Shown here one piece after another: positions 1 to 64,000 of a DNA stretch of 64,000 bases. The translations under genes were made by a program, and so were the position numbers. The notes below the pieces were generated by a model. The model saw only the letters and a list, made by a program, of their open reading frames with translations. It was not told the DNA's origin and did not search any database. The stretch spans positions 190 to 64,189 of the forward strand of contig PBKC01000092.1 of assembly GCA_002721365.1 (NCBI GenBank). The letters are read 5' to 3'. Source of the DNA: Rhodospirillaceae bacterium (lineage in GTDB: Bacteria; Pseudomonadota; Alphaproteobacteria; GCA-2721365). Position 1 is the first letter of the stretch. Every line of letters begins with the position of its first letter.

Positions 1-105
1 AAGATCGGCGATGGAGAAGCGGGCCGCGTCACCATGCGCACCCGGTTCGGCGGCGAGCGCATCGTCGACATGCTGGTCGGCGACCAGCTGCCGCGGATCT
101 GCTGA
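1..105 (+). CDS. hypE: 3' end of hydrogenase maturation protein HypE (partial; start lies upstream of the window)
   Basis: Frame 1 reads ...GERIVDMLVGDQLPRIC* with stop at 103-105. A C-terminal PRIC with terminal Cys is the HypE hallmark. It sits immediately upstream of hypA-hypB. Confidence 0.5.
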   Translation, partial: KIGDGEAGRVTMRTRFGGERIVDMLVGDQLPRIC

Positions 106-113
106 GGAAACCC

Positions 114-356
114 ATGCACGAGCTGGCGGTCGCACGAGACATCGTCTCGATGGTCGAGGAGGTCGCGGCGGGCCGGCCGGTCCAGCGGGTCAATGTCGAG
201 ATCGGGCAGGAGTCGTGCGTTTCGCCGGACGCCCTGGCGTTCTGTTTCGATATCGCCGCCGAAGGGGGTGCCGCCGCCGCAGCGTCCCTGGAGATCGCCC
301 GGACTCCCGGCGACGCCCTCACCCTCAAGAGCATCGAACTGGAGGAGACGGTCTGA
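114..356 (+). CDS. hypA: HypA-like nickel metallochaperone, N-terminal domain only (80 aa, no CxxC zinc-finger motifs)
   Basis: The N-terminus MHELAVARDIV...VEIGQESCVSPDALAFCFD matches the HypA MHE nickel-site and core motifs. The stop overlaps the hypB ATG (TGATG at 354-358). No Cys pairs are present. Confidence 0.7.
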   Translation: MHELAVARDIVSMVEEVAAGRPVQRVNVEIGQESCVSPDALAFCFDIAAEGGAAAAASLEIARTPGDALTLKSIELEETV

Positions 357-1183
357 TGTGCGGCCATTGCGGATGCGGAAGCGACCAGCCGGTCACGGTC
401 ATCGACCTGCAGGCGGAGACCAGCCACGGCCAATCCCAAAGCCATGCGCACGAGCATCACCACCATCATGACCACGGTGGAGAACACCACCACACCCATG
501 TCCGTTCGGAATCCACGGTCGTGGAGCTCAACGCCCGCATCCTCGCCAAGAACGATGCCCTGGCAGCGCGGAACCGAAGCTGGTTCGCCGGGCGGGAGAT
601 CCTGGCACTCAACCTGATGAGCGCTCCCGGCGCGGGCAAGACGGCACTGTTAGAGCGGACCCTGGCCGATTTGAACGAGGACATGGCGCTGTCGGTGATC
701 GAGGGCGATCAGGCCGGCATCCGCGATGCCGAACGCATCCGCGCGGCCGGGACGCCGGTCGTTCAGGTGAATACCGGAACCGGCTGCCATCTCGATGCCG
801 CCATGGTCGCCGAAGGACTGGCGACGCTGAAGCCCACCTTCGGATCGGTGCTCTTCATCGAGAACGTCGGCAACCTGGTCTGCCCGGCGCTGTTCGACCT
901 CGGCGAGCGCCGCCGCGTGGCCATCCTTTCGGTGACCGAGGGCGACGACAAGCCGATCAAATACCCGCACATGTTCCGGGCGGCCGATCTGCTGCTGCTG
1001 AATAAGATCGACCTTCTGGAGCATGTCGATTTCGACGCCGACCGCGCCGAAGCCAATGCCCGCGAGGTATCGCCGGACATCCAGGTGATCCGCGTATCCG
1101 CCAAGACCGGCGCGGGCTTCGCCGCCTGGTACGATTGGCTGACCCGCGAGCACGCGCTGCTGCGCGATGCGGCGCTCCCCTGA
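356..1183 (+). CDS. hypB: Hydrogenase nickel incorporation GTPase HypB with His-rich tract
   Basis: N-terminal MCGHCGCG (the CxxCGC high-affinity Ni site) and a His-rich stretch (HAHEHHHHHDHGGEHHHTH). The P-loop SAPGAGKT is present. There is near-collinear similarity to HypB (ENVGNLVCPALFDLGE, LLLNKIDL). The long ORF 11-1183 is the same frame extended upstream of the real start. Confidence 0.9.
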   Translation: MCGHCGCGSDQPVTVIDLQAETSHGQSQSHAHEHHHHHDHGGEHHHTHVRSESTVVELNARILAKNDALAARNRSWFAGREILALNLMSAPGAGKTALLERTLADLNEDMALSVIEGDQAGIRDAERIRAAGTPVVQVNTGTGCHLDAAMVAEGLATLKPTFGSVLFIENVGNLVCPALFDLGERRRVAILSVTEGDDKPIKYPHMFRAADLLLLNKIDLLEHVDFDADRAEANAREVSPDIQVIRVSAKTGAGFAAWYDWLTREHALLRDAALP

Positions 1184-1382
1184 CCACCTCGCAGGCCGGT
1201 ATCGACGCAAGGACCCAGCCGGCAGCCGCCAGGCTCTCGCAAGAGCTACCTCCTCAGAACCAGCTTTGTCGACCGGGAGTCGGGCGTCCGGTTAACGCAA
1301 GTTAACGACCCTGAAACCGAACTGCCGTGACACTGAGCAACGTCGTTTTTTGCGGTCACCGTTGGGCCGCAGGAGAGAACGT

Positions 1383-1616
1383 ATGGTCCAGTTGAAGAGG
1401 CTGTTCGAGGTCACAGTCGCCCATGCCCCCGACTCTCCGACCGGCAGTCGCGTGTGGCTGGTTCTCGCGGACCATACGGACGAGGCCACGTCCCTGATCT
1501 CTCCCGCCGACAGCATTCAGCATGTGGAAGTCCAGCCCGGCCTTCTTGCCGCACGAGGACCGAGCCGCGTGATCGGGTGGACGATCGACCGCAGCGCCGA
1601 GCTCGCCAATCTCTAA
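1383..1616 (+). CDS. Hypothetical small protein (77 aa)
   Basis: ORF with AGGAGA RBS 7 nt upstream of the ATG at 1383. No recognisable motif. Confidence 0.2.
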   Translation: MVQLKRLFEVTVAHAPDSPTGSRVWLVLADHTDEATSLISPADSIQHVEVQPGLLAARGPSRVIGWTIDRSAELANL

Positions 1617-1625
1617 GGTTTCCGG

Positions 1626-1892
1626 CTACCTGTTGCCCGTCGATGCCGGTCCGTCGCTGTTTCCCCTACCTCGCCGCGAGGGACCGGATGATTCATTTAC
1701 GGACGATTGGTTTTTTCGCAAGACAGCGGACAGCCGTGCGGCAATCTCCGTCTGTGTGATGTGCAAAGCGGCCTCGATAGCCCGGTTCGAATCGCAGGCC
1801 AAGACACGCTGGACGACTTGCCATTCCTGATCGCTCAACCGGTAGCGCGCCGCAGAGCGGGGCCGAGTTCCCGACTTGGCGGCTCCCTCCAT
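1626..1892 (-). CDS. Possible small LuxR/GerE-type HTH protein
   Basis: The segment LSDQEWQVVQRVLACDSNRAIEAALHITQTEIAARLSAVLRK resembles a GerE/LuxR C-terminal HTH. It lies downstream of, and co-oriented with, the fnr-like gene. The start is uncertain. Confidence 0.25.
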   Translation of the reverse strand: MEGAAKSGTRPRSAARYRLSDQEWQVVQRVLACDSNRAIEAALHITQTEIAARLSAVLRKNQSSVNESSGPSRRGRGNSDGPASTGNR

Positions 1893-1979
1893 CGCCCCTA
1901 CGTCGGGCGAATGCGGTGGCGGACATGGATTTGGACCGCGTCCCACCAAGCCGTCACCTCAACGCATTAGGGGACGGCG

Positions 1980-2852
1980 TCACCCCACTGCGCCATCCAG
2001 CCCCACGGCTTTCCGGATTGCAGCGGCCGTCTCGCAATCGAAATCGCAGATATCCACCAGCCGGTCCGGGTCGAGTACGTGAAGGTTCCGCCCGTGCAGG
2101 CGGATAATGCCTTCAGCGCGCAGGTTGCCGAGAATCCGACATACATGAACGCTGGTCAGTCCGAGCAAATCGGCGATGTGCTCTTGCGTCAACGGCATGG
2201 GTATCGACGATCCCAGCGCTGACTCGCTGCGCTCCCGGACACGGCAATAGAGGTCGATTAGGAAGTACGCAATGCGCTGACGCGCCGAGTGCCGCCCCAG
2301 ACTTGCGATCCGCTGGTCGGCCCGCACAGCCTGCTCCTGGAGCAGTTCGCCGTAACGCACAGCCATCTCCGGGAACCTCGCCACCAGGTCGACCCGTGAG
2401 CGGCACGGAAGAATGCAAAGACGGGTCGTCGTCAGCGCTTGTACGGCGCAATGAGCGATCCCCGGACTCAGCCAGCTTCCGACGATGTCGCCAGGCAGCA
2501 TCACCTGAAGGATTTGTCGGCGACCGTCTTCGAACAGTGTGTAGGAGAAAAGCAAGCCATCGAGAATCGTGTAGAGCCAGCTCAGTTCGTCTCCTTCCCA
2601 AAACAGGTCCACGCCCGGCGCCAATTCAATCTCGCCGTGGACTTCATCAAGCTCGGAGCAAGAGTCCGCATGTAAAGGCGTACACAGGGACCTGGAGGCA
2701 ACGGGGCAGGCTGAACAGGAGGTCTTCGTCTTGCAGTCTGCCGCCTCCAACCTGGGACCGGCGACGTGAGCCCGAGAAGGTAAAAAATGCGCGGGCCCTG
2801 AGAGCGCGGATACTTTCAGGCGGTCTGCGTTCGGGAGCGTCCCGTACGCCAT
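1980..2852 (-). CDS. Crp/Fnr-family transcriptional regulator with N-terminal Cys cluster (Fnr/FnrN-like O2 sensor)
   Basis: The N-terminal C-x5-C-x2-C-x7-C cluster (CKTKTSCSACPVASRSLC) resembles the FNR [4Fe-4S] ligand cluster. A cNMP-binding-like beta-roll is followed by a C-terminal HTH (TQEHIADLLGLTSVHVCRILGNLRAEGII). Confidence 0.8.
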   Translation of the reverse strand: MAYGTLPNADRLKVSALSGPAHFLPSRAHVAGPRLEAADCKTKTSCSACPVASRSLCTPLHADSCSELDEVHGEIELAPGVDLFWEGDELSWLYTILDGLLFSYTLFEDGRRQILQVMLPGDIVGSWLSPGIAHCAVQALTTTRLCILPCRSRVDLVARFPEMAVRYGELLQEQAVRADQRIASLGRHSARQRIAYFLIDLYCRVRERSESALGSSIPMPLTQEHIADLLGLTSVHVCRILGNLRAEGIIRLHGRNLHVLDPDRLVDICDFDCETAAAIRKAVGLDGAVG

Positions 2853-3105
2853 CGCGACATCCTCCGCTGCGCAGCTTTGAACATTTAAGCCTCTAAACCA
2901 GTCTCATCCGTAAAAAAATGGGGGAAAATACCCATTGGAATTCGCGGACACTCAAACCACAGTCGGAGACGCCTTAGTCGTGAGCCTCGGCCTCTAGTCC
3001 CACGAGAACGTTGAGTCATGGCCGGCCTATAGAAACAGTCTGCCGTATGGGTCGGAGTGGCCGGTCACTATCTGGAAATGTCGATCAAAGACATTATCAG
3101 AGCTA

Positions 3106-3124
3106 GCAATGCTTGCAGCATTGC
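3106..3124 (+). promoter_or_regulatory. Inverted repeat GCAATGC-N5-GCATTGC in the low-GC divergent fnr-like / fixL-like intergenic region
   Basis: Seen directly in the sequence. Lies in a 550-bp AT-rich spacer. Confidence 0.3.
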
Positions 3125-3448
3125 GCAGTCAGGTTATTTTTAGTGTTGAAAATCAGTGAACAAAATTTCGGTGCGTTTTTTGACCGAAGATCTTCTATGC
3201 TCAAGCTCTTCATGAATAATTTTGGGAAAGACAAACGAGAATTTTGCCCCCAAAGAAAAAGTTCCTTCAGCCGTCGCAAGCGCGGATGCCGACAAGGAAA
3301 AGCTGAAGGCGTCCACCGGCCCCTTCCCTGCGATGCGGAGCGCTTGCGGCATAACGCTCACAGCCCGCGCTATCGGATTCCGGAGACGAGAAGACTTTCG
3401 ATGCATTTTCCGGACCCCACGGACGCTCGGCCGTGACGACGGAGATCA

Positions 3449-5077
3449 GTGCCTGCCTCACATCGAGGTATTTTAATACCGCTGACGCTCGCTGCGCCGT
3501 TGCCCGAGAGAGTGCGGAGATCCAGCTTGGCTGACCAAGACCTGTCCGTCGTCAATGCTCGGCTTGAAAGCAGGGTCGAGGCGCTGGAAGCCGCACGCGA
3601 GAACCTGGATGACCTGCTGAACGCCGCGGGAATCCCGATCCTCGCGCTGGATATGAACCTCAACATCAGATGGTTCACGCCGGCCATCGAAGCATTGATA
3701 GAGCTGACGCCCAGTGACATCGGGCAACCGGCTGCCGGATTTGCGCGCAAGTTCGACGACGCCCGTTTCCTCGATGACGCCCGCGCCGTCCTGCAGGGAC
3801 ATCCTCCCCTCGAGCAGGAGGTCCAAGGCGAAGGCAACCGTTGGTATATGCGCCGAACCGTGCCGATCCACACACGTGACGGTTATGCGAGCGGCTTGGT
3901 TACGACCTTCGTCGACACCACCAGGCGCCACGAAGCCTTTGACGAACTGCACCGTATTCTCGAAGCCGCACCAGACCCGACAGTCGTCATCGACATCTCT
4001 GGGCGGATCGAGAGAGCGAACGCCGAACTGTTGCGCGTGTTCGGCTATTCGGCGAAGGAACTCATCGGCCGGCCGGTCGAGACCTTGATGCCCGAACGCT
4101 TTCGCCGGAAGCACCGCACGAATGTGCGGGGTTTCTTCGCGTCACCACAGGCGCGGCCCATGGGCGAGGGCCTCACTCTGTTTGCCATCACCAAGGACGG
4201 ACGAGAGTTCCCGATAGACGTCAAATTGTCGCCGACGCATATCGATGAGCATTTCGTGACGATCGGCGCCATACGCGACATCACGAAACAGAAGGGCCTC
4301 GAAGACCGCCTTCACGGGAATCAGCGGATCCTCGAACGCCGGGTCGCGGAGCGTACGGTTGAGCTTCAGCGTCTGCAGACCGAGCTGCACCGCGCGATGC
4401 GGCTTGCCGAACTCGGCGAGCTGACGACCGGAATAGCCCATGAGATCACGCAGCCGCTGACCGCGATCAGATCCTACATGGAAGCCTGCCAGACGCTTCT
4501 CGCCATGGACGACTTCGCCAGTGCGAAAGACCTGGGACGGAAGGCGCTGGACCAGGCACGCCGGGCGATCGACATCATCCAGAACATCCGGGCGATGGCG
4601 GTCGCGACGGAAAACCGACGGTCCGCGCAGGACATCAACGGCTTGGTCAACGACGCCACGCTGCTGATGATCGCGGGAGCGCGGGACCGCCAGATAGAAA
4701 TGGAGCTCAGTCCGGCACCGGGCTTGCCGCTGGTCGTCGCCGATCGGGTTCAGATTCAGCAGGTCCTGCTCAACGTCCTTCGCAACGCCATCGACTCCGT
4801 TTCAGAGGTGTCCCGTCGCCGCATCATGGTCGAAACCCGGCGCGGAAACGACAGCATGGTCGAGATCGCCGTGGTCGATACCGGCCCCGGCGTCCCTGCG
4901 GAAATCGCGCAGCGCCTGTTCCAACCCTTCGTGACCACGAAAGCGGGCGGTATGGGCATCGGGTTGTCGTTGAGCCGCTCCATCATCGAAGCACATGACG
5001 GCCGGCTGACGTTCGCGAACCGTCATAGCGGCGGGACGGAGTTCATCATAGCGCTACCGCCAGCCGAAACCGGGTGA
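3449..5077 (+). CDS. PAS-domain sensor histidine kinase (FixL-like)
   Basis: Two PAS-like segments precede a HisKA H-box (TGIAHEITQPLTAIRSY) and an HATPase_c domain (N, G1, G2 boxes: VLRNAIDS, DTGPGV, GGMGIGL). The fixJ-like RR gene follows immediately. Confidence 0.8.
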   Translation: MPASHRGILIPLTLAAPLPERVRRSSLADQDLSVVNARLESRVEALEAARENLDDLLNAAGIPILALDMNLNIRWFTPAIEALIELTPSDIGQPAAGFARKFDDARFLDDARAVLQGHPPLEQEVQGEGNRWYMRRTVPIHTRDGYASGLVTTFVDTTRRHEAFDELHRILEAAPDPTVVIDISGRIERANAELLRVFGYSAKELIGRPVETLMPERFRRKHRTNVRGFFASPQARPMGEGLTLFAITKDGREFPIDVKLSPTHIDEHFVTIGAIRDITKQKGLEDRLHGNQRILERRVAERTVELQRLQTELHRAMRLAELGELTTGIAHEITQPLTAIRSYMEACQTLLAMDDFASAKDLGRKALDQARRAIDIIQNIRAMAVATENRRSAQDINGLVNDATLLMIAGARDRQIEMELSPAPGLPLVVADRVQIQQVLLNVLRNAIDSVSEVSRRRIMVETRRGNDSMVEIAVVDTGPGVPAEIAQRLFQPFVTTKAGGMGIGLSLSRSIIEAHDGRLTFANRHSGGTEFIIALPPAETG

Positions 5078-5085
5078 GTTCCTGA

Positions 5086-5718
5086 ATGACGTCTACGCTT
5101 GGGAAAGGCCCGGTTCTCGTCATCGACGACGATCCGGCAATCCGGGACTCGCTCGAAACGCTTTTGAAGCTGCGCGGCTACACGGTCCGCACGTTCGAGA
5201 GCGGCCAGTCCTTCCTCGACGAATGCGCGCAGGAACGGGAGGGCTGTCTGCTCGTGGACATCGTGATGCCCGGGATGAACGGCCTTGAGCTCCAGAAGCG
5301 CCTTGCGGATCGCGGCGTGGACATCCCCGTCTGCTTCATCACGGGCCATGCCGACGTGCCCAAAGTCATCCAGGCGATGAGGGGCGGCGCCGTCGACTTC
5401 GTCGAGAAACCGTACAGCAGCAATCAGATCGTCGAGAGCGTCGAGCGGGCGCTGGCGATGTCCCTGGAACGACGAGACCGGGCAAGGGTCGCCGAAGAGG
5501 CCGCGAAGGCGGTGGATGCGCTTACGACCCGAGAGCGTCAGGTGCTGGTGGAGCTGATTGCCGGCCGCCAGAACAAGGTCGCGGCAGCCAACATCGGCAT
5601 CAGCCCCAGGACAGTGGAAAAGCACCGTGCGCGGATCATGGAAAAGCTCGGCGCCCGCAGTTTGTCGCAAGTGATCCAGATTGGGATCGCGGCAGGGGTC
5701 ACCGAACCGCCATACTGA
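5086..5718 (+). CDS. FixJ/NarL-family response regulator (REC + LuxR HTH)
   Basis: REC domain (VLVIDDD...LLVDIVMPGMNG...) plus a C-terminal LuxR HTH (LTTRERQVLVELIAGRQNKVAAANIGISPRTVEKHRARIMEKL). It is 9 nt downstream of the kinase gene. Confidence 0.85.
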   Translation: MTSTLGKGPVLVIDDDPAIRDSLETLLKLRGYTVRTFESGQSFLDECAQEREGCLLVDIVMPGMNGLELQKRLADRGVDIPVCFITGHADVPKVIQAMRGGAVDFVEKPYSSNQIVESVERALAMSLERRDRARVAEEAAKAVDALTTRERQVLVELIAGRQNKVAAANIGISPRTVEKHRARIMEKLGARSLSQVIQIGIAAGVTEPPY

Positions 5719-5822
5719 CCTCACGGCAAGCGCAACGTTCGACAAGCAAGCCAGGAACTGGCGTTGATACGACCGACAATAGGGATTCCCCTACCTTTTC
5801 CGCCGGCCGCGGGGGTGGCATC

Positions 5823-6719
5823 GTGAAGCCGCTGCCGTTTTCTGGCGCGACCTGCGGGAGGCTCTGCTTGCCGAGCACCTTGCGCGACCAACGGTTCACT
5901 GACGATACCGTACCGATGCGCCTCGCCATCCTCGATGCGAACGGCAACGTCGTCTCCACGAACCGCGCATGGGATGATTTCGAGCACCTCAACGGTTGCC
6001 GCAGCCCCCGCTTCTACGGCGCCGCCGACTATATCGAGGCCTGCCGCGGATCGACGAACCAATATGCCAAGGAAGCTCCTTTGGTCGCAGACGGCATCGA
6101 AACGGTCCTGTCTGGTGCCGCCAACGACTTCCGCCTGACCTATCCGTTCCATTCGCCGTCCGTCGAACGCTGGTTCACCTGTTTGGTCGCCCCTCTTCCG
6201 GATACCGGCGGTGTCATCGTCCTGCATGTCGATGTGACGGACTGGATGAGTCAGATCGACCTCAAGAACGCGGTCGAGTCGGGAACGCCCGTCGCGGACA
6301 GCCGCCAATCCACCGTTCGGGCATGGCGGGAGCTGTCGGTATTGGTGGTCGACGATGAGCCGGCTGTCCTCGACGCGACTGGTGCCCTGCTCGCCGCGAA
6401 AGGCTTCTCCGTCACCACGGCGGGCGGCGCCGACACGGCTGCCGCGGTCGCGGGAACGGCGAACCGGTCTTTCGACCTGTTGATCGTCGACCACGGCCTT
6501 GCTGACGCGCGGAGTGGCGGCGATTCCGTGGCGCGGCTTCGCAAGGCGGCCGGCCACGACCTGCCGGCCATCGTCTATTCGGGAACGCCGGATGCCGCCG
6601 AACGCTCTGTCGGCGGAATGGAGGCGGTGGTCGTCTGTTCGAAATCGTCGGGGGCGGATGCTCTGCTGGCGGCGATCGACGGTCTCGTCGAAAACAGGAT
6701 CCCCACGCCGACCGGATAA
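5823..6719 (+). CDS. PAS-like domain fused to C-terminal receiver (REC) domain; single-domain-output response regulator
   Basis: N-terminal PAS-like segment (LAILDANGNVVSTNRAWDDF...VIVLHVDVTDWM). C-terminal REC (LSVLVVDDEPAVL...DLLIVDHGL...) with no DNA-binding or enzymatic output domain. The start could be ATG 5823 or 5913. Confidence 0.6.
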   Translation: MKPLPFSGATCGRLCLPSTLRDQRFTDDTVPMRLAILDANGNVVSTNRAWDDFEHLNGCRSPRFYGAADYIEACRGSTNQYAKEAPLVADGIETVLSGAANDFRLTYPFHSPSVERWFTCLVAPLPDTGGVIVLHVDVTDWMSQIDLKNAVESGTPVADSRQSTVRAWRELSVLVVDDEPAVLDATGALLAAKGFSVTTAGGADTAAAVAGTANRSFDLLIVDHGLADARSGGDSVARLRKAAGHDLPAIVYSGTPDAAERSVGGMEAVVVCSKSSGADALLAAIDGLVENRIPTPTG

Positions 6720-6803
6720 GGGCGCGGCCGCGGGCGGATCCTCCTGGAACGAGCCTCGGTCCCTCCGTGTTACCGGAATATCGGTTCGCGCGGAGGTATT
6801 CTC

Positions 6804-7580
6804 ATGTCCGGCTACGTGCCCTATTGCGGAGCGGCACATCCGCCCGGCTTTCTCACCTGGAACCTCGATCCGGCCCTCGTCTTCATCCTGCTGGCCGTGG
6901 CCGGCCTTCATGTCATGCACGGCACGGAAAGGAGCGGTCGAGCGCGCACCTTCGCGATCGCCGGCTGGGCCATCGTCGGCGCGGCCTTCCTCTCGCCGCT
7001 CTGCAACCTTACGGTCTCGCTGTTCTCGGCGCGGGTCGGACAGCACATGCTGCTCACTCTTTTCGCCGCACCGCTGATCGTCCTGGCCACCGACTGGCGC
7101 CGCATACCGTGGCCGGTCACCCTCCGTCGCCACGGAATCGCCGAAAGCATCGGGGCGACCGTTGCGTTCATGGTGCTCCTGTGGTTCTGGCACATGCCCG
7201 CCCCATATGACGCAACGCTGCGCGGCGACCTCGCCTACTGGACCATGCATGTCACCATGTTCGGTGCGGCTCTGTGGCTATGGCGGGTGCTGTGGGGCGG
7301 AACCAGCGTCGGTATGGCCGGCACCGCCCTGATCAGCCTGTTCACCGGCATCCAGATGTCGATCCTGTCCGCAGTACTGACTCTGGCCCCGCAGGCCTTG
7401 TTCGAGGTCCATTTCGGGACCACCGCACCTTGGGGCCTGTCCCCGCTCGAGGATCAGCAGGTCGGCGGCCTGATCATGTGGGTCCCGGCGGGCCTGCTGC
7501 TGGTCGGTTATGCGATGGTGGCCTTTGCTCTCGAGTTCCGACGGATGGAAGCCCGGCAGTCGACCATGCACGCCGAATAG
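6804..7580 (+). CDS. ctaG: Caa3-type cytochrome oxidase assembly factor CtaG-like membrane protein
   Basis: Polytopic membrane protein of about 258 aa with the conserved His/Trp-rich helices typical of the Caa3_CtaG family. It lies convergent with the caa3 oxidase operon. Confidence 0.6.
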   Translation: MSGYVPYCGAAHPPGFLTWNLDPALVFILLAVAGLHVMHGTERSGRARTFAIAGWAIVGAAFLSPLCNLTVSLFSARVGQHMLLTLFAAPLIVLATDWRRIPWPVTLRRHGIAESIGATVAFMVLLWFWHMPAPYDATLRGDLAYWTMHVTMFGAALWLWRVLWGGTSVGMAGTALISLFTGIQMSILSAVLTLAPQALFEVHFGTTAPWGLSPLEDQQVGGLIMWVPAGLLLVGYAMVAFALEFRRMEARQSTMHAE

Positions 7581-7609
7581 CAGCGGAACCGTTCTATCGG
7601 GCCGTTCTA

Positions 7610-8053
7610 TCAGCCGCAGACCGTGATGAATGGCATCACAGTCGTGTCGAACAGCGTTGCGACGAAGAAGCCCAGGCTCATCAGCAGCCCCCAATGGGCG
7701 AGAAATGACTTCTCTCCCTCGCCGACATCCATCAGGAAACCCCGCTGTTCGTCACTCTCGGGACGAGCGGCGCGACGCCAGTCCCGATAGGCCACGGCAC
7801 CGATCACACCGATCAGAGCCAGGGTCACCAGGTGAACCGCACCGACCACCGGCCACAGCGACGGCCGGTCCAGCAGGACGACGTTGGGATCGGAGGCCGA
7901 GCAGGCCCGGGTCGTAAGGACATAGTCGACGACGATATGGAGGCTCCACGCCGTCGGCGGCACCAGGATTCCCGCCAGCAGCGGCAGCCGCCCGATAGGC
8001 GTGCCCGATTCGGCGGCGTGCGGAGAGTTGGCGGCGTCGGTGGTTCCGACCAT
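7610..8053 (-). CDS. Small membrane protein, probable cytochrome c oxidase subunit IV-like (CtaF-like)
   Basis: 3-TM hydrophobic protein. Its start is 5 nt after the ctaE stop (8058), implying operonic coupling with ctaC-D-E. Confidence 0.4.
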   Translation of the reverse strand: MVGTTDAANSPHAAESGTPIGRLPLLAGILVPPTAWSLHIVVDYVLTTRACSASDPNVVLLDRPSLWPVVGAVHLVTLALIGVIGAVAYRDWRRAARPESDEQRGFLMDVGEGEKSFLAHWGLLMSLGFFVATLFDTTVMPFITVCG

Positions 8054-8057
8054 CGGA

Positions 8058-8675
8058 TCACCTCGCGAGATAGGGCGTGATGTAGAGCGACAGGAACACC
8101 GCGATCCACACGGCGTCTACGAAGTGCCAGTAGAGGGCGCCGATCGAAACAACCGCGTGTCTTCGGCTGTCGAAGTAGCCGAGCCCCGACCACAGCGCCA
8201 GACCGGCGAGGACCAGCAGTCCGGCAATGACATGCGCCATGTGGAAGCCGGTTATCGTGAAATAGAGCGCGGCATAGGTGTGGGAATGGAACGAGAACGG
8301 CTTGTTGTGCCATTCGAGTCCCTGCACGCCGACGAACGCGAGCCCCATCACGAAGGTCGCGACGATGAGGACGATCGTCAGGCCGCGCGCGCCCCGGCGG
8401 ATCGCCCGTTCGCCGAACCAGAGGACGACGCTGGACGCCAGCAGCAGCAGTGTGTTCGGACCGGCCAGGGCGAGATGCGGCAGGCCTTCCGGCGGCCAGG
8501 GACGATCGACGTGGAAGGCCAGATAGAAGTAGCTGAACAGCAGATACGCGAAGAGCGCCGCCTCGGTCGCGATCAGCCCCCACATCCCGTACCAGCCCGA
8601 CGCACGACGACCGAACGTGCCGACGGGCAGGGCGCGCTGCGCCTCCAGGGGCGCCATTTCCTGGACCTCAGCCAT
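8058..8675 (-). CDS. ctaE: Cytochrome c oxidase subunit III
   Basis: Heme-copper oxidase subunit III motifs (GLEWHNKPFSFHSHTYAALYFTITGFHMAHVIAGL, YWHFVDAVWI). The start MAEVQEM at 8675 overlaps the ctaD stop by 8 nt. Confidence 0.85.
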   Translation of the reverse strand: MAEVQEMAPLEAQRALPVGTFGRRASGWYGMWGLIATEAALFAYLLFSYFYLAFHVDRPWPPEGLPHLALAGPNTLLLLASSVVLWFGERAIRRGARGLTIVLIVATFVMGLAFVGVQGLEWHNKPFSFHSHTYAALYFTITGFHMAHVIAGLLVLAGLALWSGLGYFDSRRHAVVSIGALYWHFVDAVWIAVFLSLYITPYLAR

Positions 8676-10611
8676 GTTCACGCTCCACCGCCTGGCCGAG
8701 ATGCGGCTCCGGCCACAGCCATACGGCCAGGGATACGAGGATCGCGAGCAGCCCGGCTGCACCTGCCCACCACGACTGCAACAGCATTCCTGCGAACAGC
8801 AAAGTCAGTGACAGCGAGAGCAGGAACGGCATCCAGCTGTCACCCGGCATCCGCAGAATGACGTCGGGACGGCCATCCAGGGTCCCGGTCCCGAAGGTCT
8901 CGTGCCCTTCACTGAGCTCGTACCCCTGACGCACCCGCGAGCGCCGGAGGCTCTCCTGAAGCGACTCTTCCCACAATGGGTGCCGGCTCGCGACCTCGGG
9001 GATCACCACGAAGTTGTAGTGCGGCGGCGGTGAGCTGGTCGCCCATTCCAGGCTGCCGGCGCCCCAGGGGTTGGCCCCGGCCCGCCGACCGAAGCCGAGC
9101 GAAAGGGCGATATTCACCAGCAGCACCAGAATGCCGGCCGCGAGAATGAAACTCCCGACGGTCGTTACCATGTTGAGCGAATCCCAGCCGAGACCGCTCT
9201 GATAGGTGTAGATGCGGCGCGGCATGCCCAGAAGGCCGGTCACGTGCATCGGGAAGAACGCCATGTTGAAGCCGATGAACATCAGCCAGAAATTGAGCTG
9301 GCCCAGCCCTTCGTTGAGCATCCGTCCCGTCATCTTCGGCAGCCAGTAATAGAGGCCCCCCACCACAGGGAACAGGTTGATGCCGATCAGCACGTAGTGG
9401 ATGTGGGCGACGACGAAATAGGTGTCGGTAAGCTGCCAGTCGACCGGCACCGAGGCGGTCATGAACCCGGACACGCCCCCGATCACGAACATGAGGATGA
9501 AGCTGGAGAAGAACAGGAACGCCGTATTGAACACGGGGCGTCCCATCCAGATGGTGGCGATCCAGGCGAACACCGCGACGGCGCTGGGAATGGCGATGAC
9601 GATCGAGGCGCCGCTGAAGAACGACATCGAGATGTCGGGGAGGCCCGTCGCGAACATGTGGTGGACCCAGACGCCGAACCCCAGCGCCATCGTCGCTACC
9701 GTGGACAGAGCGACCGGCGTATAGCCGACCAGCGGTCGCCTGGAGAGCACCGGCAGGGCGTCCGAGACCAGGCCCATCGCCGGCAGGACGATCGCATAGA
9801 CCCAGGGATGCCCGAAGATCCAGAACAGGTGTTGCCAAAGAAGCGGCTGCCCGCCCGCATCGACCTGAAAGAAGGCCGTGTCGAAGTTCCGGTCGAACCA
9901 CAGCAGCAGGAAAGCGAGACTCACCGCCGGGATGACGAGCACGTTGGCCACCGAAGCGGTCAGCGTCCCCCAGATCAGGATCGGCACCCGGTTGATCGAC
10001 ATGCCGGGGGCACGGAGCCGCATCACCGTGACGATGAAGTTGACGGCGCCCACGGTCGTCGAAATGCCGAGCAGGATCAGGCCGAGCGACAGGATGTCGA
10101 TGTTCGGTCCCGGATTGAACTCGCGCGCGGCATAGGGGACGTAGTTGAACCAGCCGTTGTTCGGCATCACCCCCCAGCCGAAGCTCGCATAGATGAAGAT
10201 GCCGGCGAACAGGAACACCCAGTAGGAGAGAGCGTTGAGCCGCGGGAACGCCATGTCCCGCGCCCCGATCAGCAGCGGCCACAGATAGTTGCTGAACCCG
10301 GAGAGGATCGGCCCGGCGTAGAGGAAGATCATCGTCACGCCGTGCATGGTGAAGAGCTGGTTGTAGAGCTCCGGCGTCAGCAAGGTCCGGTCGGGACCGG
10401 CGAGCTGCATGCGCATCACCAGCGCTTCGACCCCGCCGAGCAACAGGAAGACGAACGCCGTCACCAGATAGCGGATGCCGATCTTCTTGTGGTCGACGGT
10501 GGTGAACCACGCCGCGATCCCGCCCGATTCCGCCCATGTCTCATCCAGCCGCCGGCGGACGGCGGGGTCGGTATCATCGACGATTCCGGGCACGCGCGAG
10601 AGTTCGGCCAC
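8668..10611 (-). CDS. ctaD: Cytochrome c oxidase subunit I
   Basis: Canonical subunit I motifs (WFTTVDHKKIGIRYL, GHPWVY, HHMF, FWIFGHP). The probable GTG start at 10611 lies 4 nt after the ctaC stop. Confidence 0.9.
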   Translation of the reverse strand: MAELSRVPGIVDDTDPAVRRRLDETWAESGGIAAWFTTVDHKKIGIRYLVTAFVFLLLGGVEALVMRMQLAGPDRTLLTPELYNQLFTMHGVTMIFLYAGPILSGFSNYLWPLLIGARDMAFPRLNALSYWVFLFAGIFIYASFGWGVMPNNGWFNYVPYAAREFNPGPNIDILSLGLILLGISTTVGAVNFIVTVMRLRAPGMSINRVPILIWGTLTASVANVLVIPAVSLAFLLLWFDRNFDTAFFQVDAGGQPLLWQHLFWIFGHPWVYAIVLPAMGLVSDALPVLSRRPLVGYTPVALSTVATMALGFGVWVHHMFATGLPDISMSFFSGASIVIAIPSAVAVFAWIATIWMGRPVFNTAFLFFSSFILMFVIGGVSGFMTASVPVDWQLTDTYFVVAHIHYVLIGINLFPVVGGLYYWLPKMTGRMLNEGLGQLNFWLMFIGFNMAFFPMHVTGLLGMPRRIYTYQSGLGWDSLNMVTTVGSFILAAGILVLLVNIALSLGFGRRAGANPWGAGSLEWATSSPPPHYNFVVIPEVASRHPLWEESLQESLRRSRVRQGYELSEGHETFGTGTLDGRPDVILRMPGDSWMPFLLSLSLTLLFAGMLLQSWWAGAAGLLAILVSLAVWLWPEPHLGQAVEREHG

Positions 10612-10615
10612 GTCG

Positions 10616-11653
10616 CTACTCCAAGGTCTCCAGATAGGCCACGATGTCCATGAGGGTCTGCCCCTCGAGATCGAGCGTCGGCATGCGGTTGCCGGGTTTG
10701 AAGGTCTGGGCGTCCTCGATCCATGCGGTGAGGTTCGCCGGCGTGTTTTCGAGGGTGCCGGCGGCGATGGTGCGGCGGCTCGCCACATGCGTCAGATCGG
10801 GTCCGACCGCGCCGCCGGCGGGCGTTCCGCGCACGGTGTGGCAGGCCGAGCAGTTCCGCATGAAATCCTCGCGTCCCCGGGCCGCGTCCTCCGCGATATC
10901 GTCGGAGGCCGGTGCGAGCTGCGCCTCGCGCCACGCCTCGAACTCGTCCTCCGGGCTCGCGATCACGAACAGACCCATCTTGGCGTGCTGGAGCCCGCAA
11001 TACTCGGCGCACTGGCCGCGATAGACGCCGGGCTCGGATGCTTCGATCCAGGTACGGTTGGTGCGGCCGGGGATGACGTCGGTCTTCCCGCTCAGCGCCG
11101 GCACCCAGAACGAGTGGATGACGTCTCCACCCACCAGCCGCACCCGGACCGGGCGGCCGACGGGAATATGGATCTCGTTGGCCGTCGTGAAGATCTCGTC
11201 CGGGCTGTCGCCCAGATAGCGCACCTCCCACCACCACTGATGGGCGTCGACCTCGATCGTGAGCGCCGTGTCCTCATCGGGCTCCATGACCGCCGACAGC
11301 GTGGTCATGGTCCAGACCACGGTGCCGAACAGCACGACGGTCGATATGCCGACGCCGATCGAAATCCAGGGGAGCCCATTGCCCTCCCGCGACACCGGGA
11401 GCCGTGCCGGATCATGCGCCCAGCCGCCCGGCCGCCGCCGGAACAGCGCGCCGAGCAGAAGCGCCGTGATCACGATGACGACGATCACCGAGATCGCCAG
11501 CACCCCCCAGGTGAGGTTGACCACGGGGAAGGCCCGGTCGCCATAGCCTGTGAGGAAATTCATCGGCAGGGACTGCGTTGCCTCGGCCGCCGCCGCGCCG
11601 GGGACGGAGTCCACGGCCGCGAGTGTGCCCCCGAGGAAAGCCGACCGCATCAT
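10616..11653 (-). CDS. ctaC: Cytochrome c oxidase subunit II with C-terminal cytochrome c domain (caa3-type)
   Basis: CuA motif (H..CAEYCGLQHAKM) plus a C-terminal CxxCH heme c site (CSACHTVRG). The start MMRSAFLGG at 11653 follows a signal/TM region. Confidence 0.85.
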   Translation of the reverse strand: MMRSAFLGGTLAAVDSVPGAAAAEATQSLPMNFLTGYGDRAFPVVNLTWGVLAISVIVVIVITALLLGALFRRRPGGWAHDPARLPVSREGNGLPWISIGVGISTVVLFGTVVWTMTTLSAVMEPDEDTALTIEVDAHQWWWEVRYLGDSPDEIFTTANEIHIPVGRPVRVRLVGGDVIHSFWVPALSGKTDVIPGRTNRTWIEASEPGVYRGQCAEYCGLQHAKMGLFVIASPEDEFEAWREAQLAPASDDIAEDAARGREDFMRNCSACHTVRGTPAGGAVGPDLTHVASRRTIAAGTLENTPANLTAWIEDAQTFKPGNRMPTLDLEGQTLMDIVAYLETLE

Positions 11654-11729
11654 GCCGGAACGTGCGGTTTCCGCCGGGACCACCCGGCATGGCCGATGAG
11701 CGGAGAGTTCGGCACGCCCTTGGCCTCCG

Positions 11730-12620
11730 TTACTCCTCGGGTCCGGTCGGGAAGGTGCTGGGGAAGTTCTTGGCGATCTCGGTCGCGCCCGGGCTGCAGG
11801 TCGGATGGCCGTAGCCGCTGGCGCTCTTGGTCTGTCCGCTGCCGGGATCGACCGAGAGGTCGTAGATGATGTTGTCGTCACCGTCGGGGCTGACGCCCTT
11901 CGGCACGTTGTCGAGATTGAGGGTGTGGCGGACCTTCCAGGCGATGACGTGGTCGGTGCAGGACTGATCGCCGCTCAGTCCGAGCCCGCCGATCAGATCG
12001 CCCTTGGGCGTATAGAGCGCGAGGCCGCCTGCGAACAGGGTGATGCCGCCGATGCGCTGACCGACGATGGGGTCGGCTTCGGTTCCCCACGACGTCGCCG
12101 GGCCGCGGTAGACCGCTTCGGGACGGATCGGGTTGCTGGTCTCCAGGCCGTATAGGCTGTTCCTCGGCATCGACGGCCAGAACAGGTTGGCGGTCGAAAG
12201 GGCGAAGCCCTTCAGGCTGAAGGCGTTGGCTGTAAAGGCCTTGCTGGCGGCGATCGCCCGGCTGCCGGGCCACTGCGCGTCGAAGCTGTCGCCGGAATGC
12301 GCGACGGTGCAGACGGCCCCCGACCGGTCGACGACGACCGCCCACATGTTGTTCCCCAGGCCGCCATTGGTCTCGGTATCGCCGGGCGTGACGATCTTCT
12401 TGAGGGCCGCCGCCAGTGCCCGGTGGTCGGGCAAGCCGGAACAGTCGATGTCGCTCGCGGGGGCGGGACGTTCGGCAGGCGCCTGCGTGGCTTCATCGTC
12501 CGCGGATTGCGCCTGGGCTGGAGGCGTCGAACTCAGTGCAGCAAAGACCACAGCCGCAGCGACTGCCCCTGCCAGACGGCCAGGAAACGAATGGGCGCGA
12601 CGGCGGCGAAAAGAAAGCAT
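11730..12620 (-). CDS. Secreted GlcG/HbpS-like (DUF336) domain protein, enlarged
   Basis: Signal peptide (MLSFRRRRAHSFPGRLAGAVAAAVVFAALSSTPPAQA). DUF336-type motifs (NMWAVVVDRSGAV...GSRAIAASKAFTANAFS and GGLALYTPKGDLIGGLGLSGDQSCTDHVIA). RBS GGGGG before the ATG at 12620. Co-oriented downstream of the cytochrome c gene. Confidence 0.5.
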   Translation of the reverse strand: MLSFRRRRAHSFPGRLAGAVAAAVVFAALSSTPPAQAQSADDEATQAPAERPAPASDIDCSGLPDHRALAAALKKIVTPGDTETNGGLGNNMWAVVVDRSGAVCTVAHSGDSFDAQWPGSRAIAASKAFTANAFSLKGFALSTANLFWPSMPRNSLYGLETSNPIRPEAVYRGPATSWGTEADPIVGQRIGGITLFAGGLALYTPKGDLIGGLGLSGDQSCTDHVIAWKVRHTLNLDNVPKGVSPDGDDNIIYDLSVDPGSGQTKSASGYGHPTCSPGATEIAKNFPSTFPTGPEE

Positions 12621-12664
12621 AAGGACCCCCTGAAATCTTAGACGCGGACGCGAAGGGCGCCCGT

Positions 12665-13012
12665 TCAGCGTTTGTCGGCCACCTTCTGTTCGAGGCCGCC
12701 GAAATAGGCCGCAAGATCGGCGATGTCGTCGTCCGAAAGCGTCTGGGCGATCGGGCTCATCACCGGGTCGTAGCGCTTGCCGCTTCGGAAGTGCTCGAGC
12801 TGCAGGCTGAGATAGCCGGCGTTCTGCCCTGCCAGATTGGGAAAGGTCGGGTTGTCGGTGACGCCGCCATAGCCATGGCAGGCGACGCACTGCATGGACT
12901 TCTCAAGGCCGCGACCGGAGTCGCCCCCCGGCGGGTCGGCTGCCGCGAAGCTTGGCAGCGCGGTTGCAGCCACCAGAAGTCCCACTCCCATCGCGCTCAG
13001 TTTCGAATGCAT
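12665..13012 (-). CDS. Class I mono-heme cytochrome c (c550/c552-like), probable electron acceptor for the quinoprotein dehydrogenase
   Basis: Signal peptide plus a CVACHG heme site and the class I fold pattern (PNLAGQNAGYLSLQLEHFRSGKR...LSDDDIADLAAYF). Divergent from the PQQ-ADH gene. Confidence 0.8.
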   Translation of the reverse strand: MHSKLSAMGVGLLVAATALPSFAAADPPGGDSGRGLEKSMQCVACHGYGGVTDNPTFPNLAGQNAGYLSLQLEHFRSGKRYDPVMSPIAQTLSDDDIADLAAYFGGLEQKVADKR

Positions 13013-13216
13013 CTTCGCTTCCTATCCGAGGCGCAGTTCACCTATGTCCGAGCAACGAACGGATTGCGGGATGGGTTCGGCGACCAGGGAGGGGTTCGGC
13101 TGAGGAGAGTGCAGAGCCGACATGCGCAAACCCGATGGCTAGGCCGTGCGTTGACCGGATGAGATCGGGCCACCCAGCCAATCGGCCCGGCATCGGCGAT
13201 TCTGGAGGAGGTCCAT

Positions 13217-15127
13217 ATGTTGATCAGCGACGCATCCGGCAGCCGGCAGCAATCTGCGGCGGGTGGCCGCGCGTCGAACTCGGTGCTGCGTCCCCTCTGC
13301 GCAGTAGGCGCGCTGGTCTTGGCTGCTTTCGTTGCGCCGATGGCCGCCCACGCCGCCGACGACCTGATCGATCTGTCGCAAGACGATGCCCAATGGGTGA
13401 TGCCAGCCAAGAACTATGCGTCGACCCGGTTCAGCGGGCTGGAAAACATCACGCCGGAGAACGCCAAGCAGCTTCAGGTCGCATGGACCTTCTCGACCGG
13501 CATCGCCACGGGGCACGAAGCTGCGCCGCTGGTGGTGGGCGACACGATGTACGTGGTCACGCCCTGGCCGAACCTTCTCTACGCTCTCGACACGACCGAC
13601 GGTGCGCTCAAGTGGACCTATGATCCTAAGGTCGAACGGGCGGCCAAGGGCGTGGCCTGCTGCGATGTCGTCAATCGCGGCGCCGCCTTCTACGCCGGCA
13701 AGATCTTCTACAACACGCTCGACAACCACACGGTGGCGGTCGACGCGAATACCGGTGAGGAGATCTGGAAGACCCGCCTCGGCGACATCAACCGCGGCGA
13801 GACCATCACCATGGCGCCGCTGGTGGTGAAGGGAAAGGTGCTGGTCGGAAACAGCGGCGGGGAGATGGGCGTCCGCGGCTGGCTCACCGCCCTCGACGCC
13901 ACCAACGGCAAGATCGCCTGGCGCGCCTATTCGACGGGCCCGGACGAAGACGTCCTGATCGGCGACGACTTCAAGCCCTTCTATGATTCGGACAAGGGCA
14001 AGGACCTGGGAGTGAAGACCTGGCCGCCGGGCCGCTGGGAGATCGGCGGCGGCACCGTCTGGGGGTGGATCTCCTACGATCCCGATCTCGACCTCATCTA
14101 TTACGGCACCTCCAATCCGGGTCCCTGGAACCACAACCAGCGGCCGGGCGACAACAAGTGGTCGGTGACCTTGTTCGCCCGCGACCCGGACGACGGCAGC
14201 GCCAAATGGGCGCATCAGATCGAGCCCCACGACCTTTACGACTATGACGGGATCAACGAGAACCTGTTGCTCGACCTCGATATGGGCAACGAAGCGCGGA
14301 AGGTCCTCGTTCGGCCCGAACGCAACGGCTACATGTACGTCTACGATCGGAAGACCGGGGAAATCCTGTCGGCAGAACCCTACGAGCACATCACGTCGAC
14401 CCAGGGCGTCGATCTGAAGACCGGCCACCCGATTCGCACCCCGGGGATGGAGCCGGGGCCGGACAAGGTTCTCCGCGACATCTGCCCGGCCGCGCCGGGC
14501 GGCAAGGACTGGCAGCCTTCGGCCTATTCACCGAAGACCGGGCTGATGTATGTGCCCCACCAGCATCTCTGCATGGACATGAAGGTCGCCACGACCAGCT
14601 ATATCGCCGGCACGCCGTATGTCGGCGCCGAGGTCGAGATGTATGGCGGGCCCGGCGACTACCGCGGCGAGTTCATGGCCTGGGACCCCGTGAAGGGGAA
14701 GAAAGCCTGGGCGATCGAGGAAGAGTTCCCGGTGTGGAGCGGTACCGTCGTCACCGCCGGCAACGTCGCCTTCTACGGCACGATGGACCGCTGGTTCAAA
14801 GCGGTCGACGCGACCACGGGCAAGCTGCTGTGGAAGTTCCGGACCGGGTCCGGGATCATCGGCCAGCCGATCGTCTATAGCGGACCGGACGGGCGCGAAT
14901 ACGTCGCGGTGCTGTCAGGCGTCGGCGGATGGCCGGGGGCGATCGTCCCGGCAGGACTCGATCCCAACGTCCCCTTCGGCGCGCTGGGTTTCGTGGGCGC
15001 CATGCAGGACCTGCCGAAGAAGACCGCGGCGGGCGGCATGCTTTACGTCTTCGGGCTGCCCGAGGACCGGACGGCGACCGCGCAGGTGGCGCCTACGGAC
15101 GAACAGGCCGAGAAGCGCACCCAATGA
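13217..15127 (+). CDS. PQQ-dependent alcohol/methanol dehydrogenase (type I quinoprotein ADH / XoxF-ExaF-like)
   Basis: Signal peptide, eight-bladed propeller W-motifs and the vicinal disulfide CC (VACCDVVNRGAAFY). The catalytic Asp region reads HDLYDYDG (D-x-D). The length of 636 aa fits the family. The antisense ORF 13139-14428 is rejected. Confidence 0.9.
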   Translation: MLISDASGSRQQSAAGGRASNSVLRPLCAVGALVLAAFVAPMAAHAADDLIDLSQDDAQWVMPAKNYASTRFSGLENITPENAKQLQVAWTFSTGIATGHEAAPLVVGDTMYVVTPWPNLLYALDTTDGALKWTYDPKVERAAKGVACCDVVNRGAAFYAGKIFYNTLDNHTVAVDANTGEEIWKTRLGDINRGETITMAPLVVKGKVLVGNSGGEMGVRGWLTALDATNGKIAWRAYSTGPDEDVLIGDDFKPFYDSDKGKDLGVKTWPPGRWEIGGGTVWGWISYDPDLDLIYYGTSNPGPWNHNQRPGDNKWSVTLFARDPDDGSAKWAHQIEPHDLYDYDGINENLLLDLDMGNEARKVLVRPERNGYMYVYDRKTGEILSAEPYEHITSTQGVDLKTGHPIRTPGMEPGPDKVLRDICPAAPGGKDWQPSAYSPKTGLMYVPHQHLCMDMKVATTSYIAGTPYVGAEVEMYGGPGDYRGEFMAWDPVKGKKAWAIEEEFPVWSGTVVTAGNVAFYGTMDRWFKAVDATTGKLLWKFRTGSGIIGQPIVYSGPDGREYVAVLSGVGGWPGAIVPAGLDPNVPFGALGFVGAMQDLPKKTAAGGMLYVFGLPEDRTATAQVAPTDEQAEKRTQ

Positions 15128-15996
15128 GCGCGCTCCTGCGATCCGCTGCGAGCATCCTCGCCGCCAGCGTCGTCGCCCTGGGTTGGGCCAGCGCGGCCGA
15201 GGCCGCACCGCAACCGCTCAAGGTCTGCGCCGACCCCAACAACCTGCCCTTCTCGAATTCCGCCGGCGAAGGCTTCGAGAACCGCATCGCCGACATCGTT
15301 GCCGCCGATATGGGCCGGACCGTCGAATACACCTGGTGGGCGCAACGGCGCGGTTTCCTCCGCAACACGCTCAAGAAGGGTAAGTGCGACGTGGTGATGG
15401 GGGTGCCGATCGACCTCGACATGCTGGCGACGACCCGGCCCTACTACCGGTCGCGTTATGTCTACGTCTACCGGACGGACAGCGGCCTCGACCTTCATTC
15501 GATGCGGGACCCGCGGCTCCGCGATCTCCGTATCGGCGTCAATCTGGTCGGCGACGACGGCACCAACCCGCCGCCCGCTCACGCCCTGGGGCGTCAGGGC
15601 ATCGTCGACAACGTCGTCGGTTACCTGGTCTACGGCGACTACAAGGACGCCGCGCCGGGCCGCCCGATCATCGATGCGGTGGCGGACGGACAAATCGACG
15701 TCGCCGCGGTCTGGGGACCGCTCGGTGGCTATTTCGCCCGCGAGGAACCGACACCCCTTACCATCGCACCCATAACCGATGGCGACAGCTTCGCGCCGCT
15801 GACGTTCGCGTTCTCCATCGGCATGGGGGTCCGGAAGGGCGACGACGATCTGCGCCGCACGCTGGACGACGTCATTGCGCGCCGGCACCAAGACATTCAG
15901 GCAGTGCTCCGCGACTACGGCGTCCCCCTCGCAGGGGCGGGAGAAGACCCGCAGACGCTGCGGTCGGTGGACTTTCAGGAAGGGAAAGGGCGATGA
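15124..15996 (+). CDS. Quinoprotein dehydrogenase-associated periplasmic substrate-binding protein (MxaJ/XoxJ-like, SBP family 3)
   Basis: Signal peptide. The ATG overlaps the ADH stop (ATGA at 15124-15127). The conserved position immediately downstream of a PQQ-ADH is typical of MxaJ/XoxJ-like proteins. Confidence 0.7.
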   Translation: MSALLRSAASILAASVVALGWASAAEAAPQPLKVCADPNNLPFSNSAGEGFENRIADIVAADMGRTVEYTWWAQRRGFLRNTLKKGKCDVVMGVPIDLDMLATTRPYYRSRYVYVYRTDSGLDLHSMRDPRLRDLRIGVNLVGDDGTNPPPAHALGRQGIVDNVVGYLVYGDYKDAAPGRPIIDAVADGQIDVAAVWGPLGGYFAREEPTPLTIAPITDGDSFAPLTFAFSIGMGVRKGDDDLRRTLDDVIARRHQDIQAVLRDYGVPLAGAGEDPQTLRSVDFQEGKGR

Positions 15997-16628
15997 AACC
16001 CCGTTCGAAGGCTCTCGCAGGATTGTTGTGGGGGCTGGTGGTGGTGGCGCCACTCACCGGCTGCGACGATTTCGGCAAAGACACGCGGACGGAAAGCCAT
16101 GCTGACGACGCCGACGGCACGGCGGTCAAGAAGGTGCTCCTGGTTCCGACCGACGGGATCGACGGCAAGAGCGTCTTCGCCGACCGGGAACCCGGCAAAG
16201 GTGGCCGCGAGATCCTGGTCCCTGCAACCTCGCTCACGCCCGGCACCGCCGGTGTCGAAGCGGCGATCGCCAACCCCTACGACGATGCGGACGCCGTCGC
16301 CGCGGGCGAGCGGCATTTCGCCGCCTTCAACTGCAGTGGCTGCCATGCGGCGCTGGGCGGTGGAGGTATGGGCCCGCCCTTGAGCGACGACACGTGGATC
16401 TATGGCGACGAGCCGGCGCAGATCTATCTCAGCATCATGCACGGACGCCCGGACGGTATGCCCGCCTGGGGCGCCATGCTGCCGGAGCGGACGGCCTGGG
16501 AATTGGTCGCCTACATCAAGTCGTTGAGCAAGATCGACAACTACGCCGCCAAGCTCGGCTTCAACGAGAACGTCGACGGCTACCGCCCCGGCAACGAACC
16601 GGCGGAGCAGGAGACAAAGAAGGACTGA
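15993..16628 (+). CDS. Lipoprotein c-type cytochrome (XoxG/c-L-like)
   Basis: The lipoprotein signal ends ...LTGC. CSGCH heme-binding site. The start overlaps the SBP stop (ATGA 15993-15996). Confidence 0.7.
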   Translation: MKPRSKALAGLLWGLVVVAPLTGCDDFGKDTRTESHADDADGTAVKKVLLVPTDGIDGKSVFADREPGKGGREILVPATSLTPGTAGVEAAIANPYDDADAVAAGERHFAAFNCSGCHAALGGGGMGPPLSDDTWIYGDEPAQIYLSIMHGRPDGMPAWGAMLPERTAWELVAYIKSLSKIDNYAAKLGFNENVDGYRPGNEPAEQETKKD

Positions 16629-16882
16629 GTCGGCCTCGCCGGCCGGCGCCTGCATCCCGCGCAGGTCACACGTCCCAGCAGTACGGCCGGAGCGATGCGC
16701 TCGTCTTCGGTCGCGCCGGTCCATCGCCGCCCGTCAGGTCGAGCCCCTAACAGGATCAAGATTCGAGCCGCTCCGGGGGGACGCGCGTTCCTGTCTCGAT
16801 GGTATTCGAGGACGAGCGGCGAGATGCCCGAAGGATGTAACAGCCCCGCGACTGACGACCCGCGGCTGAGAAAAGGGTCGCT

Positions 16883-18085
16883 ATGACCCTCGCTTGCCGC
16901 GATTGCGGGACCCTTCAGGACTTCAGGTCCTTGCCGGCGGGCTCGGTCGCCTCGTGCGCCGCATGCGGCAACACGCTGTCACGCTCGACAGGTCGCAGCA
17001 TCGGCGCCGGTTTTGCGCTGTCGCTCAGTGTGCTCTGCCTCTATATCGTCGCCCTGTCGCTGCCGTTTCTCCGGGCCAGCGTGCTGGGGCTCGAACAGGA
17101 GACGCGGATCGGCTCGATCGTGCCGCTGCTGCTCGACACCCGGTGGGTCCTGGTAGCGCTCGGCATCGGCGCTTTCATCGTCGTCTTCCCCGTCGTTCGC
17201 TTCGCTCTGCTGACTCTGGTGCTGGGCACGCTTCTTGGCGAAAGGCGGCCGGAATGGTTGGGCCGCGCCTTCCGCTGGGCCACGTCGCTCGACCTGTGGT
17301 CGATGCCGGACGTCCTCCTGATCGGATTCTTCGTCGGCTACACCCGCGTCGCCCAGCGCCTGACCGCGGAAATCGGCACGGGCGGATGGTGTTTTCTCGC
17401 CGCAGCCGGGCTGGCGATGGTCGCGCACGCCACCATTGACCGGCAGATGGTCTGGAACGCCATCGCCCCAAACCGACCCAGCCCGCGGGGCGAGAAGGTG
17501 ATCGCCTGCACGACCTGCGACCTGGCGGTCCCCAAATCGGCCGAAGGCGATCCTTGTCCGCGCTGCGGGGCACGGCTCTATGCACGGAAGCCGGATTCCC
17601 TCACCCGCACCACGGCACTGATCGTCGCCGGTCTCGTTCTGTACCCGATCGCCAACATCTGGCCGATGAGCGTCGTGACGCGGCTCGGCGAAAGCGAGGG
17701 CCGCACCATCCTCTACGGCGTTACGGAACTGGTGAAGGAAGGCATGTGGCCCTTGGCGGCGATCATCTTCTGCACCAGCATCGCCATTCCGCTGCTGAAG
17801 CTGCTGGCCATCGGCTGGTTCCTGCTGGCCACGCGTTTCGGCTGGCGGCGCGGCCTGTCGGTGCGGACGAAGCTCCACAGACTGATCGACGGTGTCGGCC
17901 GCTGGTCCAATGTCGACATCATGATCATCGCGGTCTTCGCCCCGCTGATGCAGTTCGGCGCCATCGCCACCGTCCATTTCGGCATCGGTGCGGCCTGCTT
18001 CTTCGCCGTGGTGATCCTGACGATGCTGGCGTCGCTGTCCTTCGACACGCGGCTGATGTGGGATGCGGTGGAGCAGCGGCGATGA
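16883..18085 (+). CDS. pqiA: Paraquat-inducible protein A (PqiA), duplicated zinc-ribbon/membrane domain
   Basis: Two repeats, each carrying CxxC...CxxC zinc-ribbon pairs (CRDCGT...CAACGN; CTTCDL...CPRCGA) followed by TM segments. Confidence 0.8.
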   Translation: MTLACRDCGTLQDFRSLPAGSVASCAACGNTLSRSTGRSIGAGFALSLSVLCLYIVALSLPFLRASVLGLEQETRIGSIVPLLLDTRWVLVALGIGAFIVVFPVVRFALLTLVLGTLLGERRPEWLGRAFRWATSLDLWSMPDVLLIGFFVGYTRVAQRLTAEIGTGGWCFLAAAGLAMVAHATIDRQMVWNAIAPNRPSPRGEKVIACTTCDLAVPKSAEGDPCPRCGARLYARKPDSLTRTTALIVAGLVLYPIANIWPMSVVTRLGESEGRTILYGVTELVKEGMWPLAAIIFCTSIAIPLLKLLAIGWFLLATRFGWRRGLSVRTKLHRLIDGVGRWSNVDIMIIAVFAPLMQFGAIATVHFGIGAACFFAVVILTMLASLSFDTRLMWDAVEQRR

Positions 18086-19743
18086 ACGACACCGTCGACA
18101 CCACCGAACGCGCAGAAGCCCTCGTCAGCCGCAGCCGCTGGCCGGGTTGGATCTGGGCGGTGCCCATCGCCGCGCTCGGCATCGTCGCCTGGCTCGGCGT
18201 TCGCCACTTCATGCAGGAGGGGCCGACGATCACCATCACCTTCCGCGAGGCGGCCGGCGTCAAGAAGGAGGACACCGACATCCGTTATCGCGGCCTCTCG
18301 GTCGGTACCGTCGACAGCGTAAGCCTGAGCGACGACAACGAACGCGTCGTCGTTACGGCGACCATCAACGCGAATGCGGAGGAATTGCTGCGCGCGGACA
18401 CGCGGTTCTGGCTGGTCGGCGGCGACATAGGGCTCGACAACCTGTCGGCCCTCAAGACGGTGATCTCAGGGCCCTATATCAAGCTGCATCCGGGCAGTGG
18501 AGAACCGGCCCGCGAATTCGAAGGCGAGGATCAGCCGCCGCCGGTCGGCCCCGACACGGACGGGACACGGTTCACGCTGACGACGGACCGGCTGGCCTCG
18601 ATCGGCGTGGGGACGCCCGTCACCTATCACGGCATGCAGGTGGGACAGGTCGTCGCCACCGCCCTCGACGAACCCGGCAGCGGTTTCCGGGTCGACGTGT
18701 TCATCCGCGAGCCGCATGACCGTCTGGTCCGCACCGGCAGCCGCTTCTGGAACGCCGGCGGCCTCCGCCTGTCGATGGCCGGCGGCGGCTTCGAAGCCTC
18801 GGGCTCGCCCGCAGCGCTGGTCTCCGGCAGGATTGCCTTCGATACCCCCGACATGGAAACGCCGCCGAGCGAGGCGGACGACAGGTTCGCGCTCTATCGC
18901 AGCCGCGCCTGGGCTGACGCGGGTACGCTTCCCGGCTACCGCTACCGTATGGATTTCGAAGGTGCGGTCGGCGAACTCGAGGTCGGTGCTCCCATAACGT
19001 TCCGGGGCTTCACGGTCGGTCGGGTGGAGCGGGTTGCCCTCCGCTACGACCGCAGCCGCGACGCGCTCGAGACGCCCGTCACCGCGACCCTCGACCCTGC
19101 GCGACTGGATATCGACAACGAACCCGCGACCGAGGAGTCCCGCACCGCGCTCGACCGGGCGCTCGACGGGATGATCGCGGCCGGGCTGCGCGGCAAGCTT
19201 GAGCGTAACCCGCCTATGATCGGTGCGCCCGGCGTTTCGCTGGCGTTCGAACCGGCGCAGGAACCCGGCACGCTGGCGACGGCGGGCGAGTATCCGGCCA
19301 TCCCTACGGTCGACACCGGTGGCGGCCTCGCCGCCCTCAAGGGCTCGGCGCAGGCGGCGATCAACGACATCCGGGAGATGAACCTGCCTGGCATCGGCCA
19401 GGACGTCCGCGAGACCATCCAGAGCGCCAAGGACGTGATCTCCTCACCCAAGATCGACCGCAGCCTGACCAATCTCGACCGCGCCCTCGCCGACATCGAG
19501 GACGTGACGAGCACCGCCAACGGCAAGGTCGGCCCGGCGATCGAGAATTTGCGCCAAGCCGCCGCGTCGGCCCGCTCGGCGCTGGACGCGGCCGAGGGAC
19601 TGTTCGGCGGCACGGTCGGCGCCGCCAACCGCAGCTTCCCGGGCGCGCTGGAGGAGATCGCCGCAGCCGCCCGCTCGCTGCGGATACTGGCGGACTATCT
19701 CGAACGCCATCCCGAGGCCCTGCTGCAAGGGAGAGACCCATGA
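18082..19743 (+). CDS. pqiB: MCE-domain protein PqiB
   Basis: N-terminal TM then tandem MCE domains. The ATG at 18082 overlaps the pqiA stop (ATGA). The longer ORF 17554-19743 is an upstream extension in the same frame. Confidence 0.8.
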   Translation: MNDTVDTTERAEALVSRSRWPGWIWAVPIAALGIVAWLGVRHFMQEGPTITITFREAAGVKKEDTDIRYRGLSVGTVDSVSLSDDNERVVVTATINANAEELLRADTRFWLVGGDIGLDNLSALKTVISGPYIKLHPGSGEPAREFEGEDQPPPVGPDTDGTRFTLTTDRLASIGVGTPVTYHGMQVGQVVATALDEPGSGFRVDVFIREPHDRLVRTGSRFWNAGGLRLSMAGGGFEASGSPAALVSGRIAFDTPDMETPPSEADDRFALYRSRAWADAGTLPGYRYRMDFEGAVGELEVGAPITFRGFTVGRVERVALRYDRSRDALETPVTATLDPARLDIDNEPATEESRTALDRALDGMIAAGLRGKLERNPPMIGAPGVSLAFEPAQEPGTLATAGEYPAIPTVDTGGGLAALKGSAQAAINDIREMNLPGIGQDVRETIQSAKDVISSPKIDRSLTNLDRALADIEDVTSTANGKVGPAIENLRQAAASARSALDAAEGLFGGTVGAANRSFPGALEEIAAAARSLRILADYLERHPEALLQGRDP

Positions 19744-20318
19744 CGAGAGGCTGCGTCCTGCTGTCCTGCATGCTGCTCCTCCTGGCCGGATGTGCCGACA
19801 GCCCGGAGAGCCGGTTCTTCGTGCTGAGTCCCGTACCGCCCTCGCAACCCGCGGCGGCGGTCGACGGCGATCCCCTGGTGGTCGACGCCGTGGACATTCC
19901 CGAGAGTCTCGACCGACCGGAACTGGTGCGGCGGCTGAACGACTACCGGATGGACGTCAGCGACGTCGATCGCTGGGGCGCACCGCTGGGCCGGATGATC
20001 CGGGAGGTCTTCATCGAGGATCTCGCCGAGCGCCTGCCGCGCGGCATGGTCGTCGTCGACGGGCGGCCGGGCGACAGGGGCCCGGCGCGTGCGGTGGTGA
20101 TCAATATCCACGACTTCGCCGGCTGGCCCGGCGGAGAGGTCAAGCTCGACGTGTCATGGGCGGTCCTGGACGGGCTTCAGGGCGATCCCGTGGTTCGCCG
20201 CCGCCAGACGATCCAGGTACCGACCGGCGGCACCCAGTCGATCAACCAAGCCGACGGCATGAGCCGCGCCCTCGGCACCCTGGCCGATATCATCGTCTCG
20301 GCTCTGGCGCGCGCCTGA
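19740..20318 (+). CDS. pqiC: PqiC/YmbA-like lipoprotein (DUF330, ABC-type transport auxiliary component)
   Basis: Lipobox LLLLAGCAD. The start overlaps the pqiB stop. Size and position match pqiC. Confidence 0.7.
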   Translation: MTRGCVLLSCMLLLLAGCADSPESRFFVLSPVPPSQPAAAVDGDPLVVDAVDIPESLDRPELVRRLNDYRMDVSDVDRWGAPLGRMIREVFIEDLAERLPRGMVVVDGRPGDRGPARAVVINIHDFAGWPGGEVKLDVSWAVLDGLQGDPVVRRRQTIQVPTGGTQSINQADGMSRALGTLADIIVSALARA

Positions 20319-20425
20319 TGACCGTGAACCGGCATCATCATCCTGCCCACATCTAAGGTTTGGAGCGGTCTGATGGACAGGCTCTCCGTCCTGGGGAATA
20401 GTGCGTCCTCCCAGGGAGGACCGTT

Positions 20426-21511
20426 ATGAAGATCACCGATATCCGCACCCACCTGCTTTCCGTCCCCTTCGCCGACCCGCCGAAGACGGGCTTTCTGTCG
20501 CTGGGCGACATCGACCTTCTGGTGGTCGAGGTCGAAACCGCTTCGGGCGTGGTCGGAACCGGCCACCTCCACCCGCTGGCCGGCGGCCTCAGGACGCTCG
20601 AGATGTGCATCAACGAGATGTTGAAGCCTCTCCTGATGGGTGAGGACATCCGCGAGGTCGAGGCGCTGTGGCGGAAGATGTGGAAGGCGACCTTCATCCA
20701 GGGGCGGATGGGCATCACCGTCATGGCGATGTCCGCCCTCGACATCGCGCTCTGGGACGCCGTCGGCCGCGCCGCCGGCAAGCCGCTATGGCAGCTCTGG
20801 GACGGCCGCCCCGATCCGATCCCGACCTACGGTTCGGGATGTTTCCGCGGCCTCGGCCACGACGGCATGATCGAGAAGGCACAGCGCTTCGTCGCCCAGG
20901 GCTTCCCGGCGATCAAGATGCAGGTCGCCCACCTGTTCACCGCCGACGAGGACGTCGCCAACGTCCGCGACATGCGGGCGGCGCTGGGCGACGGGATCGA
21001 GATCATGGTCGACGTCAACCAGGGCTGGACGGCCGACGAGGCGATCGCGGTCGGCAGGCGGCTCGACGACTACCGTCTCGGCTGGCTGGAAGAGCCGGTC
21101 ATGGCCGACGACTTCGAGGGCTACGACCGCATCGCCAGCGTCCTCCGCACCCCCATCGCGACGGGCGAGAACCACTTCACCCACCACGACCTCAAGCCCT
21201 TCTTCGCCAGCGGCAAGATCCCGATTCTGCAGCCCGACATCATGCGCGGCGGCTATACCGAGCTCAGGGTCATCGCCGGCCACGCTCATCGCGCCGGGCT
21301 GAAGATCGCCCCGCACATGTTCCCGGAGCTCAGCAGCCACCTGAACGCCTCGATCGCCAACCCGTCCTGGCTCGAATACATGGGCTGGTACGATCACCTG
21401 TGGGTCGAGCCGCTGCTGCCGGTGAACGGCACCATGACCCCGCCCGACCGGCCGGGCCATGGCATGGATTTCAAGCCCGAGCTGTTCCGCGACCACCCCT
21501 ACCGGGACTGA
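20426..21511 (+). CDS. Enolase-superfamily enzyme (mandelate racemase/muconate lactonizing enzyme family)
   Basis: MR/MLE N- and C-terminal domain motifs (KMQVAH..., DVNQGWT, EEP, ATGENHFT). GGGAGGA RBS. Confidence 0.8.
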   Translation: MKITDIRTHLLSVPFADPPKTGFLSLGDIDLLVVEVETASGVVGTGHLHPLAGGLRTLEMCINEMLKPLLMGEDIREVEALWRKMWKATFIQGRMGITVMAMSALDIALWDAVGRAAGKPLWQLWDGRPDPIPTYGSGCFRGLGHDGMIEKAQRFVAQGFPAIKMQVAHLFTADEDVANVRDMRAALGDGIEIMVDVNQGWTADEAIAVGRRLDDYRLGWLEEPVMADDFEGYDRIASVLRTPIATGENHFTHHDLKPFFASGKIPILQPDIMRGGYTELRVIAGHAHRAGLKIAPHMFPELSSHLNASIANPSWLEYMGWYDHLWVEPLLPVNGTMTPPDRPGHGMDFKPELFRDHPYRD

Positions 21512-21559
21512 CCCGCCGCAAGGCGGGCGCCCCGATCGGCAGCGGAGACAGCGTCCGTC

Positions 21560-22306
21560 TCAGACGACCCGGCACTCGACCTTGGGAGCGCCGTCCAGCG
21601 TGACGGCGACGTGGTCACCGGGCTTCAGCGGGTGAAGGCCGAGCGGCGTTCCGGCGAGGACGAGGTCGCCTTCGCGGAGCGGTAGCCCCGCCGGCCCAAG
21701 ATTGTCCTTGAGCCAGGCGAGCGATTCCTCCGCCCCGCCCGGCAACGGCCAGAGATCGCCCGTCTCGATGCTCTCGCCATTCAGAGTCACGCCGAGAACC
21801 GTCCCGACCCTGGTCGATGTCCCCGGCCAGGGCGTCTCGTCTTCCGGCAGGACGACGCCGGTGTTGATCCCGTTGTTCGCCACCAGTTCGACCAACGTCT
21901 TCTGCGGTCGCCGGAAAACGAAGTTGTGGAGCTCGATGATCGGGAAGGCCGCCGCGATGCCGCCGTCGGGGCCGACGCGAAGGGCCATCTCGCCTTCGAT
22001 GGCGAGATTGGCGAAGTTGCGATGGTCGAGCTCGACTCCCGACGGCCGCAGCTCGCTCTCGAACAGATGGGCGCGGATCGGCCCCCGCATGCCGAACAAG
22101 GCGAAGATGCCGGGTCCCGTGCAGCCGACCTTGTAGCCGGCGACGCGCTCACCCTCGGCGACGCGCAAGCGCGCGACCGCCTCCTGCAACCCGTAGGCCT
22201 GATCGAGATCGAGGTCGACCCCCTCGCCGTCGAAGCAGGTCCCCGGCGTGAGGTTGCGGAAATCGCCGAGTTGCCGGCGGGCGAGATCGTCCAGGGAAAT
22301 GGCCAT
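21560..22306 (-). CDS. FAH-family hydratase (2-keto-4-pentenoate hydratase / HpaH-MhpD-like)
   Basis: FAH-fold C-terminal motifs (GDLVLAGTPLG, KPGD) and the overall length fit MhpD/HpcG-type hydratases. Confidence 0.6.
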   Translation of the reverse strand: MAISLDDLARRQLGDFRNLTPGTCFDGEGVDLDLDQAYGLQEAVARLRVAEGERVAGYKVGCTGPGIFALFGMRGPIRAHLFESELRPSGVELDHRNFANLAIEGEMALRVGPDGGIAAAFPIIELHNFVFRRPQKTLVELVANNGINTGVVLPEDETPWPGTSTRVGTVLGVTLNGESIETGDLWPLPGGAEESLAWLKDNLGPAGLPLREGDLVLAGTPLGLHPLKPGDHVAVTLDGAPKVECRVV

Positions 22307-22345
22307 GTCACCTTCGTGTCTTGGGAGGAACAGAAACGGTCGAAA

Positions 22346-22963
22346 TCAGTTGAGCCGTGCATCGGTGGCGTACGCCCGGTCCGGATCGAGCATCGCCAGC
22401 ACCGGCCTGACCGAGCCTTCGAGCAGGGCTCGTTCGGGCCGCGAACGGGCAAGGACACGGATGCCCAGCAGCACGCTCAGGAGAAGCCGGGCGAGATCGT
22501 CCGGCGGCTGTGACAGGGTGATCGAGCCGTCCTTCTGTCCGGCCTCGACTGAGCGGCGGAAGAACCCCTCCATCCGCTTCAGCACGTCGGCGATCACTCG
22601 ACGGAACTCTTCGTCATGCGGAGCGACTTCGAGCGCGGAGTTGATCAGCAGACACCCCTTCCGCTGAACGTCGGTCATCGACCGCTCGATGATCTCCTCA
22701 AAGAAGGCGGCGATGGCGTCGAGCGGCGGCAGGCTTCCCTCCAGGCGGGTGATACGGTCGCCGATGCTCTGCGCGACGTAATGGTCGAGCACCCGCCGGT
22801 AGAGCGAGCGCTTGTCCCCGAACGCGTTATAGAGGCTGGCCCCGGTAATGCCCATCCGCTCGGCCAGGTCGCGCACCGAGGTCGCCTCGTAGCCACGCGC
22901 CCAGAAGCATTGCATGGCGGCGTCGAGGACGGCGGTCTCATCGAAGGCACGGGGTCGGGCCAT
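22346..22963 (-). CDS. TetR-family transcriptional regulator
   Basis: N-terminal TetR HTH (RGYEATSVRDLAERMGITGASLYNAFGDKRSLY). The start could instead be the upstream ATG at 22993. Confidence 0.8.
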   Translation of the reverse strand: MARPRAFDETAVLDAAMQCFWARGYEATSVRDLAERMGITGASLYNAFGDKRSLYRRVLDHYVAQSIGDRITRLEGSLPPLDAIAAFFEEIIERSMTDVQRKGCLLINSALEVAPHDEEFRRVIADVLKRMEGFFRRSVEAGQKDGSITLSQPPDDLARLLLSVLLGIRVLARSRPERALLEGSVRPVLAMLDPDRAYATDARLN

Positions 22964-23014
22964 GGTCGTTTCCTCCTCCGGCGAAACCGGCATGTTGCCA
23001 TCCGCTCTTTCATG

Positions 23015-23040
23015 GCGCATTTTAAAACGATCGATCTAAA
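23015..23040 (+). promoter_or_regulatory. Candidate operator motif, copy 1, upstream of the TetR gene
   Basis: CGCATTTTAAAACGATCGATCTAAAA is about 24/27 identical to copy 2 at 25303-25330. Confidence 0.4.
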
Positions 23041-23091
23041 ATACAAGGTGCGCCCTTTGCCGCCGCCCATCCAGCACCCGACAACCGGATC

Positions 23092-24033
23092 ATGAACATC
23101 GGCTCGCCCGAGGCCATAGTGGCAGACGACACTGCACTCTCCCGACGCGGCAGCTCGGTCCGGATCCAGGGCTTCGCCTGCGCGGCGCTCGCCGTGATGA
23201 TCTTCGCCGGATGGTTCGTGGTGACGCGCTTCAGCATGACCCACACCATGGGCGTCTGGGACATCATGGCGCTCCGCTTCGCCATAGGTACCGTTCTCCT
23301 GCTTCCCGTTCTGGTTCTGGGGAAACGCCTGTCACGTAAGCACTGGCTTGAAGGCCTGCTGCTGGCAGCGCTGTGGGGCGCGCCGTTCGTGCTCGCGGTC
23401 TCGATCGGGGTCGGCCTGACCTCGGCCGCCGAAGCCGCCTCGCTGACTCCGCCCCTGATGCCGATCTTTGCGGGATTCCTCGGCTGGGCGCTCCTGAAGG
23501 ACCGGCCGAGCCGCACCCGTTTGTTGGGCTATGCCACGATCATCGTCGGCCTGCTCGGGGTCGTCGGTGGCGGGATGCTGGCCAGCGGCCTCCCTGATCC
23601 GGTGGGCATCAGCGCGCTCGTCCTCGCCGCCGCCCTTTGGGCGGTCTACACCCTGCGCTTCCGCCGCAGCGGGCTGACGCCGATCCAGGCGGCAGCCCTC
23701 ACCTGCTTCTGGTCGGCCGTAGTGGTTCTGCCGCTCTACCTGCTGCTCGGCGTCCCGAAGCTCGCCGAGACGCCTATGTCCGAGGTGCTGATCCAGGCGG
23801 GCTACCAGGGCGCGCTGATGAGCGTCGTCGCGCCATCCATGTTCAACCGTGCCGTTGGCCTTCTGGGTCCCGCCGCTGCGGCGGCCGTCATCGCCCTGCT
23901 GCCGACCGTCGCCACCCTGCTCGCCTTCCTTTTTCTCGGCGAGGTCCCCGGACCGATCGACGGCGCCGCTGCGGCCGTGATCGCCGCCGGCGTGTTCCTC
24001 GCCGCTCGTCCCGGCACGCCCGAACGGGCGTGA
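23092..24033 (+). CDS. EamA/DMT-superfamily transporter
   Basis: About 10 TM helices in two EamA-like halves. Confidence 0.75.
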   Translation: MNIGSPEAIVADDTALSRRGSSVRIQGFACAALAVMIFAGWFVVTRFSMTHTMGVWDIMALRFAIGTVLLLPVLVLGKRLSRKHWLEGLLLAALWGAPFVLAVSIGVGLTSAAEAASLTPPLMPIFAGFLGWALLKDRPSRTRLLGYATIIVGLLGVVGGGMLASGLPDPVGISALVLAAALWAVYTLRFRRSGLTPIQAAALTCFWSAVVVLPLYLLLGVPKLAETPMSEVLIQAGYQGALMSVVAPSMFNRAVGLLGPAAAAAVIALLPTVATLLAFLFLGEVPGPIDGAAAAVIAAGVFLAARPGTPERA

Positions 24034-24055
24034 CACCCAACCTTTGGAGGTCCCT

Positions 24056-24763
24056 TTGATCCGCTTCTACTTCCACCCCACGCCCAACCCGGCCAAGATC
24101 GCCCTGTTCCTCGAAGAGACCGGCCTCGCCTACGAGGTCGTTCCGGTCGACACCAGCAAGGGCGAGCAGCATCTCCCCGCCTTCCGGGCGGTGAACCCCA
24201 ACGGCAAGCTGCCGGCCATCGTCGACAGCGACGGCCCCGGCGGGAAGGAGGTACGGGTCTTCGATTCGACCGCGATCCTGCTCTATCTCGGCGACAAGAC
24301 GGGGAAGTTCATGGGCAAGGTCGCCGACCGCCCGGAGCTTCTGTCATGGCTGCAATTCATCGCCACCGGGCTCGGCCCCTTCTCCGGTCAGGCGGTCCAT
24401 TTCCAGCACGCGGCGCCCGAGAAGCTGCCCTACGCGATCAACCGCTACCGGCGCGAGGTCGAGCGTCACTACAAGGTGCTCGACGACCACATGGCCGGCC
24501 GCGAATGGATCGCCGGCGACGCCTATTCGATCGTCGACATGTCCGCCTGGGGCTGGCTGGACCGTGCGCCGCGCGTCCTGCCGGGCGATGAAGACCCGCT
24601 GGCGGCGTTCCCGAACCTGAAGCGGCTGTTCACGGCCGTCGACGCGCGCGCGGCGGCGGCCCGCGCCCGCGCGGTCGGCAAGGACCACGCCTTCAAGAAG
24701 GAGATGGACGACGACGCGCGACGCGCGCTGTTCCCGTCGAACTATCCGCCGGCGGCGGCCTGA
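24056..24763 (+). CDS. Glutathione S-transferase
   Basis: GST N-terminal thioredoxin-like motif (IRFYFHPTPNPAKIALFLEETGLAYEVVPVD...GKLPAIVD) and C-terminal domain. Probable TTG start at 24056, 7 nt after a GGAGG RBS. Confidence 0.8.
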   Translation: MIRFYFHPTPNPAKIALFLEETGLAYEVVPVDTSKGEQHLPAFRAVNPNGKLPAIVDSDGPGGKEVRVFDSTAILLYLGDKTGKFMGKVADRPELLSWLQFIATGLGPFSGQAVHFQHAAPEKLPYAINRYRREVERHYKVLDDHMAGREWIAGDAYSIVDMSAWGWLDRAPRVLPGDEDPLAAFPNLKRLFTAVDARAAAARARAVGKDHAFKKEMDDDARRALFPSNYPPAAA

Positions 24764-24819
24764 CCGACCGGCAAGCGATCGCCTCGCTCAACGGCGAGGC
24801 GATCGCGGACGGCCGGCGA

Positions 24820-25257
24820 TCAGACGCCGAAGCCGCCGGGCGCGAAAGGCGGCGTGTCGCCGGGGCAGCGGTGGATGACGGCGTATTCGACGCAGGCGCT
24901 CTTGCGGGCGAAGTTCTCCTTCGCCCCGGGGGCCTTGTAGAGGTCCAGGAACTGCCGATGGCCCGGATACCAGCAGGCGATCAGCTCATGGACCTCCTGC
25001 TCGCCCACCGCCTGGCCGAAGACGGGGAAACGCCACAGCAGCTTGGCCCCCGCCCCTTCGAGAAACGGCCCCAGCCCGGTGATGTAGTCCAGATAGGCAC
25101 CCTTGTCGGGATAGCCCGAATCCGCGGCATACCGGTTCATGTTCAGCATCAGGACCGGCTTGTCCTGTCCGCTTTCGGCGATCTCCCTGACGATCGTGAA
25201 GTCGCCCTCGTTCCGCTGAAGGTGCGGCGGCTCCAGCGTCGTATGCACCAATGCCAT
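24820..25257 (-). CDS. DUF1330-family protein
   Basis: Size and sequence character of DUF1330 (dimeric alpha/beta barrel-like). Confidence 0.45.
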   Translation of the reverse strand: MALVHTTLEPPHLQRNEGDFTIVREIAESGQDKPVLMLNMNRYAADSGYPDKGAYLDYITGLGPFLEGAGAKLLWRFPVFGQAVGEQEVHELIACWYPGHRQFLDLYKAPGAKENFARKSACVEYAVIHRCPGDTPPFAPGGFGV

Positions 25258-25302
25258 CTCAGTCGTTCCTTCCTGCCTTGATCCGGTTTAGAGAGTTTGG
25301 AT

Positions 25303-25330
25303 CGCATTTTATAACAATCGATCTAATTCC
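25303..25330 (+). promoter_or_regulatory. Candidate operator motif, copy 2, upstream of the DUF1330 gene
   Basis: CGCATTTTATAACAATCGATCTAATT. It shares CGCATTTTA...AAC.ATCGATCTAA with copy 1. Confidence 0.4.
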
Positions 25331-25353
25331 CGGCAATCGTCCTCGCGGGCTGG

Positions 25354-26676
25354 CTATCGCGGTAGCGTAACCGTCGCCGACAGCCCGCCCTCCGGCCGGT
25401 TCGCCAGCGTCAGCTCGCCGCCATGGCCGCGAAACACCGAGCGTGCGATGGCGAGGCCGAGACCCGCCCCGCCGCGTCCGGTGCCGCGCGCGCGGTCGAC
25501 GCGGTAGAAGGGTGTGAAGACGTTTTCGAGCTCGTCCTCAGGGATACCCGGCCCTCGATCGGCGATTTCGACGACGACCGTTTCCCCATCACACCACGTC
25601 GTCACCACCGCGCCGCCGGCGTAGCGCACCGCGTTCCCGATCAGATTGCCGAAACCGCGCCGAAGCGCCACCGGCCGCCCCATGAACGCACCTCCATCAC
25701 CGCCTTCGAAGGTAACCGCGCCACCCAGATCGGCGGCGTCGTTGCATAGGCTTTCGACCAGGGCGTCGATGTCGATGCGCTGCGGCTTCTCCTGGGCAGC
25801 GACGTCGCGTGCGAAGGCGAGGGCGCTGTCGGTCATGTGCTCCATCTCTTCCAGCGTCGCCAGCATGCGGCCCCGCTCCTCCTCGTCCTCGACGAATTCG
25901 GCGCGGATGCGAAGCCGGGTGATCGGCGTCCGAAGGTCGTGGGACACGGCGGCCAGCATCTGCGTGCGGTCCTCGATCGAGCGCCTGAGGCGGGTATGCA
26001 TGTCGTTGAAGGCCGAGGCCGCGCGGCGGATTTCCCTGGGTCCGGTCTCGTCGATCGGCGGACTGGCGATATCCTTCCCCAGCCGCTCGGCGGCGGCGGC
26101 GAACAGGGTGAGGGGTCGCGTCAGCCACCACGCCGCCCAGACGCTGAGGGCGACGATCCCGGCGGCCATGATCGCAAGCTCGATGGCGATCCGGTCTATG
26201 AGGCCGGGATCCACGCCGCTCAACGGCGCGACGAAGGCGAGCGCCGGCCCCTGCGCCGGGGTGACAGTCACCGCCACCCGGTCCTTCGGCCACTTCGCGC
26301 CGCCTTCGCCGATCGAGACCTCGCCGTCTTCGATCGTCCGCGCGACGACGGACGCCCCGTCGAGGCGGGCCCGCAGCGCCCGCTCGATCAGCCGCGCGCG
26401 CCAGTCGTGACCGCCCGTCACCAGCTGGTCACCGCCTCCCCCGACGACGAGGTCCGGGCCGAGCGGATGCCACCCACCCGCCTCCACCGGCAGGGCGTCG
26501 GCCACCGCCATCGCCCCGGCGACCCGCTCCACCGCCTGCGCGCCGCCGAACAGCGGCAGGGCATGGGTCGGATTGGCGTAGTGCACCGCCATGCTGGCGA
26601 TATGCGTGACCAGCAGGCCGGTCACCAGCAGCAGCACCGCGCGGCCGGACAGGCTGTCGGGCAACAGGCGGCGCAT
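25354..26676 (-). CDS. Sensor histidine kinase (EnvZ-like; TM-periplasmic-TM-HAMP-HisKA-HATPase)
   Basis: H-box AAVSHDLRTPITRL plus N/G1/G2 boxes (GNLIGNAVRYA, DRGPGI, GGAGLGLAI). Starts 5 nt after the RR stop. Confidence 0.8.
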   Translation of the reverse strand: MRRLLPDSLSGRAVLLLVTGLLVTHIASMAVHYANPTHALPLFGGAQAVERVAGAMAVADALPVEAGGWHPLGPDLVVGGGGDQLVTGGHDWRARLIERALRARLDGASVVARTIEDGEVSIGEGGAKWPKDRVAVTVTPAQGPALAFVAPLSGVDPGLIDRIAIELAIMAAGIVALSVWAAWWLTRPLTLFAAAAERLGKDIASPPIDETGPREIRRAASAFNDMHTRLRRSIEDRTQMLAAVSHDLRTPITRLRIRAEFVEDEEERGRMLATLEEMEHMTDSALAFARDVAAQEKPQRIDIDALVESLCNDAADLGGAVTFEGGDGGAFMGRPVALRRGFGNLIGNAVRYAGGAVVTTWCDGETVVVEIADRGPGIPEDELENVFTPFYRVDRARGTGRGGAGLGLAIARSVFRGHGGELTLANRPEGGLSATVTLPR

Positions 26677-26681
26677 GACCG

Positions 26682-27401
26682 TCAGGCCGCCTCCACCGGC
26701 GCCGCCAGCATGTAGCCGCCGCCACGGACGGTCTTGATCAGCCTGGGGTCGCGCGGATCGTCTTCGAGACGGCGGCGAAGCCGGCCGATCTGGACGTCGA
26801 CGCTGCGGTCGAACGGCGCCGCGACCCGGCCGCGGGTGAGGTCCAGGAGCTCGTCCCGACTCAGCACTTGGCGGGGATGCTCGACGAGAGCGGCAAGAAG
26901 ATCGAATTCCCCGGCGCTCAGCGGCACGTTGACGCCGGCCGGCGAGACGAGGTCGCGGGCGGCGAGATCGATTTCCCACCCGGCGAAACGCAGGCGGTTG
27001 CGCTGGACCGGCAGCGAGTCCGGAGAACGCCCTGCGCGCCGCAGGACGGTCCTGATCCGGGCCAGAAGCTCGCGCGGATTGAAGGGCTTCGGCAGGTAGT
27101 CGTCGGCGCCGATCTCCAGGCCGACGATCCGGTCGGTATCGTCGCCTCGTGCCGTGAGCATGACGATGGGGACCGACGACCGCACCCGAATGGCCCGCGT
27201 GAGATCGAGTCCGTCGCGGCCGGGCAGCATCAGGTCGAGGACAATCAGGTCGACCGGCGGGTCTTGGGCGAGCCGCGCCTCCATCTCGTCGCCGTCGCCG
27301 GCCACACTCACCGTGTAGCCGTTGCGGCCGAGATAGCGCGCCAGCAGCTCGCGGGTCTCGCCATCGTCGTCGACGATCAGAACATGATGGCTTTCCGCCA
27401 T
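26682..27401 (-). CDS. OmpR-family response regulator (REC + winged helix)
   Basis: Near-identical to the OmpR segment IVGLEIGADDYLPKPFNPRELLARIRTVLRR. REC with VDLIVLDLMLPG. Divergent from copA across an AT-rich intergenic region. Confidence 0.85.
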   Translation of the reverse strand: MAESHHVLIVDDDGETRELLARYLGRNGYTVSVAGDGDEMEARLAQDPPVDLIVLDLMLPGRDGLDLTRAIRVRSSVPIVMLTARGDDTDRIVGLEIGADDYLPKPFNPRELLARIRTVLRRAGRSPDSLPVQRNRLRFAGWEIDLAARDLVSPAGVNVPLSAGEFDLLAALVEHPRQVLSRDELLDLTRGRVAAPFDRSVDVQIGRLRRRLEDDPRDPRLIKTVRGGGYMLAAPVEAA

Positions 27402-27497
27402 TATCGCCGCCGCATCATTTTAGAACGGTTCACTTTCTCATAAGAATAATCATTCATCTCCAAGACAATACAAAGCCGAAACCAGACAAATAAAGAA

Positions 27498-27523
27498 GTT
27501 ACAATCTGTTACATAAGGTTACA
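27498..27523 (+). promoter_or_regulatory. Three direct GTTACA repeats at exact 10-bp phasing in the ompR-like / copA divergent intergenic region
   Basis: GTTACA at 27498-27503, 27508-27513 and 27518-27523. OmpR-family regulators bind phased direct repeats. The region is AT-rich. Confidence 0.5.
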
Positions 27524-27628
27524 TTTATTTTCTTGTTTCCATTGACCACATTCCCGACTGTCTGCCGGGGTGCCGAGCCGGCGCACGCTTGCGCGCGCCC
27601 CATGGTACAGGCCGATGGAGAGCATGAC

Positions 27629-29626
27629 ATGCTGACCCGACGATCCTTCCTGCGTACCGCAGCATCGGCCGGAGCGCTCCTGTCCATGGGCAGCCTGCTG
27701 CCAGCCTGGGCGAGAAGCCCGAGGACCCTCGCCGAAGCCGGCATCACCCCCCTTTCGGGCACCGAGTTCGACCTGGCCATCGACCGGACGACGGCGGCGA
27801 TCGACGGCCGGACCGGCCACGCGATCACCGTCAACGGCACCATCCCGGCGCCGCTGCTGCGCTGGAAGGAAGGCGACACGGTGACGATGCGGGTGACCAA
27901 CCGCCTGAACGAGGACAGCTCGATCCACTGGCACGGGATTCTGCTCCCGTTCCAGATGGACGGCGTCCCCGGCGTCACCTTTCCCGGCATCCGCCCCGGC
28001 GAGACCTTCACCTACCGCTTTCCGGTCAAGCAGGCCGGCACCTATTGGTATCATAGCCATTCGAATCTGCAGGAGCAGTCAGGCCATTACGGACCGCTGG
28101 TGATCGACCCCGCCGGCCACGATCACGTCGCCTACGACCGTGAATACGTGGTCGTCCTGTCGGACTGGACCTTCGAAAACCCGCACCGTCTGTTCGCCAA
28201 GCTGAAGAAGATGGGCGAAAGCCTGAACTATCAGCACCGGACGATCGGCGACTTCTTCGCCGACGTCGCCGAGGATGGGCTCGGCGCGACGGTCGACGAC
28301 CGGCTGGCCTGGGGCCGCATGCGGATGGCGCCGACCGACATCTCCGACGTCTCCGGCGCGACTTACACGTTCCTCGTCAACGGGCACGGGCCGGAGGACA
28401 ACTGGACGGCCCTGTTCGAGCCGGGCGAGCGGGTGCGCCTTCGCATCATCAATGCCTCGGCCATGACCATCTTCAACGTCCGCATTCCCGGCCTGCCGAT
28501 GACCGTGGTGCAAGCCGACGGCCTTCTCGTCCAGCCGGTCGAGACCGACGAGTTCCAGATCGGCGTCGCCGAGACCTACGACGTCGTCGTGCAGCCGGAG
28601 AAGGACGAGGCCTACACCCTGATGTGCGAAGGGATCGCGCGCATGGGTTATGGCCGCGCCACCCTGGCGCCGCGTCCGGGCATGCAGGCGCCGGTGCCGC
28701 CGCTCCGCCCCCGCCCTCTCCTCACCATGAAGGACATGGGCATGGGGATGGATATGGACATGGGCGGCCATGGCGGCCACGGGATGGCGATGACCGGAGA
28801 GAGCCAAGCGAGCGCCGCGCCCATGGCCGCCAAAATGGCCGGAGACGCCATGACGGCGGCGGACGGAGCCATGGATCATGGTGCCATGGATCACGCGGCC
28901 ACGGATTCGAGTGCGATGGCCGCCGAGACCATGGCCGACGGCATGGATCACGCCGCAATGGATCATGCCGCGACCGGCCATGGCGACACGATGGCGGCGA
29001 CCGGAGACATGGCCCCGCAGGACGGCATGGCGATGGATCAGGGCACGGCCGTGAATGACGGCATGGCCATGGACCACGACGCCATGGCCCAGCATGCCCA
29101 CCCGACCGGCCCCGGCGTCGCCAACACGGCGATGGAGCCGGTGAGCCGGCTGCACGAGCGCGGCATCGGGCTGGAGAACGAGCCCCACCGCGTCCTCGTC
29201 TACACCGACCTGAAGAGCCTGGAACGCAACCCGGACACCCGTCCGCCGGGCCGTGAGATGGAGCTGCATCTGACCAGCAACATGGAGCGCTACATGTGGT
29301 CGTTCGACGGCATGAAGTTCTCCGAAGTCACCGAGCCGATCGTCTTCCGTCACGGCGAACGGCTGCGGCTGACGATGGTGAACGACACCATGATGCCGCA
29401 TCCAATCCACCTGCACGGCATGTTCTTCGACGTCGTCAACGGCGCCGGCGACCACATGCCCCGGAAGCACACCATCATCGTCAAGCCGGGTGAGAAGCTC
29501 TCGGTCGACATCACTGCCGACGCGATCGGCGACTGGGCGTTCCACTGCCACCTGCTCTACCACATGCATGCCGGCATGTTCCGGGTGGTCTCGGTGCGCG
29601 ACCAGATGGCGGAGATTATGGAATGA
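27629..29626 (+). CDS. copA: Multicopper oxidase CopA (periplasmic, Tat-exported) with Met-rich insert
   Basis: Tat signal RRSFLRTAASAGA. MCO copper-site motifs (HWHG, HCHLLYHMHAGM). Long Met/His/Asp-rich segment (MGMGMDMDMGGHGGHGMAMTG...MDHAAMDH...). Confidence 0.9.
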   Translation: MLTRRSFLRTAASAGALLSMGSLLPAWARSPRTLAEAGITPLSGTEFDLAIDRTTAAIDGRTGHAITVNGTIPAPLLRWKEGDTVTMRVTNRLNEDSSIHWHGILLPFQMDGVPGVTFPGIRPGETFTYRFPVKQAGTYWYHSHSNLQEQSGHYGPLVIDPAGHDHVAYDREYVVVLSDWTFENPHRLFAKLKKMGESLNYQHRTIGDFFADVAEDGLGATVDDRLAWGRMRMAPTDISDVSGATYTFLVNGHGPEDNWTALFEPGERVRLRIINASAMTIFNVRIPGLPMTVVQADGLLVQPVETDEFQIGVAETYDVVVQPEKDEAYTLMCEGIARMGYGRATLAPRPGMQAPVPPLRPRPLLTMKDMGMGMDMDMGGHGGHGMAMTGESQASAAPMAAKMAGDAMTAADGAMDHGAMDHAATDSSAMAAETMADGMDHAAMDHAATGHGDTMAATGDMAPQDGMAMDQGTAVNDGMAMDHDAMAQHAHPTGPGVANTAMEPVSRLHERGIGLENEPHRVLVYTDLKSLERNPDTRPPGREMELHLTSNMERYMWSFDGMKFSEVTEPIVFRHGERLRLTMVNDTMMPHPIHLHGMFFDVVNGAGDHMPRKHTIIVKPGEKLSVDITADAIGDWAFHCHLLYHMHAGMFRVVSVRDQMAEIME

Positions 29627-30396
29627 GGACTGCCGGCTCGATCATAGCGCTGCTGCTCGCGACGGCTGTCCTGCCGGCCCACGCCCAGAACGCCGCCGAC
29701 AGCTATTACGACCCCGCGGAGATGGCCGCCGCCCGCAAGGCGCTTCACGAAGGCATGGGTGGCCAGACCCTCTATCTGATAGAGGGGGACCGGCTCGAAT
29801 ACCGGACCAATGAAGGCAACCCCGCCATGCTGTGGGATGCCCAGGGTTGGGTCGGCGACGACATGAACAAGGCCTGGTTCAAGACCGAAGGCGAGTATCT
29901 GTTCGACGATCACAGCTTCGAAGAGGCGGAAGTCCAGGCTCTCTACGGCCGGACCATCTCCACCTATTTCGATCTCCAGGCCGGCATCCGCCACGACTTC
30001 CGACCCGATCCGTCACGCACGTTCGGCGTCATCGGCGTGCAGGGCCTGGCGCCCTACTGGTTCGAGCTCGATGCCGCCGCCTTCGTCAGCGAGGACGGCG
30101 ACGTCTCGGCCCGCATCGAGGCCGAGTACGAGCTGCCGATCACCCAGCGCCTGATCCTCCAGCCCCGGACCGAGCTCAATCTGGCGGTCCAGGACGTCCC
30201 GGAGCTTGGCATCGGGTCGGGCCTCAGTACCGTCGATCTCGGGCTCCGGCTCCGCTACGAGATCGTCCGCGAGTTCGCCCCCTATGTCGGCGTGTCTTGG
30301 AACCGTGCGGTAGGCGAGACCGCCGACTTCGCTCGGCAGGATGGCGAGGACGTGTCGTCGGTCTCCTTCGTTGCCGGAGTCCGGTTCTGGTACTGA
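29623..30396 (+). CDS. copB: Copper resistance outer-membrane protein CopB
   Basis: Signal peptide. The start overlaps the copA stop. CopB-family beta-barrel with C-terminal ...FVAGVRFWY. Confidence 0.85.
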   Translation: MRTAGSIIALLLATAVLPAHAQNAADSYYDPAEMAAARKALHEGMGGQTLYLIEGDRLEYRTNEGNPAMLWDAQGWVGDDMNKAWFKTEGEYLFDDHSFEEAEVQALYGRTISTYFDLQAGIRHDFRPDPSRTFGVIGVQGLAPYWFELDAAAFVSEDGDVSARIEAEYELPITQRLILQPRTELNLAVQDVPELGIGSGLSTVDLGLRLRYEIVREFAPYVGVSWNRAVGETADFARQDGEDVSSVSFVAGVRFWY

Positions 30397-30439
30397 GCGG
30401 CCAAGTCTGTCGAAACGGAACCTGACAAGAGGTGTCCCG

Positions 30440-31051
30440 ATGCGATCAAGACATCTAGCTGCCGCACTTGCTGCGGCCCTTCTCCTCGGATCTGCGGCCT
30501 CGGTGGCCCTCGCCCATGATCATGAACGTGGGCATGGCGATCACCACGGTGGGCATATGGATATGTCCGAATCCGCGGGCCATCCGGCGCCCGACAGCAA
30601 ACCGGACCGGCGGGTCGAGATCACGGCCCATGACGACATGACCTTCGATCCACCGGGGATCCATGCCGAAGCCGGCGAGACGATCGAGTTCCTGGTCACC
30701 AACAACGGGAAAATAGCGCACTCCTGGTCGCTCGGGACCTCCGACGGACAGATGGCGCACGAACGGGAAATGGCGGCCCTGTCGATGAGCGCGATGGCCT
30801 CACATATGGAAGGCGCGCCCAACGGCTTCGTCCTGCAGCCCGGCGAAACCCGCTCGCTCGTCTGGCAGTTCGGCGAGAACGGCTCCGTCGAATATGCCTG
30901 CCACATGCCCGGCCACTTCGCCGCCGGCATGGTCGGCGAGGTTCAGGTGGATACCGCGATGCACATGGATGGTGGCGTGCACACCGATTCCCATCACGGT
31001 GAGGGCGGGCATCATGCCGGCGAAGCGATGCACGACCGGGATGACCACTGA
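30440..31051 (+). CDS. Periplasmic cupredoxin-like copper protein with His/Met-rich tails (CopI-like)
   Basis: Signal peptide. His-rich N-terminal (HDHERGHGDHHGGHMDM). Type-1 Cu ligand motif YACHMPGHFAAGM. His-rich C-terminus (HHGEGGHHAGEAMHDRDDH). AAGAGGTG RBS. Confidence 0.65.
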   Translation: MRSRHLAAALAAALLLGSAASVALAHDHERGHGDHHGGHMDMSESAGHPAPDSKPDRRVEITAHDDMTFDPPGIHAEAGETIEFLVTNNGKIAHSWSLGTSDGQMAHEREMAALSMSAMASHMEGAPNGFVLQPGETRSLVWQFGENGSVEYACHMPGHFAAGMVGEVQVDTAMHMDGGVHTDSHHGEGGHHAGEAMHDRDDH

Positions 31052-31107
31052 TTTTCCCAGGCCCTGAACAGACCGACACAGAGTCCAACACAGCGGGAGG
31101 AACGGCC

Positions 31108-31509
31108 ATGGCGAAGGCAAGCGCTTCGGAAGAACCCCGATGCCGGGCATCGGTTGGCAGACGGGCGTTCGCCGCCTCGGCGGCCGCTCTGCTGTCGGTT
31201 ACGGCCGGTCCCGTGGCCGCCCAGGACGCGCCGCCGCAGCGGTATTGGAGCGATCACATGTGGGACGGCCGGATGATGGGCGGTGACTGGGGATGGGGAC
31301 ACATGCTGTTCGGCTCGATTTCCATGATCATTTTCTGGGGCGGTCTCATCCTGCTGGTCGTCCTGCTGATCCGCTGGCTCGGCGACGGCCACACGGGCTT
31401 CGGCCCCCGGCGGCGCACGGCGCTCGACATTCTCGAGGAACGCTTCGCCCGCGGCGAAATCGACCATGAGGAATTCGAAGCCCGGCGGCGGCGTCTGTCG
31501 GACCGCTGA
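31108..31509 (+). CDS. Membrane protein with C-terminal SHOCT domain
   Basis: One TM ([19 protein letters not shown]) plus a SHOCT-like C-terminus ([26 protein letters not shown]). Confidence 0.55.
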
Positions 31510-31594
31510 GCCAGCAATCCTTCACGCTCGCCGCGCACGTCCCGGCGACGCCAAGCGTTCCGTCCACACTCAGACTCGTCCGACCGGCGGGGCC

Positions 31595-33661
31595 ATGAAC
31601 GACACGCACGCGCAAGACCACAGTGGTCATGGGAACGGAGGTCATAAGGGGCACGATCACGCCCATATGATCACCGACTTCAAGCGGCGGTTCTGGGTAT
31701 CGATCGTTCTGACGGTACCCATCCTTCTTCTCTCGCCGATGATCCGGACCTTCCTCGGGATCGGCGATGCCGTCGCCTTTGCCGGCGATTCCTATGTCCT
31801 GGCAGGACTGTCGACGATCGTCTTCGTCTATGGTGGCTGGCCGTTCCTCACGGGACTCGCCGGCGAGGTCGGCAAGGGCCGGCCGGGCATGATGACCCTG
31901 ATCGGTCTCGCCGTGACGGTAGCCTATGTGTACTCGGTCGCGATCGTCCTGGGCCTGGACGGCAAGGTCTTCTTCTGGGAGCTGGCGACCCTGATCGACG
32001 TCATGCTGCTCGGTCACTGGATCGAGATGCGGTCGGTGATGGGCGCGTCGCGGGCACTGGACGAACTGATCCGGATGATGCCCGACACCGCCGACAAGGT
32101 GACGGAGGACGGCAGGACGGAAACGGTCCGGGTCTCCGATCTGGTCGCCGGAGACAAGGTTCTCGTCCGGCCGGGGGCCAAGGTCCCGATCGACGGCGTG
32201 ATCGTCGAAGGCCGTACCAGCCTGGATGAATCGATGCTCACGGGCGAATCCCGCCCGGTCGAAAAAGGTGAAGCCGACGAAGTCGTCGGCGGGTCGGTCA
32301 ATGGCGACGGCGCCATCACCGTCGAGGTCGAGAAGACCGGTGCCGAGACCTACCTGTCGCAGGTCGTGTCGATGGTCCGGCAGGCGCAGGAGTCACGCTC
32401 GCGCAGCCAGAACATGGCCGACCGCGCGGCTGGCTGGCTGACCTACATCGCCATCATCGTGGGCCTCGTCACCCTGGTTGCCTGGCTGATCGCCGGGAGC
32501 GACTTCCAGTTCGCCCTGGCGCGGATGGTCACGGTCATGGTGATCACCTGCCCGCACGCCCTGGGACTCGCCGTTCCGCTCGTCGTCGCCGTCAGTACCG
32601 GGATCAGCGCCGCGAACGGCCTCTTGATCCGCGACCGGGCGAGCTTCGAGCGTGCTCGCAATCTCGACGCCGTGATCTTCGATAAGACCGGAACTCTGAC
32701 CCAGGGCCGGTTCGGTGTCAGCGACGTGGTGGCGGTGAGCGACCTGTCGGAGAATGAGATTCTGCGATTGGCCGCCTCGCTCGAAAGCCGCTCGGAGCAT
32801 CCGATTGCCCGCGGCATCACCGCCGCCGCCGAGGAACGGCGCATCGACATCAGCCAGCCGGAGAACTTCGAGAACCTGCGCGGGCGCGGCGCGCAGGGGC
32901 GCGTCGGCGATCATGCGGTGAAGGTCGTAAGCCCGAGCTATATCAGAGAGCAGGGCCTGGCGGTGGAGAACGCCCGCGTCGACGACCTCGCCGCGGAAGG
33001 CAAGACGGTCGTCCATGTCATGGCGGATGAGAGGGTGGTAGGCGCAATAGCCCTGGCCGATCTCGTACGGGACGAGTCGCGCGAAGCAGTGACGAAACTC
33101 AAGGACATGGGTCTTCGCTGCATCATGCTGACCGGCGATGCCGAGGCCGTCGCCAAATCGGTGGCGGGTGAACTCGGTCTCGACGAGTATTTTGCCGAAG
33201 TCCTTCCGGACCAGAAGGCCGACAAGGTCAAGCAGGTGAAAGCGGAAGGCCGGACGGTCGCCATGGTCGGCGACGGGGTCAACGACGCGCCGGCCCTTGT
33301 CGAAGCCGATCTCGGCATCGCCATCGGTGCCGGCACCGACGTCGCTATCGAGTCCGCCGATGTCGTTCTCGTCCGCAACGACCCGCGCGACGTCGTCGCG
33401 ATCCTGGCGCTTTCGCGCGCTACCTATAGAAAGATGATCCAGAATTTCGCATTGGCGACGGGATACAACGTGGTCGCCATCCCGCTGGCCGCAGGTGTCG
33501 GGATCGCCTGGGGCATTCTGCTGTCGCCTGCCGTGGGCGCGGCACTCATGTCCGTAAGCACCGTTCTTGTCGCCATCAATGCAAAGCTGTTGGGACGCTT
33601 CAGCGACTCAGCCGGCCTCGCCAGCGAAAAACAACCATCAAATAAACATAACTCAGGTTAA
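31595..33661 (+). CDS. P1B-3-type copper-transporting P-type ATPase (CopB-like; His-rich N-terminal metal-binding domain, CPH motif)
   Basis: His-rich N-terminus ([20 protein letters not shown]) instead of a CxxC MBD. TM6 motif [10 protein letters not shown] (CPH). DKTGT phosphorylation site, GDGVNDAP hinge, and the HP/TGES motifs are present. Confidence 0.9.
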
Positions 33662-33714
33662 AGAATATTGCGGTTACCTAAAGTAATATTTCCACCTAGT
33701 AAGAGGAGGCTCCA

Positions 33715-34578
33715 ATGTTTAGAAGCAGTCTAGTTGCTCTTGCCGCTTTCCTGTCTCTGACCGCGACCGGCTTGCCTGCGGCGGCGCAGCAAGATCAGAC
33801 AGATCAGCCCCAGGCCACGGCCCCCGGACCTATGGCCGGCATGATGCATCGGCGCGGCATGGGCATGATGGGTGAGCCGGGTGCGGCCTGCCCGTTCGCC
33901 GACGACGGCGCCACCTGCGGCCGGATGACGGACGACGACATGAGAGGCCCAGGCATGATGGGCGGCGGCATGATGCCGATGATGCGCATGATGCACGGAG
34001 GACAAGGTATGGGCGGCGGCACGCCGTCGGTCATCATCAATATCTATCCCGGCGGTCCCATGGGGATGAACATGGGCGGCATGGGTATGGGCATGATGGC
34101 CGGCCCCATGATGAACCGGAGCACGGGTATGGGCATGGGACCGGGAATGGGTATGGGCCGCGGCATGTCGAACGGCGACATGACGATGGGCGGCATGGGC
34201 CGAGGCCGCGTGAACATGATGGCCGACGACAGCGATAGCGACATGTTCGGCCCCGGCCGCGACGCCTATGGCGGCATGGGTATGGGCATGGGCCGCGGCA
34301 TGATGGGCGGCGGCATGATGATGGGGCCGATGGCGGGCGACGGCATGCAGGGTGGCATGCATCGGGGCCGGGGCCGCGACCTGGACCTTTCGGAAGACGA
34401 CGTCCGCGAGATGATGAGTGAACATTTCGCCATGATGGGCCGCGACGATCTCACCGTCAGCACGGTCAGTCCGATCGACGACGACCTGATGAGCGTGGAC
34501 GTCGCAACCACGGATGGTCAGGAGCATCATCGCATGGTGGTCAATCGCCACTCGGGCGCGATGATGCGCGCGGACTGA
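33715..34578 (+). CDS. Secreted Met/Gly-rich low-complexity protein (about 25% Met; MGMGMG repeats), probable Cu(I)-binding periplasmic protein
   Basis: Cleavable signal peptide. Extended (M/G)n repeats (GMGMGMMAGPMM, GMGMGPGMGMGRGM, GGMGMGMGRGMMGGGMMMGPM). Two Cys (CPFADDGATC). Structured-looking C-terminal about 60 aa. GAGGAGG RBS. Located within the copper island. The antisense His/Ala-rich ORF 33730-34551 is rejected as a mirror artefact. Confidence 0.6.
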   Translation: MFRSSLVALAAFLSLTATGLPAAAQQDQTDQPQATAPGPMAGMMHRRGMGMMGEPGAACPFADDGATCGRMTDDDMRGPGMMGGGMMPMMRMMHGGQGMGGGTPSVIINIYPGGPMGMNMGGMGMGMMAGPMMNRSTGMGMGPGMGMGRGMSNGDMTMGGMGRGRVNMMADDSDSDMFGPGRDAYGGMGMGMGRGMMGGGMMMGPMAGDGMQGGMHRGRGRDLDLSEDDVREMMSEHFAMMGRDDLTVSTVSPIDDDLMSVDVATTDGQEHHRMVVNRHSGAMMRAD

Positions 34579-34653
34579 ACGGCTCCTTGCGCAACCGGGA
34601 ACGATCCCGCTTGTTCAGCGTGGTATAATACCCAATCAAACCGAGGCTCGAAC

Positions 34654-35136
34654 ATGCGGAAACTCATCCTGGCTGCACTGGCGATCGGCGTCATGACCGC
34701 CCATCCCGTGCTTGCCGACCCGCCGCCGCATGCCGGTGGCGGGCCTGGCAAGGGCAAGGGAAAGGCCGGGGAAGTCCATCATGCTCCTTCCCTCAGGCAT
34801 GGAGACGAAGGGCGTGACGGCGTCGACATCGCTATCCGGTTCGGCGACCGGGACTATCAGGCGATCCGAAGCTATTACGGAAACATCGGCAATTGCCCGC
34901 CAGGGCTGGCCAAGAAGCATAATGGCTGCCAGCCGCCCGGACAGGCGAAGAAGTGGCGGCTCGGTCACCGGCTTCCCGGCGATGTCGTCTATTACGACCT
35001 GCCGCCGGATCTGCTGGTCCATCTCTCGCGGACGTCGGCCGGCTACAAATATGTCCGTGTCGGCGCCGACATCCTGAAGATCGCCGTCGGTACCGGCCTC
35101 GTGGTCGACGCCATCGAGGATCTGGGCCGGCTCTAG
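34654..35136 (+). CDS. RcnB/YohN-family periplasmic metal homeostasis protein
   Basis: Signal peptide. C-terminal motif GHRLPGDVVYYDLPPDLL...GYKYVRVGADILKIAVGTGLVVDAI typical of the RcnB family. Confidence 0.5.
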   Translation: MRKLILAALAIGVMTAHPVLADPPPHAGGGPGKGKGKAGEVHHAPSLRHGDEGRDGVDIAIRFGDRDYQAIRSYYGNIGNCPPGLAKKHNGCQPPGQAKKWRLGHRLPGDVVYYDLPPDLLVHLSRTSAGYKYVRVGADILKIAVGTGLVVDAIEDLGRL

Positions 35137-35152
35137 ATTACCCGCCGTCTCC

Positions 35153-35182
35153 GATCGTGTTCCGGACCTCCGGAACACGATC
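35153..35182. terminator. 13-bp perfect-stem hairpin between convergent rcnB-like and katE genes (possible bidirectional terminator)
   Basis: GATCGTGTTCCGG-acct-CCGGAACACGATC. Weak T-tract on the plus side (GGCTTTGT). Confidence 0.4.
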
Positions 35183-35199
35183 GGCTTTGTCCAGCGGCG

Positions 35200-37305
35200 T
35201 CAGGCGGGCACGCCCTCGGCCTGACGGTCGAAATGGCGGTGCTTGGTGATCGCCGCGACGAAGGAACCGGCGAAGTCCGAGACGTTCGCACCGTCCGGAC
35301 CGGTCACAACCCCCTTTACGGCCTCGACGCCGTCGCCGCCCTCCGGCAGATCGGGAAGCGAGGCCTGGCGCAGCAGCGCGACGCCCTCGCCCAGGGCGGC
35401 GATCGGCTTGAAGTGCGCGAACGCCTCGTCGATGAAGTGGACGGCGAGGCCCATCTTCTTCAACGCCGCCGCGCTGTCCTTGCCGCCCGGCACGAACACC
35501 GCGTCGTAGATCACCGAGGGTGCGTTCGGCGCCGCCCGGTCGACGGGGATGCTGCCGCCATCGGCGGTCTTCACGGTCCCCGAGGTCTTGGCGATCACCT
35601 CCGTCACCGCGCCCTCGCCTTCCAGCGCCTTCTTCACCGCCTCGAGCTGCGCGCCGTCGACGCCGTCCCCGGCGAGGATGGCGATCTTGCGGCCTTTGAT
35701 CGAGTCGGCCGGCTTGTCCATGCTCAGCGCCGGCGACTTGCCCGGCTCCCCGGCCTTGCCGCCCTTGACCCGGCCCTTCAGCTCGACGCCGACATTGTCG
35801 GCCACCCGCTTCGCCAGATCGGCGTTCACATGGGCCAGCAACTCGGTCACGACACGTTCTCGGATTTCCATAACGTTCACCATGTTGAGCTCGAAGGAGA
35901 ACGCTTCGACGATGTGGTCCTGCTCCCACCCGGCCATGCTGTCCCAGAACAGCGCCGCCTGGCTGAAGTGGTCGCCGAAGCTCTTGCTGCGGACGCGGAT
36001 CTTCCGCCCGTCGACCTTCTCGGCGTAACTCGTGAAGGCCGCCATCGCCTCGGGCGAATGCGCGGGGCATCCGCCGCCGAGGGAATTCGGGAAATACGCC
36101 ACCCGCCCCTTGTCGACGGTCTGCCGGCCCATGGCGTCGCGCTGGTTGTTCCGCACCGGGTTGATCGGCCGGTTGATCGGCAGCTCGGCGAAGTTCGGAC
36201 CGACGCGGCGAAGCTGGGTGTCGATGTAGGAGAACAGCCGCCCCTGAAGCAGGGGATCGTTGGTGAAGTCGATGCCCGGCACCACATGGCCGGGGTGGAA
36301 GGCCGCCTGTTCGGTCTCGGCGAAGTAGTTGTCGGGGTTGCGGTCGAGGACCATCTTCCCCACCCGCTTCACCGGCACCAGCTCCTCCGGGATGATCTTG
36401 GTCGGATCCAGAAGATCGAAGTCGAACTTGTGCTCGTCTGCTTCCGGAACGATCTGCAGACCCAGCTCCCATTCCAGGAAGTCGCCGCGCTCGATCGCCT
36501 CGAACATGTCCTTGCGATTGAAGTCCGGGTCCTTGCCGGCGACCTTCTGTGCTTCGTCCCACACCAGCGAATGGATGCCCTTCAGCGGCTTCCAGTGGAA
36601 CTTGACGAAGTGCGCCTTGCCCTCGGCGTTGACCAGCCGGAAGGTGTGGACGCCGAAGCCTTCCATCATCGCGAAGCTGCGCGGGATGCCGCGGTCGGAC
36701 ATCACCCACATCAGCATGTGGGTGGTCTCGGGCGTCAGCGAGGCGAAGTCCCAGAAAGTATCGTGGGCCGACTGCGCCTGCGGAATCTCGTTGTGGGGCT
36801 CGGGCTTCACGGCGTGGATCAGGTCGGGGAACTTGATCGCGTCCTGGATGAAGAAGACCGGGATGTTGTTGCCGACCAGGTCCCAGATGCCCTCCTCCGT
36901 ATAGAACTTGACCGCGAAGCCGCGGACGTCGCGCGGCGTGTCGACCGACCCGCGCGAGCCGACCACGGTCGAGAAGCGCACGAACACCGGCGTCTTCTTC
37001 GACGGGTCCTGGAACAGCGACGCCTTGGTGTAGGGGGCCAGGGATTCGTAGACTTGGAAATAGCCGTGTGCCGCAGCGCCGCGGGCGTGGACCACGCGCT
37101 CGGGGATGCGCTCATGGTCGAAATGGGTGATCTTCTCGCGGAGGTGGAAGTCCTCCATAAGCGTCGGGCCGCGCTCCCCGACGGTCAGGGAATTCTGATC
37201 GTCGTCGATCATCAGCCCCTGATTGGTGGTCATGTGCTCGCCGGCGTCGCGCCGGTCGCGCTCCATGTCGCGAAGCTTCGCGTCGTCTCGGGTTTCCTCG
37301 CTCAT
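35200..37305 (-). CDS. katE: Large-subunit monofunctional catalase HPII (KatE) with C-terminal DJ-1/PfpI-like domain
   Basis: Catalase core motifs ([28 protein letters not shown]), 701 aa. The antisense ORF 35233-37467 is rejected. Confidence 0.95.
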
Positions 37306-37522
37306 ATGCTCTCCGCCGGATGCGGTTGGGGGGGATCTCGCCTTCTTGTAATGACTCTAAAACGCCGGACCGCGACGGTGGTTCGGGGGTGGAGAGAAGT
37401 TCTTCGAAAAACGGTCCCCGAGCCTCCCGACCGAATTTCGAATAGGTTGTTCGCGCGCATTTCGTGAAGTGGCGCTACTCTCTGTTTGGTGACCCGGTTC
37501 CCGCGGATGGGAAACACGAGAA

Positions 37523-38851
37523 ATGACCGGAAGAGTGGAGTTCCGCTGCGCGAGCAAGACCTCGCCCGACACCAAGCGTCGGCAGAGTCTGCTCGACATC
37601 GCACGCGCGACCGGCGTGCCCATCTGGTGCGAATGCGGCGGCAAGGCCCGCTGCACCACCTGCCGGGTGCGGGTGGTCGACGGGCTGGCCAACCTGGCGC
37701 CGCGCTCCGCCGCCGAGAAGCGGCTCGCCTCGCTGCGCGGCTGGGACCCGGCCACCCGGCTCGCCTGCCAGACCCGCGTCACCGGGAACGTCGCCGTCGA
37801 GCGCCTGATCCGCAGCGGATCGGAGGTGAGCCCGCTTCAGGTCGAGACCGTCCGCGCCGGAAGCGGCGACGAGCGCCAGCTCGCCATCCTGTTCTGCGAC
37901 GTCCGCGACTTCACCACCTTCGCCGAGTCACACCTGTCGTTCGACGTGGTCCACGTGCTCAACAAGCTGTTCGCGGTGCTGGGCGAGCCGATCCTGCTCA
38001 ACAACGGCGTCATCTACCAGTACGTCGGCGACGAGATCACCGGCCTGTTCGGTCTCGAAGCGGGCAGCGAGGCGGATAGCTGCCGCACCGCCGTCCGTGC
38101 CGCCCTCGGCATGCTGGCCGCGGTCGAGACCCTGAACGACGAACTGGAGAGCGAGTTCGGGGCGCGGCTCGCGGTCGGGATCGGCCTCCATTTCGGCCCG
38201 GTGGTGATCGGCCGCATCGGCCATCCCAGCCACCAGCAGTTCGGCGTGGTCGGCGACACCATCAACGCCGCCAGCCGCATTCAGGAGGCCAACAAGACCC
38301 TCGGCACCCGATTCCTGGCTTCGAGCCCTGTCGTCGACTGCCTGCCGGAGGGCGTGCTCGCCTGCGGGAAGTCCACCACCGTCACCCTGCGCGGTCGGCA
38401 GGAACCGGTGGGGCTGGTCGAGATCCGGGGCTTCACCACGCCGGACCCGGTGCTGATCGCCCAGACCACCGCCGGTGCCCTTCTGTCACGGAAGGCCGAG
38501 CTGACCTCGGCCTTCTACGGACGCCTGTTCGAGGCGGCGCCCGGCCTCCGGCCGATGTTTCCCGCCAACCTGGAGGGGCAGTCGGAAAAGCTCGGCCAGA
38601 TGCTGGAAGTGCTGGTCTATGCGCTGAACCGGCCGACCCAACTCGCGATGGGCCTCCACAGCCTGGGCCAGCGCCACGTCGCCTACGGCGTCACCGCCGA
38701 GCATTACGCCGCCGTCGGCCCGATCCTGCTCGCGGCCATCGGCGACATCCTGGGCGACGACTTCCAGCCCCAGGTGAGGGAGGCATGGGCGGCCCTGATC
38801 GACACCATCCTGCAGCTCATGCAGCGGGGCGCGGCGAACGCGCCCGACTGA
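37523..38851 (+). CDS. Three-domain fusion: [2Fe-2S] ferredoxin (adrenodoxin-type) / class III adenylyl-guanylyl cyclase catalytic domain / C-terminal single-domain globin
   Basis: N-terminal C-x5-C-x2-C-x33-C (CGGKARCTTC...ACQTRV). CHD cyclase motifs (LAILFCDVRDFTTF, VGDEITGLFG, GIGLHFGPVVIGRIG, GDTINAASRIQ). C-terminal globin helices matching Vgb/Hmp (FYGRLFEAAPGLRPMF; LAMGLHSLGQRHVAYGVTAEHYAAVGPILLAAIGDILGDDF...REAWAALIDTI). Confidence 0.75.
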   Translation: MTGRVEFRCASKTSPDTKRRQSLLDIARATGVPIWCECGGKARCTTCRVRVVDGLANLAPRSAAEKRLASLRGWDPATRLACQTRVTGNVAVERLIRSGSEVSPLQVETVRAGSGDERQLAILFCDVRDFTTFAESHLSFDVVHVLNKLFAVLGEPILLNNGVIYQYVGDEITGLFGLEAGSEADSCRTAVRAALGMLAAVETLNDELESEFGARLAVGIGLHFGPVVIGRIGHPSHQQFGVVGDTINAASRIQEANKTLGTRFLASSPVVDCLPEGVLACGKSTTVTLRGRQEPVGLVEIRGFTTPDPVLIAQTTAGALLSRKAELTSAFYGRLFEAAPGLRPMFPANLEGQSEKLGQMLEVLVYALNRPTQLAMGLHSLGQRHVAYGVTAEHYAAVGPILLAAIGDILGDDFQPQVREAWAALIDTILQLMQRGAANAPD

Positions 38852-38855
38852 CCGT

Positions 38856-40568
38856 CTAGGCCGCCGGGTCGGACCGTGCCCCGCGCACCAGCCGGCCGGG
38901 CAGCGCGCCGGTCGGCTCGCCGTCCTGCATCACCTCGACACCGGCGACGAAGGTGTGGCGATAGCCCTCGGACTTCTGGACCAACCGCTTGCCGTTCGCC
39001 GGCAGGTCGTAGGCGACCCTGGGCCGCGTCAGGCGGAGGTTCTCGAAGTCGATCAGGTTGATGTCGGCGCGATAACCCGGCGCGATCAAGCCGCGATCGA
39101 GAAGCCCATAGGCGACCGCGGTATCGCGGGCCTGCTTCTTCACCAGGAATTCGAGCGGCAGATGCTCGCCCCGCCGCCGGTCGCGCGCCCAATGGGTCAG
39201 CAGATAGGTCGGCGAGGCCGCATCACAGATGATGCAGACATGGGCGCCGGCATCGGCGACGCCGCAGACGCTGTCCGGATGGGTCAGCATCTCGCGCACC
39301 ACCTCGAGATCGCCGTCGCAGTAGTTCTCGAAGGTGTGAAGCAGGAGCGCCTGCCCGTCGTTCTGCATCATCAGTTCGAGGGCGAGGTCGAAGGGATCGC
39401 GCCCCTGCCGCTTCGCCCGCGCGGTGATGCTGTCGGCGGGATCGGGCTCGTAGTCGATCCGATCGTCCAGCTCGAAGGTCCGGTCGAGGGCCTGGGCGAT
39501 CCACTGCGTATCGGCGTTGTCGGGCCTCTCCTCCACCAGTCGTCGGCGGAGGTCCGGATTGTTCCTGAGTTCCGCCAAACGCTGGGCCGGCGTCCAGTCC
39601 GCCATCGCGAGCCAGTCCGGGTGCGTGCGGAAGGGATGGGTGCTGGCCTCCAGCCCCATCATGACGCCGATCGGCCGGCAGCCGACCTGAGCGTTGGCGG
39701 CGAGGCCGGCGGCGCGCATCCGGCTCACCCCGTCCAGGGTCTCGCGCCACAGGTCGGGCGCGTTGGCGACCTGGACCAGCAGCACCGAGAGCGGCCGGCC
39801 GGCGATCTCCGCCGCTGCGCGCAGGCGGCCGAAATCGCCGGCGCCGAAATCCGAATTCACCTCGATCACCCCGCGTCCCGCGCGCCGCATCGCCCGCGCG
39901 AGACCGGCGAGCTCGGGCTCGGCTGCGGAAAGGCTCGGCGTCAGGCGGCCGTCCGCCGCCCGGTGCTTGGTGGTGCGCGAGGTGGTGAAGCCCAGCGCGC
40001 CAGCCATCAGCCCTTCTTCCAGAAGGCGGCCCATGCGGTCGATCTCGTCGGCGGTGGGCTCGGCCGTGTGATCCGCCCCGCGCTCACCCATGACGTAGAA
40101 CCTGAGCGGCGCATGCGGCACCTGGGCGCCGATGTCCATGATCCGCGGCATCGAATCGAGGACGTCGAGATAATCGGGGAAGCTCTCCCAGCGGAAGTCG
40201 ATGCCTTCGGCCAGCACCGCTTCGGGGATATCCTCGACCCCTTCCATCAGGTTGATCAGATAGGGCTCCTGCCCCTTCGCCACCGGCGCGAAGCCGACGC
40301 TGCAGTTCCCGAACACCGCGGTGGTGACGCCGTGCCAGGACGACGGGGTCATGTAAGGGTCCCAGGTCGCCTGCCCGTCGTAATGGGTGTGGATGTCCAC
40401 CCAGCCGGGCGTCAGCAGCAGGCCGTCGGCCGCGATCTCGCGCCGGCCGGGGCCGACGCCCCGCCCTACGGCGACGATCGTTCCGCCGTCGATCGCAACA
40501 TCGGCCGTTCGGGCCGGACAGCCGGTGCCGTCCACCACCGTGGCGCCGCGAATGACGATGTCATGCAT
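38856..40568 (-). CDS. N-acyl-D-amino-acid deacylase (D-aminoacylase) family amidohydrolase
   Basis: MHDIVIRGATVVDGTG...GWVDIHTHYDGQ metal-dependent hydrolase motifs. The start is at ATG 40568. Confidence 0.8.
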   Translation of the reverse strand: MHDIVIRGATVVDGTGCPARTADVAIDGGTIVAVGRGVGPGRREIAADGLLLTPGWVDIHTHYDGQATWDPYMTPSSWHGVTTAVFGNCSVGFAPVAKGQEPYLINLMEGVEDIPEAVLAEGIDFRWESFPDYLDVLDSMPRIMDIGAQVPHAPLRFYVMGERGADHTAEPTADEIDRMGRLLEEGLMAGALGFTTSRTTKHRAADGRLTPSLSAAEPELAGLARAMRRAGRGVIEVNSDFGAGDFGRLRAAAEIAGRPLSVLLVQVANAPDLWRETLDGVSRMRAAGLAANAQVGCRPIGVMMGLEASTHPFRTHPDWLAMADWTPAQRLAELRNNPDLRRRLVEERPDNADTQWIAQALDRTFELDDRIDYEPDPADSITARAKRQGRDPFDLALELMMQNDGQALLLHTFENYCDGDLEVVREMLTHPDSVCGVADAGAHVCIICDAASPTYLLTHWARDRRRGEHLPLEFLVKKQARDTAVAYGLLDRGLIAPGYRADINLIDFENLRLTRPRVAYDLPANGKRLVQKSEGYRHTFVAGVEVMQDGEPTGALPGRLVRGARSDPAA

Positions 40569-40772
40569 GGTCGAGATCTCCCTGGAAGCGCCGCGGTCAC
40601 CGATGCCGCAGTCATCTTTTCTGACCGCAAAATCGCATAGAACGGTGCGACGCCCAAGTGGCTGCGATGTCGACGGGGGGCCGCGCGCCATTCGGGGCTA
40701 TCGGCCGGTGGAAGCGATGGGTACTTTTCCCGGAACGAGGTCGCGAGGCTGATCAGCGAGGCAGAATCATCG

Positions 40773-41759
40773 ATGAAGACGCGCATCACCGAACTGTTCG
40801 GCATCGAGCATCCGATCATTCAAGGCGGCATGCATTTCGTAGGGTTCGCCGAGCTGGCGGCCGCGGTCTCGAACGCTGGAGGTCTGGGGATCATCACCGG
40901 CCTCACCCAGAAGACGCCGGCCGACCTCGCCAGGGAGATCGCCAAGTGCCATGACCTCACCGACAAGCCGTTCGGCGTCAACTTGACCTTCCTGCCGATC
41001 GTCAACGCGCCCGACTATCCCGGCTATATCAGCGCGATCATCGACGGCGGCGTGAAGATCGTCGAGACGGCCGGCCGCAACCCGGAAGCGCATCTGCCCC
41101 GCCTCAAGGACGCCGGCATCAAGATCATCCACAAATGCACCTCGGTCCGGCATTCGCTGAAGGCGGAGAAGATCGGCTGCGACGCGGTCTCGGTCGACGG
41201 TTTCGAATGCGGCGGCCATCCCGGCGAGGATGACGTCCCCAACATGATCCTGCTGCCGCGCGCGGCCGAGGAACTGACGGTCCCCTTCGTGGCCTCCGGC
41301 GGCATGGCCGACGCCCGCAGCCTCGTCGCCGCCCTGGCGCTGGGCGCGGACGGCATGAACATGGGCACCCGCTTCATCGCCACCCGCGAGGCGCCGGTGC
41401 ACGAGAAGGTCAAGCAGGCGATCGTCGCGGCGAGCGAGCTGGATACGCGCCTGGTGATGCGTCCGCTGAGAAACACCGAGCGGGTGCTGAACAACGCCGC
41501 GGTCGAGCGCCTTCTGGAGAAGGAGAAGACGCTCGGCACCGACATCACGTTCGAAGACATCATCGAGGAGGTCGCCGGGGTCTATCCGAAGATCATGCTG
41601 GACGGCGCCATGGATGCCGGCGCCTGGTCCTGCGGCATGGTGGCCGGGCTGATCCACGACATCCCCACCTGCAAGGAACTGATCGACCGCATCATGGCCG
41701 AAGCGGACACGCTGATCCGCAAGCGCCTGGCGGGCTTCCTGGCGGAGCCCGCCACTTGA
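40773..41759 (+). CDS. Nitronate monooxygenase (NMO / 2-nitropropane dioxygenase family, FMN TIM barrel)
   Basis: FGIEHPIIQGGMHFVG...GGLGII N-terminal signature. About 328 aa. Confidence 0.85.
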   Translation: MKTRITELFGIEHPIIQGGMHFVGFAELAAAVSNAGGLGIITGLTQKTPADLAREIAKCHDLTDKPFGVNLTFLPIVNAPDYPGYISAIIDGGVKIVETAGRNPEAHLPRLKDAGIKIIHKCTSVRHSLKAEKIGCDAVSVDGFECGGHPGEDDVPNMILLPRAAEELTVPFVASGGMADARSLVAALALGADGMNMGTRFIATREAPVHEKVKQAIVAASELDTRLVMRPLRNTERVLNNAAVERLLEKEKTLGTDITFEDIIEEVAGVYPKIMLDGAMDAGAWSCGMVAGLIHDIPTCKELIDRIMAEADTLIRKRLAGFLAEPAT

Positions 41760-41923
41760 CCGACTTTCGCTGCAGACAAGGTCTGGTCTAGGCACCTTGA
41801 TCTGGATCATGGCCACCCGCAGAGCGATCGGCCACTAGTGCGTCACGCGTCCCATCGGGCGCAGTCCAACGCACGACCTTGCCGACAGCGAGCGATCGAA
41901 ACCCTTCAACCTGTGGAGACCCC

Positions 41924-42163
41924 ATGGCGCACACCCCGCACGAGCTGGCAGAGGAATTCCCCGATCACAAGGACAAGCTTCACACGCTGAAGACCGCCGA
42001 TCCCCATTTCGCGCGGCTGGCGGACGAATATCATGAGGTGAACAGAACGATTCACCGCAGCGAGACGGGTGTCGAGCCGCTGGCGGACCTGACGGAAGAG
42101 GAATTCCGCAAGCGCCGTCTCCACCTGAAGGACGAGATCGCGGCTATCCTGCAGCGGTCCTGA
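41924..42163 (+). CDS. DUF465 (YdcH-like) small protein
   Basis: Pattern L..LK..D..F..L..EY.E.N..I...E typical of DUF465. The start is at the internal ATG 41924. Confidence 0.5.
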   Translation: MAHTPHELAEEFPDHKDKLHTLKTADPHFARLADEYHEVNRTIHRSETGVEPLADLTEEEFRKRRLHLKDEIAAILQRS

Positions 42164-42213
42164 CAGCAGTTTCGGTGGCGACCACCGCGCGGTGGTCGCC
42201 ACCGGAAGCGCGG

Positions 42214-42729
42214 CTATCCGGTCTCGCGACCGGCGTCCTGGTCGCCAGGGACGGTTCCGTCCCGCCAATTCTTGAACGGCCGCACGGCCAGCTCCGAATT
42301 GTAGTAGCGAGGATCGCCCGTGACTTCCTCGCCCAGCCATAGCGGCTTCGCGAACATCTCGTCGGGGGCGCTCAACTCGATTTCGGCGAGCACGAGGCCC
42401 TCGTTTTCGCCGGAGAAGACGTCGACCTCCCACACATGCCCCTCCAAGGGCACGCGATAGCGGGTCTTCTCGATCACCGCCCCCAGCCGAAGCGCCAGCA
42501 TCTCCTCGGCATCTTCGAGCGGGATGGGATACTCGAACTCGTCCCGGACCATCTCGCTCTTCCCCGACTTGATCGTCAGCCGCGCGGCCGCGTCATCGAA
42601 GATGCGGACACGGACCGAGGTCGTTCCCCTGTTCGCGAGATAGGCCTGCCTGAAACGGGAGCGATCCCTGACCAAGGCGCGCCAGCTATCACCCGCGACC
42701 AGGAACTTCCGCTCGATCTCTGCCGCCAT
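42214..42729 (-). CDS. CYTH-domain protein (CyaB/thiamine triphosphatase-like)
   Basis: N-terminal EIERKFLV signature of CYTH. About 170 aa. Confidence 0.7.
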   Translation of the reverse strand: MAAEIERKFLVAGDSWRALVRDRSRFRQAYLANRGTTSVRVRIFDDAAARLTIKSGKSEMVRDEFEYPIPLEDAEEMLALRLGAVIEKTRYRVPLEGHVWEVDVFSGENEGLVLAEIELSAPDEMFAKPLWLGEEVTGDPRYYNSELAVRPFKNWRDGTVPGDQDAGRETG

Positions 42730-42955
42730 CCGTCCCGCCCCCCGCCGGTCGAGGCCCGCCGAGGCGCGCCGCATGTTGCAGTTCTGTTACGGAAGTCGAG
42801 GGGTACCCTCAAACACCCGGCAGGGTCAACTCACGTGCCGCGCCTAGCATGGACGACGTTATGGCGCAGCTCGCCGCCGGTCCGCCCTGGCGTGGTCATT
42901 ACCGTCCGATTGAGTCACCTGCACGAAGGCGGGATGACGGAACCGCGAAGGAGCC

Positions 42956-43381
42956 TCAGGAATGCCCGGCATTGCCGGTCGGCAGCTCCGCCAGTTCATA
43001 GAGAATGTTCCCGGTCGAGCCCGGATCGAGGAAGGCGATGCGAGCGCCGCCATGGCCGATGATCGGCTCGTCGTTCAGCAGCTTGACGCCCTTCCCCTTG
43101 AGTTCCTGCAATGCCTCGTCGATGTCCTCGACCTCGAAGCAGATATGGAACAGGCTCTCGCCCTTGTCCTTGAGCCACCCGCCAAGCCAGGACTCCGGCT
43201 CGACAGTCTCCAGCAGCTCCAGATAGGTCCCGCCGACCGGGTACATCGCGAGCTTGGTGGTATCGATCTGCTCCTCGAGCTCGAGCGACAGTCCGAACAG
43301 GTCCTCGAACAGCCGCTTGTGCTTGGTCATGTCGTCGACGGCGATCGCGACATGTTCGACGCGTTTGATCTTCAACGTCAT
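42956..43381 (-). CDS. Methylmalonyl-CoA epimerase-like VOC-family protein
   Basis: RVEHVAIAVDDM...HICFEVEDIDEALQELKGKGVKLL...GHGGARIAFLDP matches MCEE-type glyoxalase-fold proteins. The start is at ATG 43381. Confidence 0.7.
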   Translation of the reverse strand: MTLKIKRVEHVAIAVDDMTKHKRLFEDLFGLSLELEEQIDTTKLAMYPVGGTYLELLETVEPESWLGGWLKDKGESLFHICFEVEDIDEALQELKGKGVKLLNDEPIIGHGGARIAFLDPGSTGNILYELAELPTGNAGHS

Positions 43382-43398
43382 TTCCTCCCGGCAATGGC

Positions 43399-43788
43399 CT
43401 ATGGCCCGGTGAGCTCCTGCCCGAACACGACACGATGACCGTCGGGCGTCCTCACCGCCATCTCTCGCATGCCCCATGGCCGGTCGACGGGGCCGAACAT
43501 GATGTCGACGCCGCGCCCGCCGATCTCGGCATGATAGGCATCAAGATCGTCGATCTCGATATAGCCGAAATACTGATGATCGCCGAGGTCGGTAACGGGA
43601 ATCGCGTCCGGGCATTCGCCCAGCATGATCGTGCAACCGTCACGGCCGACGAACCGCCAGCCCTCCGGCTGCATCCTGAGCGCGAAGCCCATCGCCTCGA
43701 TCCACCATGCCGCCGTCCGGGCGACGTCCGGTACCGCCAGCACGAAACTCGTGCCGATGATCCGCGCTTGCGGCTCCGTCTGCTCCAT
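43399..43788 (-). CDS. VOC-family (glyoxalase/bleomycin-resistance fold) protein
   Basis: Glyoxalase-like betaalphabetabetabeta signature. Adjacent to a second VOC gene. Confidence 0.55.
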   Translation of the reverse strand: MEQTEPQARIIGTSFVLAVPDVARTAAWWIEAMGFALRMQPEGWRFVGRDGCTIMLGECPDAIPVTDLGDHQYFGYIEIDDLDAYHAEIGGRGVDIMFGPVDRPWGMREMAVRTPDGHRVVFGQELTGP

Positions 43789-43827
43789 CGTCTCCTCCCG
43801 ACCGTGATCCGGCCGAGACAGACTAGC

Positions 43828-44622
43828 TCAATCGGTGAAGACGTGGGGACGGTCTGCGCCGGGGTGACGGCCGATGGTGACGGAAACGCCGAAGACGTCG
43901 GCGATCAGGGTCTCGGTCAGGACCGCCCAGGGCGAGCTGTCGGCAACGACGCGGCCGTCCCGCATCACCACGATCCGGTCCGCATAGGTGGCGGCGAGGT
44001 TCGGGTCGTGAAGAACGGCCATTACGCCGAGCCCTTCCTCGGTCAGTCGTCGTGCCGTCCGAAGGATCGTGTGCTGGTGGGCGATATCGAGATTGTTGGT
44101 GGGCTCGTCGAGCAGCAGATAGGCGCGGCCATCGTCTTCGTTCCCGCCGCGGCGAAGGCCGCTGATCTGCGCCAGGGCACGGGCGAACTGCACCCGCTGG
44201 CGCTCGCCGCCCGACAACGTCGTGTACAGGCGATCGGCGAGGTGGAGGATGTCCGCCTCACGCATGGCCTGCTCCGTGATGGCGTAATCGTCGCTGTGCT
44301 CGACCCGGCCGACATGCGGGCTCCGGCCGAGAAGAACCACCTCGAAGGTCCGGAACGGAAAGTTGAGGGTCGAGGCCTGGGGAAGAACCGCCCGCTTCCG
44401 TGCCAGATCGCGTCGGGGCCAGGAGGCGAGCGGCGCATTGTCCAGCGTCACCCGTCCCGAATCCGGAACCACGGCGCCGGACAGGGCATGGAGCATGGTC
44501 GACTTGCCTGCACCGTTGGGACCGATGATCGCGACCATCTCGCCGGGTACGAGCGCGAAGTCGACGCCCTTCAGTATCTCGTTGCCGCCCCGCGACACAT
44601 GAATGGCGTTCGCAGCCAGCAT
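43828..44622 (-). CDS. hmuV: Hemin/iron-siderophore ABC transporter ATP-binding protein (HmuV)
   Basis: Walker A GPNGAGKST, ABC signature LSGGERQRV, Walker B LLLDEPT. The ATG overlaps the hmuU stop. Confidence 0.85.
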   Translation of the reverse strand: MLAANAIHVSRGGNEILKGVDFALVPGEMVAIIGPNGAGKSTMLHALSGAVVPDSGRVTLDNAPLASWPRRDLARKRAVLPQASTLNFPFRTFEVVLLGRSPHVGRVEHSDDYAITEQAMREADILHLADRLYTTLSGGERQRVQFARALAQISGLRRGGNEDDGRAYLLLDEPTNNLDIAHQHTILRTARRLTEEGLGVMAVLHDPNLAATYADRIVVMRDGRVVADSSPWAVLTETLIADVFGVSVTIGRHPGADRPHVFTD

Positions 44623-45698
44623 CACCACGCCCCCATGCCCCGGCGCCGCATGAGGAGCCACAGGAAGAACGGCCCGCCCACGCAGCTTGTCAGAATACCG
44701 ATCGGCAACTCGGCCGGGAGGACCAGCGAACGGGCGAGCAGGTCCGCAATGAGCATCAAGCTGGCACCAAGGAGAGCCGACGCCGGCAGGACCGTGCGAT
44801 GGTCAGGTCCCGCCATCAGCCGGACGAGATGAGGCACCACCAGCCCGACGAAGCCGATGACGCCCGAAATCGCGACCGCCGCACCGACGGCGAGGGCGAC
44901 CAGGACAACGATGACACGCTTGGTCCGCTCGACGTCAAACCCCAGATGCCCGGCTTCGGTCTCGCCCAGCAGGAAGGCGTTGAGCGGCCGCGCCAGCAAG
45001 GGCAGCGCGATTGCCGGCAGGAGGATGAACGGCAGGCTGGTTGCAAGCTGCACCCAGGTGATTCCGCCGAGGCTGCCAAGCAGCCAGTAATTGAGGTCCC
45101 GGAGCTGCTGCTCGTCGCTCATGAAGACGAAGTAGCCGATCCCGGCGGCGGTGATGGCATTGAGCGCGACACCGGCGAGCAGCATGGTGGAGACGTCCGT
45201 CTCTCCGGCTCGGGTCGCGATCTGATAGACGACGAAGGTCGTGGCCACACCCCCGGCGAAGGCCGCGACCGGCAGGCCGAAGCCAGCGGTCAGACTGAGG
45301 AAGGCGCCGCCGAAGACGATCACGGTCGCGGCCGCCAGAGCCGCACCAGTGGATACGCCGATCAGCGCGGGATCTGCGAGCGGGTTTCTGAACAGCCCCT
45401 GCAACGCCCCCCCGCTGATCGCCAGCGCCGTACCGACCAGAACGGCGCCGATCGCCCGCGGCAGGCGGATGCCTGTCAGCACCAAGGCCTGGGCGGGGTC
45501 GTAGGTCCAGGGAAGAGAGAGCCCAACCTTATCGGCAAGGATGGCGAGCACCTGTCCCGGCGCGATCGGGACGGCCCCGTAGCCGACCGACAACACGAAC
45601 ACCACCGCCAGAAGAACGGAAAGGCTCGTCAGAAACAGCTCGCGCTGACCACTGCGGCGAAGGGTCCGTACGCGAGTCACGAGGGTCGCGTCTGCCAT
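44622..45698 (-). CDS. hmuU: FecCD-family hemin ABC permease (HmuU)
   Basis: FecCD permease topology and motifs. Confidence 0.85.
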   Translation of the reverse strand: MADATLVTRVRTLRRSGQRELFLTSLSVLLAVVFVLSVGYGAVPIAPGQVLAILADKVGLSLPWTYDPAQALVLTGIRLPRAIGAVLVGTALAISGGALQGLFRNPLADPALIGVSTGAALAAATVIVFGGAFLSLTAGFGLPVAAFAGGVATTFVVYQIATRAGETDVSTMLLAGVALNAITAAGIGYFVFMSDEQQLRDLNYWLLGSLGGITWVQLATSLPFILLPAIALPLLARPLNAFLLGETEAGHLGFDVERTKRVIVVLVALAVGAAVAISGVIGFVGLVVPHLVRLMAGPDHRTVLPASALLGASLMLIADLLARSLVLPAELPIGILTSCVGGPFFLWLLMRRRGMGAW

Positions 45699-45703
45699 CC
45701 CCG

Positions 45704-46582
45704 TTATCGGCCCAGGACGTTCAGCGTCAGGTCGGGGTGCAGGGCCTCGGCCAGCGCCTGGACAGCCTGGGGCGTCCGGGGGCCGAACCCCAGCAGCAAC
45801 AGCCCGTCCAGGGCGATGAGGCGCCCCTCGGTTCCTGCCGGGGTCGCCGCCAGCTCGGGCCGGGCCAGCAACGCGGCTTCGCCGCCCAGTGCGTCAAGAC
45901 TGCGCTGGTCGATCAAAATGTAATCCGGTGCCGCGGTGACGGCCGCCTCGGGCGACAACGGCATGTAGTCGGTAAAGCCTTCGATGGCGTTGCGGCCACC
46001 GGCCAGTGAGATGATCCCGTCAGCCGCGGTGCCGGCGCCGGCCGCGAGCGGCGCTCCGCTGCCGATCGACAACAGGTAAAGAACGCTCGGCCGATCCTCG
46101 ACCGTCGCGATCTTGTCGCGCAGGGCCGCAAAGTCCTGTTCGAGCTTCGAGGCCAGTTCGTCACCCTCGGACGACAGGCCCAGGGCGTCGGCGACGGTAT
46201 GCACCTTGGCGATGACGCCTTCGGGAGTCGGCTCGTCGGGAACATGAACGACCCGGACGCCCGCCGCGGCGATCTGGTCGAGAACTGTCGGCGGCCCGGC
46301 ATCCTCCACCGCGAGGACGATCGACGGCGCCATGGCCAGGATCGGTTCCGCGGCCAACTGCCGCATATAGCCGACGTCCGGGAACGCGCGCGCGGAGTCG
46401 GGATAAAGGCTGGTGCTGTCGACCGCGATCAGGCCGCTGTCGGCCCCAAGCGCATAGACGACCTCGGTGACCGCCCCCCCGACGGAGACGATCCGGTGCG
46501 CATCCTCCGCCGCCCGAACCTTGGCATGCGGAAGGGCGGCCGCGACCAGAACGGCCGCAGCCACCAACCACTTTCGGTGCAT
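45704..46582 (-). CDS. hmuT: Periplasmic hemin-binding protein (HmuT-like, cluster A-II SBP)
   Basis: Signal peptide. HmuT-like fold motifs. The start overlaps the hmuS stop (ATGA). Confidence 0.8.
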   Translation of the reverse strand: MHRKWLVAAAVLVAAALPHAKVRAAEDAHRIVSVGGAVTEVVYALGADSGLIAVDSTSLYPDSARAFPDVGYMRQLAAEPILAMAPSIVLAVEDAGPPTVLDQIAAAGVRVVHVPDEPTPEGVIAKVHTVADALGLSSEGDELASKLEQDFAALRDKIATVEDRPSVLYLLSIGSGAPLAAGAGTAADGIISLAGGRNAIEGFTDYMPLSPEAAVTAAPDYILIDQRSLDALGGEAALLARPELAATPAGTEGRLIALDGLLLLGFGPRTPQAVQALAEALHPDLTLNVLGR

Positions 46583-47652
46583 CAAGCCGTCCCCGCGACC
46601 CGCGACAGGCTCGCGAGAAGCGCCCGCCATTCCTCGCGCTCGGCCGCCCCGCGATCGCGCTGCCCGAACATCCAGGCGATCTGGCTGTCATTGGCGTCGA
46701 AGATTTCGAGCGAGGAGATGATCCCTTCCCGCGTCGGTTTGCGCAGCACCCAGGCCGACGCGATACCCTCGTCCCGCAGGTGCAGGTTGAAACCCTTGTC
46801 CAGCACGTTGAACCACGGCCCCACCCGCTTCAGGTTGGTGACCGGGCCGGTGTGGATCTGAACGACACCGGGGCTCGGCACGAACACCATGATCGGGATT
46901 TCCTGGCTCGCCGCCTGCTGCAACGTCTCGACGAAGCTCGACACCGGCACCGCCTCGGCGAATTCGGGTCCCACCAGGCGGCAGGCCTGGACGCGATCGA
47001 CATCGAGGTCCCGCAGCATCATCGCGAAGTCGTGGACGTCCTGCAGACCGCGCCAGCGCGCGCGCAGGGCATCGACATCGATCTCGGAATCGGGGCGCGC
47101 GGACGCCGGAGCGGCCGGCGGTTCCACCCGCTGGCCCGGCCTCTGATCGGCGGTCTTGTGCCGCTCGACCAGGGCATCGTATGCGGCGGCGTCGGTCTCC
47201 TCACGAACGTGGACCTTGAACACCGCCGTCCCCGTAGGACCGAAGAACTGCAGGCTGCGACGCGGACCGGACGGTCCCTGGTCGGTGACAGCGAAACCCG
47301 AACCCCAGGCCGACCAGCGAACGCGGAGATCGATATCGGCTCCGAGCACCAATGCCCCGACATCGCTGACCGACACCGCCTCGAACGTCCCGACCTTTTC
47401 ATGGACGGCGAAGTCGTTGCGGGTCAGCACCATGACCGGCCCCAACGCCGGCAGGGCTTCCAGAAGCTCGCTCCAGCGGCCGTCGAGACGGGTTACGTCA
47501 CCGCCGCAGCGTGCGGCAACCAGTTCCGCCTCGCTGACGCCCAGCTTCTCGGCGGCATCGCGCGCGCGGAGGCTGCCTTCCGACTGTTTGAGCTGCTGAT
47601 AGCGGTCGAGAAGGGCCGACGGGTCGGCGGCAGGCACATTATTCTGATCCAT
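46582..47652 (-). CDS. hmuS: Hemin degrading/transport protein HmuS/ChuS/PhuS family
   Basis: Two-repeat ChuS-family architecture. N-terminus ...LRARDAAEKLGVSEAELVAARCG. Confidence 0.85.
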   Translation of the reverse strand: MDQNNVPAADPSALLDRYQQLKQSEGSLRARDAAEKLGVSEAELVAARCGGDVTRLDGRWSELLEALPALGPVMVLTRNDFAVHEKVGTFEAVSVSDVGALVLGADIDLRVRWSAWGSGFAVTDQGPSGPRRSLQFFGPTGTAVFKVHVREETDAAAYDALVERHKTADQRPGQRVEPPAAPASARPDSEIDVDALRARWRGLQDVHDFAMMLRDLDVDRVQACRLVGPEFAEAVPVSSFVETLQQAASQEIPIMVFVPSPGVVQIHTGPVTNLKRVGPWFNVLDKGFNLHLRDEGIASAWVLRKPTREGIISSLEIFDANDSQIAWMFGQRDRGAAEREEWRALLASLSRVAGTA

Positions 47653-47681
47653 GGATCGTTCTCCCACTGACGTCGTATGCG

Positions 47682-49838
47682 TTACCAACGCTGCGTGTAG
47701 CTCACGAGCGCCTTGTAGTTGCGGCCGGGTTCACGCGACGTGGTGAAGACCCGGTCGTAGGCTTTGTCGAAGACGTTATCGATGCCGAGATCGAGACGAA
47801 GGCCGGCGAGCGGCCCCTGCGCGGGCTGCCAGGCGTAAAAGATGTCGTGGACGGCGTAGCCCCCACGGATTTCGGCCGGGTCCGTGGTCTTGTCGAACTC
47901 GCTGGCTGCGATCATCCGCCACCCTGCCACCGAGTCGAATTCAGGCAGCTTGAGCGCGGCATCTACGGTGAGTTCCGGCGGGGTGAGGACACCGAGTTTC
48001 TCGCCGGTGATCTCGTTCTCGCCGTCGACGGTCGAGAAGCCGAGCCCCAACCGCAGGCGGTCGTCCTCATAGCTCATTTCGACCTCCGTGCCCCGCAGCT
48101 CCGCCTGGGGCACGTTGACCGACCGCGTCGTCCCGTCGCAGGAGCCCGGAACGACGATCGGATTACAGTCGACGAAGGGTTCGGGCTGGATCACGTCGAG
48201 GTCGATGAAGTCCTCGCCCTTGATCCGATAGTGCGAAACCTTGACTTCGAAATAGTCCCCCGGCGTGACGACGTCCTGGAAATTGAAACCGCCGCCGAAT
48301 TCGAAGGTCTTGGTCTTCTGGGGACGAAGGTCGGGGTTGGCGACGAAGCGGTTGACGATCCCCAGGAACAGCGGGAAGTGGATGCCGTCGAGGAACAACT
48401 CGTCGACCGCCGGCGCACGGAACGCCTTGCCGTAATTGGCGAACAGCAGGGACCACGTGGTCGGCATGTAGCTGACGCCGATCCGCGGCGAAACCGCCTG
48501 GTCCTCGTTCCCGGACGAGATCGCGCTGGTCGCCTCGTAGTGGTCGTAGCGGATGCCGGGGATGATCACCGCCTCGCCCGGCAGAACGCCGAGCGGCCGG
48601 CTCATCTTTACCTCGGCCTGGCTGTAGACGCCGAAGAACTCGGTCTCGGCATCCGGCACGCCGTCGCGCGGGCCTCCGCCAGCCGCCCCGGCTTGCTTGT
48701 CTCCATATCCTTCCATGCCATAGGTGAAGGTGACTCCCGCCGTCTCGCCGAGCATGAAGCGCGAGCGGTTGTCGATCCGGAAGCCGGTCGTGTCGACGTC
48801 GCGTTCCAGAAGTTCACCCGCGGGCCCGAGGCCGTTGCCGTCAAGCCGAAGCTCGTCCGCCCGCGTCGCCGTGTAGTAGAGCACCGCGTCCAGATTGACG
48901 AGGTGGTTGCCCGGATCGTCATAGCGGTAGGACAGCCGCCAGTTGTCGGAACGGATGTCCTTCTCGACGAGGTTCGTATCGCCGGCGCCCTGGCCGTTGT
49001 TGGGTTCCTCAGCATCGTTGTCGAAGCGCTGGAAGGACGCCTCCACATGATGAAAGTCGGCCACCTCGACGCCGGCCTTGAACAGTGCGGAGACGATATC
49101 GTCGTCACTGCGGTCGCGCTTGGTCCCGTCGCCGAGTTCAATGGAGCCGGACGCCCGCCGGGTGACGCTTGCGACGATGTCCAACTCGTCGGTGGGGCGG
49201 CCGAATACGGTCACGGTACCGACCTTCTCCCGGTTCACCGACTGATAGCCGGTACTGACCGAGTAGCCGTAGCGCTCCCACGGCGAGAGAAAATCCTCGG
49301 CGTTCACGGTCCGCAGCGCGATCACGCCACCCGTCCCGCCACTGCCGTAGAGCGACGACGACGATCCGCGCAGCACCTCGACCTCACGAAGCAGGCTGGG
49401 ATCGATGAAGAAGCGCCCGTCGTGGCCGGCGTTGAAGTTCTGTCGCGCGCCGTCCAGGAGGACGACGACATCGGGGCCGCTGAATCCGCGGATGCTCGGC
49501 ACCTCGCCGGTCCGGCGCGGCCCACCGGCGAACTCGACGCCGGGCACCAGCTTCAGAACGTCGTCGGGAGATGATGCCATCTGGCTGAGGATGCGGTCAC
49601 GCCCTACCACCGAAACCATACCCGGAAACGAGAACGTCCTGACGGGGTTGAGCGTGGCCGTTACGGATACGGTTCCGAGCCTGAGTGGCTCCGCGCCTTC
49701 GGTATCGGTGGTCGCCGCCATACCGGATTCCGCTTCAGCCGGCTTCGCTTCGTCTGCGGTCTGAGCGAACCCAACCGTCAGGGGGGCGCAGACGCCAAGC
49801 ATCAGAGCCGCGCTGCCGACAACACTTTTGTTCATCAT
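47682..49838 (-). CDS. hmuR: TonB-dependent heme/hemoglobin outer-membrane receptor (HmuR-like)
   Basis: Signal peptide, plug and barrel. Heme-receptor FRAP (GKAFRAPAVDELF) and NPDL (NPDLRPQK) boxes. Terminal aromatic ...YTQRW. The antisense ORF 47847-49574 is rejected. Confidence 0.85.
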   Translation of the reverse strand: MMNKSVVGSAALMLGVCAPLTVGFAQTADEAKPAEAESGMAATTDTEGAEPLRLGTVSVTATLNPVRTFSFPGMVSVVGRDRILSQMASSPDDVLKLVPGVEFAGGPRRTGEVPSIRGFSGPDVVVLLDGARQNFNAGHDGRFFIDPSLLREVEVLRGSSSSLYGSGGTGGVIALRTVNAEDFLSPWERYGYSVSTGYQSVNREKVGTVTVFGRPTDELDIVASVTRRASGSIELGDGTKRDRSDDDIVSALFKAGVEVADFHHVEASFQRFDNDAEEPNNGQGAGDTNLVEKDIRSDNWRLSYRYDDPGNHLVNLDAVLYYTATRADELRLDGNGLGPAGELLERDVDTTGFRIDNRSRFMLGETAGVTFTYGMEGYGDKQAGAAGGGPRDGVPDAETEFFGVYSQAEVKMSRPLGVLPGEAVIIPGIRYDHYEATSAISSGNEDQAVSPRIGVSYMPTTWSLLFANYGKAFRAPAVDELFLDGIHFPLFLGIVNRFVANPDLRPQKTKTFEFGGGFNFQDVVTPGDYFEVKVSHYRIKGEDFIDLDVIQPEPFVDCNPIVVPGSCDGTTRSVNVPQAELRGTEVEMSYEDDRLRLGLGFSTVDGENEITGEKLGVLTPPELTVDAALKLPEFDSVAGWRMIAASEFDKTTDPAEIRGGYAVHDIFYAWQPAQGPLAGLRLDLGIDNVFDKAYDRVFTTSREPGRNYKALVSYTQRW

Positions 49839-49887
49839 TCCCGCTTTCCAGCCCCTCTCCTCCGAGACCGGCGAACGTTACTGATAA

Positions 49888-49918
49888 TGACTCGCAATAT
49901 CAATGATATTGCGAGTCA
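49888..49918 (+). promoter_or_regulatory. 31-bp perfect palindrome (15-bp arms) about 50 bp upstream of hmuR; candidate iron/heme-regulator operator
   Basis: TGACTCGCAATATCA-a-TGATATTGCGAGTCA. Every arm position pairs. Preceded by a Fur-box-like CTGATAATGA. Confidence 0.55.
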
Positions 49919-50069
49919 GTCGTAATATCACCCATAGCTGTATCGTTCGGCATTCCGGACGTCGAAGGGAAAGCGCTGAAACGGCGCGCTACTCTCAATT
50001 GCCCTTCTCAGAACGATCGGAGAGCGCAAGATGCGTGTCGGAGATCAATCACGTCGGGAGGCACGGCCA

Positions 50070-50507
50070 ATGGCCATTATCCAGGAATTCCGGGAATTCG
50101 CGGTTAAGGGCAACGTCGTCGACCTAGCCGTGGCGGTGGTGGTGGGTGGTGCTTTCGGTCGGATCGTCACCTCGCTGGTGAACGACATCGTCATGCCGCC
50201 CATCGGCTATCTGGCTCGGGGCATCGACTTTTCGCAGCTGTACATAAATCTGAGCGGCGGCACTTATGAATCGCTCGCCGAAGCGACAGAGGCGGGCGCG
50301 GCAACGATCAATTACGGAGCATTCATCACCACGATCATCAACTTCCTGATCGTCGCCTGGGCGCTGTTCGTGGTCGTTCGTGTCCTCAACCGGCTGAAAC
50401 GGAAGCAGGAAGAAGAGGCGGCGGTCCCGGAGGCCCCGGCCGAAGCGCCGGCCGATGTGAAGCTGCTGACGGAGATCCGCGATCTGCTGAAGGAAGGACG
50501 TCCGTGA
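50070..50507 (+). CDS. mscL: Large-conductance mechanosensitive channel MscL
   Basis: [30 protein letters not shown]... is the canonical MscL N-terminus and TM1. Confidence 0.9.
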
Positions 50508-50751
50508 ACGGATGACTTCGGCAGAACCGGCAAACACCCGGAGATGGCGGCAGATGAATAAGTCATGAAACTGACATTGCCGCCGGTTTGGGCGCGACCT
50601 ATAGTTACTTCCGGTCCAACTTGTGCATTTTCGTGGCGCCTATTACTCCCGTTTCGGATGGGAAATTCGCCGCAAGGTTGTACGAAAGTTGATCCCGCTG
50701 TCAGGCAGATCTGCCGACGGTGAACGTGTTGCGCCTATGAAGGAAAAGTAC

Positions 50752-50961
50752 ATGCCTACCGGTACCGTGAAGTGGTTTGACACCGTCAAGGGCTATGGGT
50801 TCATCCACCCCGACGACGGTAGCAAGGACGCGTTCGTGCACATTTCCGCGGTCCAGCGGGCGGGCCTGACCAGCCTGACCGAGGGACAGAAGGTCAGCTA
50901 CGAACTCGTCCAGGGCAGAAATGGCAAGATGGCGGCCGACGACCTGAGCGTGACGGGCTGA
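50752..50961 (+). CDS. cspA: Cold-shock protein CspA family
   Basis: MPTGTVKWFDTVKGYGFI... includes RNP1/RNP2 motifs. Long 5' UTR. Followed by an intrinsic terminator. Confidence 0.9.
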   Translation: MPTGTVKWFDTVKGYGFIHPDDGSKDAFVHISAVQRAGLTSLTEGQKVSYELVQGRNGKMAADDLSVTG

Positions 50962-50991
50962 CGAAGAAAAGCCTGGGGGAAAAAGATTTCA

Positions 50992-51021
50992 GGGCCCGCC
51001 GGCAAAACGGCGGGCCCTTTT
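50992..51021 (+). terminator. Rho-independent terminator downstream of cspA
   Basis: GGGCCCGCCG-gcaaaa-CGGCGGGCCC 10-bp GC stem followed by TTTT. Confidence 0.7.
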
Positions 51022-51035
51022 ATATCCGGCGCCCG

Positions 51036-51734
51036 TCAATGCGGAAGCGGAGACACGCCGATCACCAGCGGATGCATTAAAAGCAGCAAAACGAACAGGA
51101 CGACGCCACCGCCGATCCGCGTCCAACCGATGCCGGACGAACCAAAGGCCGCGCGCCCCGCAATGATCGCCGCGAACGGAACGTTGGACGTGCGATCCGC
51201 AAACGACCGCCATGCTTCGCCGTCCGTGGCACGCCGCTTGGCATCGATCAGCACCGTCCCGCTGAGCGCCAGAAGGCCGACGCCGCCCATCAGGATCACG
51301 GAAGCCGCATCGCCGTTCACCAACAGATGCGCGATCGCCCACAAGGCGAAGGCCCACAACATGGGATGACGGGTGACGGCGAGCGCCCCGCGACCTGCGG
51401 TCTCGTCCCGTGCCTGCTCTCCCTGCATCACGGCGGTCGGATTCTTCGCCGTCAGACCGATGACGAGAAGGATCGACGCCGGCAGCATCAGGCCGAGCGT
51501 CACCCAGCGGAGACCGGCCGGTGCCACCCACAGCGTCGGCGCGGCCGGCGCCATCCGGTAGGACAGAATCATCAAGACCATCAGCACGCCCATCAGCGCG
51601 GAATAGGCGCCGAGATAAGGCCTCTGCTCCATGCGCGCGACAAGGCGTGCACGGAGCGGCGTGCTGGAGATGCCGATATGGCCGGCGACGAACGCGAAGG
51701 TCGTCAGGATGAGCGGCCACAAGTTCTCCGTCAT
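51036..51734 (-). CDS. NnrU-family membrane protein
   Basis: Polytopic membrane protein with RHPMLWAF...HLLVNGD and a C-terminal ...HPLVIGVSPLP motif resembling NnrU. Tightly coupled downstream of the acyl-CoA ligase gene. Confidence 0.5.
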   Translation of the reverse strand: MTENLWPLILTTFAFVAGHIGISSTPLRARLVARMEQRPYLGAYSALMGVLMVLMILSYRMAPAAPTLWVAPAGLRWVTLGLMLPASILLVIGLTAKNPTAVMQGEQARDETAGRGALAVTRHPMLWAFALWAIAHLLVNGDAASVILMGGVGLLALSGTVLIDAKRRATDGEAWRSFADRTSNVPFAAIIAGRAAFGSSGIGWTRIGGGVVLFVLLLLMHPLVIGVSPLPH

Positions 51735-51738
51735 CGAC

Positions 51739-53289
51739 CTAGTCCGCGTCTTCCTTTTCGGCCAGCCATGCCTCGACCTCGTGGCGCTGGATCTTACCGG
51801 TAGTGCTGCGCGGAAAATCCGCGAGGGCGACGAAGCGCACGGCCTTCGGCCGCTTGTAGCCGGCGAGATGTTCGCGACAGCGCGCCAGCAGGGTATCGGC
51901 GTCTAGTGATTCGTCGTGGCGTGCCACCACCGCCACCGGCACCTCGCCCCATTGCGGGTCGGGACGGCGCACGACCACCGCGTCGGCGACGCGCGCATCG
52001 GCCAGCAGCACCCGCTCGATCTCGGCCGGATAGACGTTCTCGCCGCCGGTCTTGATCATGTATTTGGCCCGATCGACGAAATCCAGGGTGCCGTCCGGGT
52101 TGCGGCGGAACATGTCGCCCAGATGGAACCAGCCGCCACGGAAATCCCGCACGTTGGTCTCGTCCGCACGCCAATAGCCGCTGAACAGCGTCGGTCCGCG
52201 AAAGGCGAGTTCACCCGGATCGCCGTCGGGCACGTCGTTGTCGTCGTCGTCGACCAGGCGAATTTCACAAAGCGAGCTCTGGCGCTTCGACAGGCCGGCG
52301 GGAATGACGCCCGGCGGAATCATGACGCCGGAGGCCGGCGGAATCCCCGTCTCGGTCGACCCGAAGCTGTTGAGGTACGGCGCGCCGAGCGCCCGCGTAA
52401 CGTCGGCGATCTGCTTCAGCGGCACCAGGTCGGCCATCGCCCCCATCACCTTGATGCCGCGCGGCTTGGCCCCCGCCGCCACGGCCACCTCGGCCATCCG
52501 CTCCACCGTTCCCGGCACCAGGACGAACCAGCTCACGGGCAACTCGTTCAGGATCTCGATCAGGCGTTCGGGGTCGAAGCCGTCGACCATCGACACCCGC
52601 CCGCCGATCAGCAGGCTGCCGATCGCGAGGTCGGTGGACGCCATGTGGAACATCGGCGCCCAGGCGGGAAAGCAGTCGCCGATGCCGACGCCGAAATCGG
52701 CGCAGTAGACCTGGACGCGGGCGATGAAGGCGCGGTGGCTGATCACCGCCCCTTTGGGTCGACCGGTCGTGCCGCTGGTGTAGAGGATGACGAGACCGTC
52801 CTCGGGCTCGGCCACATCGTCGGGCTCGCTCTCGGCGGCGGCGGCGAGACGCGCTTCGTAATCCTCGCCGATCGTCACCACCGTCTCCGCTCCATGGTCG
52901 ATCGCTGCAGCGGCGTCGACGAAGCGCGGCGAGACGACCAGCACCTTGGGCTCCGTCAGGCGAATGCAGTATTCGAGCTCCTCGCCCGCCAGCCGCCAAT
53001 TCTGGGCGGCGACAATGGCGCCGAGCTTGGCGGCAGCGAACTCGAGTTCGACATATTCGGCGCAGTTTTCCGCAAGAATCGCGATCCGGTCGCCGCGGAC
53101 GATGTCGAGCGCCGCCAGGGCATGGGCCAGCCGGTTCACCCGGTTGTTGAATGCGGCATAGGTCCAACGGCGCGGCCCGTCCTCCAGCGCGATAGCATCG
53201 CCCCGAATACGGACCTGCTCACGAAGCAGGCCGCCCACGGTTGCAATCGAGGCACGACGGATAAGGACGCTGGGATCGGTTTCGGGCAT
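51739..53289 (-). CDS. AMP-dependent acyl-CoA synthetase/ligase
   Basis: AMP-binding signature YTSGTTGRPKG and the C-terminal domain of the ANL superfamily. Confidence 0.85.
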   Translation of the reverse strand: MPETDPSVLIRRASIATVGGLLREQVRIRGDAIALEDGPRRWTYAAFNNRVNRLAHALAALDIVRGDRIAILAENCAEYVELEFAAAKLGAIVAAQNWRLAGEELEYCIRLTEPKVLVVSPRFVDAAAAIDHGAETVVTIGEDYEARLAAAAESEPDDVAEPEDGLVILYTSGTTGRPKGAVISHRAFIARVQVYCADFGVGIGDCFPAWAPMFHMASTDLAIGSLLIGGRVSMVDGFDPERLIEILNELPVSWFVLVPGTVERMAEVAVAAGAKPRGIKVMGAMADLVPLKQIADVTRALGAPYLNSFGSTETGIPPASGVMIPPGVIPAGLSKRQSSLCEIRLVDDDDNDVPDGDPGELAFRGPTLFSGYWRADETNVRDFRGGWFHLGDMFRRNPDGTLDFVDRAKYMIKTGGENVYPAEIERVLLADARVADAVVVRRPDPQWGEVPVAVVARHDESLDADTLLARCREHLAGYKRPKAVRFVALADFPRSTTGKIQRHEVEAWLAEKEDAD

Positions 53290-53462
53290 TTCGTCTCAGC
53301 CTTCAGGAACGACTCTTCGCCGCCCGTATATACGAAGCCGCGCGCCTCACGGCAAAGTTTGCGGCGCAAGGCCGTAGGCATCCTCTATAATCGACGGCAA
53401 AAGGCCCCGGAGGCCGCCGATCCCGGATCACGGGACGACGATGATCATGGGAGAGAAACCGC

Positions 53463-54257
53463 ATGCCGATTTCGAGATTGCTGATCGCCGTCACGGCTCT
53501 GACCATTTTCGCATCTGGGGCTGCAGACGCCGCAGCACCGTCCGATCCGCTTCGTTCCCCCGGCTGGGAGAGCATCGTCGAGACCTTCTTTCCCCAATCG
53601 GAGATCCTGTTCGACGATCGGGTGGAAGTGGTCATGCCGACGCGGGTCGAGGACGCCCATGACGTCCCGATGGCGGTCAAGCTGTCGGCGGAGCTCGGTC
53701 ATGTCCGCGAGATCGTCGTCATCGCCGAGAACAATCCGATCCAGCAGGTGGCACGTCTCTACCCGCACCGGCCGTTGAAGGCGATCGGCCTCAAGATCCG
53801 CCTCGAATCGACGACCCCCGTACGCGCCGCGGCCCTGACCGACGATGGCGTCTGGCATGTGGGCTCGACGGCGGCCGAGGTGCTCACCCCTGGTGGCTGC
53901 TCGGTCCCCGACAACCGGGTAGCCGACGAGGTGAGCGACCGGCTGGGCGAGATCGCCTTCAAGACCTTCGACCGCGACGACGGCAGCGCCCGGCTCAAGT
54001 TCCGCATCATCCACCCCATGCAGACCGGCTTCGCGGTAAGCGAGGACGGCGAATACATCCCCGCCTATTTCCTCGAACAGATGCGGATCGGCGACGGCGA
54101 CGGGCCGGTGGTCGACATCGAGAGCCGCGCCGCGATGGCGCCGGACCCCATCGTCACCATCGACGTACCGGAGCTGGGCCAGACTATCCGCATCCAGGCC
54201 CGGGATAGCCAAGGCCTGGAGTTCGAGACCAAGGACGCCGACGAACCGTCGATGTAA
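53463..54257 (+). CDS. Periplasmic SoxY/SoxZ-like fusion protein (quinoprotein dehydrogenase-associated SoxYZ-like carrier)
   Basis: Signal peptide. The N-terminal half ends with a SoxY-like Cys motif (LTPGGCSVPD). The C-terminal half is SoxZ-like. Adjacent MBL and pqq genes. Confidence 0.5.
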   Translation: MPISRLLIAVTALTIFASGAADAAAPSDPLRSPGWESIVETFFPQSEILFDDRVEVVMPTRVEDAHDVPMAVKLSAELGHVREIVVIAENNPIQQVARLYPHRPLKAIGLKIRLESTTPVRAAALTDDGVWHVGSTAAEVLTPGGCSVPDNRVADEVSDRLGEIAFKTFDRDDGSARLKFRIIHPMQTGFAVSEDGEYIPAYFLEQMRIGDGDGPVVDIESRAAMAPDPIVTIDVPELGQTIRIQARDSQGLEFETKDADEPSM

Positions 54258-54264
54258 GGCCGGT

Positions 54265-55260
54265 ATGCGCGCCTTCTCGTTTCTCGGCCTCGTCACCGCC
54301 CTCGTTCTCACCGTTTTCGCTGCTGGCGAACTGCGGGCTCAGGGCATGGGCGGTGGCGATCCCGGCCGCCGCGGCTACACCTACGGGCTGTCGCCGGAGG
54401 AGATCGCCCCCGGCGTCTACGTGTTCTGGGGTGCGCAGGAACCGATGACGCCTGAGAACGGCGCCAACATCGTCAACACCGGCTTCATCGTCGGCGACGA
54501 GTCCGTGCTGGCCATCGACACCGGGCCGACCCGCCTCTATGGCGAGGAGATGCTGGCCACGATCGCCAAGGTCACCGACAAGCCGGTGCGGATGGCGGTG
54601 GTGACCCATCATCACTTCGACCACGCCTTCGGGATGAGCGTCTTCAAGAAGGCCAATATCCCGACAATGATGCATTTCGGGGCAAGGCCGCTGCTGCTCC
54701 GCGACGGCAGCGGCGTCCTCCAGTTCATGGAGATCCTTGTCGGGGCCAACTGGGTGAGCCGGATCGAGGTCGACCGGCCGACCCGTGTCACCAACCGAGT
54801 CGAGACCTTCGACTTGGGCAATCGCAAGGTCGTCGTCACGCCCTTCGAGAACGGCCACACGCCGGGCGATCTCGTTATCTATGACGAGAAAACGAAGACG
54901 CTGTTCGCCGGCGACCTCGCCTTCGTCGGACGGACGCCCACCATCCCCCACGCCGACATCCCGACCTGGCTCGACCAGATCGACATCATCGAGGCGATGC
55001 CCTGGGATCGGCTGGTGCCGGGCCACGGCCCCCTGGTCACCGACCGCGCCCAGCTAACGCCGATGGCCGACTATCTCCGCTATCTCGACGACTACGTGAA
55101 GCGGGCGGTGGCCAACGGCGAAACCCTCGCCGACAGTCTCGACCCCCCGCCGCCGGAACGATTCCGCGACCTCGCCGAGATCGGCGTCGAATACCAGCGG
55201 GCACTTCTCAAGCTGTTCCGCGACGTCGAGCGCCAGGAACTCGACACGACGGTGCGCTGA
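54265..55260 (+). CDS. Periplasmic metallo-beta-lactamase-fold zinc hydrolase (quinoprotein relay system zinc metallohydrolase-like)
   Basis: Signal peptide. MBL motif VVTHHHFDHAFG plus downstream His/Asp ligands (GHTPGD, PGHGP). Confidence 0.75.
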   Translation: MRAFSFLGLVTALVLTVFAAGELRAQGMGGGDPGRRGYTYGLSPEEIAPGVYVFWGAQEPMTPENGANIVNTGFIVGDESVLAIDTGPTRLYGEEMLATIAKVTDKPVRMAVVTHHHFDHAFGMSVFKKANIPTMMHFGARPLLLRDGSGVLQFMEILVGANWVSRIEVDRPTRVTNRVETFDLGNRKVVVTPFENGHTPGDLVIYDEKTKTLFAGDLAFVGRTPTIPHADIPTWLDQIDIIEAMPWDRLVPGHGPLVTDRAQLTPMADYLRYLDDYVKRAVANGETLADSLDPPPPERFRDLAEIGVEYQRALLKLFRDVERQELDTTVR

Positions 55261-55267
55261 GGGCGCT

Positions 55268-56260
55268 TTACTCCTCCGCCGTCCCCACCGGCACCCGCGC
55301 TTCCATCGGCAGGGCCGGATCGGCGGACCATTCGGCGAGGGAGCCGTCGTAGATCACCGCTTCGTCGTTCCCCATCAGTTCGTGGGCGACGAACCAGCCG
55401 AGTGAGCTTTCCAGCCCTGAGTTGCAGAAATAGATGACCCGGCCGGTGGTCGGCACGCCAGCCGCCGCGAACAGGGTGTCGAGATCATGGCCAGTACGGA
55501 ACACCAGCCCACGATCGACGGTGAGCCAGGTGAGCGGCAGGTTGAGCGCCCCCGGCAGCGTGCCGGGGCGAGCAGTGATCGGCTCCCGGTTGACGCCCAA
55601 GAAGTAGTCCGTCGCGCGCAAGTCGACATGGGGCGTGCCGGCAGCGAGCGCCGTCTCCACCGCCGCCTTGTCGACCACCACACCGGCTGCCGGCTCGGCG
55701 TCGAAAACAGTCGGCTCCGGTGTCCGGTCGCCCGTCTCGACATCATTTTGCCAGTCGGCGATCCAGGCCGGAAAACCGCCGTCGAGGATCGAGACCCGTT
55801 TGAGGCCGGCCACCTTCATGATCAGGTACATCCGCGTCGTCTCGGCGGCGGAGACGTCGTCCAGGGACGTATTGTAGAGGACGACATGGCTGTCGCCGGC
55901 GATGCCGAGCCCGCCGATCAGCTTTTCGAGCTGCGGCCGCGGCGGGATCATCATCGGCACGCCGCCGACATGAGCGCGCCAGCCGTCTTCGTAGAAATTC
56001 GTGTAGACCGCGCAGGGGACGTGGCCGACCCGGTAGTCGTCCCGCGAGCGCCGCACATCGACCACGACGAGGCCGGATTCGCAGAGGTGTTCCGACAGCC
56101 AGGAGACGGCGACGAGCGGCCCCGGATAATTCGAATCCGTTTCCGCCGCCGCTTGGCCGGCAATGAACGAAATCACTGCGGAAAAGGCGGAAAAAACGGC
56201 GAAAAACGCGGCTATCCGCTTCGCCACATTCGGAAAACTGATCCGGACTATAGCTTTCAT
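55268..56260 (-). CDS. Secreted tandem-rhodanese sulfurtransferase (TST/MST-like)
   Basis: Signal peptide. Two rhodanese domains, the second carrying the active-site Cys loop (FCNSGLESS). Confidence 0.8.
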   Translation of the reverse strand: MKAIVRISFPNVAKRIAAFFAVFSAFSAVISFIAGQAAAETDSNYPGPLVAVSWLSEHLCESGLVVVDVRRSRDDYRVGHVPCAVYTNFYEDGWRAHVGGVPMMIPPRPQLEKLIGGLGIAGDSHVVLYNTSLDDVSAAETTRMYLIMKVAGLKRVSILDGGFPAWIADWQNDVETGDRTPEPTVFDAEPAAGVVVDKAAVETALAAGTPHVDLRATDYFLGVNREPITARPGTLPGALNLPLTWLTVDRGLVFRTGHDLDTLFAAAGVPTTGRVIYFCNSGLESSLGWFVAHELMGNDEAVIYDGSLAEWSADPALPMEARVPVGTAEE

Positions 56261-56334
56261 CCCCGCGGAAAACGCCTAAGTAAGACCCTGCCGGCTCGGA
56301 CCGGCCCAAGAAGCATCAAGCTGGAGGAAACCTT

Positions 56335-56412
56335 ATGTGGACCAAGCCCGTCATCCATGAAGTGGCCGTCGGCCTCGAGATCAACTGCTACGCCTGCGCC
56401 GAGCTCGGCTGA
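56335..56412 (+). CDS. pqqA: PQQ precursor peptide PqqA (25 aa)
   Basis: MWTKPVIHEVAVGLEINCYACAELG carries the conserved E-x3-Y crosslink pair. GGAGGA RBS 7 nt upstream. Immediately precedes pqqB. Too short to appear in the ORF track. Confidence 0.8.
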   Translation: MWTKPVIHEVAVGLEINCYACAELG

Positions 56413-56465
56413 CGGCGGATGGCCGTCCGCGGCCATCCTGATGACGACCAGCGCAGGAAACCAGC

Positions 56466-57395
56466 ATGCATATTCGCGTTCTCGGCGCCGCCGCCGGCGG
56501 GGGCTATCCGCAGTGGAACTGTAATCACCCCAACAGCCGGCGCGCCCGGTCGAAGGACCCCGCCGCGAGGCAGCGCACGCAGTCGTCGATCGCGGTGAGC
56601 GCGGACGGCGTCGACTGGTTCCTGTTCAACGCCTCACCCGACCTTCGTCAGCAGATCAACGACAACGATGTCCTGCATCCCAAGGACGGCCTGCGCCACA
56701 GCCCGATCAAGGGCGTGGTGCTGACCAATGCCGACGTCGACCATGTCGCCGGCCTGCTGAACCTGCGGGAGTCCCAGCCGCTGGAACTCTACGCCACCAG
56801 CCGGGTGATCCAGGTTCTGCAGAACAACACCATCTTCAACGTCCTCAATCCGCAGTTCGTCGATCGCCACCCGATCAAGCTCGACGAGCCGGTGTCGTTG
56901 AAGAAGCCCGATGGCAGTGACAGCGGCATCGTCGTGGTGCCCTTCGCGGTGCCGGGCAAGGTGGCGCTGTGGCTGGAGGATGCGAGCAAGGGGCCTGATT
57001 TCGGCTCGGTCGAGGAAGACACCATCGCGCTGGAGGTCCGCAACGCCGAGGGCCAGACGGTCTTCTTCTACATCCCCGGCTGCGCCAGGGTGCCGGACGA
57101 ACTGGCGGACCGCCTGCGCGGTGCACCGCTGGTGTTCTTCGACGGCACCCTGTGGGTCGACGACGAGATGATCCGCTCGAACGTCGGCGTGAAGACGGGC
57201 AAGCGCATGGGCCATATGAGCGTATCCGGCGAGGACGGCACCATCGCCGCGTTCCGCGACCTCGGCATTGATCGCAAGATCTTTATCCACATCAATACGA
57301 CCAACCCGATCCTGCTGGAGGATTCGCCCGAGCGCGCCGCGGTTACCGAGGCGGGTTGGGAAGTCGCTTACGACGGCATGGAGATACGGGTATGA
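56466..57395 (+). CDS. pqqB: PQQ biosynthesis protein PqqB (MBL-fold)
   Basis: HIRVLGAAAGGGYPQWNCN...NADVDHVAGL is a PqqB signature. Confidence 0.9.
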   Translation: MHIRVLGAAAGGGYPQWNCNHPNSRRARSKDPAARQRTQSSIAVSADGVDWFLFNASPDLRQQINDNDVLHPKDGLRHSPIKGVVLTNADVDHVAGLLNLRESQPLELYATSRVIQVLQNNTIFNVLNPQFVDRHPIKLDEPVSLKKPDGSDSGIVVVPFAVPGKVALWLEDASKGPDFGSVEEDTIALEVRNAEGQTVFFYIPGCARVPDELADRLRGAPLVFFDGTLWVDDEMIRSNVGVKTGKRMGHMSVSGEDGTIAAFRDLGIDRKIFIHINTTNPILLEDSPERAAVTEAGWEVAYDGMEIRV

Positions 57396-58174
57396 CCTTC
57401 GCTGTTCCCCTGGTCGACGAATCGGCCACCGCGGCCGGTAAGGAGCCGCTGACCGAGGATGAATTCCTCGCAGCCCTGATGAAGATCGGCGAAGAGCGCT
57501 ATCACAGCCTCCACCCGTTCCATAAGCTGCTGCACGGCGGCAAGCTGAACTACGGCCAGGTGCAGGCCTGGGCGGTGAACCGCTTCTATTACCAGCTCAG
57601 CATCCCGCGGAAGGACGCGGCGCTGATCTCCAGGCTTCACGACCACAAGCTCCGCCGCCTGTGGCGCAGCCGGATCATCGATCATGACGGCGACGAGCAG
57701 AACGAAGGCGGCATCGAGCGCTTCCTGCATCTGACCGACGCGCTGGGCCTCGACCGCGAGTACATCCTCTCGACCCGCGGCATCCTGCCCGGCACCCGCT
57801 TCGCGGTCGAGGCCTACGTCAACTTCGTCCGCGAGCGATCCATCCTCGAGGCGATTGCCTCGTCACTCACCGAACTGTTCGCGCCCGCGATTCACGAGGA
57901 ACGCATTGCCGGCTTGCTGAAGCATTACGACTTCGCCAACGACGTGACGCTCTCCTATTTCCGCAAGCGCCTGACCGAGGCCCGCCAGGACGTCGAGTTC
58001 GGCCGTGCCTACGTGCTGACCCACGCCAAGACCCGCGACCAGCAGGAAGCGGTGCTGAACGCGGTGCGCTTCAAGACCGACGTGCTGTGGTCGCAGCTCG
58101 ACGCGCTGCACTTCGCCTATGTCGAGCCGGCGTTGATCCCCCCCGGCGCCTTCGTGCCCGAGGATCGCAAGTGA
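57392..58174 (+). CDS. pqqC: Pyrroloquinoline-quinone synthase PqqC
   Basis: PqqC motifs (HPFHKLLHGGKLNYGQVQAWAVNRFYYQ). The ATG overlaps the pqqB stop. Confidence 0.9.
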   Translation: MTFAVPLVDESATAAGKEPLTEDEFLAALMKIGEERYHSLHPFHKLLHGGKLNYGQVQAWAVNRFYYQLSIPRKDAALISRLHDHKLRRLWRSRIIDHDGDEQNEGGIERFLHLTDALGLDREYILSTRGILPGTRFAVEAYVNFVRERSILEAIASSLTELFAPAIHEERIAGLLKHYDFANDVTLSYFRKRLTEARQDVEFGRAYVLTHAKTRDQQEAVLNAVRFKTDVLWSQLDALHFAYVEPALIPPGAFVPEDRK

Positions 58175-58458
58175 GCGAACGCACCATCCTCACCGAGGAC
58201 AGCGTTCCCAAGCTGCCCCGCCACGCCAAGCTGCGCTTCGACAAGCCGCGCGACAAGTGGATCATCCTCGCGCCCGAGCGGGTGTTCGAGCTCGATCCGA
58301 TCGCGTCCGAAGTCGTCAGATTGTGCGACGGCAGCAAACCCGTGAACGAGGTGGTCGACACCCTGGCCGCCAAGTACGAGGCCCCGCGCGACGTCATCGC
58401 CAAGGACGTCATCGACATGCTGCAGGGCCTCGCAGACAAGGGATTCGTAGTGACATGA
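58171..58458 (+). CDS. pqqD: PqqD peptide chaperone
   Basis: PqqD-like (WIILAPERVFELDPIASEVVRLCDGSKPVNEVVDTLAAKY). The GTG start overlaps the pqqC stop. Confidence 0.85.
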   Translation: MSERTILTEDSVPKLPRHAKLRFDKPRDKWIILAPERVFELDPIASEVVRLCDGSKPVNEVVDTLAAKYEAPRDVIAKDVIDMLQGLADKGFVVT

Positions 58459-59597
58459 ACGACATGACACTGGTTGCCGACAAGCCCGAGACCAAGCCGG
58501 CGAAGAAGGCGGTCGGCGTTCCCTACGCGGTGCTGGCGGAGCTCACCCACCGCTGCCCGCTGCAGTGCCCCTACTGCTCGAACCCGGTCGAGCTGGAGCG
58601 CGCGGGGAACGAGATCGACACCGAGACCTGGAAGCGCGTCATCGACGAGGCCGAGGCGATGGGCATCCTGCATGTCCACTTCTCGGGCGGCGAGCCGACC
58701 GTGCGGAAGGACCTCGAGGAGCTGGTGGCCCACGCCGCCGAGCGCGGTCTCTACACCAACCTCATCACCTCGGCTGTCCTGCTGGACGAGAAACGCCTGA
58801 TGGGCCTTCGCGACGCCGGTCTCGACCACGTCCAGATCAGCTTCCAGGGCACCGACGCCGATCTCGCCAACCGCGTCGCCGGCTTCAAGGGCCACGCCAA
58901 GAAGCTCGAAGTCGCGCGGCTGGTCCGCAAGGCCGGCCTGCCGCTCACCGTCAACGCGGTGATGCATCGGCAGAACCTGCACCAGCTCCGCTCGATGATC
59001 GACATGGCGGTCGAGCTGGATGCCGAGCGGCTGGAGGTCGCCCAGGTCCAGTACTACGGCTGGGCGCTCAAGAACCGCGACGCCTTCCTGCCGACCCGCG
59101 AGCAGCTCGACGAGGCGACCGCCATCGTCGAGGAAGCGCGCGTGCGCCTGAAAGGCATCCTCGCCATCGACTACGTCGTTCCCGACTACTACGCCCAGCG
59201 ACCGAAGTCGTGCATGGGCGGCTGGGGGCGCCAGTTCCTGAACATCACCCCGGCCGGCAAGGTGCTGCCCTGCCACGCCGCCGAGTCGATCCCCTCGCTC
59301 GAGTTCGACAACGTCAAGGACAAGAGCCTCGCCTGGATCTGGGAGAACTCCTCGGCGTTCAACAAGTATCGCGGCACCGACTGGATGCCGGAGCCTTGCC
59401 AGTCCTGCGACCGCCGCGAGATCGACTGGGGCGGCTGCCGCTGCCAGGCCTTCGCGCTGACGGGCGACGCCGGCAACACCGACCCGGCCTGCGCCAAGTC
59501 GCCGCAACGCGACGTCCTTCGCGATCCGCTGGAGGCCGCGCGGACCATCGACGAAAACGACCTGCCGGACTTCGTCTACCGCCGCATCGGGGGATAA
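58455..59597 (+). CDS. pqqE: Radical SAM PQQ biosynthesis enzyme PqqE (with SPASM domain)
   Basis: CPLQCPYC radical-SAM cluster motif. C-terminal SPASM Cys (CMGGWG...CHAA...CQSCDRRE...GGCRCQA). The ATG overlaps the pqqD stop. Confidence 0.9.
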   Translation: MNDMTLVADKPETKPAKKAVGVPYAVLAELTHRCPLQCPYCSNPVELERAGNEIDTETWKRVIDEAEAMGILHVHFSGGEPTVRKDLEELVAHAAERGLYTNLITSAVLLDEKRLMGLRDAGLDHVQISFQGTDADLANRVAGFKGHAKKLEVARLVRKAGLPLTVNAVMHRQNLHQLRSMIDMAVELDAERLEVAQVQYYGWALKNRDAFLPTREQLDEATAIVEEARVRLKGILAIDYVVPDYYAQRPKSCMGGWGRQFLNITPAGKVLPCHAAESIPSLEFDNVKDKSLAWIWENSSAFNKYRGTDWMPEPCQSCDRREIDWGGCRCQAFALTGDAGNTDPACAKSPQRDVLRDPLEAARTIDENDLPDFVYRRIGG

Positions 59598-59933
59598 CGC
59601 GAAGTCACGTCTCTGACGAGCGGACGAGCAGGCAGGGGCCTCGGGCAAGCTGTCCGAGCCTTCTGCCTCTCTTGCTTCACCTCGTCCCCTCGGCCCTCCG
59701 TTGCATCGTTCCCGCGAAGGCGGGAACCCATTGCGAAACGCGGAAGCATCTTGGATCAGGCTCCGGAGCATGCCGCTGGGTGCCTGCCTGCGCGGGCTCG
59801 ATGGCTGAGGGAGCCCCGAAGCTCAGTGAAAATCGGCCATACGGCTCCTGTTTACCCCGCCATCCCTCAACACCGCTTGCCCGCCCCCCCACGGCTGTCG
59901 CTAGAATAGCGAGTTGGAAACCAGTCCCGAGGC

Positions 59934-60788
59934 ATGGCGACAATGGCTTCTCCATCACCCGATCGCGAAGAGCAGGCGAACGACTGGCAGCAGCGCGCGC
60001 CCGCCTGGACGCGCTGGGCCGGCACGATGGAGCGGATGGCGGACCGCTTCAATCAGCCGCTGCTCGACGCGGCTGGAATCGCCGACGGTCAGACGGTGCT
60101 GGATCTCGCATCCGGCGCCGGGGAGCCTGCGCTCAGCATCGCTCGCCGCGTCGGTCCCTCAGGCCACGTGACCGCTACGGACCTCGTCCCTGAAATGCTG
60201 GACGGGATCGAACGACGGGCTCAAGCGGCGAACCTCTCGAATCTATCGGTCCGCGAAAGTGATATGCAGGCGCTTCCGTTCGAAGACGAAAGCTTCGACC
60301 GTGTCGTCTGCCGATTCGGAATCATGTTCAGCCCGGACGAGGGCAAGGCCCTTTCGGAGGCCCTGCGGGTGCTGAAGCCCGGTGGACGGGCCGCATATAT
60401 GGTTTGGGGCCCCCTGGAAGACACGACGGTGTTCGTGGTGTTGCAGTCGACCGTGCGCCGCTTTCTGGGCGACCAGTCGCCACCGGCCGCCCTGCCGCAG
60501 TTCCGCTTCGGCCCGGCCGGGAGCCTCGCTTCGGTATTCGAAGCCGCGGGCTTCACCGATGTCGCCGAGCAGGAGCTCCGCTTCCACCCGCGTCCCGAAG
60601 CCGGCAGCGGGTTCTGGCGGCCGCAGCTCGACATGTCGTTCGGCCACCGCATTCGCCATCTCTCTTCGGAGGAACGTCAGGCGCTCGACGCGACCATCGA
60701 CAACGCATTCGAGATGTACCGGGAGGACGACGTTTACCGTCTGACCGCCCACATCCGCATCGTCACGGGCGACAAGGCGAAAGAGTAG
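59934..60788 (+). CDS. Class I SAM-dependent methyltransferase
   Basis: Motif I VLDLASGAGEP. Post-I acidic residue. Motif LKPGGRAAY. Confidence 0.8.
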   Translation: MATMASPSPDREEQANDWQQRAPAWTRWAGTMERMADRFNQPLLDAAGIADGQTVLDLASGAGEPALSIARRVGPSGHVTATDLVPEMLDGIERRAQAANLSNLSVRESDMQALPFEDESFDRVVCRFGIMFSPDEGKALSEALRVLKPGGRAAYMVWGPLEDTTVFVVLQSTVRRFLGDQSPPAALPQFRFGPAGSLASVFEAAGFTDVAEQELRFHPRPEAGSGFWRPQLDMSFGHRIRHLSSEERQALDATIDNAFEMYREDDVYRLTAHIRIVTGDKAKE

Positions 60789-60833
60789 AAGGCACCTCAC
60801 GCCCCTTCCGGCAGACAGCGGGGAGAGCGCGCC

Positions 60834-62783
60834 CTAGCCGGTCATCCGCGACCGCGGCAGCACTTCCTTGGCCAGATCCTCGTCTTCGGCCTCGTGCATC
60901 CCCGCATCGAGCGCGCCGGCAAGTTCGTCGGTCGCCGCTTCGTCGTCGCCGGCTTGCTGGCGCTGCCACATCCTGGCGTAGACTCCGTCCTTGGCCATCA
61001 ACGCCCCGTGCCGGCCATGCTCGATGATCCGCCCCGCTTCCATCACCAGGATCTCGTCCGCATCGACCACGGTCGACAGGCGGTGGGCGATGATCAGGGT
61101 CGTGTGGTTGCGCGAAACCTCGCGGAGATTCGCCTGGATCAGCCGCTCGGTCTGGGTGTCGAGCGCCGACGTCGCCTCGTCGAACAGCATGATCCGCGGC
61201 TTCTTCAGCAGCATGCGGGCGATCGCCACCCGCTGCTTCTCACCGCCCGAGAGCTTCAGTCCACGTTCGCCGACGCGCGCCTCGTAGCCGTCCGGAAGGC
61301 TTTCGATGAAGTCGTGAATGCGGGCGAGACGCGCCGCCTGTTTCACCTCCTCGAAGCTGGCATCGGGGCGGCCATAGGCGATGTTATAGGCAATGGTGTC
61401 GTTGAACAGGACCGTGTCCTGCGGAACGATGCCAATCGCCGATCGCAACGATTCCTGCGTGACGTCGCGGATGTCGGCACCGTCGATCCGCACCGCGCCC
61501 TCCGTCACGTCGTAGAATCGGAACAGGAGCCGCGAGATCGTCGACTTGCCCGCCCCGCTCGGCCCCACCACCGCGACGGTCTTGCCGGGCGGAACCCGGA
61601 AGTCGACGTCGTGGAGGATCTGCCGTTTGGGGTCGTAGCGAAAATCAACATGCTCGAACACGACCTCGCCACCGCCTTGCGGCAAAGGCCGGGTGTCCGG
61701 CCGGTCGACGACCTCGGCCGGCTGATCGAGCAGCGAGACCATGTTCTCCATGTCGACCAGCGACTGCTTGATCTGGCGGTAGACCATGCCCAGGAAGTTG
61801 AGCGGCTGGTAGAGCTGCAGAAGGAAGGCGTTGACCAGCACGAAATCGCCGACGGTCATCGACCCGCCGACAACGCCCCGCGCCGCCATCAGCATGACGC
61901 CCGTGACGCCCACCGCAATGATCCCCGCCTGACCGATGTTCAGCATCGCGAGGCTGGTCTCGCTCTTCACCGCCGCTTTCTCGTAGCGGGCCAGCGACTT
62001 GTCGAACCGCTTCGCCTCGTGGGCCTCGTTGCCGAAATACTTGACGGTCTCGTAGTTCAGCAGACTGTCGATCGCACGGGTATGGGCCTCGTTGTCGGTC
62101 TCGTTCATCACCCGGCGGTATTTGATCCGCCATTCGGTGACCGCGAAGGTGAAGACGATGTAGACGACGATGGTCCCGAACGTCACCGCGGCGAACCACA
62201 CCTCGTAGCGCACCAGGAGGATGCCGCAGACCAGGAATATCTCGAGCAGCGTCGGCAGGACGTTGAACAGCATGAAGGAGAGCAGGAACTCGATCCCCTT
62301 CGATCCACGCTCGATCGCGCGGCTGACGCCGCCGGTCTGTCGTTCGAGATGGAAGCGGAGCGCCAGCCCATGGAGATGGCGGAAAGTCTTGAGCGCCAGC
62401 GACCGCACCGAATGCTGCGCGACCTTGGCGAACAGGGCGTCCCGAAGCTCGCCGAAGGCGCCGGAGCCTACGCGTGCAATGCCGTAGGCCAGGATCATAC
62501 CCACCGGCACCGCCAGCAGCGTCTTCGTGTCGACGCTCAGCGCATCGACGGCGTCCTTGAGGAACAGCGGCACCTGGACGTTGATGACCTTCGCCGCGAT
62601 CAGCATGACGACCGCGGCCGCGACCCGTGCCTTGAGGTCCAGTCGTCCCTTCGGCCACAGATAGGGAGCCAGCGCGCGAAGCGCGGTAAGGTCTCCCTTC
62701 AGCGACCCTCGGGTCGCGTCGGACCGTGGCGCGGTTGACTGGGCTAAAGGCATCGGATGCTTCGCAAAAAATGCCGCCGCCAT
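60834..62783 (-). CDS. ABCB-type exporter (fused TMD-NBD; Atm1/heavy-metal-tolerance-like)
   Basis: 6-TM domain plus an NBD with Walker A GPSGAGKST, signature LSGGEKQRVAIAR, Walker B IMLFDEATSALD. The antisense ORF 60894-62738 is rejected. Confidence 0.8.
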   Translation of the reverse strand: MAAAFFAKHPMPLAQSTAPRSDATRGSLKGDLTALRALAPYLWPKGRLDLKARVAAAVVMLIAAKVINVQVPLFLKDAVDALSVDTKTLLAVPVGMILAYGIARVGSGAFGELRDALFAKVAQHSVRSLALKTFRHLHGLALRFHLERQTGGVSRAIERGSKGIEFLLSFMLFNVLPTLLEIFLVCGILLVRYEVWFAAVTFGTIVVYIVFTFAVTEWRIKYRRVMNETDNEAHTRAIDSLLNYETVKYFGNEAHEAKRFDKSLARYEKAAVKSETSLAMLNIGQAGIIAVGVTGVMLMAARGVVGGSMTVGDFVLVNAFLLQLYQPLNFLGMVYRQIKQSLVDMENMVSLLDQPAEVVDRPDTRPLPQGGGEVVFEHVDFRYDPKRQILHDVDFRVPPGKTVAVVGPSGAGKSTISRLLFRFYDVTEGAVRIDGADIRDVTQESLRSAIGIVPQDTVLFNDTIAYNIAYGRPDASFEEVKQAARLARIHDFIESLPDGYEARVGERGLKLSGGEKQRVAIARMLLKKPRIMLFDEATSALDTQTERLIQANLREVSRNHTTLIIAHRLSTVVDADEILVMEAGRIIEHGRHGALMAKDGVYARMWQRQQAGDDEAATDELAGALDAGMHEAEDEDLAKEVLPRSRMTG

Positions 62784-62860
62784 CGTCGGACGGCGGCGGG
62801 CTCTAAACGTCTAGATAGCTATCGGTGACCCGATTCCAAGCGGGCCGGGACTCCGCGTCC

Positions 62861-63994
62861 TCAACCTTCCTGATCGGGAAGGACGAAGACCTGGCCGGGA
62901 TAGATCAAGTCCGGGTCACCGATCTGATAGGCGTTGGCGTCGTAGATCAGGGTGTACTGAACCCCCTTGCCGTAGACGTTGCGGGCGATGCGCCACAGGC
63001 TGTTGCCGGGCTGTACGATCACCACGCCCTCGCGCGTAATCGGACGCGCCATATCGGCCTGGGAAAATGGCGTTTCGATACGCGAGATCACCTTGCCGTT
63101 GGTGTCGATCTGATCGACGCGAAGCTGATGCATACCGGCCGGAATCGCCTCCATGGGCCGGATTCGCCAGCGTCCGTTTTCCGCCGTCTGAGCGCGGCCG
63201 ATGAACTTGTTGTCGAGATAGGCATCGATCGTGCTGTGCGGTTGGGCCTTGCCCGAGAAGTCCAGACGCCCGCTCTCGTCGTAGTCGATCGTCTCGAGGG
63301 TCAGCCCCGCCGCGCCTTCCAGGCCGCGTTCCGGTCCGCCGAACTGAAGCAGCCGGCTCGGTCCGGTGCCGTCGCGCGGCACCTCCACGGCTATCACCGG
63401 TGCCGCGCCGGTCACATTGGCTTCGGTCTGCTGACGCTCGGGCACGACCATGACCACGACATCCTTAGAGGCGACCGGCGTCTGACCCGAAAGCTCGGAA
63501 ACGATGCCGAGTTCCCTCGATCCGGGCTCCAGCGGCGCATCGGGCAGGATCACCCATTCGCCGCGCCGATCCGCGACAGCTTCGCCGATCACATGGTCAC
63601 CCGCGTTGACCGAGACATTGGCCCCCGGCTCCGCGCGCCCGGCAAACACGGCGCCGCCATCGGGACCGACGCGCACGACATCGAAGCTCGGCGAAGGCGC
63701 TTCGGGTTGATCGGCCGGACTCGCATCCGCCACATCCATCGCCTCGGCTTCGTCGGCAACGCCAGCCGCCATTCGGTCGCCTTCATCCGCCGCAGAGTCA
63801 TCCCGCGAGATTCCGGCCGCGGTCTCCGCGACATCTGGCGTCGTTTCCCGGAGCCTCTCTCCGTTCGCCCGGCTCGGCTCCTCCACCGGTGCTTCGGCGT
63901 GCTCGACCGGCGGTACCGGCGAAGGCGCGTCTTCGGCAGCGACCGTCGCCGTCTCGGTTCCGGCTGCGGGAGGTTCCGCGCCATCGGCCGGCAC
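62861..63994 (-). CDS. LysM-domain protein (partial; N-terminus probably beyond the window end)
   Basis: C-terminal LysM (VVIVQPGNSLWRIARNVYGKGVQYTLIYDANAYQIGDPDLIYPGQVFVLP). The apparent start at 63994 is a GTG at the window edge. Confidence 0.55.
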   Translation of the reverse strand: MPADGAEPPAAGTETATVAAEDAPSPVPPVEHAEAPVEEPSRANGERLRETTPDVAETAAGISRDDSAADEGDRMAAGVADEAEAMDVADASPADQPEAPSPSFDVVRVGPDGGAVFAGRAEPGANVSVNAGDHVIGEAVADRRGEWVILPDAPLEPGSRELGIVSELSGQTPVASKDVVVMVVPERQQTEANVTGAAPVIAVEVPRDGTGPSRLLQFGGPERGLEGAAGLTLETIDYDESGRLDFSGKAQPHSTIDAYLDNKFIGRAQTAENGRWRIRPMEAIPAGMHQLRVDQIDTNGKVISRIETPFSQADMARPITREGVVIVQPGNSLWRIARNVYGKGVQYTLIYDANAYQIGDPDLIYPGQVFVLPDQEG

Positions 63995-64000
63995 CGTACC

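What the first reader, a model, noticed from the sequence alone, without database searches (positions are those of the whole stretch)
33715..34578. Extremely Met/Gly-rich secreted protein embedded in the copper island
The 287-aa product has a clean signal peptide and then roughly 200 residues that are almost entirely (M/G/P/R/N) repeats such as GMGMGMMAGPMM and GMGMGRGMMGGGMMMGPM. Met is about a quarter of all residues. Two Cys lie near the N-terminus and a non-repetitive C-terminal about 60 aa follows. It sits directly after a CPH-type copper ATPase and before an RcnB-like gene, inside a copA-copB-copI-like island. Met-rich motifs bind Cu(I) and Ag(I) in CopA, CusF and PcoE/SilE. This looks like a periplasmic, probably disordered Cu(I) sponge of a type I cannot place in a known family. 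The antisense strand encodes a His/Ala-rich mirror ORF, which is an artefact of the ATG/GGC repeat.
Basis: partly seen in the sequence, partly recalled or inferred. Interest (0 to 1): 0.65.

Follow-up and report, generated by a model that had tools for sequence, protein, structure and literature searches.

The report
Secreted methionine-rich copper-island protein, unnamed family
This is a real, secreted, largely disordered protein that is one-fifth methionine; it sits in a copper-resistance operon and ends in a small folded domain marking a large, unnamed family of mostly alphaproteobacterial proteins usually encoded next to metal pumps and metal-sensing regulators, so it is most likely a periplasmic copper-binding helper, though no metal binding has been measured.

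Summary
The ORF at 33715-34578 (+) is real: strong Shine-Dalgarno, Sec-type signal peptide, 19.9% Met and 21.3% Gly. The identical protein occurs in three or more independent assemblies. dN/dS against a syntenic orthologue is 0.10 for the C-terminal domain and 0.28 for the linker. AlphaFold2 predicts residues 1-220 as disordered and 222-287 as a confident helix plus four-strand domain.

Neither the protein nor 174 relatives match any Pfam or NCBIfam model convincingly. A profile of the C-terminal domain finds 1,721 clusters at 50% identity. The 80 genome loci recovered come almost entirely from Alphaproteobacteria.

Across 86 loci, the recurrent neighbours within 5 kb are:
- a SHOCT single-pass membrane protein, directly downstream in 32/80
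- a divergent OmpR-type two-component system, in 30/71
- P1B ATPases, in 19/86
- MerR regulators, RND pumps and DUF5676

The window carries the same module, interleaved with copA-copB-copI.

Best reading: a periplasmic Met-thioether Cu(I)/Ag(I) buffer or relay, working like SilE/PcoE or the CueO Met-rich domain but not homologous to them. The conserved domain probably docks or oligomerises. Metal binding is inferred, not shown. I found no literature on the family.

The parts
33701..33709 (+). Shine-Dalgarno AAGAGGAGG, 5 nt before the ATG
   Evidence: Read directly from the sequence. The alternative start used in the public annotation (M40, nt 33832) has no such site.
33715..34578 (+). Whole ORF: 287-aa Met/Gly-rich secreted protein, stop codon included
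   Evidence: GC3 is 0.82. The identical protein is found in at least 3 independent assemblies. dN/dS is 0.10-0.28 against the syntenic orthologue P0002.
33715..33786 (+). Sec-type signal peptide (aa 1-24, predicted cleavage AAA|QQ)
   Evidence: n/h/c pattern read from the sequence. An equivalent N-terminal signal is present in essentially all full-length homologues (alignment A1). No SignalP-type tool was available.
33787..34377 (+). Predicted disordered Met/Gly-rich linker (aa 25-221). The linker aa 31-219 holds 48 Met; the mature protein (aa 25-287) has 15 MM, 13 MxM and 10 MxxM pairs.
   Evidence: pLDDT below 50 throughout. Composition and motif counts. Large indels against the orthologue but dN/dS 0.28 in alignable parts.
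33889..33918 (+). Cys59...Cys68 segment (ACPFADDGATCG)
   Evidence: Only Cys68 is kept in P0002. Cys count varies across the family: 0 in 68, 1 in 49 and 2 or more in 21 of 138 members. It is therefore not a defining feature.
34024..34056 (+). Hydrophobic motif PSVIINIYPGG (aa 104-114) inside the disordered region
   Evidence: Conserved in all 8 close-subfamily members and in no other of 174 family sequences sampled. AlphaFold2 does not dock it onto the domain. Function unexplained.
34378..34575 (+). Conserved C-terminal domain (aa 222-287): one helix plus a four-stranded antiparallel sheet
   Evidence: pLDDT about 95 in the full-length model, 84 when modelled alone. The family HMM built from A2 (which includes this sequence) scores it at E = 4e-29; the independent evidence is the homologues found with it as single query (E 2e-21 for P0003, 3.6e-18 for P0004). 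The A2 profile finds 1,721 clusters at 50% identity. dN/dS 0.096.
31108..31509 (+). SHOCT single-pass membrane protein, the conserved genomic partner of the family
   Evidence: Pfam SHOCT E = 4.5e-9. 44% identical to the SHOCT gene found directly downstream of family members elsewhere. Shares the HMW(D/E)G...GWG extracytoplasmic motif.
31466..33661 (+). P1B-type ATPase with CPH transmembrane motif and His-rich N-terminus (the public call starts at 31595)
   Evidence: TIGR01511 E = 3e-182. CPH, YN(x4)P and MSxST motifs read from the translation. Alternative start.
34654..35136 (+). RcnB/CigR-like small exported protein immediately downstream
   Evidence: Weak hits only: PF11776 RcnB E = 5e-4, NF040487 CigR family E = 3e-11, both below their cut-offs. 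Syntenic in L095.
27533..31051 (+). copA (multicopper oxidase), copB and copI-like cupredoxin genes at the head of the same-strand gene string
   Evidence: Pfam and NCBIfam hits. No terminator-like site on the + strand between 27000 and 35400.
25354..27401 (-). Divergent two-component system: OmpR-type response regulator (26682-27401) and histidine kinase (25354 to about 26676)
   Evidence: Pfam. The kinase is 49% identical to the kinase encoded beside family members in other genomes. Probable kinase start.
33730..34551 (-). Antisense His/Ala-rich 273-aa ORF. Not a gene; a mirror of the ATG/GGC-rich sense strand.
   Evidence: GC3 0.64 against 0.82 for the sense frame. All homology, the signal peptide and the domain are in the sense frame.

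Best explanation
The gene encodes a periplasmic protein with two parts. The first is a ~200-residue disordered Met/Gly-rich tail whose many MM, MxM and MxxM thioether clusters bind several Cu(I) (and probably Ag(I)) ions weakly and reversibly. The second is a small folded C-terminal domain that carries no invariant metal ligand. That domain most likely tethers the tail by oligomerising, or by docking to a partner: the SHOCT membrane protein, the ATPase or the sensor kinase.

The gene is probably co-transcribed with copA-copB-copI-SHOCT-ATPase, under the divergent two-component system. The protein would capture Cu(I) released into the periplasm by the P1B ATPase, buffer it, and pass it to the CopA oxidase, CopI or CopB.

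Shown here: the gene is real and under purifying selection; it has a signal peptide; the tail is predicted disordered and the domain folded; the family exists; the gene neighbourhood is conserved.

Inferred: export, metal binding, stoichiometry, partner docking and co-regulation.
For: Real gene: SD site, signal peptide and GC3 of 0.82. The identical protein occurs in at least 3 assemblies. dN/dS is 0.096 for the domain and 0.28 for the linker against a syntenic orthologue.

Disorder plus a folded domain.

Met content is extreme: 19.6% against 8% or less for every other ORF in the window.

Local context: ATPase-X-RcnB-like-catalase is conserved in L095. Close homologues P0003 and P0004 sit in P-ATPase / PCuAC-like / SHOCT / X clusters, and P0004 lies beside the mer operon, DUF411 and cusCBFA.

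Family-wide context, 86 loci from different species:
- SHOCT directly downstream in 32/80
- OmpR-type response regulator divergent upstream in 30/71
- a P-type ATPase of at least 300 aa within 5 kb in 19/86. Of 13 that could be typed, 9 are copper-type (6 CPCALGLA or CPCAMGLA, 3 CPH)
- small YHS/TRASH-like proteins of ~114 aa in up to 7 more (only L057's was inspected)
- MerR in 10, DUF5676 in 13

From general knowledge, a genome holds 1-4 such ATPases, so the chance expectation for a 10-kb neighbourhood is below about 1%.

Met-rich members (linker Met at least 12%) carry the ATPase, MerR and SHOCT links: 18/64 have an ATPase. Met-poor members (below 8%) have none in 10.

The window's own SHOCT protein and kinase are homologous to those partners.

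Published precedent for Met-rich disordered periplasmic segments handling Cu(I)/Ag(I): SilE (PMC5008109), the CueO Met-rich domain (PMC11494321) and the PcoB N-terminal region (PMC12509749).
Against: No experiment or expression data exist for any family member.

The domain has no invariant His, Met or Cys, so nothing in the conserved part points to metal chemistry.

Met-richness is not a family constant. Some members use Gly-Tyr or Gly-Trp linkers.

Several members lie in neighbourhoods unrelated to metals: P0012, P0014 and P0024. 28 of 86 loci show none of the four marker neighbours.

Four of the typed neighbouring ATPases have the Zn/Cd/Pb-type CPCALVIS motif.

The contrast between Met-rich and Met-poor members for ATPase association is only marginal. 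My own hand estimate of a one-sided exact test gives about 0.05, and it is not corrected for phylogeny.

Unlike SilE, the tail has only 3 His. Pure thioether sites are weak binders, so a high-capacity 'sponge' is not guaranteed.
Confidence: 0.6

Rival explanations
1. It is a periplasmic accessory regulator of the two-component system or the pump, in the manner of CpxP or ZraP. The protein reports periplasmic metal load to the sensor kinase or gates the ATPase/SHOCT complex. Metal buffering would be secondary.
For: The commonest neighbour after SHOCT is a divergently transcribed OmpR-type response regulator with its kinase, a median of ~145 nt away, in 30/71 loci and in 10/10 Met-poor members. 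From memory, this is the same layout as zraP/zraSR and cpxP/cpxRA. One such kinase has a Met-rich periplasmic loop (L077). The conserved part of the protein is a ligand-free small domain, which suits protein-protein contact. The best, non-significant fold matches are dimerisation domains of DsbG/DsbC-like proteins.
Against: In the window the gene is six genes away from the two-component system and next to the ATPase. The close homologues in L001, L009 and L095 have no adjacent two-component system. There is no similarity to the CpxP/Spy/ZraP families (no Pfam hit). This reading is not exclusive of metal buffering, since ZraP does both.
Confidence: 0.2
2. It is a glycine-rich disordered envelope protein whose role is not specific to metals, for example a spacer, a hydrogel or condensate former, or a chaperone-like holdase. 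The high Met content in this copy would be a lineage-specific variation.
For: Gly richness is the constant feature of the linker (about 30%) while Met varies from 1% to 39%, with Tyr/Trp variants. One member carries a peptidoglycan-binding domain (P0111). 28 of 86 loci lack the marker neighbours.
Against: The recurrent neighbours are overwhelmingly metal-efflux or metal-regulatory genes. Met-rich versions carry the link to the ATPases. The alignable parts of the linker are under purifying selection.
Confidence: 0.1
3. It is a sacrificial methionine sink for oxidants (H2O2, HOCl or copper-driven ROS) in the periplasm, repaired by methionine sulfoxide reductases.
For: 57 exposed Met residues. 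A catalase HPII gene lies two genes downstream, convergently transcribed, in both the window and L095. Exposed Met in copper proteins are known oxidation targets (PMC12860648, abstract only).
Against: No msrP/msrQ or other Msr gene emerged among the recurrent neighbours. The catalase link is seen only in the two closest loci. The family-wide partners are metal pumps and regulators.
Confidence: 0.07
4. It is not a real gene: a chance ORF in an ATG/GGC-rich repeat, or a collapsed or expanded assembly artefact.
For: Low-complexity sequence and a long antisense ORF. A 98%-identical variant differs by a 2-aa GM deletion (P0001).
Against: The SD site, the signal peptide, the conserved folded domain, dN/dS of 0.1, conserved synteny, identical sequence in independent assemblies, and only weak DNA-level tandem repeats.
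Confidence: 0.02

Closest known systems
SilE / PcoE periplasmic 'molecular sponge' proteins of the sil and pco operons (PMC5008109)
   Same: A small secreted protein encoded in a metal-resistance operon with a P1B ATPase, disordered in the apo state, and rich in Met that binds several Ag(I)/Cu(I) ions. It is the best functional analogy.
   Different: No sequence similarity; no Pfam or NCBIfam match was returned. SilE relies on paired His/Met motifs and folds into helices on binding. This protein has only 3 His in the tail and about 50 Met in Gly-rich repeats. It also ends in a conserved folded domain that SilE lacks, and has a different set of conserved neighbours (SHOCT, two-component system).
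Met-rich domains and loops of multicopper oxidases (CueO, CopA/PcoA) and the disordered N-terminal region of PcoB/CopB (PMC11494321, PMC12041951, PMC12509749)
   Same: Flexible Met-rich (and His-rich) periplasmic segments that bind Cu(I) transiently and recruit it for oxidation or efflux. The window's own CopA carries a ~130-aa insertion of this kind.
   Different: Those are segments of enzymes or channels. Here the Met-rich segment is a free-standing protein joined to a small adaptor-like domain, and it has higher Met density: 26% over 160 residues.
PepSY domains (PF03413), small periplasmic helix-plus-sheet modules often encoded beside two-component systems
   Same: About 60 residues with one helix packed on a four-stranded antiparallel sheet, a terminal 'vD..TG.v' strand motif, and a periplasmic location. 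The siderophore reductase FoxB (7abw), a PepSY-domain protein to my recollection, appears among the weak fold matches (TM 0.50).
   Different: Homology is not detectable. Only 1 of 142 members gives a weak PepSY hit. hhalign of the family profile against a PepSY consensus gives 2.5% probability.
CusF / CopK / PCuAC-type periplasmic Cu(I) chaperones
   Same: A proposed role as periplasmic acceptor of Cu(I) from a P1B ATPase. I recall CusF accepting Cu(I) from E. coli CopA; I did not check this in a paper.
   Different: Those are compact beta-barrel or cupredoxin-like proteins with one or two defined sites. There is no sequence match, and a multi-site disordered binder would buffer rather than chaperone one ion.
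CpxP / Spy / ZraP periplasmic accessory proteins
   Same: A small periplasmic protein encoded divergently from a two-component system in many family loci. ZraP also binds metal.
   Different: Those are all-helical LTXXQ proteins. There is no sequence or fold similarity.

Membership tests
SilE/PcoE | Sequence homology to SilE/PcoE models | tested here: not met
   No Pfam or NCBIfam family at E <= 0.1 for the window protein, and none matched by more than two of the 33 close relatives. I did not confirm that either library contains a SilE/PcoE model.
SilE/PcoE | Secreted and intrinsically disordered in the apo form | tested here: met
   Signal peptide read from the sequence. AlphaFold2 pLDDT below 50 for residues 1-220. 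This is prediction only.
SilE/PcoE | Repeated His-plus-Met motifs that bind Ag(I)/Cu(I) (PMC5008109) | tested here: not met
   Only 3 His in aa 25-221. The motifs are Met-only: 15 MM, 13 MxM and 10 MxxM in the mature protein, aa 25-287.
SilE/PcoE | Binds several Ag(I)/Cu(I) ions per molecule | not testable with these tools
   Needs ICP-MS, ITC or native mass spectrometry on purified protein.
PepSY (PF03413/PF13670) | Match to the Pfam model | tested here: not met
   0 of 33 and 1 of 142 members match, the best at E = 3.4e-4. The family consensus gives no Pfam hit even at E <= 10. hhalign probability is 2.5%.
PepSY (PF03413/PF13670) | Helix plus four-stranded antiparallel sheet fold | tested here: inconclusive
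Unnamed family defined here (signal peptide + Gly-rich low-complexity linker + C-terminal helix/four-strand domain) | C-terminal domain matches the family | tested here: met
   The single-sequence search with the window protein recovers the family: E = 2e-21 for P0003 and 3.6e-18 for P0004, with the most distant hits aligning only over the C-terminal ~22%. The family HMM scores it at E = 4e-29, but that profile was built from A2, which includes the window sequence. The A2 profile retrieves 1,721 clusters at 50% identity, 991 of them at E <= 1e-10.
Unnamed family defined here | Signal peptide followed by a Gly-rich (usually Met-rich) linker | tested here: met
   Alignment A1. Family linker medians are Met 18% and Gly 30%. 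The window protein has 25% Met and the highest absolute Met count in the sample.
Unnamed family defined here | Genomic association with a SHOCT membrane protein, a two-component system and/or a P1B ATPase | tested here: met
   All three are present in the window's gene string and are homologous to the partners seen elsewhere. The order is permuted: SHOCT lies upstream of the ATPase rather than directly downstream of X.
CusF (PF11604) and PCuAC (PF04314) periplasmic Cu(I) chaperones | Match to the family model | tested here: not met
   No hit.
CpxP/Spy/ZraP | LTXXQ-type all-helical periplasmic protein | tested here: not met
   No Pfam hit. The predicted fold is alpha+beta.

The most novel reading that the evidence does not exclude
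The C-terminal domain marks an undescribed, widespread family of periplasmic adaptors, mainly in Alphaproteobacteria. Together with the co-encoded SHOCT single-pass membrane protein, which has a conserved extracytoplasmic His-Met-Trp motif, these would form a new membrane-anchored module. The module would receive soft-metal ions at the periplasmic exit of P1B ATPases and couple efflux to downstream handling or to two-component signalling. The disordered linker (Met-, Tyr/Trp- or EF-hand-containing) would set ion specificity.
Probability: 0.3. Interest if true: 0.72.

Novelty: new variant of a known kind. Interest (0 to 1): 0.55.

Why it matters
Little is known about how Cu(I) is handled in the periplasm between the inner-membrane ATPase and the oxidase or outer-membrane exit, outside E. 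coli's CusF and the SilE/PcoE proteins. This gene represents a large, entirely unannotated protein family: every public name seen is 'hypothetical protein', and the public call for this very gene is truncated so that the signal peptide is lost. The family repeatedly accompanies metal pumps, a SHOCT membrane protein and a two-component system in marine and soil Alphaproteobacteria.

If the Met-rich tail is a multi-site Cu(I) buffer tethered by an adaptor domain, it would add a new component to bacterial copper homeostasis. It would also give SHOCT proteins a first concrete physiological context, and provide a natural series of Met-, Tyr/Trp- and EF-hand-type linkers for studying how disordered regions select ions.

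If it proves to be only another Met-rich copper binder, the value is mainly better annotation of metal islands in metagenomes.

Tried and rejected
- Pfam and NCBIfam scans of the protein, of 33 close relatives and of 142 distant relatives gave nothing meaningful.
- A profile search of PDB sequences gave only chance SUMO hits, E of 0.03 or worse.
- Foldseek against PDB gave no hit at E <= 1e-3.
- The PepSY homology idea was tested and not supported.
- A genome scan for the close subfamily (HHRMVVNRHSGAMMRA) found nothing in 185,579 species representatives. The metagenome scan returned only a duplicate of the P0004 locus.
- Plasmid searches gave no close DNA match to the island. There was one distant protein hit, on a Phenylobacterium plasmid, annotated hypothetical.
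- The promoter and terminator scan was uninformative.
- The composition profile showed no sign of foreign origin.
- The 122-aa gene downstream of P0004 is unrelated to the window's RcnB-like gene.
- The idea that the hydrophobic VIINIY motif packs onto the domain is not supported by AlphaFold2.
- My first count of ATPase neighbours (26 loci) was inflated by ~114-aa ORFs joined to the cluster (a YHS/TRASH protein in the one case inspected). The corrected figure is 19 loci.
- Literature searches by motif and by keyword found no paper on this family.
Full report
**1.

The ORF runs from 33715 to 34578 on the + strand and encodes 287 aa. Its ATG is the first start codon, four codons after an in-frame stop. 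It is preceded by AAGAGGAGG with a 5-nt spacer.

Met is 19.9% and Gly 21.3% of all residues. In residues 71-230 they reach 26% and 31%. No other stop-to-stop ORF of at least 100 aa in the window exceeds 8% Met, and the median is 1.1%. Cys59 and Cys68 are present.

The N-terminus (MFR / SSLVALAAFLSLTATGL / PAAA|QQ) has the layout of a Sec signal peptide. The low-complexity part is interrupted by two acidic patches and by a hydrophobic PSVIINIYPGG motif.

The antisense His/Ala ORF exists but has lower GC3 (0.64 against 0.82) and no homology support.

At DNA level the repeats are short and imperfect. The identical protein is encoded on six contigs from at least three independent assemblies. An assembly artefact is therefore excluded.

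**2. It is a real gene under selection**

The window comes from an uncultured marine Rhodospirillaceae MAG with locus tags CMM50_*. The public annotation of this gene (MBL29145.1) is 248 aa. It starts at Met40, which has no ribosome-binding site and removes the signal peptide. All homologues keep the signal peptide, so the longer ORF is the better call.

A diverged orthologue, P0002 on contig L095, lies in the same ATPase-X-RcnB-like-catalase arrangement. The flanking proteins are highly similar, whereas X is only 65% identical and differs in length by 66 aa in the repeat region.

dN/dS is 0.096 for the C-terminal 71 codons and 0.28 for the alignable part of the linker, with dS of about 0.8-1.1. 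The domain is strongly constrained. The linker is constrained in composition rather than in exact sequence.

**3. Anatomy**

AlphaFold2 with the family alignment gives pLDDT below 50 for residues 1-220. It gives about 95 for residues 222-287, which form one helix (227-240) followed by four antiparallel strands. The domain modelled alone gives pLDDT 84.

Across 33 relatives the only invariant residues are V230, R278 and G281. There is no invariant His, Met or Cys. The conserved domain therefore does not look like a metal site.

**4. A large unnamed family**

A sequence search found 32 relatives, all labelled hypothetical. All share the plan of signal peptide, Gly/Met-rich repeats (GPGMMG and similar) and the C-terminal domain.

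A profile of the domain alone retrieves 1,721 clusters at 50% identity at E <= 1e-3, of which 991 are at E <= 1e-10. Some members carry two or three tandem domains. One has an N-terminal peptidoglycan-binding domain.

Database tests gave the following:
- Pfam or NCBIfam: no model matches the window protein, and 174 relatives give only isolated weak or unrelated hits.
- PDB sequences: nothing beyond chance.
- Foldseek against PDB: no hit at E <= 1e-3. The nearest shapes are DsbG/DsbC-type dimerisation domains, SnoaL-like proteins and the siderophore reductase FoxB, which I recall as a PepSY-domain protein.
- PepSY homology: hhalign probability 2.5% against a PepSY consensus that itself scores E = 1.7e-25 on PF03413.

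I found no paper describing the family.

**5. Gene neighbourhood**

I fetched 80 loci from distinct species-level genomes, nearly all Alphaproteobacteria. They include Nisaea, Tistlia, Pelagibius, Kiloniellaceae, Dongiaceae, Roseovarius, Maritimibacter, Sulfitobacter, Bradyrhizobium, Methyloceanibacter and Novosphingobium. I added the metagenome loci and clustered all ORFs within 5 kb of the family gene. Cluster representatives were then identified with Pfam.

Recurrent neighbours are listed below.

| Neighbour | Frequency | Position or note |
|---|---|---|
| SHOCT single-pass membrane protein | 32/80 loci with enough flank | Same strand, median 4 nt downstream |
| OmpR-type response regulator with histidine kinase | 30/71 | Divergent upstream |
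| P-type ATPase of at least 300 aa | 19/86 | Within 5 kb |
| Small YHS/TRASH-like proteins (~114 aa) | up to 7 further loci | Joined to the ATPase cluster; only L057's was inspected |
| DUF5676 | 13 | |
| ArsR-rhodanese regulators | 12 | |
| MerR regulators | 10 | |
| RND pumps | 15 | With membrane-fusion proteins in 8 |

Of 13 ATPases that could be typed, six are CPCALGLA or CPCAMGLA and three are CPH, all copper types. Four are CPCALVIS, the Zn/Cd/Pb type. This typing rests on my knowledge of P1B signatures.

From general knowledge a genome has one to four P1B ATPases. A 10-kb neighbourhood should therefore contain one in well under 1% of cases by chance.

Three members on long contigs sit in neighbourhoods unrelated to metals. 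28 of 86 loci show none of the four marker neighbours.

**6. Linker composition tracks context**

| Linker type | n | ATPase | SHOCT | MerR | Two-component system | RND | ArsR-rhodanese |
|---|---|---|---|---|---|---|---|
| Met at least 12% | 64 | 18 | 29 | 10 | 13 | 3 | 3 |
| Met below 8% (Gly-Tyr/Trp repeats, soil MAGs) | 10 | 0 | 2 | 0 | 10 | 6 | 6 |

The ATPase contrast alone is marginal: about 0.05 one-sided by my own hand estimate, uncorrected for phylogeny. The overall pattern is nonetheless coherent. The window protein has the highest absolute Met count in the family sample.

**7. The window carries the same module**

Upstream on the opposite strand lie a response regulator (26682-27401) and a kinase (25354 to about 26676). 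The kinase is 49% identical to the kinase found beside family members elsewhere.

On the + strand follow:
- copA, a multicopper oxidase with a ~130-aa Met/His/Asp-rich insertion
- copB
- a CopI-like cupredoxin
- a SHOCT membrane protein, 44% identical to the family's usual partner
- the CPH-type, His-rich-N-terminus ATPase
- X
- an RcnB/CigR-like gene

These identifications rest. No terminator-like site interrupts the + strand here.

The same MAG has a second paralogue, P0004. It lies on a mobile-element-like contig with a PCuAC-like gene, SHOCT, the mer operon, DUF411 and cusCBFA. Another close homologue, P0003, follows a P-ATPase, a PCuAC-like gene and SHOCT.

**8. Interpretation**

The best-supported model is a periplasmic protein whose disordered tail offers dozens of thioether ligands for transient, multi-site Cu(I)/Ag(I) binding. 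The mature protein has 15 MM, 13 MxM and 10 MxxM pairs. This would buffer the metal released by the ATPase and feed the CopA, CopI or CopB route. The conserved C-terminal domain would tether or oligomerise the tail.

The partner for that domain is unknown. The SHOCT protein is the obvious candidate because of its tight gene coupling and its conserved extracytoplasmic (H)MW(D/E/N)G...GW(H/G) motif.

This works like SilE/PcoE (PMC5008109), the CueO Met-rich domain (PMC11494321) and the PcoB disordered N-terminus (PMC12509749). It is not a member of any of those families.

Rival readings are:
- a CpxP/ZraP-like accessory regulator of the two-component system, which is compatible with metal binding
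- a Gly-rich envelope protein not specific to metals
- a methionine oxidant sink, prompted by the conserved neighbouring catalase
- a non-gene, which is effectively excluded

Metal binding, export, regulation and docking are all inferred, none shown.

**9. Verdict**

Its interpretation is plausible but only partly supported.

The new information is that the conserved C-terminal domain defines the protein, not the Met repeat. That domain marks a large, unannotated family with a conserved SHOCT, two-component-system and metal-pump neighbourhood, drawn almost entirely from Alphaproteobacteria in the genomes sampled.

I rate it a new variant of a known kind (periplasmic Met-rich metal binders), of moderate interest.

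Noticed in passing
window 31108-31509 (+); L011, L012, L014 and other loci, directly downstream of the family gene: The SHOCT single-pass membrane proteins paired with this family share a short extracytoplasmic His/Met/Trp-rich motif, (H)MW(D/E/N)G...GW(H/G). It is followed by one TM helix and a cytoplasmic SHOCT domain ([22 protein letters not shown]). It could be a Cu(I)-binding or docking peptide. SHOCT proteins have no established function.
   Followed up: partly
window 33715-33834: The public annotation of this gene (MBL29145.1, CMM50_16555) is 248 aa and starts at Met40, which has no Shine-Dalgarno site. That call removes the signal peptide and hides the fact that the protein is secreted.
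   Followed up: yes
window about 28700-29100 (+), inside copA (27533-29626): The CopA multicopper oxidase carries a ~130-aa Met/His/Asp/Ala-rich insertion (MGMGMDMDMGGHGGHGMAM...AMDHGAMDHAATD...). This is much longer than the Met-rich loop I recall in E. coli CueO.
   Followed up: no
window 37523-38851 (+): A 442-aa protein combines a 2Fe-2S ferredoxin domain, an adenylate/guanylate cyclase domain and a globin domain, according to the precomputed Pfam hits. This is an unusual redox- or gas-sensing cyclase architecture.
   Followed up: no
family sample P0001-P0174: 55 of 138 signal-peptide-bearing members have A-x-A followed by His, so the mature protein would start with His. An N-terminal His is typical of histidine-brace Cu(II) sites such as the one in CopC. 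The window protein instead starts QQDQ.
   Followed up: partly
L053, L054, L056, L060, L063, L064, L071, L079 (soil Alphaproteobacteria MAGs): These members are Met-poor, with GPGY/GPGW linkers. They are always next to the two-component system and often next to an RND pump with its membrane-fusion protein and an ArsR-rhodanese regulator. None is next to an ATPase.
   Followed up: partly
P0064, P0074, P0077, P0084, P0117, P0153: These tandem-domain family members have a canonical EF-hand loop (DADxDGTLTVDEVK) at the start of the first domain's helix, in place of the usual DLSxDDVR. This hints that the segment can be an ion-binding site in some lineages.
   Followed up: no
window 34024-34056 (aa 104-114): The hydrophobic motif PSVIINIYPGG sits inside the disordered region. 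It is conserved in all 8 close-subfamily members and absent from the rest of the family. AlphaFold2 does not fold it onto the domain. It may be a short linear docking motif or a beta-augmentation motif.
   Followed up: partly
L001 (same MAG, CMM50_06920) 9060-20708: A second paralogue (P0004) lies on a contig with resolvase, ArdC, KlcB and Fic genes. Its neighbours are a PCuAC-like gene, SHOCT, the mer operon (merR, merT, HMA gene, merF), DUF411 with a cytochrome c, and cusCBFA. This looks like a mobile multi-metal island.
   Followed up: partly
L077 7240-8730 (-): The histidine kinase encoded beside a family member has a Met-rich periplasmic loop (GMGGMMHGMMMGPGFG). The window's homologous kinase lacks it.
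   Followed up: no
window 34621-34629: TGGTATAAT, an extended -10-like sequence, lies 25 nt upstream of the RcnB/CigR-like gene. That gene may therefore have its own promoter. The consensus scan did not call it because there is no -35 match.
   Followed up: no
L018, L019, L020, L083: The ATPases next to family members in Nisaea, in an unclassified alphaproteobacterial MAG (L019) and in a Novosphingobium MAG have the CPCALVIS motif. That motif is typical of Zn/Cd/Pb (P1B-2) pumps, and these usually come with a MerR-type regulator. The family is therefore not exclusively linked to copper.
   Followed up: partly

Follow-up and report, generated by a model that had tools for sequence, protein, structure and literature searches.

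What a nucleotide cyclase responds to when it is held on one chain between a [2Fe-2S] ferredoxin and a globin, and what it makes, is the question raised by a gene in the window (the 64,000-nt stretch of Rhodospirillaceae DNA analysed here). The gene is complete and occupies 37523..38851, stop codon included, on the + strand, as do all parts of the protein located below; it encodes 442 aa in one unbroken frame from an ATG start, and its N-terminus aligns with those of homologues. An earlier sequence-only reading had described the ORF as a ferredoxin, cyclase and globin fusion. Pfam searches bear this out, each domain scoring above its gathering cut-off: Fer2 at residues 20–87 (E 2.1e-9; 37.6 bits vs 21), Guanylate_cyc at 119–294 (E 3e-17; 63.2 bits vs 21.9) and Globin at 330–430 (E 9.9e-13; 49.1 bits vs 22). 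The three folds are likewise confirmed by a predicted monomer model (pTM 0.90), in which compact packing of the domains is confidently predicted. Conservation was assessed in a homologue set of at least 120 clusters at 45–83% identity, with the same three Pfam domains and similar length.

Ferredoxin and Globin Domains

The N-terminal domain (residues 1–100; 37523..37822) is a [2Fe-2S] ferredoxin of the putidaredoxin/adrenodoxin type. Its full cysteine pattern, C38-x5-C44-x2-C47-x34-C82, corresponds on a beta-grasp fold to the C-x5-C-x2-C-x(about 35)-C arrangement of adrenodoxin, putidaredoxin and Fdx, and among solved proteins the domain is most similar in sequence to terpredoxin, E. coli Fdx, putidaredoxin and adrenodoxin, in agreement with the adrenodoxin-type assignment made earlier from the ligand spacing. 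C38, C44 and C47 (codons 38–47; 37634..37663) are present in 120/120 three-domain homologues and 79/79 Fer2-cyclase relatives examined, and the fourth ligand, C82 in a LACQ motif (37766..37768), is invariant in the 120 homologues and pairs in the alignment with the last of the four Cys in terpredoxin and Fdx. C36 was rejected as a ligand, its position being taken by R, Q or H in 116/120 homologues. With this ligand set the domain is expected to be loaded with a [2Fe-2S] cluster. Its relatives among NCBIfam models are NqrF and RACo-type AcsV. Terpredoxin, putidaredoxin and adrenodoxin are shuttles that reduce haem enzymes, and NqrF and AcsV belong to FNR-linked reductases.

The ferredoxin is joined to the cyclase by a linker of residues 101–115 (37823..37867), in which alignments show Q106 to be nearly invariant and E108 invariant; in the model it contains a short helix (103–107) and has the lowest pLDDT, 75–81, which is still confident. 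Since the Fer2 domain begins at residue 1, the protein has no room for a membrane anchor, and a hydropathy scan detected no transmembrane segment in it or in any three-domain homologue tested.

The C-terminal domain (residues 309–438; 38447..38836) is a 3-on-3 globin of the F (flavohaemoglobin-like) family. The distal Tyr B10 (Y332; 38516..38518), distal Gln E7 (Q353; 38579..38581), proximal His F8 (H385; 38675..38677) and Phe CD1 (F346) that mark this family are each found in 120/120 homologues; Y332 pairs with the FY motif of the 3wfw and 3s1i globins and of flavohaemoglobin (FHb), and H385 with the RH...YGV motif of solved globins. Among solved proteins the domain is closest in sequence to F-family globins, neuroglobin, FHb and Vgb, so that the description of the domain as Vgb/Hmp-like stands. 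Similarity to FHb/Hmp, Vgb and the Hell's-Gate-type globins (3s1i, 3ubc, 3wfw) reaches E values of 1e-10 to 1e-16, with TyrB10, PheCD1, GlnE7 and HisF8 in common, and in 3wfw the same type of globin is fused to a regulatory (Roadblock/LC7) domain. Only PF00042 Globin matched the domain, the sensor-type Protoglobin model (PF11563) giving no match at E<=1. As in FHb, the globin is paired with a redox domain able to give single electrons; unlike FHb, the protein has a [2Fe-2S] ferredoxin in place of an FAD/NAD(P)H reductase, with the cyclase in between and the globin at the C-terminus. FAD_binding_6 and NAD_binding_1 found no match in the 442 aa, and the NCBIfam Hmp model scored 59.7 bits, below its cut-off of 432. 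From its pocket residues the globin is predicted to bind haem.

Cyclase Domain

Residues 116–305 (37868..38437) constitute a class III nucleotide cyclase catalytic domain, recognized by a fold and HMM score above threshold together with the two metal-binding Asp residues and the transition-state Asn/Arg pair. The first metal Asp, D126 (37898..37900), is present in 120/120 three-domain homologues and gives way to E or S in the kinase-fused relatives alone. The stretch Q166-Y-V-G-D170 (38018..38032) holds the first purine-specificity position and the second metal Asp (D170, 118/120), and the segment from G241, the second specificity position, to the transition-state pair N248 (118/120) and R252 (120/120) lies in FGVVGDTINAASR (38243..38278). 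Taken together, the metal, transition-state and phosphate-contacting residues are kept in 118–120/120 homologues. The earlier description of the cyclase as catalytically intact thus holds for the metal Asp residues and the Asn/Arg pair and fails for the purine-specifying pair, which is Gln166/Gly241. All six types of catalytic residue sit on the single chain, an arrangement compatible with a homodimer. Across the three domains, the alignment of the 120 homologues indicates that every functional site is under purifying selection.

Distribution and Modular Relatives

The survey that the sequence-only reading had called for reveals a widespread architecture, the clusters, at least 120 in number, spanning six or more phyla. 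Cultured hosts include Variovorax ureilyticus, Flagellimonas amoyensis, Eudoraea adriatica, Wocania arenilitoris and Leptospira yanagawae. The protein of the window, which is deposited as a hypothetical protein of metagenome-assembled (MAG) Rhodospirillaceae, had been presented as an unrecognized architecture. It is already catalogued, in that automatic annotation has labelled the family, for example as 'class 3 adenylate cyclase/hemoglobin-like flavoprotein'; the part of the claim that survives is that no paper characterizing it experimentally was found in the open-access literature, an absence that is not in itself proof. The nearest descriptions there are a predicted 6TM-ferredoxin cyclase (PMC4821796) and cyclases with an N-terminal globin.

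The former are the ferredoxin-associated class IIIb adenylate cyclases of cluster 1 (e.g. R. palustris Q132R4), for which a 6TM cytochrome-b-like anchor with two haems was predicted by bioinformatics only (Beltz et al., 2016, eLife; PMC4821796). Homology to the window protein extends over the Fer2 and cyclase domains (query residues ~22–296) at 31–39% identity (tblastn, loci L021–L080), the ferredoxin with its four invariant Cys lies immediately N-terminal to the cyclase in both, the catalytic residues are shared, a haem-bearing domain is predicted on the same chain, and many members also have Gln at the first specificity position. The two differ in the haem domain, which is an N-terminal, presumably quinone-pool-coupled di-haem cytochrome b in the membrane in cluster 1 and a soluble C-terminal globin here; the 6TM anchor is missing from the window protein. 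In a crude neighbour-joining tree the globin proteins and the 6TM-anchored relatives form separate branches.

Fer2-cyclase can be recognized, from these comparisons, as a conserved two-domain core whose redox partner differs by lineage, which is a new finding. At the C-terminus the partner is a Rieske [2Fe-2S] domain, an FNR-like NAD-binding domain or the globin; at the N-terminus it is DUF2769 or an anchor of 5–6 transmembrane segments (by hydropathy, most of the ~560-aa relatives show 4–6, range 3–7). Because the redox partners are exchanged and the ferredoxin is constant, it can be argued that the ferredoxin takes part in electron transfer and is the part that signals to the cyclase. Relatives from Thermoanaerobaculia have the order Pkinase-Fer2-cyclase-globin and have kept all four Cys along with the Y/F/Q/H residues of the haem pocket; their cyclase metal Asp and Asn/Arg residues are gone. 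The cofactor ligands have therefore outlived the cyclase residues, suggesting that the ferredoxin and globin are kept as a sensory module independently of catalysis. The haem ligand of the globin has been lost in Leptospira kemamanensis, where the cyclase and ferredoxin are intact, so that the globin is dispensable in at least one lineage.

Proposed Mechanism and Alternatives

Judged by its sequences, the family most likely signals O2, NO or redox state by means of a cyclic nucleotide. That gas binding and electron input gate the output jointly, as had been suggested at the outset, is plausible and is strengthened by the comparative evidence. The reading favoured here, to which we would give about an even chance, is a soluble stand-alone cyclase whose activity is gated by electrons passing between the cluster of the ferredoxin and the globin haem. 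A class III (IIIb-like) cyclase, presumed to be a homodimer, would form the centre, flanked by the two redox cofactor domains. The ferredoxin would be the proximal regulator, acting directly on the cyclase via the conserved linker so that the redox state of the cluster sets activity, and the globin haem, in its TyrB10/GlnE7/HisF8 pocket, would be the site of O2 and NO binding and reaction. The cluster may re-reduce ferric haem, a role played in flavohaemoglobin by the FAD domain and for P450 by putidaredoxin, and cyclic-nucleotide output would reflect the balance between reductant supply and O2/NO-dependent electron drain. Support for electron exchange comes from the solved relatives of the ferredoxin being haem-enzyme shuttles or FNR-linked, and from the requirement of F-family globins for a reductase partner, fused or separate, for turnover (Gardner, 2012; PMC3820574). 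We infer that the cofactors are loaded, that the protein dimerizes and that electrons pass between cluster and haem, and infer likewise which way regulation runs and what the product is.

Fer2-cyclases as a whole could constitute a general, hitherto undescribed 'electron-flux-gated' class of second-messenger enzymes, with the [2Fe-2S] ferredoxin as the universal proximal switch and the globin form driven by cluster-to-haem-to-O2/NO flow and not by allostery; this extension is put forward tentatively. Under it the partners would link the ferredoxin to different electron sources or sinks, the cytochrome b to the quinone pool, the FNR-like domain to NAD(P)H and the globin to O2/NO, the Rieske domain being a further such partner. 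To our knowledge, wherever a haem gas sensor that controls a cyclase has been characterized, the sensor domain is N-terminal and acts through allostery induced by the ligand; electron-flux gating, if true, would be a signalling principle unlike that of any characterized haem sensor. Textbook haem-based signalling devices are sGC and the globin-coupled sensors. In sGC a haem gas sensor also governs a class III cyclase, but its H-NOX fold is unrelated to globin, the enzyme is a heterodimer with the canonical Glu/Cys pair, and it has no Fe-S cluster. The Leishmania O2-sensing adenylate cyclase HemAC-Lm/OAC, a globin-coupled sensor, was reportedly described by Sen Santara et al. in 2013. It shares with the globin-coupled diguanylate cyclases, and with the window protein, a globin fused to a cyclase that would convert gas into second messenger. 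The globin of described globin-coupled cyclases and sensors is N-terminal, as the sequence-only reading had stated, and in bacteria belongs to the S family (PMC7475203; PMC7719234). The globin of the window protein, by contrast, is of the F family and follows the cyclase, at residues 309–438, in place of the N-terminal globin and C-terminal output of those sensors, and none of the latter is described with an Fe-S domain. The Fer2-cyclase-globin family therefore stands apart in combining a C-terminal, enzyme-type F-family globin with an electron-shuttle ferredoxin, within a wider cyclase set in which the ferredoxin is constant and the redox partner variable. Among cyclases regulated by haem and redox state it counts as a new variant, its function being read from its domains. 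If ferredoxin redox state gates the cyclase, a direct biochemical path would lead from electron flow or O2/NO turnover to cAMP/cGMP, which would explain how redox is coupled to second messengers in many marine and soil bacteria without classical systems. Soluble cyclases this compact (about 440 aa) and potentially redox- or gas-switchable could also be used for tool building.

The strongest alternative, which we consider rather unlikely, dispenses with electron exchange and has the cyclase integrate two independent allosteric inputs, a globin gas sensor and a [2Fe-2S] sensor. Ligation of O2, NO or CO would shift the conformation of the globin, in the manner of globin-coupled sensors and Leishmania HemAC, and oxidation or loss of the cluster would sense oxidants, NO or iron-sulfur status, as in SoxR/IscR. 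Both cofactor sites are invariant in the homologues, as this scheme would have it, and ligand-dependent allostery is the mode of known haem-regulated cyclases and diguanylate cyclases (PMC7475203; PMC7719234). Soluble relatives of about 300–340 aa with the ferredoxin alone (loci L014, L017, L019, L028, L030 and L047) also favour it, since Fer2-cyclases without a fused partner imply that the cluster can act alone, and locus L015 retains Fer2-cyclase beside a dead globin. Two allosteric inputs do not, however, account for the partners being consistently electron-transfer modules (cytochrome-b-like, Rieske, FNR-like); moreover, the ferredoxin is of the electron-shuttle type and of no known sensor type, and the globin belongs to the F family, not, as the missing Protoglobin match also indicates, to the S family of known globin-coupled sensors.

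Improbable in our estimation is a protein that is chiefly a redox enzyme, with an NO-dioxygenating or O2-reducing globin served by a ferredoxin reductase module and the cyclase as a dimer scaffold or minor activity. NO-dioxygenating flavohaemoglobins typically have such a TyrB10/GlnE7 pocket (PMC3820574), ferredoxin plus globin resembles a reductase-globin pair, the catalase gene adjoining in the genome of the window fits a detoxification theme, and the cyclase fold persists without catalysis in the kinase-fused relatives. Near-complete retention of the catalytic residues in the three-domain homologues would nevertheless be unexpected for a mere scaffold; there is no flavin or NAD(P)H domain, so that a reductase from outside would be required for turnover; other lineages do not have catalase next to the gene; and the protein kinase fusion of relatives points to signalling.

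Cyclic-Nucleotide Product

The canonical purine-specifying pairs are Lys with Asp/Thr for ATP and Glu with Cys/Gly for GTP. Gln166/Gly241 fits neither, so that the choice between adenylate and guanylate cyclase that the specificity residues had been expected to settle, cAMP vs cGMP, is not callable from sequence. Position 166 is Q in 115/120 homologues and position 241 is T in 45, A in 32, S in 24 and G in 19. In the alignment Q166 pairs with the Glu of Cya2, the Synechocystis guanylate cyclase (2w01), and with the Lys of CyaC, the Spirulina class IIIb adenylate cyclase (1wc0–1wc6), and G241 pairs with a Gly of Cya2; unlike the window protein, neither enzyme has Fe-S or haem domains. Rv0386 is a cyclase with Gln/Asn, given here as background and not as evidence. 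The canonical adenylate-cyclase pair, Lys/Thr, occurs in the L. yanagawae homologue (locus L012), whose globin is intact, and in many Fer2-cyclase relatives, which suggests cAMP as the ancestral product. The product of the Fer2-cyclase-globin enzyme is probably cAMP, though it may be cGMP or the enzyme may have dual specificity.

The replacement of Lys/Glu by Gln and the small second residue have led us to weigh a non-canonical product, namely cGMP, a purine-promiscuous output or a Pycsar-like pyrimidine cyclic nucleotide, even with an anti-phage role. This would concern the product alone and is compatible with the electron-exchange mechanism; it seems to us quite unlikely, given Lys/Thr in L012 and in many relatives. 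The PycC HMM scores 63.3 bits, about the same as Pfam Guanylate_cyc (63.2), pointing to a shared fold only, and there is neither an adjoining Pycsar effector nor a conserved partner. Identity as a PycC defence protein was accordingly rejected, its score being no higher than that of generic class III.

Gene Integrity and Neighbourhood

Joining of three genes by sequencing error or a chimeric contig is virtually excluded, and with it the separate genes that the sequence-only reading had wished to see checked: a frameshift at the homologous locus L038 shows that such errors occur in MAGs, but the frame here is unbroken, 7 contigs carry the identical protein, and the homologue clusters, isolates among them, are built alike.

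The gene is flanked by katE and an amidohydrolase gene. A 217-bp intergenic region (37306..37522, no strand assigned) shared with the divergent katE is the presumed promoter region; a consensus scan of 37200–39000 detected no sigma-70-like promoter, and the sole terminator-like match in that interval is at chance level. Neighbourhoods were compared by all-against-all ORF clustering of 17 three-domain loci and by Pfam-annotated contexts of six further homologues. The divergent arrangement with katE noted earlier is present here but lineage-specific: catalase adjoins the gene only in the window's own lineage, so that katE was rejected as a family property and there is no ground for linking the function of the protein to catalase. 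No conserved neighbour was found at about 22 other three-domain loci, as expected of a self-contained one-component sensor, and no reductase to feed the ferredoxin is encoded near the gene. The widest neighbour cluster, of response regulators (LytTR-type in three, LuxR-type in one), covers 4/17 loci. A PPDK_N+cNMP_binding gene lies upstream only in V. ureilyticus; an adjacent cNMP effector was rejected as a family trait, being absent in V. defluvii and a related MAG. The wider O2-responsive set reported for the window can be found there in full, comprising a Crp/Fnr-type regulator, a FixL/FixJ-like pair and a caa3 oxidase.

Domain Architecture and Conserved Residues

The fusion gene is a single uninterrupted open reading frame in the window (37523..38851, + strand) with an ATG start and a 442-aa product, for which Pfam matches above the gathering score place Fer2 at residues 20-87 (E = 2.1e-9), Guanylate_cyc at 119-294 (E = 3e-17) and Globin at 330-430 (E = 9.9e-13), confirming the three-domain fusion and the domain order proposed in a sequence-only reading. 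Partial NCBIfam matches correspond to the ferredoxin modules of AcsV, NqrF and ISC ferredoxin at the N-terminus and to the globin part of NO-inducible flavohaemoprotein at the C-terminus. The identical protein is on record from a marine Rhodospirillaceae MAG, annotated as hypothetical, and its presence on seven contigs excludes a frameshift or a chimeric fusion. Functional statements on the protein are inferred from sequence, predicted structure and comparative genomics.

Four cysteines of the ferredoxin domain (C38, C44, C47, and C82; C-x5-C-x2-C-x34-C) are invariant across 120 homologues, and the ECGGxxxCxTC motif aligns residue for residue with the closest solved sequences, those of terpredoxin, E. 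coli Fdx, putidaredoxin, and adrenodoxin, which are electron shuttles and in most cases reduce haem enzymes. C36 could be mistaken for a cluster ligand; its position is occupied by Arg, Gln, or His in 116 of the 120. The globin domain has an equally invariant pocket in the same set (Y332 at B10, F346 at CD1, Q353 at E7, and H385 at F8). Its closest solved sequences are those of a Roadblock/LC7-globin fusion and of two "hemoglobin-like flavoprotein" globins of the Hell's-Gate type (E ∼1e-15 to 1e-16), followed by neuroglobin, flavohaemoglobin, and Vitreoscilla haemoglobin, and the Protoglobin (sensor globin) model of Pfam has no match in the protein. By these sequence criteria the globin belongs to the F-family, not to the S-family of known globin-coupled sensors.

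In the cyclase domain, the metal Asp D126 and R252 are kept in all 120 homologues and D170 and N248 in 118 each, while R292 (Lys or Arg in 117) stands where we would place the Lys that contacts the triphosphate in most class III cyclases. Of the two purine-specifying positions, the first lies four residues before D170 and is Lys in adenylate and Glu in guanylate cyclases; here it is Gln166 (Gln in 115/120), and the second is Gly241 (T45, A32, S24, and G19 across the family). The closest solved cyclases are CyaC, CyaB, and Cya2, and since these are class IIIb enzymes, stimulation of the fusion cyclase by bicarbonate/CO2 is conceivable by analogy. HMMER alignments set Gln166 opposite the Glu of Cya2 and the Lys of CyaC, and Gly241 opposite the Gly of Cya2, whose E-G specificity pair is documented (PMC4215837). 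The earlier description of the cyclase as catalytically intact is borne out by the conserved D126, D170, N248, and R252, and the domain looks catalytically competent, but the Gln166/Gly241 pair allows no product call.

Distribution and Annotation of the Family

A word-indexed search with the fusion protein returned 854 relatives, the best 120 clusters of which share all three Pfam domains at 45-83% identity and mostly 430-480 aa; source names include Variovorax, Casimicrobiaceae, Geminicoccaceae, Nannocystaceae, Cyanothece, and Phaeodactylibacter. Scanning one genome per GTDB species gave full-length three-domain matches in Saprospiraceae, Lewinellaceae, Variovorax ureilyticus, Flagellimonas amoyensis, Eudoraea adriatica, Wocania arenilitoris, Leptospira yanagawae, and Thermoanaerobaculia, together with a homologue split over three frames in a Thermodesulfobacteriota MAG (L038:5812-7269), for which an assembly frameshift or pseudogenization is the probable cause. 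An exhaustive HMMER search of 1.84 billion representatives with the cyclase-globin junction (residues 230-442) detected 51 proteins at E<=1e-30, and ∼35 of the best 150 matches, forming ∼30-40 clusters at 50% identity, span cyclase and globin in a single stretch. Rather than a singleton, the fusion represents a family.

The architecture, which the sequence-only reading did not recognize, is already catalogued by automatic annotation, given the JGI label "class 3 adenylate cyclase/hemoglobin-like flavoprotein" and the NCBI label "adenylate/guanylate cyclase domain-containing protein" on its members; however, a full-text search of the open-access literature found no paper describing or characterizing it. 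Fer2-cyclase-globin proteins are an uncharacterized, auto-annotated family. The junction search also revealed free-standing globins of 140-150 aa with up to 40-48% identity to the fusion globin, and its best matches to the globin part (P0121-P0128) are giant multi-globin proteins, P0121 having 14 globin stretches in 2461 aa (40% identity); tandem arrays of the fusion-type globin exist in metagenomes.

A Ferredoxin-Cyclase Core with Varying Modules

Many relatives in the genome scan match the ferredoxin and cyclase only (query residues ∼22-296, 31-39% identity). Their open reading frames were extracted and scanned with sub-profiles, a hydropathy filter and Pfam, revealing that the Fer2-cyclase core is constant, its Cys ligands are invariant and its partners vary. 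Proteins of ∼560 aa, mostly from Alphaproteobacteria, have an N-terminal anchor of 5-6 transmembrane segments, and soluble forms of ∼300-340 aa have no extra domain. A C-terminal Rieske [2Fe-2S] domain replaces the globin in Marinimicrobia and other MAGs (L023:5980-7314, L024:2296-3633, and L031:5944-7278), a Leptospirales MAG encodes a C-terminal FNR-like NAD_binding_1 domain (L016:5911-7548) and spirochaete MAGs an N-terminal DUF2769 (L018:5488-6858 and L020:1230-2630). Besides the C-terminal globin of the architecture studied here, Thermoanaerobaculia join an N-terminal Ser/Thr protein kinase to the whole Fer2-cyclase-globin unit (L010:4909-7257 and L011:5032-7257). Except for the kinase and DUF2769, the fused modules are classical electron-transfer domains. 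A crude neighbor-joining tree of the core tentatively places the main globin clade, as a monophyletic group, within the soluble branch and the Leptospira forms elsewhere.

The specificity pair likewise differs by clade. Lys/Thr, which is canonical for class IIIb adenylate cyclases, occurs in L. yanagawae (L012), L. kemamanensis (L015), several soluble forms and the membrane forms of roseobacters; most of the remaining membrane forms have Gln/Ser or Gln/Thr, and the Rieske fusions have Asn/Thr. This variation indicates that Gln recurs as a selected variant at a site that was ancestrally adenylate-cyclase-like and is not a defect. The membrane-anchored group was described by Beltz et al., who noted that the anchors resemble fumarate-reductase/succinate-dehydrogenase cytochrome b and predicted two haems in them (PMC4821796). 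At least two forms of the haem, ferredoxin, and cyclase combination thus appear to have arisen, a membrane-bound form and a soluble form.

Two natural variants bear on the roles of the domains. The kinase fusions L010 and L011 retain all four Cys and a complete haem pocket (Tyr/Phe/Gln/His) and have lost the cyclase metal Asp residues (replaced by E/S and E/G) and the Asn/Arg pair (A/Q and A/S), which implies that the ferredoxin-globin pair is kept for its own sake, the pattern expected of a sensory module. These proteins look like pseudo-cyclase transducers in which the cyclase fold would be a scaffold and the kinase an alternative output. Conversely, L. kemamanensis L015:5866-7305 has an intact Lys/Thr cyclase and intact ferredoxin Cys, and its C-terminal "globin" has lost HisF8, TyrB10, GlnE7, and PheCD1; this appears to be a decayed haem domain, making the globin accessory to the core. 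Of wider interest than a single gene would be this pattern, in which a cyclase core, presumably gated by its ferredoxin, combines with interchangeable redox inputs.

Proposed Mechanism and Comparison with Known Systems

By analogy, the protein would follow the haem-regulated cyclase principle of sGC, Leishmania HemAC and the globin-coupled diguanylate cyclases. It lies outside these families, however, with an F- rather than S-family globin that is C- rather than N-terminal, and an additional Fe-S domain. The ferredoxin-associated class IIIb cyclases are homologous to it, but their defining membrane anchor is absent.

Each chain would carry one [2Fe-2S] cluster and one haem b, and the protein presumably forms the usual head-to-tail cyclase homodimer. 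Electron delivery to haem by putidaredoxin and adrenodoxin is an established system. The folds, the conserved ligand and catalytic residues, the modular relatives and the absence of partners are results of this analysis; the proposed mechanism borrows from that system, from the membrane-form prediction of Beltz et al. and from flavohaemoglobin, in which the globin is reduced by a fused FNR-type module (PMC3820574). The most likely reading, to which we give an even chance, is that the ferredoxin is the proximal switch and that electron transfer couples its redox state to the haem. O2 would bind to ferrous haem, reaction with NO or autoxidation would yield ferric haem, the cluster would re-reduce the haem and a cellular reductase the cluster, whose steady-state redox level might then set cyclase activity through the conserved linker (Q106 and E108). 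In the strongest reading, electron flux and not ligand binding would gate cNMP synthesis; this is doubtful, and if true would constitute a new signaling principle.

The main rival to electron coupling, in which the two cofactors are independent allosteric inputs without electron exchange, is judged unlikely. A non-canonical nucleotide product, compatible with either mechanism, is improbable, and there is equally slight probability that the protein is primarily an enzymatic NO-dioxygenase with a scaffold cyclase, against which stands the conservation of the cyclase catalytic residues. A Pycsar-type defense role was rejected because the PycC score is equal to that for class III cyclases in general and an effector is absent.

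Genomic Surroundings

A large-subunit catalase gene (35200-37305, − strand) is divergent from the fusion gene, as originally described, but the arrangement is not conserved: clustering of all flanking open reading frames of 17 three-domain loci detected no shared neighbor except response regulators in four Bacteroidota loci, and six further Pfam-annotated contexts were completely different from one another. The catalase link is local to the window lineage, and the fusion protein appears to behave as a self-contained one-component sensor. Redox-related neighbors occur sporadically (cytochrome c peroxidase, rubrerythrin, truncated globin, hemerythrin-GGDEF, and other cyclases). In V. ureilyticus (L083:6611-7867), a PPDK_N + cNMP_binding protein, a possible cyclic-nucleotide effector, is encoded directly upstream of the homologue on the same strand, preceded by a PEP-utilizers protein; this neighbor is absent in V. 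defluvii and a related MAG.

An Amidohydro_3 gene is convergent with the fusion gene, and nitronate monooxygenase, DUF465, and glyoxalase genes are nearby, as are a gene for a CYTH-domain protein (42214-42774, − strand; a triphosphate tunnel metalloenzyme/class IV cyclase-like fold), 3.4 kb downstream of the fusion gene, and, 6-11 kb away, a haem uptake/utilization cluster (about 44600-49840, − strand) encoding a TonB-dependent receptor, ChuX/HemS, a periplasmic binding protein, a FecCD permease, and an ABC ATPase. The O2-responsive set anticipated for the window is present at the domain level: the genes at 1980-2852 (−), 3449-5077 (+), 5086-5718 (+), and 6804-12900 encode a Crp/Fnr-type regulator that has a cNMP-binding domain, a PAS-PAS histidine kinase resembling FixL, a response regulator resembling FixJ (REC+GerE), CtaG and, as an operon, a caa3-type oxidase. 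Although encoded 35 kb away, the Crp-type regulator would be a conceivable cNMP receptor.

Copper-resistance genes lie upstream of the fusion gene. Directly after this block (multicopper oxidase, CopB, cupredoxin, and P-type ATPase) is a gene (33715-34578, + strand) for a 287-aa protein with an extreme content of Met and Gly, including MGMGMG and GMM runs. Its N-terminus resembles a signal peptide, Pfam gives no match, and it may be a Met-rich periplasmic copper binder. Elsewhere in the window are PQQ-biosynthesis-like genes pqqB-E (Pfam Lactamase_B_2, TENA_THI-4, PqqD, and radical SAM/SPASM) with SoxYZ and a rhodanese at about 55300-59800, and a PQQ-dependent dehydrogenase with cytochrome c partners at ∼13-16 kb.

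Follow-up and report, generated by a model that had tools for sequence, protein, structure and literature searches.

The question raised by this Rhodospirillaceae bacterium locus is whether a SoxY-SoxZ-like carrier, an MBL-fold hydrolase and a rhodanese, encoded side by side and directly upstream of pqqABCDE, act together and, if so, on what. The original prediction read the three genes as a periplasmic sulfane-sulfur or persulfide relay tied to quinoprotein dehydrogenases, which is a reasonable inference. We analyzed it in the window (the whole 64-kb stretch of DNA) and in related loci.

Identity of the three genes

53463-54257, + strand: SoxY-SoxZ fusion carrier of family TIGR04557, 264 aa, matching TIGR04557 and Pfam SoxY and SoxZ
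53892-53900, + strand: GGC motif of the carrier (aa 144-146), with the codon of Cys146, the presumed carrier thiol, at 53898-53900
54265-55260, + strand: SoxH-like di-metal MBL-fold hydrolase, predicted to be periplasmic, 331 aa, matching Pfam Lactamase_B, best NCBIfam match TIGR04558
54607-54624, + strand: HxHxDH metal-binding motif of the hydrolase (HHHFDH, aa 115-120)
54856, 54913 and 55024, + strand: further metal ligands of the hydrolase, H198, D217 and H254, respectively
55268-56260, - strand: tandem-domain rhodanese (sulfurtransferase), predicted to be secreted, with two Pfam Rhodanese (PF00581) domains, 330 aa from the ATG at 56260
55424-55426, - strand: codon of the catalytic Cys279 in the active-site loop FCNSGLES of the C-terminal rhodanese domain

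All three ORFs proposed in the original prediction are present at these coordinates and have a coding-type GC3 of 0.82-0.88. At each N-terminus an AxA-type site comes after a hydrophobic segment (Kyte-Doolittle mean of 2.3-2.6 over 12 aa), and the three proteins are predicted to be exported via signal peptides.

The carrier matches TIGR04557 with 175.5 bits, above the curated whole-protein cutoff of 140, over profile positions 1-226 of 226, and the Pfam SoxY and SoxZ domains occupy residues 42-146 and 172-256, respectively, in agreement with the predicted fusion with an internal GGC; an identical protein bears the same name at NCBI. Cys146 is the sole cysteine of the protein, is kept together with G144 and G145 in 25/25 homologues (32-89% identity) and coincides in alignments with the Cys of the GGC that ends SoxY in 4uwq_B and 2ox5_Y. 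In the AF2 model (pLDDT 88.5, with a dip at residues 141-160) the SoxY domain superposes on 2OX5_Y/4UWQ with TMt ~0.8.

A gap of 7 bp separates the hydrolase gene from the carrier gene ahead of it, the two forming an operon, and the predicted HHHFDH hydrolase is borne out by its Pfam domain and motif. The original prediction had also stated that both families are annotated as quinoprotein dehydrogenase-associated. This holds for the carrier; for the hydrolase, the best NCBIfam match is indeed TIGR04558 (quinoprotein relay system zinc metallohydrolase 1), but its 273.9 bits are below the cutoff of 300, the 200.3 bits against TIGR04559 (quinoprotein relay system zinc metallohydrolase 2) are below 280, and NCBI names an identical protein merely 'MBL fold metallo-hydrolase'. 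The protein falls into a clade that is sister to the PQQ-linked TIGR04558/04559 groups. It has no cysteines, and all seven di-metal ligands (H115, H117, D119, H120, H198, D217 and H254) are kept in 28/28 homologues. The closest folds to its AF2 model (pLDDT 91) in a Foldseek search are 8D2Z (an uncharacterised MBL), 6UXU (Chd, chlorothalonil dehalogenase), alkylsulfatases and B1/B2 lactamases.

These folds do not support the analogy with persulfide dioxygenases drawn in the original prediction. Some MBL-fold enzymes are persulfide dioxygenases; however, no such enzyme is named in the top 60 PDB sequence matches or the top 50 Foldseek matches of the hydrolase, and the fold search together with the invariant, complete binuclear ligand set speaks against an ETHE1-type reading. 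A persulfide-dioxygenase pathway, or an energy-conserving Sox-type sulfur oxidation, could be expected from the homology to SoxY, SoxZ and SoxH and from the presence of a rhodanese. The carrier shares with SoxYZ of Sox thiosulfate oxidation (Paracoccus pantotrophus 2OX5; Thermus 4UWQ) the folds of both components and the GGC with which the SoxY domain ends, at an equivalent position in the alignment, but it is a single fused polypeptide and its Cys is therefore internal (GGCS..., with a variable linker), whereas the Sox protein has a free C-terminal GGCGG arm. It also falls far short of the true-SoxY model TIGR04488 (43.8 bits, cutoff 125) and the true-SoxZ model TIGR04490 (38.1 bits, cutoff 76); SoxXA, SoxB, SoxCD, sulfur-donor or sulfite-producing genes were not found among the ~45 coding ORFs scanned in the window, and elsewhere the linked genes are those of alcohol oxidation. 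We regard a pathway of either kind as highly improbable.

The secreted double rhodanese on the opposite strand proved to be as predicted: Cys279 corresponds in alignment to the catalytic Cys of 1RHD, the bovine rhodanese, and is kept in 28/28 homologues. The gene is convergent with the hydrolase gene, their stop codons being 7 bp apart, and is transcribed divergently from pqqA. Its start is ambiguous, either ATG 56260 (330 aa), which falls within the promoter-like motif conserved ahead of pqqA, or GTG 56227 (319 aa), which gives a more typical signal peptide, MAKRIAAFF.... The PDB homologues include 1RHD (E = 3e-23) and 1URH, and the protein resembles bovine TST (1RHD) and E. coli SseA (1URH) in having two domains, the C-terminal one of which bears the catalytic Cys. 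It differs from TST/MST rhodaneses in its predicted export, in its linkage to pqq or SoxYZ-like genes and in its loop CNSGLES, the active-site loops being CRKGVTA in TST and CGSGVTA in MST. In the SseA / 3-mercaptopyruvate sulfurtransferase equivalog NF008557 it scores 102.2 bits, far below the cutoff of 250.

The canonical rhodanese-fold partner, TIGR03865 (PQQ-dependent catabolism-associated CXXCW motif protein), is a single rhodanese-like domain with the motif C-x-x-D-C-W-M-[SA]-W-N. We rejected it as the identity of the rhodanese, which has no match to the model and gives a BLASTP E of 1.0 against a true member (L083:1417-1992, 195 bits); no ORF with this motif occurs anywhere in the 64-kb window.

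The pqq operon and the dehydrogenase of the window

56228-56256, + strand: promoter-like motif ATTCGGAAAACTGATCCGGACTATAGCTT, conserved in the intergenic region of the divergent rhodanese and pqqA genes
56335-56412, + strand: pqqA, 25 aa precursor peptide with the E-x3-Y motif, MWTKPVIHEVAVGLEINCYACAELG
56466-57395, + strand: pqqB (TIGR02108, 408 bits, above cutoff)
57392-58174, + strand: pqqC (TIGR02111, 379 bits, above cutoff)
58171-58458, + strand: pqqD (TIGR03859, 76.5 bits, above cutoff)
58455-59597, + strand: pqqE (TIGR02109, 588 bits, above cutoff)
59934-60788, + strand: UbiE/ArsM-like SAM methyltransferase (Pfam Methyltransf_25/Ubie_methyltran)
13217-15127, + strand: PQQ-dependent methanol/ethanol-family dehydrogenase (TIGR03075, 645 bits, cutoff 480)
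15124-15996, after the dehydrogenase: MoxJ-type binding protein (TIGR03871, 302 bits, cutoff 212)
15993-16628, after the MoxJ-type protein: c-type cytochrome

The position of the three genes directly upstream of pqqABCDE was confirmed; the start codons of pqqBCDE were checked, and near-identical PqqA peptides are encoded in seven related loci. Within the intergenic region, ATTxGxAA...GACTATAGCTT is invariant in six loci, the flanking DNA being otherwise diverged. A sigma-70 consensus scan found nothing at 56228-56256, and the promoter function of this motif is thus only inferred. The nearest PQQ dehydrogenase is 38 kb from the carrier gene, so that the dehydrogenase proximity characteristic of TIGR04557 is lacking here; this enzyme contains a vicinal Cys-Cys at aa 148-149 (GVACCDVVNRG) and a lanthanide-type D-Y-D at aa 342-344 (LYDYDG).

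Two blocks with separate inheritance

Examination of 80 loci with related SoxYZ-like genes revealed an MBL gene directly downstream in 61 and a PQQ dehydrogenase within 10 kb in 50, in agreement with the dehydrogenase linkage claimed for the first two genes. Neither outcome that would have contradicted the original prediction was observed: the linkage is present, and the cysteines of the carrier and of the rhodanese are invariant. Proximity to pqq biosynthesis genes is unusual (2/80). The SoxYZ/MBL pair is widely and tightly linked to methanol/ethanol-family PQQ dehydrogenases, their cytochrome c and MoxJ-type proteins, and all 56 neighbouring dehydrogenase ORFs have the CC motif, 45 of them also the lanthanide-type DxD; the catalogued pair is usually found beside lanthanide-type PQQ alcohol dehydrogenases with a vicinal Cys-Cys. 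SoxYZ-MBL (53463-55260) is a two-gene operon and a divergent member of this catalogued quinoprotein dehydrogenase-associated carrier / relay metallohydrolase pair. A TIGR03865 rhodanese-fold gene is present in ~17 loci, often right after the MBL gene.

The linkage of the tandem rhodanese is kept with pqqABCDE, not with the SoxYZ/MBL pair. Rhodanese homologues are divergent beside pqqBCDE in eight loci (L081, L082, L085, L165-L169), and a methyltransferase gene directly follows pqqE, overlapping it or at a distance of at most 18 bp, in L082, L165, L166 and L168. On a shared backbone (NnrU-AMP-ligase ... ABC-LysM) both the SoxYZ-MBL and the rhodanese-pqq-methyltransferase blocks occur in the window, L081, L082 and L085, the latter block alone in L165, and the SoxYZ-MBL block alone in L173 and L001; the rhodanese-pqq block has other flanks in L166, L167 and L168/169. 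Mobile elements lie between genes in L082 (ParDE) and L165 (IS). The locus is thus composed of two separable, separately inherited blocks, SoxYZ-MBL and rhodanese-pqqABCDE-methyltransferase, which are juxtaposed here, the latter moving as a single block among related marine Alphaproteobacteria. All rhodanese-pqq loci belong to a single alphaproteobacterial group, and the majority were chosen because the genome also had SoxYZ/MBL homologues, so their independence is limited. Taken jointly, the gene identities and this two-block anatomy are very probably correct. The adjacency of the two blocks in this locus may be historical; they can occur apart, and the rhodanese gene is convergent with the MBL gene rather than co-transcribed with it.

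One reading is that no functional trio exists: SoxYZ/MBL would be the known dehydrogenase accessory, the rhodanese a general periplasmic thiosulfate/cyanide sulfurtransferase, and their position inherited synteny in one lineage. The free separation of the blocks among relatives, the mobile elements between genes, the convergent orientation, the rarity of SoxYZ loci near pqq genes, and the 75 of 80 metagenomic rhodanese relatives that have no SoxYZ, MBL or pqq neighbour are all consistent with it. However, the rhodanese keeps its place beside pqqA in at least four contexts that differ on both outer sides, and even where an IS has inserted. Moreover, a loop CN(S/A)(G/A)(L/F)ES marks the rhodanese subclade linked to pqq or SoxYZ: 12 of 15 rhodanese loci with a CN(S/A)GLES loop are linked, vs 0/~72 with other loops. 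The same subclade is independently paired with a SoxYZ-like gene outside the pqq context, together with a NosR-like membrane FeS/flavoprotein and without a PQQ gene or MBL (L015, L018, L086, L088). The canonical system also includes a rhodanese-fold protein. We consider this reading rather improbable.

Comparison with known systems

The idea of such a trio is not new. In the ped cluster of Pseudomonas putida KT2440, a rhodanese-domain protein, a SoxYZ fusion and a SoxH-like hydrolase (PP_2666/PP_2677/PP_2678) were described as PQQ alcohol dehydrogenase accessories, with META1p1703-1705 of Methylobacterium extorquens as their counterparts (PMC12997753). The locus studied here resembles both systems in the carrier family TIGR04557, the MBL gene immediately downstream, a rhodanese-fold protein nearby, the predicted export of all three proteins and a genome encoding a lanthanide-type, CC-containing PQQ dehydrogenase. 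It differs from the ped cluster in three respects. Its rhodanese is of the tandem TST/MST-like type with a classical catalytic Cys, whereas that of the ped cluster is a single-domain TIGR03865 'CxxxCW' protein; its hydrolase is under both curated cutoffs; and its genes adjoin pqqABCDE at a distance from the dehydrogenase, whereas the ped genes are inside the dehydrogenase cluster.

SoxH is a periplasmic MBL of some sox clusters, also located beside xoxF5 in Rhodobacterales (PMC5934484; PMC10045233), and was proposed to hydrolyse sulfonate off SoxY (PMC10045233). The hydrolase of the window is similar to it as a predicted periplasmic MBL with an HxHxDH di-metal site encoded beside a SoxY-type carrier and/or a XoxF-type dehydrogenase, but it belongs to the sister clade of TIGR04558/04559, and the role of SoxH is itself only proposed.

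Possible function

As stated in the original prediction, the first two families have no assigned mechanism, and this is still so in the 2026 literature, in which disulfide maintenance or formation, cofactor stabilisation and shielding of PQQ from sulfur species have been hypothesised for the ped-cluster trio (PMC12997753).

One candidate function is an aldehyde relay. The carrier Cys would trap, as a thiohemiacetal, the toxic aldehyde that the PQQ alcohol dehydrogenase produces; the same enzyme would oxidise this adduct to a carrier thioester, and the MBL would hydrolyse the latter like glyoxalase II, freeing the acid, with the rhodanese unrelated or limited to thiol repair. The tight linkage of the pair to dehydrogenases with their cytochrome c and MoxJ-type proteins fits this scheme, as do the word 'relay' in the curated family name, the detectable sequence relationship of the hydrolase to hydroxyacylglutathione hydrolase 7l0b, an MBL thioesterase (E = 3e-9), and the argument that PQQ-linked SoxYZ fusions serve carbon rather than sulfur metabolism (PMC11237559). 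On the other hand, glyoxalase II is absent from the top 50 structural neighbours of the hydrolase, the recruitment of two different rhodanese families is left unexplained, the SoxYZ-like + rhodanese + NosR-like cluster occurs without dehydrogenase or MBL, and growth on alcohols is normal in P. putida mutants of the homologous genes (PMC12997753). An aldehyde relay therefore seems rather improbable.

A second candidate is thiol-disulfide maturation, in which the carrier and rhodanese Cys would, via a sulfenate or persulfide, make or remake the Cys-Cys disulfide and the MBL would resolve dead-end adducts. Overexpressed E. coli PspE has reportedly been shown to form disulfides through a sulfenate or persulfide, and the CC motif is invariant in the dehydrogenases near the pair and present in that of the window. 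However, adjacent cysteines are ordinary DsbA substrates, it is not obvious what a hydrolase would do in making a disulfide, and in L018 the NosR-like neighbour hints at a supply of electrons, hence at reduction instead of oxidation. The review of the ped cluster proposed that the genes form disulfides or stabilise the cofactor, and it also mentions a thioredoxin-like gene within the operon of M. extorquens; on the other side, calcium-type CC enzymes function in organisms without the module, and many organisms with Cys-Cys PQQ dehydrogenases, P. aeruginosa among them, do without it (PMC12997753). We consider this function no likelier than the aldehyde relay.

Our preferred explanation combines the two units with sulfur-adduct maintenance. 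Cys279 of the rhodanese and Cys146 of the carrier would handle covalently bound periplasmic sulfur, be it persulfide, S-sulfonate or thiosulfonate, and the MBL hydrolase would free the carrier arm of its adduct, the role of SoxB, and putatively of SoxH, towards SoxY. Such a small maintenance cycle, rather than an energy-yielding Sox pathway, could protect PQQ, whose C5 is electrophilic, and the strained Cys-Cys disulfide in the PQQ-dependent alcohol dehydrogenases from sulfur nucleophiles, or mature them. As a whole, we assign this explanation a probability of about 0.5; the maintenance mechanism servicing PQQ enzymes, taken separately, is a tentative best guess. Against the explanation we count the minimal phenotypes of the P. 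putida homologues on alcohols in RB-TnSeq, recorded with lanthanides absent (PMC12997753), the Cys-Cys dehydrogenases that occur without the module, the sub-cutoff scores of the hydrolase and the lack of a sulfur-donor or Sox gene among the scanned window ORFs. Sulfur chemistry is pointed to by the recruitment of two unrelated rhodanese-fold families, TIGR03865 elsewhere and the tandem type here, by the association of the rhodanese subclade with SoxYZ-like and NosR-like genes, and by the loop that marks the linked subclade. The alkylsulfatase folds near the hydrolase and the role proposed for SoxH (PMC10045233) point in the same direction, as do distant homologues of the rhodanese in a Thiobacillus YeeE/TusA/rhodanese/cytochrome c sulfur cluster. 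The sulfur-oxidiser rhodanese clade is 42-47% identical to the rhodanese of the window and has the loop CNTGHWA.

Conserved residues of the carrier and the hydrolase

Three open reading frames had been proposed at 53463-56260, and each was found exactly at the proposed coordinates, with strong coding-type GC3 (0.82-0.88) in a window of about 65% GC.

53463-54257 (+), SoxYZ-like carrier, 264 aa, Pfam domains SoxY (residues 42-146) and SoxZ (residues 172-256)
54265-55260 (+), SoxH-like MBL-fold hydrolase, 331 aa, starting 7 bp past the carrier stop codon
55268-56260 (-), tandem-domain rhodanese, 330 aa, two rhodanese domains

Each protein has an N-terminal hydrophobic stretch with an AxA-type site, consistent with the signal peptides ascribed to all three. 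The described motifs were also recovered, namely GGC in the carrier (aa 144-146), HHHFDH in the hydrolase (aa 115-120), and Cys279 in FCNSGLES of the rhodanese.

The sole cysteine of the carrier is C146. Its motif G144-G145-C146 is invariant in 25 carrier homologues (32-89% identity), as is HPMxTG in the SoxZ part, and a profile of the homologues places the cysteine on the residue that carries sulfur in SoxY crystal structures (4UWQ_B, 2OX5_Y). In the AlphaFold model (pLDDT 88.5) the SoxY domain superposes on 2OX5_Y with a TM score of about 0.8, and confidence drops only near residues 141-160, which would fit a mobile arm and linker. In some relatives the carrier genes are multiplied in tandem before a single hydrolase gene (three copies at 8464-10747 of locus L014, two at 10001-11544 of L012), and several genomes have two or three separate carrier-hydrolase loci.

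The best family of the hydrolase is TIGR04558, 'quinoprotein relay system zinc metallohydrolase 1' (273.9 bits, below the cutoff of 300); TIGR04559 scored 200.3 bits and did not reach its cutoff of 280. The protein contains no cysteine, and its full binuclear ligand set (H115, H117, D119, H120, H198, D217, H254) is invariant in 28 homologues, making a hydrolase the economical reading. The nearest solved folds to its model (pLDDT 91) are Burkholderia MBL protein 8D2Z, the chlorothalonil hydrolytic dehalogenase, alkylsulfatases (SdsA1 and PisA1, in their MBL domain) and B1/B2 beta-lactamases. The best structural match, 8D2Z, is an uncharacterised structural-genomics protein, for which a literature search returned only irrelevant matches. 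Glyoxalase II was a weak sequence match; neither it nor persulfide dioxygenase is among the top 50 structural matches.

True Sox or persulfide-dioxygenase chemistry would be one rival explanation of these genes. Persulfide dioxygenases, named in the original prediction as members of the MBL fold, were set aside as a reading of the hydrolase given the fold neighbors and the completely conserved binuclear site. True Sox lithotrophy was also set aside. SoxH itself has been proposed, though not demonstrated, to hydrolyse sulfonate off SoxY (PMC10045233). The NCBI name of the carrier already reflects a quinoprotein association, and both proteins are divergent members of catalogued families for which this association is published.

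Genomic context of the carrier-hydrolase pair

To describe the context of the pair, one genome per species was scanned, and the best 80 of more than 550 loci encoding relatives were analyzed. The hydrolase gene lies directly downstream of the carrier gene in 61 of these 80 loci, and a PQQ dehydrogenase of the methanol/ethanol family occurs within 10 kb of the carrier in 50; pqq biosynthesis genes are found within this distance in only two. A typical cluster, that of Marinobacterium (L083), encodes a TIGR03865 rhodanese-like protein, an ABC transporter, a beta-propeller, a binding protein and cytochrome c, then a MoxJ-type protein, the SoxYZ-like carrier, the hydrolase and the PQQ dehydrogenase. 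Comparable arrangements are on record for Hyphomicrobium, lucinid symbionts and Rhodobacterales.

In the ped cluster of Pseudomonas putida, the corresponding trio consists of PP_2666, which has a rhodanese domain, the SoxYZ fusion PP_2677 and the SoxH-like hydrolase PP_2678. A 2026 review (PMC12997753) describes the three as conserved genes accessory to lanthanide/PQQ alcohol dehydrogenases, with minimal mutant phenotypes, and voices disulfide formation, cofactor stabilization and protection of PQQ from sulfur species as hypotheses for their role. In the lanthanide- and PQQ-dependent dehydrogenase clusters on which methylotrophy, the turnover of volatile alcohols and rare-earth biology rest, such genes belong to the last conserved parts that still lack an explanation. 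All 56 dehydrogenase ORFs neighboring the pair have a vicinal Cys-Cys, and 45 carry the lanthanide-type D-x-D signature. The vicinal Cys-Cys in every neighboring dehydrogenase would suit a rival explanation, a disulfide-forming factor.

The dehydrogenase of the window itself (TIGR03075, 645 bits) has the motifs GVACCD and DYD, and MoxJ-type and cytochrome c genes come next after its gene. Its cluster (13217-16628) is 38 kb from the carrier, hydrolase and rhodanese genes. The lanthanide-type enzyme with its vicinal CC is flanked by the first three genes listed here, and its region is adjoined by the others.

12665-13012 (-), small cytochrome c
15124-15996, MoxJ-type binding protein
15993-16628, second c-type cytochrome
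6804-7580 (CtaG), 8058-8762 (COX3), 8668-10788 (COX1) and 10616-11881 (COX2), caa3-type cytochrome oxidase cluster
5086-5718, LuxR-type response regulator

A rhodanese subclade linked to pqq or SoxYZ-like genes

The best NCBIfam match of the window rhodanese, 3-mercaptopyruvate sulfurtransferase, scored 102 bits, far under the cutoff of 250. Its Cys279, invariant in 28 homologues, falls on the catalytic cysteine when aligned to bovine rhodanese. TIGR03865, the canonical partner family of the ped-type clusters, gave no match, and a BLASTP comparison with a genuine family member yielded E = 1; orthology to the ped-cluster rhodanese was therefore rejected. The motif of TIGR03865 members, C-x-x-D-C-W (C-x3-C-W), is absent from every ORF of the window and occurs in an ORF of about 17 other loci, often directly after the hydrolase. 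That a classical tandem rhodanese stands in for the canonical partner looks new. Since an unrelated sulfurtransferase can fill the rhodanese role, genuine chemistry on sulfur or thiols is favored over a structural role.

In the window, the rhodanese gene is followed by the pqq operon and a methyltransferase gene.

56335-56412, pqqA, with pqqB, pqqC, pqqD and pqqE next in line, each of these four over its equivalog cutoff
59934-60788 (+), UbiE/ArsM-like SAM methyltransferase, after pqqE

The rhodanese gene is divergent beside pqq(A)BCDE in loci L081, L082, L085, L165, L166, L167 and L168/169 (47-83% identity). Its other flank varies, being occupied by the hydrolase-carrier pair, an acyl-CoA ligase, a PQQ dehydrogenase, a peptide deformylase or a dioxygenase, and the adjacency to pqq persists across an IS insertion. 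A second architecture, in lower-GC marine alphaproteobacterial contigs (L015, L018, L086, L088), has a SoxYZ-like gene convergent with a rhodanese of the same subclade, and behind them a gene for a 798-aa NosR-like membrane FeS/flavoprotein (NF046105, 543 bits, below cutoff). The cluster occupies 6053-10371 of L018 and 8184-11058 of L015, and no hydrolase or PQQ genes were seen near it in the four loci; genes of L015 and L018 (50% GC) were taken from ORF lists and Pfam, the GC3 filter having been used for the 65% GC window. In one further locus, L087, the rhodanese is accompanied instead by ApbE and a 500-aa amidohydrolase.

When metagenome contigs were scanned reciprocally with a rhodanese profile, a SoxYZ-like neighbor was present in only 3 of 80 loci, all among the closest relatives (at least 50% identity). 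The active-site loop CN(S/A)(G/A)(L/F)ES marks exactly the subclade linked to pqq or SoxYZ: of 15 loci that have it, 12 show such a link, and two of the remaining three are contigs shorter than 2 kb. None of about 72 loci with a CNTGHWA-type loop is linked; one such homologue, from Thiobacillus, lies within a YeeE/TusA/rhodanese/cytochrome c cluster. Small single-domain rhodanese genes (118-130 aa) occur a few kb from the rhodanese-pqq block (L167 3993-4385, L168 10756-11112), that of L167 directly after pqqE, at the place of the methyltransferase in other loci.

Upstream of pqqA we identified the motif ATTCGGAAAACTGATCCGGACTATAGCTT (56228-56256, + strand), of which ATTxGxAA...GACTATAGCTT is kept in six loci with diverged surrounding DNA. 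It probably serves as the promoter of pqqA or as an operator. The ATG of the longest rhodanese ORF (56260) is 4 bp past the end of the motif, within the conserved promoter-like region, and thus GTG 56227 may be the true start. A scan of 53200-56600 for sigma-70 promoters and intrinsic terminators gave no match and is uninformative for a high-GC alphaproteobacterium.

The methyltransferase gene also follows pqqE in relatives (L082 17066-17899, L165 4581-5420, L166 5693-6550, L168 3654-4505). In several loci it overlaps pqqE or is at most 18 bp away, suggesting that it is probably co-transcribed; the gap is 336 bp in the window, and in L081 the two are separated by an inserted toxin-antitoxin pair plus two further genes. 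To our knowledge, no methyltransferase has been described as taking part in PQQ biosynthesis.

Two separable blocks

All window genes were mapped onto the relatives. A conserved backbone, running from NnrU and an acyl-CoA ligase to an MsbA-like ABC transporter and a LysM protein, holds block 1 (carrier and hydrolase), block 2 (rhodanese, pqqABCDE and methyltransferase), or both. Both are present in the window, L081, L082 and L085. The L165 backbone has block 2 only, block 1 of the same genome being 2.1 Mb off and about 8 kb from a PQQ dehydrogenase; those of L173 and L001 have block 1 only, and block 2 of the L173 genome is about 190 kb off, beside a PQQ dehydrogenase. The juxtaposition noted in the original prediction is therefore real but lineage-specific, and the rhodanese is inherited as a unit with the pqq operon rather than with the carrier-hydrolase pair. 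Mobile or addiction elements at the block junctions, namely ParDE between hydrolase and rhodanese (L082 11937-12517), an IS (rve) between pqqB and rhodanese (L165 8933-9975), and PhdYeFM-PIN after pqqE (L081 14679-16743), suggest that the junctions are recombination-prone.

Mere inherited synteny is a rival explanation for the rhodanese position. Every pairwise combination among the carrier, a rhodanese-fold protein and PQQ genes recurs somewhere, which is more than expected for unrelated housekeeping genes. The block-wise tie of the tandem rhodanese to pqqABCDE-methyltransferase and the variant with SoxYZ-like, rhodanese and NosR-like proteins also look new: full-text literature searches yielded no report of the tandem-rhodanese replacement, of this linkage or of the NosR-like variant, and nothing relevant on a rhodanese-pqqA link.

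Possible sulfur cycle at a redox cofactor

As the likeliest mechanism we tentatively propose a covalent-carrier cycle, in which the carrier residue Cys146 would receive or exchange a sulfur species (persulfide, S-sulfonate or thiosulfonate), a persulfide on Cys279 of the rhodanese would act as donor or acceptor toward this residue, and the di-metal hydrolase would reset the carrier. Such a cycle would serve to maintain or mature PQQ enzymes and not to conserve energy; C5 of PQQ is an electrophilic position, and the Cys-Cys disulfide is strained. The analysis establishes the families, the conserved residues, the export signals as judged by sequence, the gene linkage and the blocks, from which the kind of adduct, the transfer direction, the substrate of the hydrolase and the beneficiary are inferred. 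An aldehyde thiohemiacetal/thioester relay is a rival use of the same cysteine, compatible with neighboring alcohol dehydrogenases; the recurrent sulfurtransferases would fit better with a sulfur cycle.

The secreted CN(S/A)GLES rhodanese and pqqABCDE-methyltransferase may form a functional unit, with periplasmic sulfur transfer needed in these marine Alphaproteobacteria to produce active PQQ or PQQ enzymes or to keep them so, the SoxYZ-like Cys arm as acceptor and the SoxH-like hydrolase as resetter. We regard this as a speculative proposal, with a probability of about 15%. If true, it would represent an undescribed cofactor-maintenance or repair pathway for quinoproteins and explain the recruitment of two unrelated rhodanese families to PQQ systems. 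The locus sharpens the question of accessory factors of PQQ/lanthanide enzymes without resolving it, and adds a second constraint, since one set of loci ties the tandem sulfurtransferase to the operon for PQQ biosynthesis, and another set ties it to a SoxYZ-like carrier and NosR-like electron-transfer protein. If functional, the link would point to a periplasmic cycle of protein-bound sulfur servicing a redox cofactor.

Other genes of the window

Two further gene sets are unrelated to the carrier, hydrolase and rhodanese.

43828-49838 (-), haem-uptake cluster: TonB-dependent receptor, HemS/ChuX, periplasmic binding protein, FecCD permease, ABC ATPase
26682-34578, copper-resistance set: response regulator, multicopper oxidase, CopB, P-type ATPase

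Finally, a 442-aa protein encoded at 37523-38851 (+) has an unusual sensor-cyclase architecture, with a 2Fe-2S ferredoxin domain at the N-terminus, a catalytic domain of adenylate/guanylate cyclases and a globin at the C-terminus.
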